A DNA stretch of 64,000 bases, taken from positions 43,751,847 through 43,815,846 of the forward strand of contig CP154954.1 in the NCBI GenBank assembly GCA_039621445.1. The letters run 5' to 3'. This DNA is from Euglena gracilis (taxonomy: Eukaryota). Positions within the stretch are counted from its first letter, which is position 1; the number at the start of each line of letters is the position of its first letter. Below, piece after piece: positions 1 to 64,000 of the stretch. Under the pieces are notes generated by a model that was given only the letters and a program-made list of their open reading frames with translations, was not told the DNA's origin and searched no databases. The position numbers and the translations under genes were made by a program.

Positions 1-730
1 ACGGATTAACAGACGACAAACACACCCGCAAAAAATACGAAATGTCATTGGAAGCGGTTTTACGCTGCACTTTTTGAAAAACCAGAAAAAAGCATAAGGA
101 AAGACCCAAAGGGACTCTAATGGCCCTCATTAAAAATCGCAAGGATGTGAAACCCCTGATGAAACTGAACATCCGGGGCCAACAAGTGGCATAACCATGC
201 CCCACCCTGAATCCATGCCACGTGTTCTCATTTTGAAATTATTGTCTGTTCTTTTTGGTACAACCGCGTGGGTGATCACTGACATTACTCGGAGGGGCAT
301 GACTGCCTGCCGTGATCACAGTCACTACCCTACCCTGTGGACTAACCAGGTGATCACCGGCACTACCCAGTATCTTGATCTCGGTATATACACTCTCCTC
401 CCATCTTTCTTTAGCTGCCCAGTACAATGTGACTCAGCAGTACACCCGAAAGCTATCATCTGCCAAGAAACTGCGTACAATCCATACTGATGATCCCGAC
501 TGCCTGGGTGATCACAGTCGCTACCCACATATGTGCGGCTTCATATCGAAGCGGATTCCCGCTGCCTCTAGTAAAAGCAAAAAGTTGGCTGTCGCCAGTA
601 GGGAACCACAGGACGTATGTGGAGGGGGTGGGCAGTCCCCGCCACATGCGGCTTTTGCTGACCATAGCGAGCGGCAGCCCACTAAGGCATGCAGGTAAAC
701 TACGTGAATGCGTGTGGTTTGGACCGTTTA

Positions 731-1465
731 CACTACGTCTCTCAAGGTTATTCACGTGGCACTGTTTTGAGGTTTTTCACGTGGGTTTAAAAAAAATGAA
801 AAACCGAAAAAATTGTGGCGGTCACTTTCTGTTGGCAGGAAGCTGAACCTGCAGTCCCAAAATACTTATATTTCGTGCCTTGTGGTTCCTGTTCCTTCCC
901 CAGTCACACAATGACCAGATCTCACGCTTGCGGTGAGCTTAGGCGGCGTGTCCGGGCAGAGGTGCTGGCGCATGCCGCACTTGTCCCGCGACCGTTTGCC
1001 ACAGCAATAGCCAGGGCTCCCCACACCAGCCTTCCACCATGAACTTTTTGAGTAGGAACTGTGTAAATTTGCTGACCCCCTGGCCTCCGCAGTCCCCCGG
1101 TTTAAATCCGGTGGAACACTGCTGGGCTTGGCTTGCTTCCCGCCTTGTTGGGAAGCGCTTTTCGTCTTGTGATGAGCTGTGGACAGCTCTCCAACAGGAG
1201 TGGTTCCAGGCCCCTCCTACCTGGTCCCAAATCTGTATGGCAGCATGGTCCGTCGTTTGACGGCTGTGCAGGTGGCCAAGGGCCTGCACACCCGCGATTA
1301 AACAACATAAGAGGCACCAGGGGAGTGTGCCAAGCGATATTTGTCACCCCATGTGCTGCTTTGCCTGCCATTTGGACGTCATCCCACAGAAACAGAATTT
1401 TTTATTTTTTAACCCACGTGAAAACCTTGAAACGGTGCCACGTGAATAAACCTTGAGATGCAGTG
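731..1465 (+). mobile_element. Tc1/mariner-like DNA transposon, internally deleted
   Basis: About 65-bp imperfect TIRs (CACTACGTCTCTCAAGGTTATTCACGTGGCAC... / ...GTGCCACGTGAATAAACCTTGAGATGCAGTG), TA on both sides (729-730, 1466-1467). Internal remnant ARAPHTS...WPPQSPGLNPVEHCW resembles the Tc1 DDE-domain motif WPxxSPDLNPIE. Confidence 0.85.
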
Positions 1466-2625
1466 TAGTATTTTGTGGTCACATCACTCGGTATGAACAA
1501 AGATCATTGAGATTCAAGTCGTAGGTGAAGCGGTTTTCCACTTCATTTTATTCTTTTTGCAACATAAAACTATTTCTTCCACCACAACATTTGGTGATAA
1601 GAACTCTGCCAAGGTCATGTTTGCAGAGGACTTCTCATGGACTCGATGAACTCAGCGGATGTATCGTACTGAAGGCTGAGATACGTGCATGAGCTGTGGT
1701 GGACGATTTTCGCCTTCGGTCCACCACTGTTTCCTCATTCCTGCATTTAGATAACAACAATACGATTGTAGTTCTGTTCATAGTACATGCTACCGGTAAA
1801 CAGTTATGTAGCTCGCGAGTGACATTAAGTATAATGGACAGCTTAATTCTGTAAAGCGTAAATTGTACCTGTGTTTCTGCTAGTTCTGACTGTGCTGTGG
1901 TTTATGTAATATCACAACTATCTGCATCGCTGAAGCGGTATTCCGCTCCATTGTGCATGTGACTTTATTTTTGTTCTTATACTTGCGTGTTTGGTGTTTG
2001 TTTCCAAGACAGTTGTTGTAGGTCGTTGGTTGTCCATAAATCTATATTTTCTGCAACATTTTGCTGTTGCGTAAACCCGCCCCCCCCCCTAATAGAAGCA
2101 CGGAGCCCCTACAAGCGCGGGGTCATTTTGATGGTGATTCTGAAGAAAATAAACAAAAATCAGAAAGGGAGGTCCAAATAGAAGCGCACCTCCCTGTTTT
2201 GGAGATGAAGGTCCGCTATAAGCGCACCTGCGCTTCAAATAGGGGGGGGGTATTTGTTTTATGTTTCTTCTAAAAATAAAATTAAAAATCATCGAAGCGG
2301 TTTTCTGCTTCATCTATTCTGTCATCATAAACGTGAAAAATTTTTGACGTGTAGTGCAATTCGAAAATTTTGGTTGTTTTTCAGAACATTTTTACGGGGT
2401 TCTGGGTGACATTTCAGTCAATTTTTTTCATGGGCAATTTTACGCCGCCTAAGTCTTTGGGCACAAAGAAGGGGGTTGCGCATTAACCGATATCTCTGCA
2501 GGGGTTTGGCACTTTGTGTAATGGAGGACGTAGCAGGCAACCCAACCTCATGACAGACAGTCCTGCCCATGCAGGCTGCGGACTGCCCTCACCAAACTCC
2601 AGACAGGTGCCATAAATACCATTCA

Positions 2626-2967
<342 letters not shown>

Positions 2968-5402
2968 CATGCAAGGTTGGGTTCTGCTTGGACCCGTGAA
3001 ATCAGCCCCTGACCACCCCTCACAGGTGGACAGCACTCTGCACAGGTAGGAAGATGGCAGCAAACAATCCCAACTGACTGCAGAGCCACGTCGCTCGGTT
3101 GTTCACCCAGCACGGCAGCCCCTGCATATGCCACCACGCATATGTCACACCCCAGTGTCACTCCTGGCCGCCTCCGCTTCCCTCCCTTTGGCTGCAACCA
3201 TGCCGCTTTGGCCTCTGGCCCTTTGCCACACGCGCTGCGGTCCGCCCGGCAACCTGGGCCCACCCCCTTTTCAGTCCCAGTCAGGGAAGAGAGCCTCCCA
3301 TCTCTCTTTGTTGTTGACGATGGGTCATGTGTGTGTGTGTTTTGTGTGTGTATTTGTCCACGTGTGTGTGTGTGTGGGTATGTGGGTGCGGGTGTGGGTG
3401 TGGGTGTGGGTGTGGGTGTGGGTGTGGGTGTGGGTGTGGGTGTGGGTGTGGGTGCGGGTGTGGGTGTGGGTGTGGGTGTGAGTGTGGGGGGGGTGGGGGT
3501 GTTTGACCTAACAGCTGGCTTTACAGGCAGAACACCCTGTCAATCTTGTCCGGAATCCCTTGCCTGTGTCCACAGACCGTTGCAACAATTTCGCACCAGC
3601 CCGGAGTCCTCGCCAAGGCAACACGCAGGTGGCATCTCACGGCCGTGGCCCCAGCCCGCGCCGTGCCCTGGCACCAACAGGACCGCCGTCTTCCGACCTG
3701 GGCAAGTTATATCCTTCCTGGCCACCTCTGGCCACCGGCGTTTGGCTTGCTTAGCCCCTGCCTCTGTCCCCAGGACGTCCGACGTGGGCACCACTGTGGG
3801 GGTCTTCTCCCCCAGGCACCGGTGTGTGCCGCAGGTTGGGTGGGGGGGGCTCTTCCTCGACCCATGTGGGGCCCGCATCCATTGCACAACACACAAACGC
3901 ACAGCCCACAGCCCCAGCCATAGCGCCACCGCCGTTGCGTGGCCGCAGATATGACCAGGCCAAGCTGGTACCCCTGCCTGCTGCTGGAAACCTTGCAACT
4001 GTTGGCTTGAAAACATTTGCCTCTGGCTCTGGACTGATTTTGTCGCACCCCCAGGGGGATGAAGTGCATCTAAAGGGATGAAGGCCTGACCCCAGCCATG
4101 CATTTTGAGAATCAACCCGGCCCACCTACCCACCCTAAGAGGCCAGGCATCACAGGGTCTGAGTGGTCTTCATTGTTGGCTGCTTGTCAAAAAAGACGGA
4201 TATTTTGAAGTTCCGGATTTATTCCGGGCATTGTTCCTTTTCTTCATTGCCATTGTTGTGCAATGTGGAACCATGGGGGTTGTGGGGATAGGATGGGGTT
4301 GGGGGCCTCCTCGCCCTGTGCCACCGATCCAGGCAGGCGTGCGCTGGCAGCTGGTGGCATGATTGGCCTGCGTCCGTAGCCGGCACTGTGTGGCCTTCCC
4401 AGACCCAGACCCATCCCGGTGGGGTGTTGTTGCCCCTCCCGCGGCGACATTCCGTGCCACCCGCGCCCCAGCCAGAGTTGGACGAGAAACCCAGAAACCC
4501 TGTGGAGGGTGGGCACCCCCCCCCTCCCTGCCATCATCCTGTCATCGTGGTTGGTGGGCCCCCCTTCCCGTTTTTTTTCTTCCCCAGGGGCGGCAATATC
4601 CATGTCAAAACTTTTTTCTTCAAAGCTTTCGGCGCCAAAGGAAAGTTCCCTCGCAGTGCGTTGGTTGGTGGGGGGGGTCCGACACCAAAACCTTCCCGTC
4701 CAGCCATGTCCCCAACCCCTCTTGCCATCGGCTCCCTTCACCAGAGGGAGGAAAGGGAAAATGAGAGGGGCAGGGAGGGGGACAGTGAACAGTTCTGCTG
4801 TACGGTGTAGTGTACTGTTGCGCATGGATGTCCGTCACATTCTTCCTTGCTCTGCCGCTTCCATCGGACGTGAAGTTTGGTGTAAGTGTCTGCGGGTATT
4901 TTCTGTTGACGCCGTAGGTGTTGAAGACAGTGGGATTCAATTGTTTTATGCCCCTGTGCGACAATTTCCTGCTTCAATTTTTGGGGGGCCATTCCCCTTT
5001 GTTTCTGCCTTGTTTCCACAACACCCAGCCGGAGAGTCAGCCTGGAAATCCAGCATTCTCAGAGTGAAACAATCCCAAAAATTCAGAAATGTTGTCGTCC
5101 GCCAATCAATGTAATCATTGCTGGGGTCCTCAGCAAGTATCCATGCCTCCCACCCTCTGTGGGGGGGGTGCTTTTGAACCACTTTGGTCCTGCCTCTCCA
5201 CGTTCTGGGAATCAGAGAGATTTGGGTCTGAGGAACCGGACATTAAAGAAATGCAACACCGTCAGTTTTGCATCCTGTGCTACGCTGTTGCCTGGGAGCC
5301 AGTTCAAAACCCTCCCTCCCCACCCCCCATCCATCCCGCCTTCCTCTTCTCAGACATCGACGTTAAACCCGGCTTCGTTTGGGCCGCCCTCTGCTGCGCA
5401 CG

Positions 5403-7721
<2,319 letters not shown>

Positions 7722-9497
7722 CCGGAAACCCTGGAACTGCATTTTTTTTGCCCAGGACCCAGCTCCTCAAGGACCTCCCTCAGGTGAAAAGGCTGTCCAA
7801 GGGCGAAAATTGTAAGGTCAAGTTCACCCCTTTTTTTGGCATTTTGGATGGTGGGCCGTTGCTTAAGCGCAGCCTTTTTTCCAGCCTCGGACACCCCTCC
7901 CCCCATTGACAAGTTTTATTTATTTTCCAAGGATGTCTGGATGGACGGCAACACATTGCTTGCTTTCGAGGTGCAAAAAGTTTGCCAAATGGGCAAAAAG
8001 TGGCTTGTGAAAGGCCACCCAGGCAATTTTCGGGTTTTTTTTGTATAACTGGCAGTTTTTGGGGGCATTTTTTTCGAAACTGAACACAAAACAAACAAGA
8101 AACACAATTTTTTTACCCTCTTCGAACCCAACTATGGGGTCAGCCCAGCTTTTTCCAGCCGGCCCAAATTTTCGAATTTACGAGCTGGATTCCTGCAGGG
8201 TTGAAAAGCCCTTCGGTTTTGAGGTAAATCCAACTGAACCAGTGCCAGCGAGTCCAGGGGCAGCCTTTTGGACCACATTGGATTTTCATATCCTTCCCCC
8301 AATGCGTGAAAAAGTGAGTTTGCCAGGGGTGCGCACCATTGGAAGTGCCAGAATCCTGAAGGATTTGAAGTTCCCACCACGAGAGGGCTGTGCCTCTCGT
8401 GGCGGATGCGAATAAACTGTGGCGGATTAACAGATTAATGCGGATTAACTGTGGCCAACAGTTAATCCGCATTTGGTTACAGATCTTCATTTTAGAAGGA
8501 TCAAGTGCCATAGCTGGTGGCACTGTCCTGGCATTTTTTTCCTTGCAAGAAAATGAAACTTCCTGGTTAGCACCCTGGTTGTTGAGTGGGGTGCCGGCAT
8601 TCCGTTTGGCCCTATTGACGGTTGCATCATGGGCTGGGTTGCGTATTGTGTTAGAGGTTCCTGATATTTGGACGGAAATATTGGTATTGTTTGCCCAGTG
8701 AGGCCCAGTACGGTGCGTGTCCACCCGCAGATTGATAAGCAATGGGCTTGGGTCTATTTGTTGGGTGGAATGCGTCTGTTTGTGGTGTGGGATTGGGGGT
8801 GGGATGACTACACCTAAACCCCCCATAATAGGATTAATATATACACATAATAGGAATTTATGGGTCGGTTGCTGGAAAGCCCGAGGGGGGTCTTATTCAT
8901 GGGGGGGGGTCTATTTTATTGATTTTTGCTGGAAAAGTTTTTGGACACCCCAAAATGTCCAAAAAAACGACCCCCAAAATACCAATTGTCGAAGAATTCG
9001 GCGCTTCGTGCCAGACAATAGGAGAAAATATGCTGAGTTGTGTGAAAATTGTTCCAAAATGGCAGATATATCCCCCAAAATGCCCCATTTTTTCAAAAAT
9101 CCAGCGCTTCGCGCCGGCAGGGGGGGGGTCTATTTATGGGGAGGTTCATTTCATGGATTTTTGCTCGGACCAGCCAGGAAGGGTCTTATTTATGGGGGGG
9201 CTTATTTTTTGGGGGGGGTTACATTCATGAATGTGGTGTGATGGCCTACACCCATTGCTGTGATGTGGTGCTTCTCCTTCACTGGGAACCCCAGCATGCA
9301 GATTTGAATGGCGGGCACCACATCTATGCACAGGTATTTGCCGTCCGGCGGAGTGGAGACAGTCAATTTCACTTTTTCTGATGTACGTGGGTTGGAATTA
9401 TCACCCCAGAATGGTGAACTCTAACTCAGTAACTCTCAACCCCCCCTTGCGCACCGCATCCGTGGGTGTGGTGTAGGTGGCTGCCGGCATGGGCCCC

Positions 9498-9513
9498 CCC
9501 TTCCGACCCCCAG
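9498..9513 (+). promoter_or_regulatory. Candidate spliced-leader trans-splice acceptor (pyrimidine-rich + CAG)
   Basis: CCCTTCCGACCCCCAG ends 23 nt upstream of the ATG at 9537. An analogous TTCCT(C/G)TTCTCAG precedes the other gene (ends 5353 and 34553). Inferred from euglenozoan SL trans-splicing. Confidence 0.35.
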
Positions 9514-9536
9514 ACCTCCCTGGTCCCACCCCTGCC

Positions 9537-12500
9537 ATGCCGACCCACCACCCCAGCTACACGGGCTCCGACCGGTCCACCAGCCACGGCCACATGCTCA
9601 TCGACAGCGCGGTGCTGGAGGCGCTGCCGCAGAACCCGCAGGAGGACATCGTGCCCGTGTTCGTGGAGGTGCCATTCGGGGCGGGGGGCGGCCGTGCCAC
9701 CGAGAGCAGGCCGGTTGTCTTTCATGGATGGATTATCGTTGAGTGGCATGGAGTGGTCCCCCGGGTCCCGGGTGGTTGGATCATATTTGGTTCGTGGTGC
9801 TTGTGAATGGAGGCTTTTTTCGGCATCCCTTTTCTCCAAGTAGGTTCCCTTCCCATGCTTTCCGGGGTGTGCCCTCCCCATTCATGGGATTGAGCTTGCC
9901 CATTTTTGGGGGGTTGGAAAGAGCACAGAACAGCCAAGCCCAAAGAGGGGAATTGATCTTCAAAATTGAGGAATCTATTGCAATGGCGCCACCCTTGGCC
10001 ACCCGTGGGCCAACCACAGTAAGCACTGCAATAAGAGCTCTTCAGACCAGAAGCCCGAGGGTTGGGGGACCCTCCTCCCCTTTGCACCGCCGGCCCCCTC
10101 GGTGACCCCCAACAAGTACGAGCTGGAGAAGGACTGGGGCCTGCTGACCCTGGACCGCGTCCTGCACAGCTCCGTGTTCTACCCCGGGGACTACGGCTTC
10201 GTCCCCAACACCCTGTGCGGCGATGGCGACCCTTCGAGGTCACTGCTGGCCAACTCGCTGGCCATTTGGGATAAATACCTTAGGTGGCGTATCTCGCACT
10301 TAAGCTTTTTTAGGTCGATGTGCGCATTTTCGCACACCACCGGCGTTGCAAGTGGTGAGGGTGAGAGGCAGAAGCATTGGACAAATATGAGCGATTTCTC
10401 ATTTTGGGCACTGGCTTTCCTGGGAATTACGTGTTTTTTTTGCTGTTTTTTTTTTGAGGTCAGAATGACACGAAAACCCCCGGACCTACCCCCCCCTCAA
10501 AGTGGGAAAAAACACCGACAAAAACACCAAAGTTCCGGTGCCACCTCCCCCCATTCCCTGTGTGACAACTGCCAGCGCCAGGTGGTGCTCTGGAGGTGGG
10601 GTGGCAGGTCGACCCACCTCTTTGCTTGCTTTCTGAAGTTTTGCGGCACATTGTGGGGGTTTTTGAAGTTAGCCACAGAAGGAGTGGAAGTGCACATGCA
10701 ACATAAACAATGGACTGTTCGAGAATTCTGCCACAGGGGTCTCATGAGGGGGATAAAGAACACAGGAGGATTGCCACCAGTTTTCTGTTGAATTCAGTGG
10801 CAAGTTGCCCATCAATGCCCTGCTGCTGTTTAAGGCTCCGTGGCTGTGCTCAAATGCACACATGGACGATGTGCGCATTTGCACAGACCAACCATTTTCA
10901 AACCAACTGAGAGCCTCCAATGGCAGTGTGTTTGGAGTTGGAAAATGAATGTGACAACACTGTGATTTTACCTCCCTTGTATTCCTGTGGTGCTGGACCC
11001 CCTTTGTTGAATTGCTGGTATGTTTGGGCTTGGTGTGCGCAAATGCGCGCATCAACCATTAAAATGGTTGCTTTTCACAATTGTGGGCACCAACCAGAAT
11101 TCCTTTTCATTTTGAAGCCTTGGCAACCGTGACTTCTGAGACGAAGGATCGAAACAGGGTGTTGTAAGGTGTACTTGAGGAGGTCAAATGAAGCGTGTCA
11201 GTGCATTGCATTATGTGGCACCCTGAACACAGGGGTTTTCAAGTCAGCATACACATCCATTTTCAGCCAATGTACTGTACCTCATTTTTTGGACTAAAAT
11301 ACTGGGGGTGAAGGGCACTTCTAAGATTAGTTTTTTTCAGGATAAAACCTGAAAATGTCGTTTGTTTTGATGTTTCAGGGTCCAAGAATGGTTTTTCACA
11401 GCTTCAATTGCTGATGCCCAAATTCGGGCCCGCAGGCTGGCCGTTCTATTGTGTAAATTTGTAAATTTTACAGAATACCTCGCACGTAAGGATTTCCAAA
11501 GTGCAGTGGTGCCACACCCTCCAAATGGTACGTGTGTTAAGTTGCACAAGTGGGTGTTGTGTGCAGATGAGCCAACCCACCAAACAGACTGTTTTTCGCA
11601 TTTGCACAAGCCAGCCGCTTGTACAATTTTGCAAAGATATCAATTGCAGCTGGCACACATGGTCCTTTCACACTTACACAAACGGTTGGTGTGCGCATTT
11701 GCGCACACCGCCCATTTGCGCATTTGCCCACACCGATCGCCAATTTCTCAAACAGCTAAGTTGCAGGGTATCGCTTCAGGCTTAGACGCAGCTCACCAAA
11801 TCATTCAGTCAATATCCTGTTAACGAGACAGCCATTGTTCAAAACACACCTGCTGGACGTTGTGTGTATCATATGCTGCGGTTACACCTGCTCTTATGCA
11901 CTACTATTTGCCAAAGCCCCAGCTTCCATCTCCTCGTCCTGGCACAGCACATCCTGCCTACATTTTTGGGTTTTTGGGGCCATATCTTGTCATTTTTGTT
12001 AAAAAAGATGTCCATGTATGCGTTAGTGCACATTAACAAAGAAAAAAAGCTTAAGTGCGAGATGTGCCGCCAAAGAATACCTCGTTTGCTGGGCATTTTA
12101 TTCTTGTTGGTGCCTTTTCTTTTCCTTTTTTTCCCTGTATTTCTCATTCTTTATGTTTTTTGAAAACGCTGCAGGTTGAATCCACTGCATTATTTGTATG
12201 AAGGCTCAAAAGCATTTTCATTTCTGGAAACTGGAGGGACAAAAGACAAAAGATTATGTCTCAAAACCGTCTTGATTTATCTCATTTAATGCCATTTTGC
12301 AAAACTGAATGATCCCCAAACGTTAGCCTTATTTAATGTCTTAAACACACGCCCATACACACACACATACTGCCAGTGAAAGACTGTCTGCTATGCACTC
12401 CCGGCCAGCGGCTCCGTTGAGCGGTGCCCTCGCCACCAATCGACGTGCTCATCCTGTCCAACTACCCCCTGACGCCGGGCGTCGTGGCGGATGCCCGCAT

Positions 12501-13386
12501 CATCGGAGTGATGGACATGGAGGACGAGAAGGGGCAGGGCCAGGCCCCTGGGCCCTGTGCAGGAGCCCCTCCCTTTTTATCGGGAGACTCCCCTCCCCTC
12601 CGTCCACACCCGTGCCACTTCTCTGCGACGTGATGGGTCCCCGTTCAGCCCTCGTGCCCCCCTCACCCACTGTCCCCAACAACCCCCAACAACATCCCTA
12701 ACATTCAGCGGTGCGTAGCCCGGTGGGTGGCCAGGACCTTGCCTGCCCAGGACCAGAAGCTGCTGGCGGTGGTCCACAAGGACCCCCGCTCTGACACGAT
12801 CCGGGACCTGCCCGATCTCCCACCCAGGGTCCGGACCTCCGCCGCCGCAGGCGGAAGCACCGGCTTTCCCCTCGCTGGGTCCTGCACCTGCTTCTACCAC
12901 CAGAGGAAGAAGTGGGACCATTTGCAACCGACTGTGGGTCCTCCGGTGTGTCTGCTTGGACAGGCACTCCAAGGCACCCAGATCCGACGCCTGGGGGCGG
13001 GTAGAGTCCCTACCCAAAGTGCCTGGCACTCTGACGCGGAAGGCGCCGCAAGCCCAGAAAAGGCCCATTTTGAAATATTTTGGCCCACGACCAGGCAGCT
13101 ACCGATCCCCAGGCAGCCAGGGGGAAGTGCTTGCCGGCCCGCTGACCCCCCCCCCCAGTGTTGGTCGAATTCAGCCTGCTCCAACCCCCCCCCCCCCCGC
13201 CCACCCATCCTGCCCTGCCGCCGTCACACTGCATGCGGGAGATCCAGCACTTCTTTGCCAACTACAAGCGGCTGGAGTCCAAGCCCGGCCACGTGAAGTG
13301 GGCCAAGGTGAGCGGCTTCCACGGCCGTGAGCGAGCCCTGCAGGACCTCCGCGACTCCCGCCAGATGTACCTCGCCCGCCGCCCCT
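9537..13386 (+). CDS. ppa: PPase domain 1 (exons 1-5)
   Basis: [55 protein letters not shown]...[13 protein letters not shown]...[13 protein letters not shown]. All canonical catalytic residues present. Confidence 0.92.
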
Positions 13387-16300
13387 GACAGCCTTCCTGA
13401 AGGGGGTGGTTTGTCCCCCCCCCCCGGAAGTGGTTGTCATCCTGGCGAGGCTATAATCTGCCCTTTGGAAGTTGCCGCGAGGGTCTGTATTGGAAGCATC
13501 AGGTCAGGATTTTCCCCGCCTTTAGTTAACAACCGCCCAAAGGGCCTCATCGGGTGGCCAAGTAACAAAAATCACCCCAAAAAAAAACAGAAAATCCAAA
13601 AGTATTTTCTTCAACGTTGATGATTGCTGTCATGCTGGTAAGTCCTCAAAAGGCCTAAGTTGTGGGCTTGTGCCCAGTTGTTTGTCAGCTGAAGACTTTC
13701 AGCTGACAACTTTGTCAAGGCGCAATGAAGATTGTGCTGCCTTTGGTCCTTGTGTGCGTTTCGTATAATGTAATAGTTTTTGGTGGGTGAGCAAGGACAG
13801 CGTAAAGCCAGTTTTCTCTGCCCTCGTTTTTGGGGGGCTGTTCCTTGCATGAATGCGCCTGTGCTCAGCGCGGCGACCTCGAACACAAGAAGTCGGAGGC
13901 CGCCACGGAGGGGGAGGAAGGCGCCCAAAACCGTTGCGAGCAGCCGCCAGTGGACTTCCACCACGCGCCCCGCGACCTGTTCGGCGTGACCCGCGCCGGG
14001 CAGGCCCCCCGATACGACATGTTCCCGGCCCACGGCTGGGCAAGCCATGTCGTTTGGGTGGCTCCCTCGCAGTGGAGTGGCAGGGGAGGGGCATTTCTGC
14101 CTCGACCCCAGGCCCTCTGTCTCATCTGGATAGCTTTTTTTCGTTGTTTATTTTTTTAAGCACTCGCATCGGATAAACCTGCTCCTCCTGCTCATGACTG
14201 TAACGTCCCAGGAGGGCCTCGCCGTGCCCGGGACATCGTGCAGGCGTACATCGAGTGCCCTAAGGGGGCCAACAACAAGTACGAGTTCGACGACGAGACG
14301 GGCTGCGTGCGCCTGGACCGCGTGCTGCACTCCGCGGTGTTCTACCCGTACGACTACGGCTTCATCCCGCGCACCCTGTGCGGCGACGGCGACCCCCTCG
14401 ACATCCTGGTGCTGTCCAGCCAGGGGGGGTTGACCCTCCTCCCCGGACCAGATCAGAGACAATCAACTGTGGTTGCTTTCCGAGGGGGGGGGTGTTGCCA
14501 TGGGAGGTTGGCTCACGTTTTGTTGGCTGTGGCAGGGCCATCCAAGCTACTTCATCTCAACTGACTGGTGTTTGGATTGTGGCCGGCCACGGCTGGCTGC
14601 TTTTCCAACCAACGGGGGGACACATTTTTCTGTGTTTGGATCACCTTCGGCTGCGGCCAGCCTCAGCCAGCCAGCCGACCAATTGTTGAGTAATTCCGCA
14701 GTTGATGAAATTATTTAAAGGAATAGGGTTACGGTTAGGATTCTAATAAAAACAGTTGGACCTGTCCATTATTACATTGGTCTCCACAAGGTGCACAGCA
14801 AACCCAAAGAGCCACCCAACTAGGGCAAAATGGGTGGACCCGATCGACGCGCCAAAGGCACCGACTGAGGGTTCTCCATGTGTATTACCCCTATTTGGGC
14901 GGCTGTCTGGGGCAACTGGTACCCAGCAGGGGCCAATTTATCACGCAAATATGACCACACATTGCAATCTGGGGGAGCTCTCTGGTTGGGCTCATGTCCG
15001 GCCGCAGCTGGCTGCGGCCGGCTGCAGTTCCAAGCATTGCATTGCCAGCAACGTCCATGGTTGGATTTCTGGCTGGTGGCGGCTGACCGCCGCGGGTGCC
15101 AAATTCCAACCAGATAATTTTTCTTTGAACTCGGTTGGCCGTGGCCGACAAACCAAACGCAACCCAACCTCCCACAGCAAACCTCCCGCTGATCTCCACC
15201 GGATCCTCATTTTTTTTCAGTTACATGCCAATGCTTTTTGTTGTGTTTTGCACACTCAGCAGTGCTAAGGTATTTTCAAACCGCGCATCCACACACATGC
15301 AGACCATACACGCCAACCACCCACCCACCCACCCACCCACCCACCCACCCACCCACCCACCCACAGACACAACCACACACAACACACACAAACACACAAT
15401 ACACAACACACTGACCCACCCACACCCACCTACCCCCCCCTTTCTCTTTGATGGGCACGAAGACCAAAATGCACAGAACCGAACAAAAGACGGAGGCACA
15501 CATTCATGCGCCTCAGCCCATTCTCAACCACAACGACTGCCCAGTGACACAACTGATGCGTACCACCTCCACCCAATTTCCCCGCACCTCGGCAAAGTGT
15601 CCGGCACCCCAGCCTCTCGAAGTCCCCCTCTGCCCCCACCTTCTCCCTCGCCCCGGGCACGGTGGCCGACGCGCGCGTCATCGGAGTGCTGGACATGGCG
15701 GACGAGAAGGGCGCCGACGCAAAGCTGCTGGCCGTGGTCCACCAGGACCCCCGCTTCCTGGAGGTCAACGACCTGCCCCCGGTGGGTTTTAACCTCTCCC
15801 AAAACAAGACCCCCTCGACTGATTTTCAGCAGAAAAAGCCCAGAAAAACCAGACCCCCCCGAAATGAGACCCTCCCAGGATTCTTGAAAGATTTCAAAAG
15901 ACAAACTCCCTGAATTTGTAAAAGTGCACCACAATGTGCGATTTATTCGTTTTTTTTTATTTGCCATTTTTTCAGTGGTTGAATGTGGCATTTTTGAGAA
16001 TTTTTTCGCTCATTTCCAAGAATCTTGCTTTTTTTGAATCTGCTTTTGGACTCTCCCGTGGGAACTCTTTTTTGAACGATTTTACAGCAAAAATCGAAAA
16101 AATGGACCACCCCCCAAAACAAGACCTCTTTTGGGATTTTCAGCAACGGACCCAAAAAGAGGATCCACGGTCTTATATTTGGGTGGGATTTGGCCCTCTT
16201 GGCAGCCAGACATCGTTTGGCAACTCTATCCTCCAGGGGGTTGCTGTGTCGCACACTCCTCCTATTGATGTCTCGTTTGGGTCTGCCCCTCCCGCATCGG

Positions 16301-19253
16301 AAGGCATGAACACAGGACCCCGCCGGGCCCCCAACGGACATCGGGGAGCACGTCAAGGTGGAGATCCAGCACTTCTTCGAGACGTACAAGTCGCTGGAGA
16401 AGGACAAGTGGTCCAAGGTGACTGGCTGGCGCAACAAGAAGGCCGCCATCCAGGAGGTGCTCGACGCGGCTGCGACGTATGACCGCACCGCCACGGACTT
16501 CATCAACGTCCCCCGCCTGTACCACCTCAACCGAGCTGGCCCTGCCCCCCCCCCCCTAAAGGCCCCCAAAGCACACCGAGGGATTCATCGGCGCATGCGG
16601 TGAAAATGAAAAACCACGATGCGGAAAATTTCCAAAAACAGCCCGGAAATGCCACACCAAGGGAAAATGGGCCGTTTTGGCCCATTTCTCCAAAATGTGA
16701 CCCAACTTGTCACCACCATATCTTGGATATGTCCGACCATCGCTCTGTGAGAAAAAAGGGGTGTTAAAAAATATTCCATATTGCATGGTTTCGCTGTTCC
16801 TGACGACTGCTTGTATCACAAAGGTGCCCAGACAGGGCTTCCGGGTTGCGGTTCAGGTGCTCTCGGCGCGGCCGAGTCCCTTCCACCGCTGGAGGCTAAA
16901 ACAAAGCAGAGCCTAGCAAAAATGATGGAGGAAAATGGACCAGTGCAGAATTGAACAGAAGGAAAGGAAAGAGTGACCAAACCCCACTCCCGAGTCTGGT
17001 GCGTGTCTGTCTGTGTGCAGTAAGGCTGTGACTTGCCGACGCGAAAATGCATGTGTTTTCCTCACCACCGTGTTGGCATTGTGCCTTTTCCTTCTAATTT
17101 GCAGTGTGTGGGGCAGGGTGTGCAACCCGTGGCAATTAACCCGTTCAACGTGGTGCAGAGAACCGTGGCTCGTGTTCAACTGAAGGACACTTATTGGAGC
17201 TGATAGCATGGGGGTCGGGCAGGGACCCGCAGGGGGGCTCGCAGGGGACATTGGGGTGGAGGCGCCGAAGGTGGTCAACGCCGTCATTGAGAACCCGAAG
17301 GGCTCTTCCAACAAGTACAAATTCAGCAAGGAGGTCGGCCTGTTGAAGCTGGACCGCGTGTTCCAGCCGCCGCCCCAACCACACCAAATCCGCCCGCGCC
17401 CAACTGCAGGGTTGTACGGGAGTCTCCGCAACCGGGTGGTGGGTGGGGGGTTGGCCCCCCCACCCCCATCCTGGTGGGTGGGGGCGGTGTACCCCCCCCC
17501 ACCAGGCTTTTCCATATCTTCCCTTGGCATATTTCTGGGGGCGCCGCTTTTTTAGGTCAAATTTTCCTTTGGCGCCTTTGGCAGCTAAGGAGTTTTCTTT
17601 GCGCCAGTGCCATGGTCCCGGGTGGTGGGGGGTCTGACCCCCCCCCCCCAGGCCTTCCAGTATCCTGGTACAGGGGGGGGGTACATGGTAGGTGGAGGTT
17701 TGTGGTCACAAATCTTCTTTTTGTGAGCCATTTTCATTACGATTTTAACATGGTAACACCCGTGCCCCCCCCCCCCTGGCCCCCCTTTTGGGTCCATGGG
17801 AACTGGGGGGGCACTTTGGGGGGGGGCACTTTTGGCGCCAAAGGAAAATGGCCACTTTCAGGGTACCAACCCTCAAAGTGGCCAAAATTTTTGGCAAATT
17901 TTTGGCAAACCACCAAAATCAGAATAACCAATTTTTCGCATGGAGCCAGGTGTTTTTTTGGCCGTTCCTTATGCCTGGTCGGGGCAATCATGCCACGACC
18001 AGGCATACCCCCCCCCAACCTTGTGGCTGGGGCGGTGGGGCCACTCCTCTGCCTTCTACCCTGGCAACTACGGCTTCATTCCCCAGACCCTGGGCTCCGA
18101 CGGCAACCCGATGGACGTCCTCATCCTCTCCTCATTCCCTCCTGGGCCTCCCCATCGTCTGTGATGGGTTGATTGGGGGAGGGGGGTATACAATCACTAA
18201 GTCACTGGCCGACCCCCCCCCCCCCCGGGGGGGGGGGGGGTGGCTGGTTTTTTCAGAGTGACTGACTGGTTTTTGGCCCAGACTCCCTACCCCCGAGGGG
18301 GGGGGGGTCGGCAAAAAGCCACTAAAGTGCCTCGGCGCCGAAGGTGCCGGAAATTTTTTTGGTGTTTTTTTCTTCATGTTTTTGGTCAAATTTTCTTTGG
18401 ATTCCAGACTGGCCGACCTGGTGTCTGAAAAAAAGTGACTGACTGGCTTTTCGAAAAGTGGAGTGACCCCCCCCCCCCCCCCGGGAGGGTCGGCAAAAAA
18501 TTGTATGGAGGGGGGGGGTAGGGAGCGCGTCACCCCTCACTGTGTTCCCTGACGCTAGGGTGTATAATGTAAAATAATGTAATGTGATGTAAAGTGAGTG
18601 CCAGTTTTGAATGGGGTGGGGGACGTCTGACGATCCCCCTGCCCTAAGGGGAGGGGAGTTCCAAATGCCCTCCCTTTGGGTTGAGGGAGGGTGGGGGGGG
18701 AGGGTGCAGGGTGGATCGGCTATCGGGAAAAGTGTCTGGCCCAAAGCGTCAGGCATTTTGGGGGGTTTGCTGTTATTTTGGGGGTTTCAAAAGTGTCCTC
18801 CAAATCGGGTTATCCAGTTTTTTTTTGACAGATCAGTAAACAATCAGTGGACAAAACATAGCAGAATGGTGGCTAGCTATAGCACATAAACAGTAGCAAA
18901 ACCAGCTCTTTTCTGGTTTGAAGCAGAGGGGTTTCGGAACCCTCCTCCCTCGCATCACACCCTAACCCCCCCCCCCCCCAATAACCTGGCGGAGCCCTTG
19001 CTCCTGGCAGTGACCGAATAACCTTGAGGGGGGAGGTTCCAGTAACTTGGCACCCCCCACTTTTGGCAATAATCCTTTACGGCGCTGAAAAAAGGGCCCA
19101 AGTAGCCTGGCAAGGGGGGGGGGGCAGGGCCAAAAGTTGGTTCCAGTAACCTGGCACCATGCCAGGTTATTTGGGGGGTTACCTCCCTTGATGTCCAACT
19201 CTCACCCTCCCACTCTTCCACTCACCCATTGGCACACCAACACACGCACCACA

Positions 19254-19349
<96 letters not shown>

Positions 19350-19359
19350 CACACGCACA

Positions 19360-19403
<44 letters not shown>

Positions 19404-19413
19404 CACACGCACA

Positions 19414-19465
<52 letters not shown>

Positions 19466-21852
19466 CACACAGAAATACGCATGCACGCACGCACGCGACA
19501 CAGACCTGTTGGCAGCCATTGGGGGGGGGTCCGCAGCCGCTGCACTTCCAGTGCGTGGTGGCCGTGCGGGCGGTGGCCATGCTCTCCCTGGTCGACGAGC
19601 GCGGCCCCGACACGAAGATCATCGCTGTGGCAGTAAAGGAGCCGCGCATGGACGAGATCCAGGACCTGGACACACTGCCCGCCCACGTCAAGGAGGAGAT
19701 CCACAACTTCTTCCTCCACTACAAGGTGTGTGCCACGAAGTGTGTTGTGTGCGATGTGTGCGTTGTGTGCGTTGTGTGTGTGTGTGTGTTGTGTGTTGTG
19801 TGTTGTGTGTGTTGTGTGTGTGTTGTGTGTGCTGTGTGCGTTGTGTGCGTTGTGTGAGTGCTCAAGCTTGAACATTCTCCGGAGGGAGGGCAATTGATAT
19901 CCACAGTTCTCTTGCAACTTTCCATGCCGAATTTTCATCCGCACCCAATTTTCCAGTCCGCAATTTCCTGCGATTTTCTGCAGTTTTTCCCCCTTGCAAT
20001 TTCCCCCGAAATACTCGAAGATTGGGGGGATTGATTGGAGGCGTTTGGGAAAATGGCGAAAAAAAATTGAAATAAAATATACCGTGGTGGACACCCCTGA
20101 TATAATGTAGACTGAGGGAGAAAAGAAGGGGGTATTTCATGCATGAGCGTGCTCCACTGTCTCCAAGTGATGCACAAGGATGCTCATCAGCATCTTCCAG
20201 TTGCAGGTAAGTTGTAAGAGGCTCCGTCTCTAATGTCAATTGTCATTTTTTTCTCTGACTGGGACCCGTACAGAAAAGTGTCTCCTGCCTCCGCACCTGC
20301 TGCCCTGCCCTTATAGGGAGGGACCTGTCTCCTACCTCTGTACTCGCTGACTTGTCTGAGGCAGTTTCCTTGGGGGGGTTGGTATGATTTAGAGACAACA
20401 TACCCAGGCCAGGATTTCGAAGGGATGCTTGAAAGTTTGAAAGCATTACATGCCCCCCCCCCCCCGTCCAACCAAGCTTGTCCAACGACCGGCCCCTGGT
20501 CAGATGTGACGTTTTTGAAAACCATGCTGGTTCCAAAGATAAGGGAATAATTGTGTATTAATTTGCTTTTTTTTGCAAAAAAGCTGGACAAAAATGGCCA
20601 AAAAAATGATTAAAATGTCTGAAAATGCAAAATGCTAGGACTCAATATGGCTGAAAAATGGAAGGAAATTTCTAAGGGTGGCTTGACATTGCGCTAGATT
20701 GCGACAATTGGCCAAGAGTTTCCAAAAGCTGGCTAAAAAAATTGCCGAAATATTTTATAATGGCCAACAGTAGCTTAAAAAGAGTGGCACTTGGCCCCCT
20801 CTCCTTACATGCAAACTTGGCCTTCTGCCTTCTGCACATGGCTGCCAAAATTCTTAGTGCAAACCTGTTGCCCCTATAAGGTTGGCCCCTGGCTTTACCT
20901 TCAATAATGGCTTGGGCCAAGCGCCCCCCCCCCCGGGGGGATAGGTAACAGCGGCCAAAAGTGGCCCAAAGAGGCCAAAGTGACGAAATTAACCCAAAGG
21001 GCCGAAAGCACAGCATAAAATGGCCAGATCTTTGTACAATTTCTCCTGACCTGGGTCCCCCCCCGTCGCATAACCCCAACCCTGGCCGGAGACGAACGTT
21101 GGTGATCGTTGGACAAGGGGGTGTTGCGGACAAGTGCACGAGCACCTCTTCATTCCCCACAAAAGCGGTGAAAAGAGCGGGAAACAGCAGATACTACGAG
21201 TCGGGTAGCATCGTCCAGGACTGTTCTGGGGTTGGCAGGTGAACCATATCCATCCCCCGCTTTGGATTCCTTCAACCTCGCCCGGCCTGCCCGATCTGGC
21301 AATCTGAGGGGGTGTTGCCATGGGAGGTGGAAACGTGGAATGCTGCAACGCCGCCCGTGAACACGGCCGCAGCCAACCGCAGCCCTGCCAAATCCCACGT
21401 TAACCCTCCCCCTGCGTCTCAACAGGACCTGGAGGACACGGCCTCGTTCTCCCGCATCACCGGCTGGGGCGACCGACAGGACGCCATCGAGAAGATCCGC
21501 GCCGGCCACGAGCTGTTCTACCTCTTCGGGCAGCGCATGGACGAGGCCGCCCAGGGCCAACCCTACCCCCGCTGGGCGGTTGCCGAGGGTGCCCCAGTTA
21601 CCCCTCTCAGAGTCTTCATGATGGGCCGTTCCGCGGCATTGCCGTCTCCTTCCACACACCAGTTTGTCGGGCAGGCGGGGGGGGGGGTGGCAGAACGTTC
21701 GGGGCGGCTCTGCTCAGGAGGCGAAGGTCTTCAGCCTGGAGCAAGAGAACACGTCCCTGAAGGGGGAGCTGCAGGCAGTCCGCACCTACTGCGACGAAGT
21801 GGTGGCGAAGATGCAGGAGCAGATGCGGGCGCTGGAGAAGAAGGTCGGCTGA
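9537..21852 (+). CDS. ppa: Triple-domain soluble inorganic pyrophosphatase (family I) with C-terminal coiled coil, 14 exons, about 655 aa
   Basis: Exons: 9537-9679, 10104-10232, 12438-12537, 12751-12821, 13223-13386, 13846-14027, 14232-14417, 15638-15774, 16333-16528, 17247-17364, 18043-18133, 19533-19725, 21426-21548, 21718-21852 (1968 nt, in frame, TGA at end). Three sets of PPase motifs: ExPxGxxNKY, LDRVxHS, YGFxPxTLxxDGxPxD, DExGxDxK, EIxxFFxxYKxLE. The exon 5/6 junction is the least certain. Confidence 0.85.
10279..12075. mobile_element. TIR element (about 1.8 kb, non-autonomous) inside PPase intron 2
   Basis: Imperfect TIRs GGTGGCGTATCTCGCACTTAAGCTTTTT / AAAAAGCTTAAGTGCGAGATGTGCCGCC, AATAC on both flanks, internal TGCGCATTTG repeats, no transposase ORF. 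Confidence 0.7.
14232..16528 (+). CDS. ppa: PPase domain 2 (exons 7-9)
   Basis: [55 protein letters not shown]...[13 protein letters not shown]...[23 protein letters not shown]. Confidence 0.92.
17247..21548 (+). CDS. ppa: PPase domain 3 (exons 10-13), divergent active site
   Basis: [55 protein letters not shown]...[13 protein letters not shown]...[13 protein letters not shown]. Includes the only clear GT-AG intron of this gene (19726-21425). Confidence 0.88.
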
Positions 21853-22581
21853 CCCTTTCCCGCCCGGCGGCACGGCCGGCTGTCTGACACGGACCGGGTT
21901 GTCCCGGGGCGGGTTTCCCCGAAGGAAAACCGCTCTGCCGCAAAAGCATCGCCGCGGTGCCAGTGAAACTTCCTGCGATGAAGCGCATTTGAAACCTAAT
22001 TGACCCTCTATGTCTAAGACCCCCCCCCCCCGGTTGAAGGACACTTTGTTGGAGGTCTGGCCAGTCTGTGGAAGTGCTTTTTTGGACTGAACCCCCCCTG
22101 TCTCACCAGGATTGGGGGCAGGGGTTTTATTAAGGGCCCCGGGGGGGGGGGTCCAGCCTCCGGCTGGCAAAAAGGCTGCTGGCTGGAAATGAGCTGCTGG
22201 CTGGACCCCCCCCCCCCCAGGGGGCACAGGGGGGTCAGGGGCTGGAGGGGGCTGGGCTGGGCTGGGTCGATGAAAAACAAAATTTTCTAATACATTTTCG
22301 CCATTTTCGACATTTTGATGAATGGAGCTTGGTCAAGGCTGGGGGGCTGTGGCGACTGACCACCTTTGGAAGGAGGACACCTTTTTTGGCCAGAACCCTG
22401 TATCTCACAAGGCATGAGCGCCCACCCGCCACCAGAGGACAGAGGTTACCAGTCGTTGGGCATGGAGGGGGAACGTCTCCCCAAGTTGGCACCGCTACAG
22501 GCACAGCTTTGCTGGCAAACCACAGTGCAGGCAGGGACGCACCTTTAGTCACAGGGGGGACTGCCGGGCGTCATACACATA

Positions 22582-23049
22582 CCCGCCCCCCCCCCCCGGG
22601 TAATTGATCCCCCCCTCCCCCGGGCAATTGACGCCCCCAGGCAATTGTCACCCCTGGCTGTGCCGGCCAATTTGTCACCCCGGGAAATTGTCACCCCCTT
22701 CCGTGCTGCCCAATTTATCACCCCCGTTTGCAGTATTGCACTGTGAACTCTCTTTTCGCCGACACGACTCAATTGATATTCTGTTTTGCTACAGCGTGCT
22801 GAGAGCTTTCGCATACCAAACGCTCTGCAAAGTATCACGATCACAGCTGCATTTTTGCTCCATTCACTTGTGTTTCAGATGGTGTTGTTGGTCATTTGGT
22901 GTTAATGTGGCTTATATGGGTGGGCAATTGACGCCCCCGGGCAATTGACGCCCCCCTCTGTGCCGGCCAGATTGTCACCCCGGGAAATTGCCACCCCCCT
23001 CCGTGCTGCCCAATTTGTCACACGACGATAGCCCGGGGGGGGGGGCGGG
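22582..23049. mobile_element. TA-flanked MITE family with GGGCAATTGACGCCCCC subterminal repeats (copy 1 of 5)
   Basis: Ends TA|CCCGCCCCC...GGGGGCGGG|TA. Shared core CCGTGCTGCCCAATTTGTCAC. Other copies at 40109-40304, 42321-42825, 49140-49530 and 50032-50247, in both orientations. Confidence 0.85.
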
Positions 23050-23878
23050 TATAGGTTTACGGCTCACTTTTCCCTGCCTTCCCCACCCGGCCGCCGGCCA
23101 CAGTGCGAGTGGCGGGTTTGTGAGCTGCTTGGTCTGCTCCGGCTCTGTGTCCCCCCGACCGACTCCCCTCCTACAACAGCCAGGTGACCCACTCCGCCAG
23201 GTGCAGTGCTGGACCACAAGTGGGAGCAAGGGACGAACGTGGCAAACTTGGCATGCGCACGTTCCTGAAGTATCCCGATCCCCCGCTTTTTGGTCTTGCC
23301 CAGCCTTAAAAATACGAACGGTTGGCCAATATTTTTAGCCCCGTGAATAAATTGTGGTCTTTTGCTATAGAGCAACCCCACCCGAAGCCCAGCTGCCATG
23401 TTCGTATCATATTACATGTCCTCATGAACAAACTCAAGTTAAGTTTGAGCACCTGAGTCATCCACACCCGTGGTGCCAGTGTCCATCTTTGGGCCTATGC
23501 ATTTACCGATATCTCTGCAGGGGTTTGGCACTTTGTGCAACGAAGGACGTAGCAAGCAACCCAACCTGAATGACAATCCCACACATGCAGGCTGCGGACC
23601 GCCCTCACCAAACCCCGGACAGGCGCCATATATCTGTCTTTCTGTCTGTCTGTCTGTCTTTCTGTTTGTCTGTCTGTCTGTCTCCCTGCCTGCCTGCCTG
23701 CCTGGCTGCCTGCCTGCCTGCCTGACCGTGTGTCTGTGTCTATTTGAATGTCTGTCTGTCTGTCTGTCTGTCTATGTGTGTGTGTGTATGTATATAAGTA
23801 TGCATGCATGTACGTATGTGCATATGTGTGTATGTAAGTATGTATGTATGTATATTTCGCAAGCGGGTGTGGGTCGGA

Positions 23879-24225
23879 GGGTGGTTGGTGTTACTGCTTA
23901 CTGAAAGCACAGGGGTTTGGGTTAGGACCGGCCAACTGGATTTTCGCCCCCGCGTGAAATGCGCATCTGGCCTGGCCTCAGCCGCGGGATTCCCAAAGGT
24001 GGCAGATTGGCAGTAAAACCCGTCGAACGGTTCGGGGACTGGGTCCTCCTAGCCTTTGGAGTGACAGGAATAGGGCGGGTGCTAGGATTTGCGATGCAGG
24101 CATTGTTATGAGGCCACCCGCGCAGGGAGGCCGGATGCGCAACCTGCGTGCGGGGGCAGAAATCCGGCCAGCCGGTCCTAACCCTAACCCTCTGCGCCTT
24201 CAGCAATCAGTAACTCCAACCACCC
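23879..24225. mobile_element. Foldback/MITE with about 65-bp TIRs containing telomere-like GGGTTAGG / CCTAACCCTAACCC
   Basis: Left arm GGGTGGTTGGTGTTACTG...GGGTTTGGGTTAGGACCGGC is complementary to right arm GCCGGTCCTAACCCTAACCC...CAGTAACTCCAACCACCC. Second copy at 31752-32080. Confidence 0.75.
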
Positions 24226-26425
24226 AGTGCGGGGTCGTGAGTAACAAGGGATTTCTTAAGCTGGAGGGTACCCCATCCCCTGGGGGGGTCCATCCAGCCA
24301 GCAGCTCAAATCCAGCCAGCAGCCCAATTTGGGGCTTGCCCCCCCCTTGGAGGGGGGGTCGAGTGAAATAAAGTCGCGTCCATCCCGGTCGAAGGCCAGG
24401 CCAGCCGGCCGCAGCCTGGCCAGCCAACTGGGCTGCCCAGCTCACCTGTCCCTGCATTTTTCCCCTCACCACAGCTTCCTCCATCACAGCCCCCCAACCT
24501 TGATCCAGCTCCGTCCATCAAAATGTCAAGAAGGCAAAAATGTTTTAGAACAGTTTGCTTCTCATCGACCCAGCCCAGCCCAGCCCGCTCAAGCCCCGGA
24601 CCAGATTTTGAATAGCGCTGAGCTCTTAATCGGACTTGCACGTAATGGAAGACCGAAAATACTAGCATTGCAACTTTGCGTAATTTATGATTTACAAATT
24701 TCACACTTGCAATTTACGGTAACTCACAATATTAGAGCACAGACCCCACCATACCCCTCCCCACCCCTTTTCTTCAATTTTCTTCGCCTTTTTTTGACCC
24801 AGAAATGACCCAAAATCCATGGCTTTCCGGGCAAAAAACGGGGGCCGGGGGGGGGGTCGAAATCGCTCATTTTCGGCTGAAAACCAGGTTTTCCGGGTCC
24901 TGGAGGCCAAAAAACATCGTTCCAGGCAAAAAAAATTGATTTTTTCGACTTTTTCGACCTGTTTTTTTAACCCATTTTTATTTTTAACCCAAAATCCATT
25001 GGTTTCGGGCCAAAAACGGGGGGGGGGGGGCTGGGGGGGGGCGAAAAACACTCAATTTCGGCTCAAAACCGGTTTTCCGGGCTGGGAGGCCAAAAAACAC
25101 GGTTTCAGACAATTTTTTTTTGATTTTTTTTCGACTTTTTTTTTACCGAAAATGGTCAAAAGGGCTAAGGCAAAACAGGCCAAAACTGCACAAAATGGCC
25201 AAAATCGGCCGAAAAATGGCCGTAACTTGGGCTGGGTGGGGAGTTGCCGGGAAATCAAAACACTGTTAGATGGGGCATTTTAAGGGCTTCAATTCAGGTC
25301 TCTGGACATTTCCTTTGATTCCCCACCATTTTTTGAGCAATCTTAGAAAAATTGATTTTTGGACCCAAAAGGTGCCGAAAACGGCTGAGTCACAAGCCCT
25401 GCCGTGCTGTTTTTGGCTGTAAATCGGCCATATTTCGGGCCAGGCGGGGAGTTGCGGGGAAATTAAAATGCCCTTAGATGGGGCACTGTAAGGGCTTTAA
25501 TTTGGGTCTCCGGACGTTTTCTTTGATTTTGCTTCATTTTCGAGATATTTTGGAAACATCGTTTTTTTCGCCCCCAAAAACGACCCAAAATGGCCCCAGA
25601 AATGGGCCAAAATTGGCCGGAAAATGGCTGTAACTCGGGCTGCACGAACAGTCGAGGGGAAAGTATGGTTGGATAGGGCATTCGAAGGGCTTCATTTTTC
25701 TTTGATTTTGCTTCATTGTCGAGATGTTTTGGAAACCCCGATTTTTTGAGCAAAAGACGGCCCCAAAAACTCCCCAAAATGGCCGTTTTGGGCCGCAAAA
25801 ATGCATGCTTGGCCGGAGTTGGCTTGCATGCATGTCGGCGGCCAAAATGGCGAACGGGGTGATAGAGGGCCTCCGAGGGTACATTTTGTCAGTGGGACAC
25901 TTCCGGAGATAATGTCCAGATATTTTTGAAAAAGCGATTTTTTGACCGATTTTTGGACCCCGGCGAAATGGCAGAGCCGGAAGAGGGGGAGGGCGGGCCA
26001 ATCCTACCCAGTTTGGACCCCTTCGCGGCTGGATAACTCGGGCCTGGCGGGGAGTTGGGGGTCAAACGGAGGTGATTCGGAAACTAGAAATCCAGTCGCT
26101 CGTGACTGAAGACAAATTTCGGGAACGGAGCCGTGATCATGGTGATAATCCGCCGGTTCCTGAGGTGGCCCCGACCGGGGGGGGGGGGAAGGGGGGGGTT
26201 CCGACCCCCCCTTTTGCCCAGAATTGAGCTTCGCTCTTACCCATAAAGGGATAAGAGCTCAGCGCCCCCCCCATCTCCCCGGGGGGGGGGGTCCAGCCAG
26301 CAGCTCGTTTCCAGCCAGCAGCCTGTTTTTCAGCCGGAGGCTGGACCCCCCAGGGGGGGGGGGTCCTTAAGGACGTCGTTAAGGTCCCTGGTCGTGAATA
26401 GCAAGGGCCCCAGGGGGGCTTGCTA

Positions 26426-27437
26426 CAGGGGGGGAAACATGCACCGTGCAGTTTTTTTTTTGCAGTTTTTTTTTGCAGTTTTTTTGATTCCTGTTTTGAG
26501 GAAACCTGAGGCGTCTGTTTTTTTTTGGTGCTGGATTCTATGTTTGAAGGGTGTTTCTCAAGAAAAAGCATCACCTGTTCACGAGTTGTGTTGTCTACAG
26601 TTATCCCACCAATTGTCTTGCCCCAAACTGTCTTGCCAGCTGTCTTGCCTCTGAATACAACAGAGATTGGTGTAGCCACCATTCCAAAAAAAAACAGATT
26701 GTTTTGGTGACAAACCCACAACTTTTCCCCAACCAAAATTGCTCCGTCTCCAGCCTGTGGTGACAGATGTCACGATGCTTATTTTGGCAAGCGCCATTTG
26801 CACACTCCTGAGCAGATTCAACTATTTACGTTGGGATTCCTAGGGACTAAATCCAAAAATTGTTTCTTTTTTGTGCAAATTTTGGCTGAAGTTGGAGTTG
26901 AGGATTTCGAAATTCGCGATGCCGCAATGGAGCACAAGCTCCTGAAGAAGATTGGGTCTTGCCCCAAGCATTGTGGCCAAATGTCACACAATCCAAATGC
27001 TTCAAAGACCGAAAGTTCCAAACTGAACATCCCCTGCAAGAAATGAAAGCATTTAAAATTCATGTGTATGGGTAAATGTGCATTTTCCCCATATTTAGAA
27101 AGGAAACCGTTTGGCATCTTGGCATGTGCAGGAAAACCGGTGTGACCCGGCATCGAAACACATGACTTGCATTTCAGTGCATGAAAAGCCATGCATAGTG
27201 CACCTTGATTGAGTGCTTCCATTTTGTCGTCATCGGCTCCAAAGCTGTGCAAAAAAGTTATGTGAATTGGGGCGTGCTCCTGTGGTCGCAATTTACGTTG
27301 TTTTGCAGATGCACACCATTTCAGCTTGTTTATTGTTCTTTTTTGTTGAAGTGCAGTTTTTTTTTTGCAGTTTTTTTTTTCAGTTTTTTTTGCAGTCCAG
27401 TTTTTTACCGGCCCGTGTGCAGTTTCTCCCCCCCCTG
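26426..27437. mobile_element. CAG...CTG TIR element with 7-bp TSD (second copy about 58170-59309)
   Basis: TIR CAGGGGGGGAAACATGCAC / GTGCAGTTTCTCCCCCCCCTG. CTTGCTA duplicated on both flanks. Empty site at about 32119. Homologous body at 58170-59309. Confidence 0.8.
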
Positions 27438-28054
27438 CTTGCTACCCGCCTGCCATATGAATAATAGAAAAAATACACATACAAATATGTTTATATATAT
27501 GCACATGGCAAGGCTAATTCTCTGCCCCCCCCCGCCCCCCGGGGGGGCAGTGGTTTAACCTGGGGGTGTCCCACTTCTTTCACCAACTCCAATTTTTGGG
27601 TTTCGCGATGTACAGTGTTTCCGTTAATTTTTGGGGTGGGGATAGGATTTGGATTTGGGTTAGGGTTACAATTCCGGGAAAAAGTACGGTCGAAATCGGA
27701 TGAAAAAAGGGGGCCCAAAATTCGGCCTAAAATTCGGTCGAAACTGGGCCGAAATTTGCTCGAACTGCCTAATTCCCCCTAACCGCAACCCCTAAACCTA
27801 ACCCTACCCTAAAACCCTAACCCTATTCCGGAAATTAACCCCAAAACCTGCTCCATCTTCAAAAAAATTTTCCTCCGGTGCACGGATTTCCCTGGGAAAA
27901 TGTGGGGGGACCCAGTAGTTTCACCTGGGCGGCCGAAGTCCCCGGTAGGTACAACCACTGGCCCCGGGGGGGGGGGGCAGAGAATTGGCTTTGCCGTATA
28001 TATACCATGCAAGGGTGGGCTCCGCTGACCACGCACCCCCTCACAGGTGGACGG

Positions 28055-28772
28055 CAAGGATGGATATTGGTTATCGGCCCATATCGGCTTTATCGAAAAT
28101 ATCGATTATATTGGGTCCGAAAAAAAATATCGGCTTTATTGGGGGGGGGTTCATGCACTTTTCCCTTGTTTTTGGTCCCTGTTATAACCAAATTTGGAAT
28201 CTCCGAACAGCAAAATTTGAAAAAAAAGTATCGATGTCATCAAGTTGGGAGTTCAGCACCAAATCAGGAATCACCAACCCAAATGCAGAATTTAAACCCC
28301 AAAATGTTCAAAAATATAGCCCAAAATATTGCAAAGTGGCCAAAAAGGGCAAAAATGGCCCAAAATGGGCCAAAGCGGCCCAAAAATAGCTTGACTTGAC
28401 CTAAAATGGACCCAAAGAAAAAAAATAAGCCAAAAAAATGGCCAAAAATGCCCAAAATGCCTGAATACTGCTCAAGGTTCCCCAAATTTGCAAAACTTGC
28501 CAGAAGTGGCCCAAAGGAACTCTTGATGGACCAAAAAAAAAAGCCAAAAATAGTCCACATTGCCCAAAAGGAGCGCAAGATGACCCAAAATTGCCAAAAT
28601 GGATTGGAAAATGAGCAAATAGTGGCTTCATGACCCAAAATGCCCCAAGGTTGGCCTAAATTATTTCTCCATATCGGTTTTCCTCGGATTTATCGTGGAT
28701 ATCGGGGGGGGGGGGTCGAAAAATCGGGTTTTATCGGGACCCCCCCCAACCCAATATCAATATCCATCCTTG
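28055..28772. mobile_element. MITE with CAAGGATGGATATT TIRs and about 7-bp TSD
   Basis: TIR CAAGGATGGATATTG / CAATATCCATCCTTG. Flanks TGGACGG / TGGATGG. Empty sites at about 32240 and about 3027. Confidence 0.8.
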
Positions 28773-29010
28773 TGGATGGCACTCTGCACAGGTAGGAAAA
28801 CGGCAGGAAACAATCCCAACTGACTGCAGAGTCGCGTCGTTTGGTCGTTCACCCAGCACGGCAACCCCCGCATATGCCATGCATATGTCACACCCCAGTG
28901 CCACTCCCTCCTGGCCGCCTCCATTTCCCTCCGCTTTGGCCTCTGGCCCTTTGCCACACGCGCTGCGGTCCGCCCAGCAGGTCCGCTGCGGTCGTTTGGG
29001 GCGTGGTGGG

Positions 29011-29096
<86 letters not shown>

Positions 29097-30387
29097 CAGT
29101 CCTTCAGGGCAGACAGCCTCCAGTCTCTCCTTGTTGTCGACGATGGGTCATGCGTATGTGTGTGCGTGTGTTTTGTGTGTGAGTGTGTGTGTGTGTGTGG
29201 ATGTGTCTACGTGGGTGGGTGGGTGAGTGTGTGTGCGCTATCTCCCCCCCCCCCTCAGCATCCCCCTCCCTATTGCCGGACCCTGGCCTTGGTCACCAGG
29301 ATGGGTTTGTGAGCTGCTTGGTCTGCTCCGGCTCTGTGTTCCCCCTGACCGACTCCCCTCCTACGACAGCCAGGTGACCCACTCCGCCAGGTGCAGTGCT
29401 GGACCACAAGTGGGAGCAAGGGAAGAACGTGGCAAACTTGGCATGCGCACGTTCCTGACGTATCCCGATCCCCCGCTTTTTGGTCTTGCCCAGCCTTAAA
29501 AATATGAACGGTTGGCCAATATTTTTAGCCCCATGAATAATGTGGTCTTTTGTGGTCTTTTGCTATGGAGCAACCCCACCCGAAGCCCAGCTGCCATGTT
29601 CGTCTCATATTACATGTCCTCATGAACAAACTCAAGTTAAGTTTGAGCACCTGAGTCCTTCACACCCGTGGTGCCGGCGTCCATCTTTGGGCCTATGCAT
29701 TTACCAATATCTCTGCAGGGGTTTGGCACTTTGTGCAACGAAGGACGTAGCAAGCAACCCAACCTGAATGACAATCCCAAACATGCAAGCTGCGGACCGC
29801 CCTCACCAGGACAGACGCCATAAATACCATGCAATATATGTTTGTATTTATGCATGCATGCATGCATGCATGCATGTATGTGGCAGCCTCCAACTAAACA
29901 GCCCGCAGGTCGTTTAGTTGGAAGGGGGAGGGGTCGTATGGTGGGACCTGGGTCCGACCAGTGGAGAAATTTGGGGTTATTGATTGGGATGGGGAAAGGG
30001 TTACGGTCGGCAGGCCGTCGGGCACCCATTTTGGGGAAGTTAGGCCGCCATCTGGACGAATTCGGGCCGAATTTAGGCTGAATTCGGACATTTTTAGACA
30101 AAAACGTGTCAAAAAACTTCCGAAAGGGGGACCTAACTTCCGGCCTCACTTGGCCCCAAAGTTGGCCGATTCTCGGCCTGATCCTAACCCTAACCCTATT
30201 CCGAAAATTCAGCGGGAATCCTCTCCAAATCCGTCGCCGGTGGCCCGGAAACCACGCATTTCCTTGGCGGGCCCGAAAAGTCGAAAGGTGGGACCCAGGT
30301 CCCACCATACGAAACCCCCCCCCCGATGCAACTATCCGACCCGCGGGCCGCATCGTTGGAGGCTGCCATGTCTGTCTGTCTGTCTGT

Positions 30388-30428
<41 letters not shown>

Positions 30429-30528
30429 TGTCTGCCTGCATGTGCCTGGCTGCCTGCATATGCCTGGCTGCCTGCATGTCCCTGTCTGCCTGCCTGCCTG
30501 TCTGTGTGTCTGTCTGTCTGTCTGTCTG

Positions 30529-30595
<67 letters not shown>

Positions 30596-30617
30596 ATGTG
30601 TGTATGTGTGTATGTAC

Positions 30618-31205
30618 CTCCCCCCCCCCTTGTCCAACGACCGGCCTTGTCCAACGACCCCCCCGGTCAGTAGCGATCTTTTTCCAGGTGATCTTTTTTC
30701 CAGACGCTAGCGTTTGCAATTTTCACAAGTTTCCACTAGTATCCCATGTATAGTTTATTTCCATTCTTTTTTTGCCTGTTTTTCATGCAAATCAGCAACT
30801 TTTGGCTTTTTTTGGGCCACGTTTTTGGCCATTTTCGACCACTTTTGGCCATTTTCGGCCACTTTTGGCCACTCTGGGCTGCATTTGGCAATTTAAATCA
30901 CTTTTGGCTGCTTTGAATGCATTTTTGCTTCATTTATGCCAGTTTTTGGCTGCTTCTGGCTATTTTTTTTTGCACATTTGAGGCCATTTTAAGCCATTTC
31001 TGACTGCCTTATCCACGTTTTGCCCCCTTTTGACCACCTTTGGCCATTTTTTTCACCTTTTGTTCACCTTGGCACGAAGCGAGAGAAAAAAATTTGACCC
31101 CGGCCTTGTCTAACGACCCCCCCGGTCAGTAGCGATATTTGATCAAAATAGCGACCCCCCGCAGGTCAGCAGCGATATTTAGTGATCGTTGGACAAGGTG
31201 GGGGG
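30618..31205. mobile_element. TA-flanked MITE family with TGTCCAACGACC subterminal motif
   Basis: TA|CCTCCCCCCCCCTTGTCCAACGA ... TCGTTGGACAAGGTGGGGGG|TA. Related copies at about 20453-21122, 45125-45534 and 49662-51087. Confidence 0.75.
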
Positions 31206-31361
31206 TATGCATGCATGTATGTATGTATGTATGTATGCATGTATGTATGTATGTATGTATGTATGTATGTATGTATGTATGTATGTATGTATGTATGTAT
31301 GTATGTATGTATGTATGTATGTATGTATGTATGTATGTATGTATGTATGTATGTATGTATG

Positions 31362-31392
<31 letters not shown>

Positions 31393-31438
31393 TGTGTGTA
31401 TGTATGTATGTATGTATGTATGTATGTATGTATGTATG

Positions 31439-31469
<31 letters not shown>

Positions 31470-31727
31470 TGTGTGTATGTATGTATGTATGTATGTATGT
31501 ATGTATGTATGTATGTATGTATGTATGTATGTATGTATGTATGTATGTATGTATGTATGTATGTATGTATGTATGTATGTATGTATGTATGTATGTATGT
31601 ATGTATGTATGTATGTATGTATGTATGTATGTATGTATGTATGTATGTATGTATGTATGTATGTATGTATGTATGTATGTTTGTATGTATGTATGTATGT
31701 ATGTGTGTGTATGTGTATGTATGTATA
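31206..31727. repeat. (TATG)n microsatellite, about 520 bp
   Basis: Directly visible. Confidence 0.97.
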
Positions 31728-34602
31728 CGTCGCAGGCGGGCATGCGTAGCAGGGTGGTTGGTGTTACTGCTTACTGAAAGCACAGGGGTTTGGGTTAGGA
31801 CCGGCCAACTGGATTCTTTCCCCCCGCGTGAAACGCGCATCCGGCCTGCCTCGGCCGCGCGATTCCCAAAGTGGCAGATCGGCAGTAAAGCCCGCCGAAT
31901 GGTTGGGGAATTGAGCCCTCCTGGTCTTTGGAGTGACAGGAATAGGGCGGGTGCTAGGATTTGCGATGCAGGCATTGTTATCCGGCAGGGAGGCCGGATA
32001 CGCGTCTCACGTGCGGGGGTGGAAATCCGGCCAGCCGGTCTTAACCCTAACCCTTCAGCAATCAGTAACTCCAACCACCCAGTGGGGGGTGGTGAGCAGC
32101 AAGGGCCCCCCAGGGGGGCTTGCTACCCGCCTGCCATACAGACACACACACATATACATACACATATGTACATATATGTATGTATATGTACATATAGCAT
32201 GCAAGAGTGGGTTCTGCTGACCATGCACCTCCTCACAGGTGGACGGCACTCTGCACTCTGGTAGGAAAACGGCAGGAAACAATCCCAACTGACTGCAGAG
32301 CCGCGTCGCTCGGTCGTTCACCCAGCACAGCATATGCCACGCATATGTCACACCCCAGTGTCACTCCCTCCTGGCCGCCTCCGCTTCCCTCCCTTTGGCT
32401 GCAACCATGCCGCTTTGGCCTCTGGCCCTTTGCCACACGCGCTGCGGTCCGCCCAGCAACCTGGGCCCACCCCCTTTTCAGTCCCTCAGGACAGAGAGCC
32501 TCCAGTCTCTCCTTGTTGTCGACGATGGGTCGTGTGTGTGTGTGTGTGTTTTGTGTGTGTGTGTGTGTTTATGTGTCTACGTGTGTGTGTGTGTGTGTGT
32601 GTGTGTCTGTGTGTGGGTGTGGGTGTGGATGTGGGTGTGGTTGTGTGTGGGTGGGATGTGTGACCTAACAGCTGGCTTCACAGGCGGAACGCCTTGTCAA
32701 CCTTGTCCCATAATCCCTTGCCTGTGTCCACAGACCGTTTCAACAATTTCGCACCAGCCTGGAGTCCTCGCCAAGGTAACACGCGGCGTCTCCAGCCGTG
32801 GCCCCAGCCCGCGCCGTGCCCTGGCAGCAACAGGACCGCTGTCTTCCCACCTGTTATACAAGTTACAAGTTACATGTTATATCCTTCCTGGCCACCTCTG
32901 GCCACCGACGTTTGTCTTGCTTTCTTGCTTGCTTAGCCTCCTCCCTCTGTCCCCAGGACGTCCGGTGTGGGCACCACTGTGGGGGGTCTGTTCCTCTCCC
33001 CCAGGCACCGGTGTGTGCCGCAGGTTGGGTGGGGGGGGGCACTTCCTCGACCCATGTGGGGCCCGCCTCCATTGCACAACACACAGCCCACAGCCCACAG
33101 CCCACAGTCCCAGTCACGGCGCTACCGCCATTGCGGGGCCGTAGACATGACCAGGCCAAGCTGGTACCCCTGCCTGCTGCTGGAAACCGTGTGATGTTTT
33201 GTTTGAAAATGTCTGCCTCTGGTTCTGGATGGAATTTGTTGCACCCCCAGGGGGATGAAGTGCATCTAAAGGGATGAAGGCCTGACCCCAGCCGTCCATT
33301 TTGAGAATCAACCCAGCCCGCCCACCCACCCCAAGAGGCCAGGCATCCCCAGGGTTTGAGTGGTCTTCATTGTTGGCTGCTTGTCAAAAAGAAATGGATA
33401 TTTTGAAGTTCTGGACTTATTCCCAGCACTGTTCCTTTTCTTCGCTGCCATTGTTGTGCGATGTGCAACTGCGGAGAAAGGATGGAGGTGCGGACCTCCT
33501 CGCCCCGTCCGGATGCACCGATCTGGTCCGGGCGCTGGCAGCGGGGTGCAGGGCTGGCCTGCATCCGTAGCCGGCGCTGTGTGGCCCTCCCTTCCCGGCA
33601 GGGTGTTTTTCCCCTCCTGCGGCGACATCCCGTGCCACCCGTGCCCCAGCCAGAGTTGGACGAGAAACCGAGAAACCCCATGCGGGGTAGGCATCCCCCC
33701 CGCCCTCATCCTGTCATCGTGGTTGGTGGGACCCCCCCCCGGGTGGGTGGGTGGGTGGGTGGGTGGGACCCCCCCCTTTTTTCCCCAGGGGCACCAATTT
33801 CCATATCAAACTTTTTTCCTTCAAAGCTTTCGGCGCCAAAGGAAAGTTCGCTTGCACTGTTTTGGATGGTGGTGGGGGGTCCGACACCAAATCTTCCCGT
33901 CCAGCCCTGTCCCTAGCCCCTCTTTCCATCGGCTCCCTTCACCAGAGGGAGGAAAAGGAAAGTCAGAGGGGCAGGGAGGGGGACAGTGAACAGTTCTGCT
34001 CTACGGTGTAGTGTGCAGCTGCGCATGGATGTCCGTCGCATTCTTCCTTGCTCTGCCGCTTCCGTGAAGATCCGTGAAGATTACTGTAAGTGGCTGCGGG
34101 TATTTTCTGGTTGGCATTGTAGGTGTTGAAGACAGTGGGATTTGACTGTGCTATACCTCTGTGCGACAATTTTCTGCTTCAATTTTGAGGGGGCCATTCC
34201 CCTTTGTTTCTGCCTCGTTTCCACAGCACCCAGCCGGAGAGTCAGCCTGGAAATCCAGCATTCTCAGAGTGAAACACTCCCAGGAATGCAGAAGCCGGCA
34301 AATGAGTGTAACCATTGCTGAGTCCTCAGCAAGTCTCTGTGCCTCCCAGTCCCTGGGGTGTGTGTGTGTGCTTTTGAACCACTTTGGCCCTGCCTCTCCA
34401 CGTTCTGGGAAGCAGAGAGATTTGGCTCTGGGGAGCCGCACATAACAGAAATGCAACACCGTCAGTTTTGCATCCTGTGCTACGCTGTTGCCTGGGAGCC
34501 AGTTCAAAACCCTCCCTCCCCACCCCTCATCCATTCCGCCTTCCTGTTCTCAGATATCGACGTTAAACCCGGCTTCGTTTGGGCCGCCCTCCGCCGTGCA
34601 CA

Positions 34603-51481
<16,879 letters not shown>

Positions 51482-53799
51482 CTGGCTGGCCCCGTCCCAC
51501 ACACCCCCTGCGCTCCATCATTGCACCTTGTCCTCCCCCGTCTGGCGTGTTCCTGTTGTACCCCCGCCTCCCCTGTCTTCTGCCCCCCCTTCCGCAATGC
51601 ACTTCCCGAACCAATCCCGCGCCACGCCCCTTGCCACGGCCCCGCTGGGGGATGCGCAGGCGCTTCGGCCCTCGACGCGTCCCCCTGGTGGGTGGACCGT
51701 CCAAGTGACACCGGAGCCGGCCTCAGTGGCCCCGCCGTCCCCTTTCCCTTCCCTGCCCCCCCACCGCCCCCCTCTCCTTGCTGTACAGGCCGAACAAATG
51801 CCTCGCCCCTATTTTGGTTCTGCCACAGAACCAGCGATCCGAACCCACGCTGGCAGCAATGGCCTCCATTGGCCTTCTCTCCAGGACTTCTCTTGTCTCT
51901 TCTCTGTCCCTCTTGATTCCCCATATAGGCCACCATGGCCTGTTTTTGGCATTGGCTTGCTGCCCCTGGGGGTTTTGTGTCTGAAATTCCTGGGGGGAAA
52001 GTTGGACATACCTTTCCCCAATTCTTTGAGGTTCTCCTTAGCTTTCAGATTCATTCTTCATGGAAGTCCAGTTATTGATCTTATCTTAGTATTTGCAATG
52101 CTTCTGGAAATAATTCCAGTTGAACTCGAAGAGCTGAATTCTTCCTCCAGGAAGTTGAAGGTCCGAAAAAAAAAGTTCGCTCCACCAGTTGATAAAGTGA
52201 TTGTAGTTCGTGAACGTAGTACTCCTCGTAAATAATTTCGCTTGCACTCGTTGAAGTAAAATTCTTTCTCCTTGAGGTCGAAGGGCAGAATTAGGAATCA
52301 GCCGACACCTCGGGCTCCGCACTTTGCCCTTGTGAGGCCATGCCTTGCTCGCCGGCAGTGTTGTTTGGATTGTTTGGGTGCGCTGGGTTAGGAGGTCCCG
52401 CTTAGTGCCTTTTTTCGCCGGAGTTGGCTGACTCCTAATTTGCCCTTCGCAATTGAGAAAAGAAGAAGACAATCAATCTATTCAATTTATCCAGAAAGTC
52501 ACGCTCGTGAAGAACTTCAAATCAAAAGTTGTTGACTTTTTCGAAAGAATTCAATGAAAGATGCAACTTCAAAGAAGCACAGCGCTGGAGAACTTCAAGA
52601 GGGAGCAGCAGCAGCAGCTGGACAACCTGACGACGCGGGTCAACTGTGGCGAACCGTGGCTGCCCCTTCCCCAAAAGAAATTTCCCCCACAGAAATTTAC
52701 AGAACCCAAGCCCCCCAGACCATTCGGGCTCCGCACTGCGAGATGGTGAGGTCCTGCTTTCCTTGCCGGCAACAAAAGAAAGCAGGACCTCACCATCTTC
52801 TTGTGCTTCGCCCTCTTGGTCCCTTCCTCCCCCTTCCTCTGTCTTGGGAGTCCGAAAGCGATGGCCACGGACCCTGGCAGACAGTGGTCAGAAGACCCCG
52901 AAAGGGGCAGAAGCAACAACCAGCAGGCCACTACGGCCATTGGCGCCAGGGCCATTGGGGCCAACATTATGCCAGTTACACCAATCCCTTGTTCAAGCTG
53001 GGCCATGGCGGCCAGAACAGCAAACTGGGCCATGGCGGCCACAACAGCAATGGCCATGGCGGCCGATGGAAGGCCAGGGTGGCCAACAATACCAAGGCCA
53101 GGGTGGCCGATTCCACAAACAGATGCCCAGTGGCAGGGGCAGGACAGGTCCACAACCCCCCCAACCATTTATTCATCACAAACCCAATCAGGGGAAAAGG
53201 ATTGGCCCCCAGAGGCCTCCCAAGATTTTCAATGGGCATGGCGCCCAAGATCAAAGAGAAGTCAATGGGGACATCAAGAAGGCCAGCGGGGCCAGAATTA
53301 TCATCAAGGCCACTGGGGCCATTGTCATTCTTATCAAGGCCATTGGGCCCAACACCATCCTCAACAACGACAAATTCAAGGCCACTGGGGCCATCAATTA
53401 TCAGAAGGGGAGAACCCCCAGAAGCTAAAAGGCTGTCCCCCAGCAGGGGGTTTCAATGTACGGTGGCAGCCCCAGGAGGATGCTCCCACAGGGGCAGTGG
53501 AGGACAAGGGGGCAACCCCCCCCTCAAAATTCTTTGTCAATGCCCATGGCAGGGGCAAACCAAAACAAGGGGGAGACCCAAAATGGGGCCCCTATGGTAT
53601 GTCAATCGGCAACGCCAATGACGAAGTGGAGGATCAGAGAGTCTGTGAGCAGAGCATGCACACCCCCCAGCCACCTTCAGAGAATACTCAATCCCTAGTG
53701 GCACCAGGGGTGCGATGTCCAACACCCCCCACCCAGCACCCAGAAAATCATCTAGTTGGGAAAATACACTCCATGGAGGAAAAATGGGGAGACACCCCC

Positions 53800-55700
53800 C
53801 TGTACCAAAGACTTCAGAAAAGTCTAAAATGGTGGACAAAAAATACCCCCCAGCAACATGTCAATTGATAGAAAATGGAATTCAACCCCCCTGGGTGAAT
53901 CCCCCAAAATTGTCCACCCACCCAAAACCCAGAGCCAACCTAGACCTGAACCAGGCAGAAAAAATCCTGTTGGATTACGAAAAAACTGGGGCAGTGAAAC
54001 GAGTTTGGGACTCAAAAACCCAGCATTTGATCCCATGGTTTTTAATTTCAAAACCAGAAGGGGGAACAACCAAGTGGAGAATGATCAGCGACTGCAGAGA
54101 AATAAATCAGCAGTTTCAAGTAAAACCTTTCAAGCTGGATCATATCCAGCACATTTTTCCAGTTTTGGAAAAAGGCCACTGGGCAGCAAAAATAGACCTA
54201 AAGGATGCCTATTTTCATATTCCATTACGTCCAGGCGTAAGGCCATTTTTAAGGCATCAGGTGGGGGGCAGACCTGGGAATTTCAAACAGGCTGCTTTGG
54301 GCTAAATGTAATGCCCCAAATTTCATGTCAGTGACGAAAACGTTCGAAAAGCTGTGGAGAAAAAGAGGCATCCAGGTGTTTATTTACCTGGACGACATTT
54401 TGCTGGTGGCCCCCACCCAAAGCACATTTGCAAAATCACCTGAACAGAGTTGTCAAAGATTTGCTGTATTCTGGGTTCAAAATCAATGTAAAAAGTCCAC
54501 TCTCCAGCCCACACAAGTGGTAACCCATCTGGGTTTTCAACTGAACTACCAGGAAGGAAAGCTACAGGTGCCACCCCTGAAAGTCAAAACCATAAAAAAG
54601 GAGCTGGGAAAAATCGTGAAAAAAGATTACATGCCAAAAAGGCAGTTGGCTGCCATTTTGGGCCAAATAAGATGCAACCTAATGGCCCTGCCCTTTTTAA
54701 GGGCTTTTACAGACACCCTGGCAATTTTTTTCGTGGCAAAGTCCACAGCCCCTTGGGACTCAAAACACCCCATTTTCCAGGAAATCAAAGCCCAATCAAG
54801 GGAAATAAAAATTCTCCTGGACACCTGGGGGGGCAGACCCTTCCCCCAAAATGCAACCAGAATGTTGCACTCAGACAGCAGCACCCATTCCTGGGGGGGG
54901 CTAGACATCCACACAGGAGAAATTGTGCAGGAATTTTGGAGAAAAGACTCCATTTTGCACATCAATGTAAAGGAGCTCAGTGCAGCAATCAGCACTGTGA
55001 AAAGTTTGAGCAAACCTGGGGAAACCGTTTCCTTTTCAGTGGACAACCAGGTAATTTACTTTTACCTAACAAAAGGTGGGGGCAGAAAGGACCCCTTCAA
55101 CAAATGCTAAGACCATTTTTCAAGTGGTGCATGGAGCACCAAGTAAACCTCCAAGTCAACTGGGTGCCTTCAAAGGAATGCCTAGCAGACCCCATCAGCA
55201 GGTGGGAAATGGACAGGGGGGATTATTCTTTAGACCCCCAACTTTTTCAATGGCTCAGACAGCAGTTCAAAGATTTCATAAATCTGGAAACAGATTTATT
55301 TGCCTCACCAGGCAACAAAAAACTGCCCAAATTTGTTGCCAGGTGGCCCCATTGGGAATCTACAGCGGTAAATGCATTACAATGTCCACTGGACAACATG
55401 GGGGATCTTTATGCAAACCCCCCAGTTCAATAATTCAAAAATTTTTACCAGGTTGAAAATGTATCCCCAGACCAAAGTTTTGATGGTCACCCCCTACTGG
55501 GATTCAGCCACACGGTGGCCCCAATTAATAAAAATGAAAGTATCAGGGACCCCCTGCCTGAAAATCACCCCCTACAGGGGTATGTTCACCAATTGCAGGG
55601 GGGAACAAATGCCACCCCCCAGGTGGCCCCTGCTTTGCATGATTTGCTCAGGCAAATTTTGGAGGGGAAACAAATTCAGTTTAAAACCATTGAAGATTTC
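53800..55700 (+). pseudogene. DIRS pol: reverse transcriptase, RNase H, methyltransferase-like domain
   Basis: Motifs are split across ORFs 53715-54305, 53858-54334, 54325-55110, 54672-55433 and 55372-55722, i.e. at least four frame changes. Confidence 0.85.
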
Positions 55701-56160
55701 CTGGGGAAAAACCCCAGTTTAAAGGGTTATCAGAGTGCTTTTGCACTTCTGTGGGTAATTTTGGAAGAAATGGGGGTGCCCCCCCCTGAATCCACCACTG
55801 GCCAAGTGGCTGACGCTTTAATACAATTATTCCAATTTTCCAAGGCCCAAGCCCGTAATGCCTATGGTGCAATGCTTTTGCTTCCTGGGTTTGGTGGGCT
55901 GAGATTCCACACTCTGTTAACCCCCTACAAGAGGCTTTGTAACCAAAAACTTGGAGAAGTATGGGGCATTTTGGGATCCCCTCCCAATCCTCCTGGGGCT
56001 GGCAAAGGCGCACTGATGCCCACTGATATTTGTACATTGCGAACACAACTGATTTTTCGTTCACGCATCCTCTGTTTATACCGATCCTCAGATTTGGCAC
56101 AAGTCAAACGAACCACCAGTGTGTTGGGTAGGGCACCCTACATCAAGATTAAGCGTAATG
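55600..56160 (+). pseudogene. Tyrosine recombinase N-terminal part (truncated)
   Basis: YQSAFALLW helical region, then RILCLYRSSDLAQV...YIKIKR (first catalytic Arg box). The HxxR and Tyr boxes are missing. Confidence 0.65.
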
Positions 56161-59100
56161 AAAACCATTTCTTGGTTCGAAGTTTTTGCGAATCCTTCGG
56201 CCTCGGCTGTTTTTTGAGGCGGCCGCCGGGCTTCGAAGCCTAACTTTTCAATCTTTTTCTTTTTGTCTTTGGGCTTTTTCCCTTGATCATTGAAATCCAT
56301 TTATTCTTCAAATCATTGTTCTTGCATGCACAATCAATTGATTTTTTTTGTAGTTTTGTATCAGTGCATTGGTTGGGTAAAGAACCCTGTGTGTGAGATT
56401 GGTTTGAAATTTATGGGCTCGAGTGGGGACTTTCTTAGGTTAATTAGGGAAAATTGGCAAATCCTAGTGTGGAAAATAGGTCGGCCGGTCTTCAAAATTT
56501 CAAAGAATCGACCCAGCAAGGTCAAAAATTGAGTTCAGGCTTTCAAGCCGAACCATAATAATCTTTTCCCTGGGTTAAATTCGACTGAAAACCAAAAAGT
56601 GGTATTTCAGTGACTTTCGGCCCCACTCAGGCAAATTTTGGCCAATTTTTGGGTTAGGACCCCTTTACGCTCCCCCACTTAGAAAAATATCGGGGAGATT
56701 TTAAAAAACGTAAGTAAAAAAGAAGGGGTCCGCACAAAAGAAACAATTTGGTTTGCGAAAAAAAGGGGTATGTGTGCGGTTGGTAAGAGCAACGAGGGGG
56801 GGGGGCAGCCCAAAGCGCCACGCCTTACCCCATGCGAGTGATGGTGGGGGGGGGGCAGCCCAACGGGCCACACCGCACCCCGGGGGGAGATGGTGCAACG
56901 GTGCAACAGGTTGGTGCGGAAAATCGGTGTGGGGCAACGGTGCGTGGGCAACGGTGCGGCGCTACTCAGCTGCGTACGCCGCCGCCGCAACCGCCGCCTC
57001 CCACTCGAGGTGGTTGCCACGGTACCGCGTATGCGTGAGTCGTGTGTTCACAATCACAATGTGGTATGCGGTTTTTGTCCACACACCACACAACACTCAT
57101 GCTTAGAATGACACTTTGCGCGCACCCAAGGCGGGTCGGGTTGCAACTACGAAAGTTGCACGCCGAGCCACAATGGGGCCGAGGCATGGTTTCGCGTTTC
57201 CAACCCTTGAGAACCGTTTTTTTTCTTGACCAACCGTCATTCAAGAAATCTGGGGGTTTGATAAGCTAGCTTTCCATCCGGGATTCTTTCTCTTGAGGAT
57301 CAAAATACTTCTATTTTGTTGGTTGGGATCCCTTTTTTGTTGTGGGGGTTTTGCTTAGTCCCTTTTTAAGGAGCAAATTACCCTCTTTTTTTGATACGCT
57401 GCAGCTTTTTTATTGGGAGGATTGTTGAATTTTGTGATCTGTTGCTTGTCGCGACCAAACACCAAAAATAAGAATCAACGAAAACAACCCCGCAAACCGC
57501 GGGATTGGTTCCCCGCAATGACAATTCATCACTTTTCCCACAACCGTAACGGGAATGTGACTTACGGCCGTTTTTGTGGGGGGGTCACATCAACCTGTGC
57601 CCTCCCGGGCCGTCTCTCAAATCTTGGCCCAAATTTCCACCTCTTAGAGGAAAAATGCGCTTGGAAAATCTGTCCACCTTTTGCTTTTCATAAAGCAAAT
57701 CCAAATCTGTGAAATTCTCACCTCCTTGCCATTCCAAAAATTGTTCCTCCGAAACCAGAATTTCTTGGGGGGTACCTACGGGAGCCTCACCGACGAAATC
57801 GTCGGCCATGTTCCATGCCTGGGCAAGTTTCTTTCCAAAAATTCTCTGAAAATTCTGCACACCGTCCTTTACGTGGGGGTTGGGCTCCACCTCCTCTCCG
57901 TAAATAACACCTTTAAATTCCCTGAAATTATGTCGGTATAACACATCGACTTTTCGTTGGAACGCCCCCCACTCACTCGCCTCCGAATGAGTGGGGCTCA
58001 TCCCCATTTTGTTCCTTCCAACGTTATTCCTTTGTTCCACACAACACAACCCGAATGAATGAATAAGTTCCACCTCCCACACTTGCCCAATAAAAACGTC
58101 AGATTTTTTGCCTTGGGTAAAATCGGCAGACTCAAAATTTTCATTGGTCGACGCTTTTTTCCTGAAAAAACTGCACACGTGCAGTTTTTTGCAGTTTTTT
58201 TTTTTGATTTCAGCTTTGAGGAAACCTGAGGTGCTCATTTTTTGGTGCTCTGCGCCTTGTTACATTGGATTATATTGTTTGAAGGGAGTTTCTCAAGTAA
58301 AAGTATCTCTCAAAAAATCTCTTCATGAGTTGTGTTGTCTACAGTAATCCCACCAGTTGTCTTGCCCCCCACTGTTTTGCCAACTGTCTTGCCTCTCGAC
58401 ACAATAGAAATTGTTGTAGCCACCATTCCAAAAAACAGATTGTTTCGGTGACAACGCCACAATTTCTCCCCAACCAAAATCGCTCCATCTCCAACTTGTG
58501 CATGTGGTGACAGATGTCACGATGCATATTTTGGCAATCGTCATTTGCACACTCCTGAGCAGATTCAACGAATTGTTTTGGGATTCGGGGACTAAATCCA
58601 AAAACTGTTTGTTTGTGCAAATTTTGGTTGAAGTTGGAGTTTGCGAGATTCGTGGAGACGCAAAGGAGCACGAGCTCCTGTAGAAGATTGGGCCTTTTCC
58701 CAAGCATTTTGGCCAAATATCACACAAGCCAAATGCTTCAAAGAAGTCATTCTTATTTGCAAGAAAATCCCAGACCATTTGGCAATCCCCTAAAAACAGT
58801 ATTCAAAGTTTGTGATGGTTGTTGTATTTTTTTTAGTTTTGTAGATTTTTTGCATCGTGACATGGGTGAAGTTCACCAGGTGATGGACCGAAAGTTCCAA
58901 AACTGAACATGTGCATGTGCATGTGCATGTGCATTTTTTCCATATTTAGCTGTTTGGCACCTCCGTGGGCATGGCCGTCACAAGCTTTGGTGCAGGAAAA
59001 CCAGTGTGAACCAGCATCCAAACCAAACACATGACTTGTGTTTCAGTGCATGAAAACCCATGTACAGTGTACCTTGATTGATTGCTTTCATTTTTATTGT

Positions 59101-59399
59101 CATCAGCTCCAAAGCTGTGCAAAATTTAGGTGAATTGAGGCGTGCTCATGTGGTCACAATTTACGTTGTTTTGCATATGGACACCATTTCAGCTTGTATA
59201 TTGTTATTTTTTTTGTTGATGTGCAGTTTTTTGCAGTTTTTTGCAGTTTTTTGCAGTTTTTTGCAGTGCAGTTTTTGACCTGCCCGTGTGCAGTTTTTGC
59301 CCCCCCCTGAAGAGGAGATCCAAGAAAGCATCAAGCAAGAAACAAACAAGCACAGTATGAAACAGATCAAGATACAGTGCCGCGGACACTTTGACACTT

Positions 59400-59831
59400 C
59401 TTGAGTCCTCCAGACCACCAACAGTGTCCCTTCATCCAAATATATAACGTCCTCGTACCATGACTACCTGAACTATCTTCTATGTTCACTCACAACAGTT
59501 AGCTGAATTCGCGGCTTTTGACGCCGCTACACGTCTTGCTGCTCGCTTGGGTTGGAATGCTCTGACATATGTGGGGGACAACATGGGCACTTGTTGGCTG
59601 GCCCCACACCTGAGGCCCGCACTTTCTAACAAACCACTCTCGGACATGGCGCGCAAGATCTTAAACCGGTGCTTGTGGTCTCGATTACAGGTACACGTGA
59701 TTCAATGCCCCACACACATACAGCCCGCCTACCCCCCGTCTCGAACCATCCCCACTTCCATCGCTCAAGTAATCCAGGCCGTCGCTGCCGCGCATGACCT
59801 GTGGGACAAACTATGCCACCAACCGAACTAG
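59400..59831 (+). mobile_element. Degenerate DIRS/Ngaro-type RNase H fragment from a different element
   Basis: QQLAEFAA...YVGDNMG...LSDMARKILNRCLW...VHVIQCPTHIQPAYPPSR follows the RNase H pattern E...DN...PxxxxxADxxSR. Confidence 0.5.
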
Positions 59832-60253
59832 CTCTGGCTCATTGAGTAAACCCCCCCAAATAATACCCCCCGGGGTATTATTTTTTCGCCCGAAGTCCCG
59901 GCCCGAGGGGGGGTATTATTTGGGGGGGGGTGTTATTTTCCCAAATTTTTCGAAATTTTTCGAAGTCCCGTAAAACCCAAAATAGCACCCAAAACCGCCC
60001 TTTGGGGTCATTTTTTGCACTTTCTTGTGAAATTTACCTTTTTTTGGAGGTCAGATGAGCCAGAAAAATCCATTTTTTTCATAATTTGTTGTCAGAAATT
60101 GTGATTTTTACCTATATTTTTAGGTCAAAAATCCGGGCCTTCGGCCCGAAACCAGGGGGGGGGGGTATTATTTCGGCGGCCGAATTCGGACCCCAAGGGC
60201 CAAAATTGGCTTGTAGCTGAACCAAAAAAAAATGCGTCACTTGGGGTCTAGGT

Positions 60254-61369
60254 ATGCACCATCCGGGGAGAGAAGGTCTTCACATTGCCAAAACGAAAGT
60301 AGTCCCGTGGAGCCCAGGGAGTGGCATTGTCCTACTTGGAACACCGGCAACATACCCACAAGCCACAAAAAATGAATTTTTGAAGACATTCTGGGCAGCC
60401 AAACGGCTTGAACTGAGATGTTTGCTGCGCCGAATTTCTGTTCTGGGGCACTCTCAGTATGAACATTGCTTACTCAGGTCCTCACCAGATGTATGTCGCA
60501 TCATGCACTTGCTCCAAACCACAGATACCACACACGTTCAACAAACACTACGCGACATTAATCATGACCTATCGGAGGCCGTTGAGAATATGATCGGATG
60601 CTCATTACCTGAAGATCAAGCAGAACAAGTCTTCTTGCCAACAAAACTGGCTGGACTTGGCATCAAGTCACCCCTTCACCATCAGCATGTGGCGCGACTC
60701 TGCTGTATTGCCAGCTATGGAGGCTAGGCACAGCGGGGGGGGGGGGGGAGTGGGGGGGGGGGGGGGGAGCGGCCGCGCGGGCGGCCCCGCGCGGGGGGAG
60801 GGGGGGGGGAGGGGGGTCCGAGGGCGGCCGCGCGGGCGGAGCGCATTCTAAAATCGGTGATTGCCGGGTCCAAAAAGTGGTCATCTTTTGCCATTTTTGG
60901 GCCATTTTGACCAAAAAAGTGCTTTTTGGCCGCGCGCAGAGCGCGCGGCCCCCAAATTTGCCATTTTGTGTCCGAAAATGGTCATTTTGGGTCATTTTTG
61001 GGCCTCAAAAAATCGCGATTTTAACCAAAATTTTTTTTCTTGGCTATGCTAGGCACAGGGGGGAGGGGGGGGGGTCCAGGGGGGGGGCGAGCGGCGCGGG
61101 GCGGCCGCGCGGGGGGGGGGGGGGGGGGGGGGGTCCCGGACCCCCCCCGAGCGGCGCGCCTAGCCTCCTATGTGCACAACAAAAACCAATATCACAGCGC
61201 ATTTCCTAGTAACATGGCAGAAAAGCAATTTCAACATCATGTCACAACACTACGGGCATACCTTGGACAAGAAGTACAACCGCTGAAGGATTGGTCACAC
61301 AACCCTGCAATAGTTGGCGGACCGGCCGCTGCAGCTTCCGTTGCCAATTACTGCTGCTGTTGTATATAG
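60254..61369 (+). mobile_element. Non-LTR retrotransposon fragment (CRE/SLACS-like region C-terminal to the RT core), interrupted by a MITE
   Basis: GLHIAKTK...GIVLLGTP...LLRSS...RIMHLL...QVFLPTKLAGLGI resembles the LPxxxGGLG motif. The frame resumes after the 60719-61168 insertion. Confidence 0.7.
60719..61168. mobile_element. MITE with 11-bp TIR and 3-bp TSD (TAT)
   Basis: TIR GGAGGCTAGGC / GCCTAGCCTCC. TAT at 60716-60718 and 61169-61171. Confidence 0.85.
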
Positions 61370-62596
61370 CGGACTACATAGCGCGGATTCACAAATTCAG
61401 CATCAAAATAGCTCAAACCGCTCTCTAACTGTTCTGATGTTTTCCACTGCAGGCTCCCTCTCTGTACCTATGGTTTCAATTCAAGATTGCGCTTGCTGAA
61501 CCAAGTCCAAGGTCAAATTGCATCAATTTTCAAAAAAAAAAAAAAAAAAAAAAAAAAAACAAAAATCCCAAGGGCGGAGCAAGCAAAAGATCAAAAGATT
61601 GGCTATCTGCTGGCGCTGGAGGAGCAGTACAAGCAAAAAAGGTGTTGGTGCTGGGGTACAAGAAGCTCAAGGGACGCCAAGCCGGACTCCCCCCTCCAAC
61701 CACTCCCCAAAAAAAGGAGGGCCTTCGGTCCCCGGGAAACAAATCCTGCGTGGGAAGGGGAGTATCCCGAACCTACCCCTCTCCCCAAAGCCCATCGCGC
61801 CTACCCCCCACCCCGCCGGTACCCCCTCACGGACCCCCGGTGGCAGCTTCTAAAAATATTATAAATTAAACTGGGTGTTTCTGGGTTTTTCCCTTGAAAT
61901 GAGTACCCCCCCCCAAATAGAGGGGGGGTCACGTTAGGGGGTGGGGAGTCCTCAAGCCCCCCCCCCCAATTGTCCACCCCCCCCCCCATGTCTCACCCCC
62001 CTCCACCCTTCAGGCACAAAAAAAGTGGCCGGCCCAGGGAAGCGGACATTTTGGGGGGGGTCAAATTTGCTTTCGGCGCCTTCGGTGTCGCAAATTTCCA
62101 CTTTCTTTGAGGGGGCAATTTTGGCAAAACGTTTTGGTCACCTTGGGGGGGGGGGCACTGAGAGGGGGGTGAGGCATTTCCCCCTGTGCATGTGACGATT
62201 CTTTCCGCACCTTCTGCAGATTCAATTTCAAGAAAAGAGGATTTATTGAGGTTGAGATTTACCAGTGGAACCTGATTTTGAAGATTTGGATGATGATTGC
62301 TACGAAGGTGCTGTCTCTCACGAGGTCAAAAATGGCACTATTGAGTGTTCTTTGATTCAGCAAGGGAAAGCACGAGGTTTGACAGAAATTTAAACAATGG
62401 CCAATTTTGCTTTTAGTGGGGTTTTTTTGAACCCCACTTTATTTTTTTTTTGCCAATCAACGGAACCAAAATCTTGTGGTGACCCAAAGGTGGAAAAGGT
62501 GTTGGGGGATGCAAAAGGAAAACGGCAGATCGATGAACATCATAACAGTATGTTATCATGTTATGTCTGGTAGCATTCTGTTAGTGTGCTATCATA

Positions 62597-62764
62597 CCAC
62601 CCCCCCCCTTATTGTCCCCCCCCCCTTATTGTCCCTGGGCCCCGGCCGACGGGGGATTTTTTGGCCCGGCCAATGAAAATTCCTTTGGTACCCCCTTATT
62701 GTCCCCCCCCTTATTGTCCGGTCGGGCCTCCCGGGGAGAAGTGGGTGGGACAATAAGGGGGGGG
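62597..62764. mobile_element. Short TA-flanked MITE with CCCCTTATTGTCC repeats
   Basis: TA|CCACCCCCCCCCTTATTGTCC ... GGACAATAAGGGGGGG|TA. Confidence 0.7.
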
Positions 62765-62974
62765 TATTGGATCATTTTTCAGATGTGAGATTGAGGCAAG
62801 CGTTCCAGGAAAAGCCGCCCGAAATTTGCACCGGAAAATTGCCGAAATTTCGCTGTTCGGGGGTGTTGACCAGCAGTTGTTCCGGCGATAATCGGGTTTC
62901 TGGGGCCCGGGAGCCCAGCTAACCCGCTCCCGGAGGCTAGTCACATTTATTGGCAACCCCCCTTTTCTTGGGAT

Positions 62975-63915
62975 TAAGCCGGCGTTTGAGACGCCGGGCT
63001 CAGGACAGAACCGGCGTCCCCCCCCACGGGCTTTCGGACGCCGGTTCTGTCCTAAAGCCCGGCGTTAGGAACGCCGGCTTTGTCCAAAGCCCGGCGTCCG
63101 ATTTTCATTCCTAAAAATGTCACCAAAAGTGCCCAAAAGTGGCCCTAAGGTGCTGGTATGACTGTTTTAACCATGTAGGACAATGAATTTTGCCATTTGG
63201 GGACCAGCGGGGTGGATGTCCAAATTTGGTGGGAATTGGCCCAGATTTCGATATAGAGTACCGTGCGGCGTGGAAAGATCTGATGAGCACCGCTGGTCGT
63301 CTGTTGAAAAGAGCTTTCGATCGAGGGGTAACTTGGTACCCTAATGTTGCACGCAGCCCGAGATACGCTCGCGATCGTCGGATCGGCCAGAATCTGAGTC
63401 GAAATTTGTCGCAATTTTCAGTGATTTTTGGTTTAAGATGCTTAATAAACCCTACAGAAACGTTTTTCCTCTTCGAATCAACGACCTGAGGGGGCACCAG
63501 AGTTGTGAAATTAGGATTCCCCACTGACAGAAAATAAGAGCTCCAGGCGACGTGGCTGAATTTGGTGGTGACCGCCAGTCGTCTGATGAAAAGAGCTTTC
63601 GATCGAGGGGTGATTTTATACCTGGACGATTGACACAGCCAGAAATACCCTCGCGATCGCCGGAATTTGGTGAAGTGCAAAGTGGTGTGACATTGCAGAT
63701 AAGTGGTCGTAGATTGGTCCTGGGAGTGTCCTTTGGCCGAAGGGTGGGGACGCCGGTTCTGTCCTGAGCCCGGCGTCTCTAAAACGCCGGCTTAAACAAG
63801 AGGTCTCGGACGCCGGTTCTGTCCAAAGCCCGGCGTTCCAAACGCCGGTTCTGTCCGAAGGACGGAACCGGCGTTTGGAACGCCGGGCTTTGGACAGAAC
63901 CGGCGTCCGAGACCT
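62975..63915. repeat. Element with ACGCCGGTTCTGTCC arrays at both ends and an internal about 110-bp direct repeat
   Basis: Motif clusters in both orientations at 62975-63100 and 63745-63915. CGTCTG(T/A)TGAAAAGAGCTTTCGATCGAGGGGT at about 63298 and about 63580. Confidence 0.6.
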
Positions 63916-64000
63916 CTTTTTTGTAGTAGAGGCAATCTGGCCCCGAAAATCACGCCCCCACGCCTCAATTTCACAGATAAAAAATTGTTAAAACTTTGCA

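What the first reader, a model, noticed from the sequence alone, without database searches (positions are those of the whole stretch)
9537..21852. Single-chain triple pyrophosphatase with a C-terminal coiled coil
Seen: three diverged family I PPase domains joined in one frame, with a charged linker exon (13846-14027) between domains 1 and 2, a short linker before domain 3, and a heptad-like tail ([44 protein letters not shown]). Established: prokaryotic-type family I PPases are about 20-kDa single domains that assemble as hexamers (dimer of trimers). Inference: the fusion may form a covalent pseudo-trimer that dimerises or is anchored through the coiled coil. Alternatively it is a cleaved polyprotein, as known for euglenid LHC and RbcS. 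I do not recall this architecture being described.
Basis: partly seen in the sequence, partly recalled or inferred. Interest (0 to 1): 0.8.

Follow-up and report, generated by a model that had tools for sequence, protein, structure and literature searches.

The report
Single-chain triple pyrophosphatase with coiled-coil tail
A euglenid gene really does encode one long protein made of three fused pyrophosphatase units plus a zipper-like tail, a rare, conserved and apparently undescribed design in which the third unit has lost a key catalytic residue.

Summary
One + strand gene of 18 exons (5403-21852) encodes a 744-aa, about 84-kDa protein. RNA-seq reads join the exons from the N-terminal module through domain 1 and the linker exon into domain 2. 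The spliced frame is collinear with a public transcript-derived protein (P0001, 98% identical).

The architecture is a conserved family, not a one-off. 44 database proteins have exactly three domains, and 41 of them also have the tail; they come from euglenids, diplonemids, a Guillardia-labelled record and marine metagenomes. Domain trees indicate one ancient triplication.

New here: domain 1 keeps the catalytic set in 43 of 44, domain 2 in only 16 of 44 (degenerate in diplonemids), and domain 3 lacks Asp67 in 44 of 44.

AlphaFold2 gives compact models (pTM 0.76 and 0.85). A two-copy model pairs the tails as an in-register parallel coiled coil (0.46; best control 0.00).

The cleaved-polyprotein reading is not supported. 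Eight literature searches found no description. Verdict: a new variant of a known enzyme family, of moderate interest.

The parts
5403..5420 (+). Exon 0 with the start codon (MSLADL). The junction to exon 1 is ambiguous because of a repeated GACTTG.
   Evidence: Pattern search. It matches the first 6 residues of P0001. No RNA joint was laid here.
5709..5819 (+). Exon 1, the first part of the N-terminal helical module.
   Evidence: tblastn. The exon end matches the 30-letter loose end before 7247 in 82 reads of X21. The same 30-mer also stands in the paralogue at 35021.
7247..7373 (+). Exon 2, N-terminal module.
   Evidence: tblastn 97.7%; joint 7373>7648.
7648..7697 (+). Exon 3, the end of the N-terminal module.
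   Evidence: Joints 7373>7648 and 7697>9528.
9528..9679 (+). Exon 4: low-complexity leader and the first strand of PPase domain 1 (E20 site).
   Evidence: Joints; tblastn.
10104..10230 (+). Exon 5, domain 1 (NKYE, LDR, YPGDYGF, DGDP).
   Evidence: Joints; Pfam E 4.6e-13.
12436..12534 (+). Exon 6, domain 1 (D70, D97, E98).
   Evidence: Joints; tblastn.
12748..12819 (+). Exon 7, domain 1 (D102, K104).
   Evidence: Joints.
13221..13368 (+). Exon 8, the C-terminal helices of domain 1 (Y141, K142).
   Evidence: Joints; Pfam E 1.1e-05.
13876..14026 (+). Exon 9: charged helical linker plus the N-terminal arm of domain 2.
   Evidence: Joints 13368>13876 (raw reads only: X21 15, X24 7) and 14026>14231. 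AF2 helix 288-322.
14231..14418 (+). Exon 10, the first half of domain 2.
   Evidence: Joint and loose end behind 14418 (22 reads of X24); Pfam E 1.2e-22.
15639..15775 (+). Exon 11, domain 2. The boundary is ambiguous by up to 3 nt.
   Evidence: the loose end reads into it.
16334..16527 (+). Exon 12: the end of domain 2 and the short link to domain 3.
17246..17363 (+). Exon 13, the start of domain 3 (NKYK: E31 replaced by K).
18042..18140 (+). Exon 14, domain 3 (DGNPMD: Asp67 replaced by Asn).
19540..19725 (+). Exon 15, domain 3.
   Evidence: Pfam E 1.7e-17; tblastn 100%.
21426..21547 (+). Exon 16: the end of domain 3 and the start of the long C-terminal helix.
   Evidence: AF2 helix 676-743.
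21717..21852 (+). Exon 17: coiled-coil tail and stop codon.
   Evidence: modelled interface at residues 693-743.

Best explanation
The locus is one nuclear gene of a euglenid. It is 98% identical in protein to the eukprot record EG_transcript_1590; that 'EG' means Euglena gracilis is my reading of the label.

Its single mRNA encodes an 84-kDa chain:
- an N-terminal helical module, so far seen only in this species;
- PPase domain 1, with a complete catalytic set;
- a charged helix;
- PPase domain 2, complete in euglenids;
- PPase-like domain 3, with Asp67 replaced by Asn and Glu31 by Lys;
- a helix of about 50 residues with a regular heptad pattern.

Proposed mechanism (inferred): the three domains pack into one compact body. 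This body stands in for the trimer layer of hexameric prokaryote-type family I PPases. Two chains are then zipped by the parallel coiled coil into a six-domain particle. Pyrophosphate hydrolysis is carried by domain 1, plus domain 2 where it is intact. Domain 3 is a conserved structural or ligand-binding, possibly regulatory, pseudo-enzyme unit.

Shown here: the single CDS, expression, three domains, the conservation pattern and one ancient origin.
Inferred: the packing geometry, dimerisation, the activity of each domain and a cytosolic location.
For: Single CDS:
- Eight RNA-seq joints and two loose ends chain exons 1-11.
- The stranded run X24 puts the RNA on the + strand.
- Spliced exons 2-17 are open and collinear with P0001, 686 of 701 identical.

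Domains:
- PF00719 in 3 stretches, 515.5 bits.
- The best solved relative is Thermus PPase 2prd, E 8.9e-57, TMt 0.91.

Family:
- 18 of the 120 listed hits and 44 of the 74 listed hits are three-domain proteins.
- 44 of 44 have exactly three domains, and 41 of 44 have a 38-78 aa tail.
- Named members: Euglena mutabilis, Eutreptiella braarudii, Diplonema papillatum, D. ambulator, Flectonema neradi, Rhynchopus euleeides, Guillardia theta.

One origin:
- D1 forms one group (support 87) and D3 one group (100).
- All 54 triple-protein domains lie on one side against 34 single-domain PPases (93).
- D2 monophyly is not rejected (p-AU 0.593).

Catalytic sites:
- D1 keeps 14 of 14 in 43 of 44.
- D2 keeps them in 16 of 44.
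- D3 keeps them in 0 of 44, with Asp67 replaced in 44 of 44 by N, K, R, E, S, Q, A or T.
- D3 still keeps E98 in 41, D102 in 40, Y141 in 40 and K104 in 39 of 44.

Compact body:
- AF2 pTM is 0.76 (P0001) and 0.85 (Diplonema P0014), with domain pLDDT mostly above 90.
- Each domain is under a quarter of the chain, so such pTM values require confident mutual placement of all three. This follows from how pTM is defined.

Tail:
- The two-copy model of residues 526-744 scored 0.46, against 0.00 for the best of 3 controls.
- The runs agree in at least 92% of contacts, and the partner's pLDDT is at least 75.
- The mark was reached by 20 of 30 proteins solved as pairs of one chain and by 1 of 23 solved as single chains.
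- The interface is residues 693-743 only, in register.

Background: family I PPases are hexamers of two stacked trimers (PMC6770254, passages read).
Against: - No coordinates were available, so whether the predicted three-domain body resembles the bacterial trimer is untested.
- The coiled-coil pass is a model's confidence only. Helices of this kind are easily paired, and the tool's own counts for eukaryotes are weaker (17 of 29; only 1 of the 7 with no older solved relative).
- No D3-D3 or other domain contact was named in the dimer model.
- Loss of Asp67 does not prove zero activity; no assay exists. The residue numbering and the roles of the residues are partly recalled. Only the Asp66/Asp68/Asp98/Lys143 statement was read (PMC6770254).
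- Joints for exons 11-17 rest on protein collinearity, not on laid reads, because repeats forced a shorter lay.
- Proteomic supplements that might show the size of the product could not be opened.
Confidence: 0.6

Rival explanations
1. Cleaved polyprotein: the chain is imported into an organelle and cut into three PPases of about 20 kDa, as for euglenid RbcS and LHC precursors.
For: Euglena does make polyproteins (PMC4938576, passages read). Three units of one family lie head to tail.
Against: - The features of those polyproteins are absent. There is no hydrophobic N-terminal stretch: the maximum 15-residue Kyte-Doolittle mean in the first 80 residues is 0.97 in P0001 and at most 1.71 in the 18 proteins.
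- The two linkers do not share even a 3-mer, and there is no RbcS-type decapeptide.
- The units are 39-51% identical, not near-identical.
- Each unit has its own orthologues and its own fate.
- Non-photosynthetic diplonemids carry the same architecture.
- D2 runs into the natural N-terminal arm of D3 with no spacer.
Confidence: 0.04
2. The coiled coil is an anchor, not a dimeriser: it ties a catalytically asymmetric single-chain PPase to another coiled-coil protein or to a cytoskeletal or flagellar structure, so that PPi is removed locally.
For: The tail is conserved in 41 of 44 members but has no family assignment. There are only weak, sub-threshold likenesses to coiled coils of dynein light chain, SAS-6 and others. 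The homodimer is only modelled.
Against: The in-register homodimer model passed its controls (0.46 against 0.00). No partner candidate was identified. The two readings are not mutually exclusive.
Confidence: 0.22
3. Changed chemistry: the fused protein no longer serves mainly as an inorganic pyrophosphatase but acts on another phosphoanhydride, for example polyphosphate, or works as a PPi or Pi sensor.
For: D3 never has the full site, and D2 has lost it in 28 of 44. Kinetoplastid soluble PPases with an added N-terminal domain are reported to hydrolyse polyphosphate (recalled, not checked).
Against: D1 keeps all 14 catalytic residues in 43 of 44 members, and D2 in the euglenids including this gene. 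D2 is 55% identical to Thermus PPase in the fold alignment.
Confidence: 0.1
4. Artefact: three neighbouring PPase genes are wrongly read as one.
For: The domains are separated by long introns, and the introns lack GT-AG ends.
Against: Raw RNA reads cross the domain 1 > linker > domain 2 junctions. Independently assembled transcripts from several species have the same collinear frame, including the tail. No stop codon interrupts the spliced frame.
Confidence: 0.01

Closest known systems
Prokaryote-type family I soluble inorganic pyrophosphatase (for example Thermus thermophilus 2prd, E. coli 1ino)
   Same: Each of the three domains has this fold (TMt 0.86-0.93, up to 55% identity). Domains 1 and 2 carry the full catalytic residue set. 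The size of each unit, about 170 aa, is the prokaryotic one.
   Different: Known enzymes are single-domain subunits that assemble non-covalently into hexamers (PMC6770254). Here three diverged copies are one chain, one copy is catalytically incomplete in all 44 members, and a coiled-coil tail and, in this species, an N-terminal module are added. No solved chain covers more than one domain of the model (TMq about 0.21-0.22).
Euglenid plastid polyproteins (RbcS, LHC)
   Same: Several units of one family are encoded head to tail in one euglenid mRNA.
   Different: Those have a tripartite plastid presequence, near-identical units and conserved decapeptide linkers that are excised (PMC4938576). None of these features is present here.
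An independent three-domain PPase group in metagenomic and NCBI records (P0135, P0309, P0310; 545-586 aa)
   Same: Three PF00719 domains in one chain.
   Different: In that group all three domains keep the 14 catalytic residues (E98, which was not counted among them, is replaced by G, N or D). P0135 starts with a signal-peptide-like hydrophobic stretch. They are only 31-35% identical to P0001. No coiled-coil tail was seen by eye in P0135; this was not tested. They probably arose by a separate fusion.
Kinetoplastid acidocalcisomal soluble PPase with an N-terminal EF-hand domain (recalled, not checked here)
   Same: A helical N-terminal module sits in front of a family I PPase in a euglenozoan. 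The module here looks EF-hand-like to a language-model search (0.92-0.93, a lead only).
   Different: There is one PPase domain there and three here. No Pfam EF-hand match even at E up to 10. The module is absent from the other 43 family members and is shared with a neighbouring gene.

Membership tests
Family I inorganic pyrophosphatase (Pfam PF00719) | A sequence match above the curated threshold. | tested here: met
   P0001 scores 515.5 bits against a cut-off of 23.5, in 3 stretches. Window exons hit individually.
Family I inorganic pyrophosphatase (Pfam PF00719) | The fold of solved family I PPases. | tested here: met
   Foldseek: 2prd E 2.2e-20, TMt 0.91; 144 PDB matches at E up to 0.001, and all 47 listed are PPases.
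Family I inorganic pyrophosphatase (Pfam PF00719) | The full set of 14 conserved active-site residues (E20, K29, E31, R43, Y51, Y55, D65, D67, D70, D97, D102, K104, Y141, K142; E. coli numbering, recalled), in domains 1 and 2. | tested here: met
   Domains 1 and 2 of P0001 keep all of them. None of the 15 differences between the window copy and P0001 falls on these sites.
Family I inorganic pyrophosphatase (Pfam PF00719) | The same 14 active-site residues in domain 3. | tested here: not met
   D67 is N and E31 is K in this gene. D67 is replaced in 44 of 44 members, and 0 of 44 keep all 14.
Family I inorganic pyrophosphatase (Pfam PF00719) | Hexameric (two stacked trimers) or dimeric quaternary structure. 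| not testable with these tools
   Only indirect evidence: pTM 0.76 and 0.85 and a modelled tail dimer. Two full chains exceed the size limit of the complex tool.
Family I inorganic pyrophosphatase (Pfam PF00719) | Mg-dependent hydrolysis of PPi. | not testable with these tools
   Needs an enzyme assay.
Euglenid cleaved plastid polyprotein | An N-terminal plastid-targeting presequence with a hydrophobic signal peptide. | tested here: not met
   The maximum 15-residue hydropathy in the first 80 aa of P0001 is 0.97. The highest values in relatives fall on the first strand of domain 1.
Euglenid cleaved plastid polyprotein | Repeated, conserved linker, typically a decapeptide, between units. | tested here: not met
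   The two linkers share no 3-mer, and no RbcS-type linker motif is present.
Euglenid cleaved plastid polyprotein | Near-identical repeat units. | tested here: not met
   D1-D2 50.8%, D1-D3 39.3%, D2-D3 40.1% identity.
Euglenid cleaved plastid polyprotein | Processing to monomers in vivo. | not testable with these tools
   Needs a western blot or proteomics.
EF-hand domain (for the N-terminal module) | A match to EF-hand profiles. | tested here: not met
   No Pfam family in residues 1-130 even at E up to 10. There is only a language-model likeness of 0.92-0.93.

The most novel reading that the evidence does not exclude
This family may be a natural case of a homo-oligomeric enzyme turned into a single chain and then subfunctionalised. 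The trimer layer of a hexameric PPase became covalent once, in an ancestor or donor of euglenids and diplonemids. After that only domain 1 stayed universally catalytic. Domain 2 became dispensable for catalysis and is dead in diplonemids. Domain 3 became an obligate non-catalytic unit that still binds ligand, and so may be regulatory. A coiled coil replaced or reinforced the trimer-trimer contact, giving a 2 x 3 pseudo-hexamer with built-in active-site asymmetry.
Probability: 0.35. Interest if true: 0.65.

Novelty: new variant of a known kind. Interest (0 to 1): 0.55.

Why it matters
Family I PPases are textbook homo-oligomers, and communication between their subunits has been argued over for decades. 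A natural single-chain version with one always-active, one sometimes-active and one never-complete site would help in three ways.

- It gives a ready-made system for asking what the neighbouring subunits contribute to catalysis.
- It is a clean example of how pseudo-enzyme domains arise inside oligomers.
- It is a lineage marker linking euglenids and diplonemids; diplonemids are, as I recall, abundant ocean protists.

It also matters for annotation. These proteins are labelled simply 'inorganic pyrophosphatase', which hides that two of the three domains may be inactive.

Tried and rejected
- **RNA holders.** The look-up of sequencing runs listed no holder on record as RNA. Runs of the same species label were laid instead.
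- **Read laying.** Only 6400-15300 could be laid, so exons 0-1 and 11-17 have no laid joints.
- **Whole genome.** None is held, so copy number and other PPase genes were not surveyed.
- **Literature.** Eight searches and a term look-up in the 2024 review PMC11210485 found no description of tandem or fused family I PPases or of this protein. Only open-access text was searched, and supplements were closed.
- **Earlier scan notes.** Nothing relevant.
- **Pfam on the N-terminal module and on the neighbour's next exon.** No credible family.
- **PF18823 (InPase) hits.** Sub-threshold and lying inside the PPase domains, so ignored.
- **Odd joints.** The 'goes back' joints at 6616-6634 and 13185-13206 are poly-C tracts that attract low-complexity reads. 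They are not a feature.
- **Chimeric contig end.** The end at 13255 that reads into domain 2 sequence is probably an assembly jump between similar domains; I did not check this.
- **P0311 (Citrus) and P0150.** Their multiple stretches look like gene-model or assembly artefacts, by eye only.
- **Trimer-trimer contact residues.** His136 and His140 show no clear pattern across the domains, so no conclusion was drawn.

Full report
**What is there**

The window is eukaryotic DNA with short exons and long introns. Stop-to-stop ORFs on the + strand between 9.5 and 21.9 kb carry pieces of three PPase domains. Pfam PF00719 matches five of the eight pieces tested above threshold and a sixth at 18.2 bits, under the 23.5 cut-off.

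A search with the first exon of domain 2 returned 120 listed proteins. The best was eukprot EG_transcript_1590 (P0001, 744 aa). tblastn of P0001 against the window placed 17 exon matches and showed that the gene begins well upstream of the finding. The start codon exon is at 5403-5420.

**One transcript**

I laid two RNA-seq raw-read runs and two contig sets of the same species label on 6400-15300.

- Eight joints chain exons 2 to 10. These include 13368>13876 (domain 1 into the linker exon; raw reads only, X21 15 and X24 7) and 14026>14231 (linker into domain 2).
- A loose end before 7247 equals the end of exon 1.
- A loose end behind 14418 reads into exon 11.
- In the stranded run the first mates lie on the - strand, so the RNA is on the + strand.
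- The intron ends are almost all non-canonical (CC..CC, GG..GT, CA..CC and others). As I recall, this is typical of euglenids.

With these joints, and with protein-guided junctions for the rest, exons 2-17 give 701 residues without a stop. They are collinear with P0001 44-744, with 15 mismatches, seven of them in the linker exon. About half of the reads carry the other letters at many exon positions. At least two near-identical copies or alleles are therefore expressed. The product is 83.6 kDa.

**A conserved family**

- Of the 120 hits listed, 18 have exactly three domains and 102 have one.
- A full-length search listed 74 proteins. 44 of them cover at least 87% of the 610-residue query at E of 1e-98 or better.
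- All 44 have exactly three domains.
- 41 of 44 have a 38-78 residue tail beginning with a conserved hydrophobic helix. The other three are genome gene models that stop early.
- Named members are Euglena mutabilis, Eutreptiella braarudii, Diplonema papillatum, D. ambulator, Flectonema neradi, Rhynchopus euleeides and a Guillardia theta record. Most of the others are metagenomic.

In a library of 1.84 billion representatives, 10,676 proteins match the profile at E up to 0.001. Among the best 150, three cover the whole profile in one stretch. Four others have 3 to 17 separate stretches and are of different kinds. Multi-domain family I PPases are thus rare but not unique.

**One origin**

I built a tree of the 54 domains plus 34 of the 102 single-domain hits (every third one). 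The method was quick IQ-TREE with LG+G4.

- Domain 1 sequences form one group (support 87).
- Domain 3 sequences form one group (support 100).
- The single-domain proteins lie on one side of a branch (support 93).
- Domain 2 is split by long branches, but holding it together is not rejected (p-AU 0.593).

**Unequal domains**

I used 14 active-site positions (E. coli numbering, recalled).

| Domain | Members keeping all 14 | Notes |
|---|---|---|
| 1 | 43 of 44 | |
| 2 | 16 of 44 | the euglenid-type and Guillardia-type groups keep it; the diplonemid-type proteins have lost nearly everything |
| 3 | 0 of 44 | Asp67 replaced in 44 of 44 by eight different residues (Asn in this gene); Glu31 is Lys in this gene |

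Domain 3 still keeps E98, D102, K104, Y141 and K142 in 38-41 of 44. A paper on the Acinetobacter enzyme lists the equivalent Asp68 among highly conserved residues that coordinate cations or PPi (PMC6770254, passages). I infer that domain 3 is catalytically impaired but may still bind ligand.

**Structure**

- AF2 with the 18-row alignment gives mean pLDDT 82.9 and pTM 0.76 for P0001. It shows three beta-rich domains, a long linker helix (288-322) and one C-terminal helix (676-743).
- The Diplonema protein gives mean pLDDT 84.1 and pTM 0.85, and its degenerate domain 2 is still well folded.
- Such pTM values cannot be reached unless the three domains are placed confidently against each other. 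I could not inspect the geometry.
- Foldseek finds only single-domain prokaryote-type PPases.
- Two copies of residues 526-744 were modelled with a score of 0.46, against 0.00 for the best of 3 controls. The runs agree in at least 92% of contacts, and the partner's pLDDT is at least 75. The tool's mark was reached by 20 of 30 proteins solved as pairs of one chain and by 1 of 23 solved as single chains. The interface is the tail only, in register.

**Polyprotein alternative**

Euglena polyproteins have a tripartite plastid presequence, near-identical units and excised decapeptide linkers (PMC4938576, passages). Here:

- there is no hydrophobic N-terminal stretch;
- the linkers share no 3-mer;
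- the units are 39-51% identical;
- non-photosynthetic diplonemids have the same protein.

**Novelty**

Eight full-text searches and a look-up in a 2024 review found no description. Sources label the proteins simply as inorganic pyrophosphatase. I rate it a new variant of a known kind. It is real and conserved, it has an unexpected built-in asymmetry, and it is biochemically untested.

Noticed in passing
window 33203-38620 (+ strand): A second gene starts at 34603 with near-identical copies of exons 0-3 of the PPase gene (34940-35056, 36071-36199, 37410-37470). The likeness includes upstream DNA and parts of introns: 4007-7407 matches 33203-36232 at 82-93% nucleotide identity. An RNA contig continues from its exon 3 into a different exon at 38485 (…GRAALADVLEENDGFLEPAEL…), with no PPase exons behind it. 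The N-terminal module of the PPase gene therefore looks like a recent capture or duplication of 5' exons shared with this neighbour. The other 43 family members lack the module.
   Followed up: partly
window 53600-56250 (+ strand): Long ORFs with a reverse-transcriptase-like motif (…IYLDDILLVAPT…). By eye this is probably a retroelement; it was not searched.
   Followed up: no
P0138 (NCBI-sourced protein, 5113 aa; not in the window): A giant protein with 17 matched stretches to the PPase profile. It is a long array of diverged, eukaryote-type PPase-like repeats with degenerate active-site motifs.
   Followed up: no
P0135, P0309, P0310 (545-586 aa; not in the window): An independent three-domain PPase group in which all three domains keep the 14 catalytic residues. 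P0135 has a signal-peptide-like N-terminus, which suggests a secreted bacterial enzyme.
   Followed up: partly
window 13876-14026 and other exons: RNA reads carry alternative letters at about half depth at many exon positions. Seven of the 15 protein differences from P0001 lie in the linker exon. So two or more near-identical expressed copies exist, and the linker is the fastest-changing part.
   Followed up: partly
window 5915-6341, 15313-15429, 19243-19496, 19740-19860; whole window: There are long microsatellites in the introns (CACA, CCAC, CACG and GT units), and 66 poly-C and 71 poly-G runs of 8 or more letters in the window. The poly-C tracts at 6616-6634 and 13185-13206 drew artefactual 'joints' in the read laying.
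   Followed up: yes
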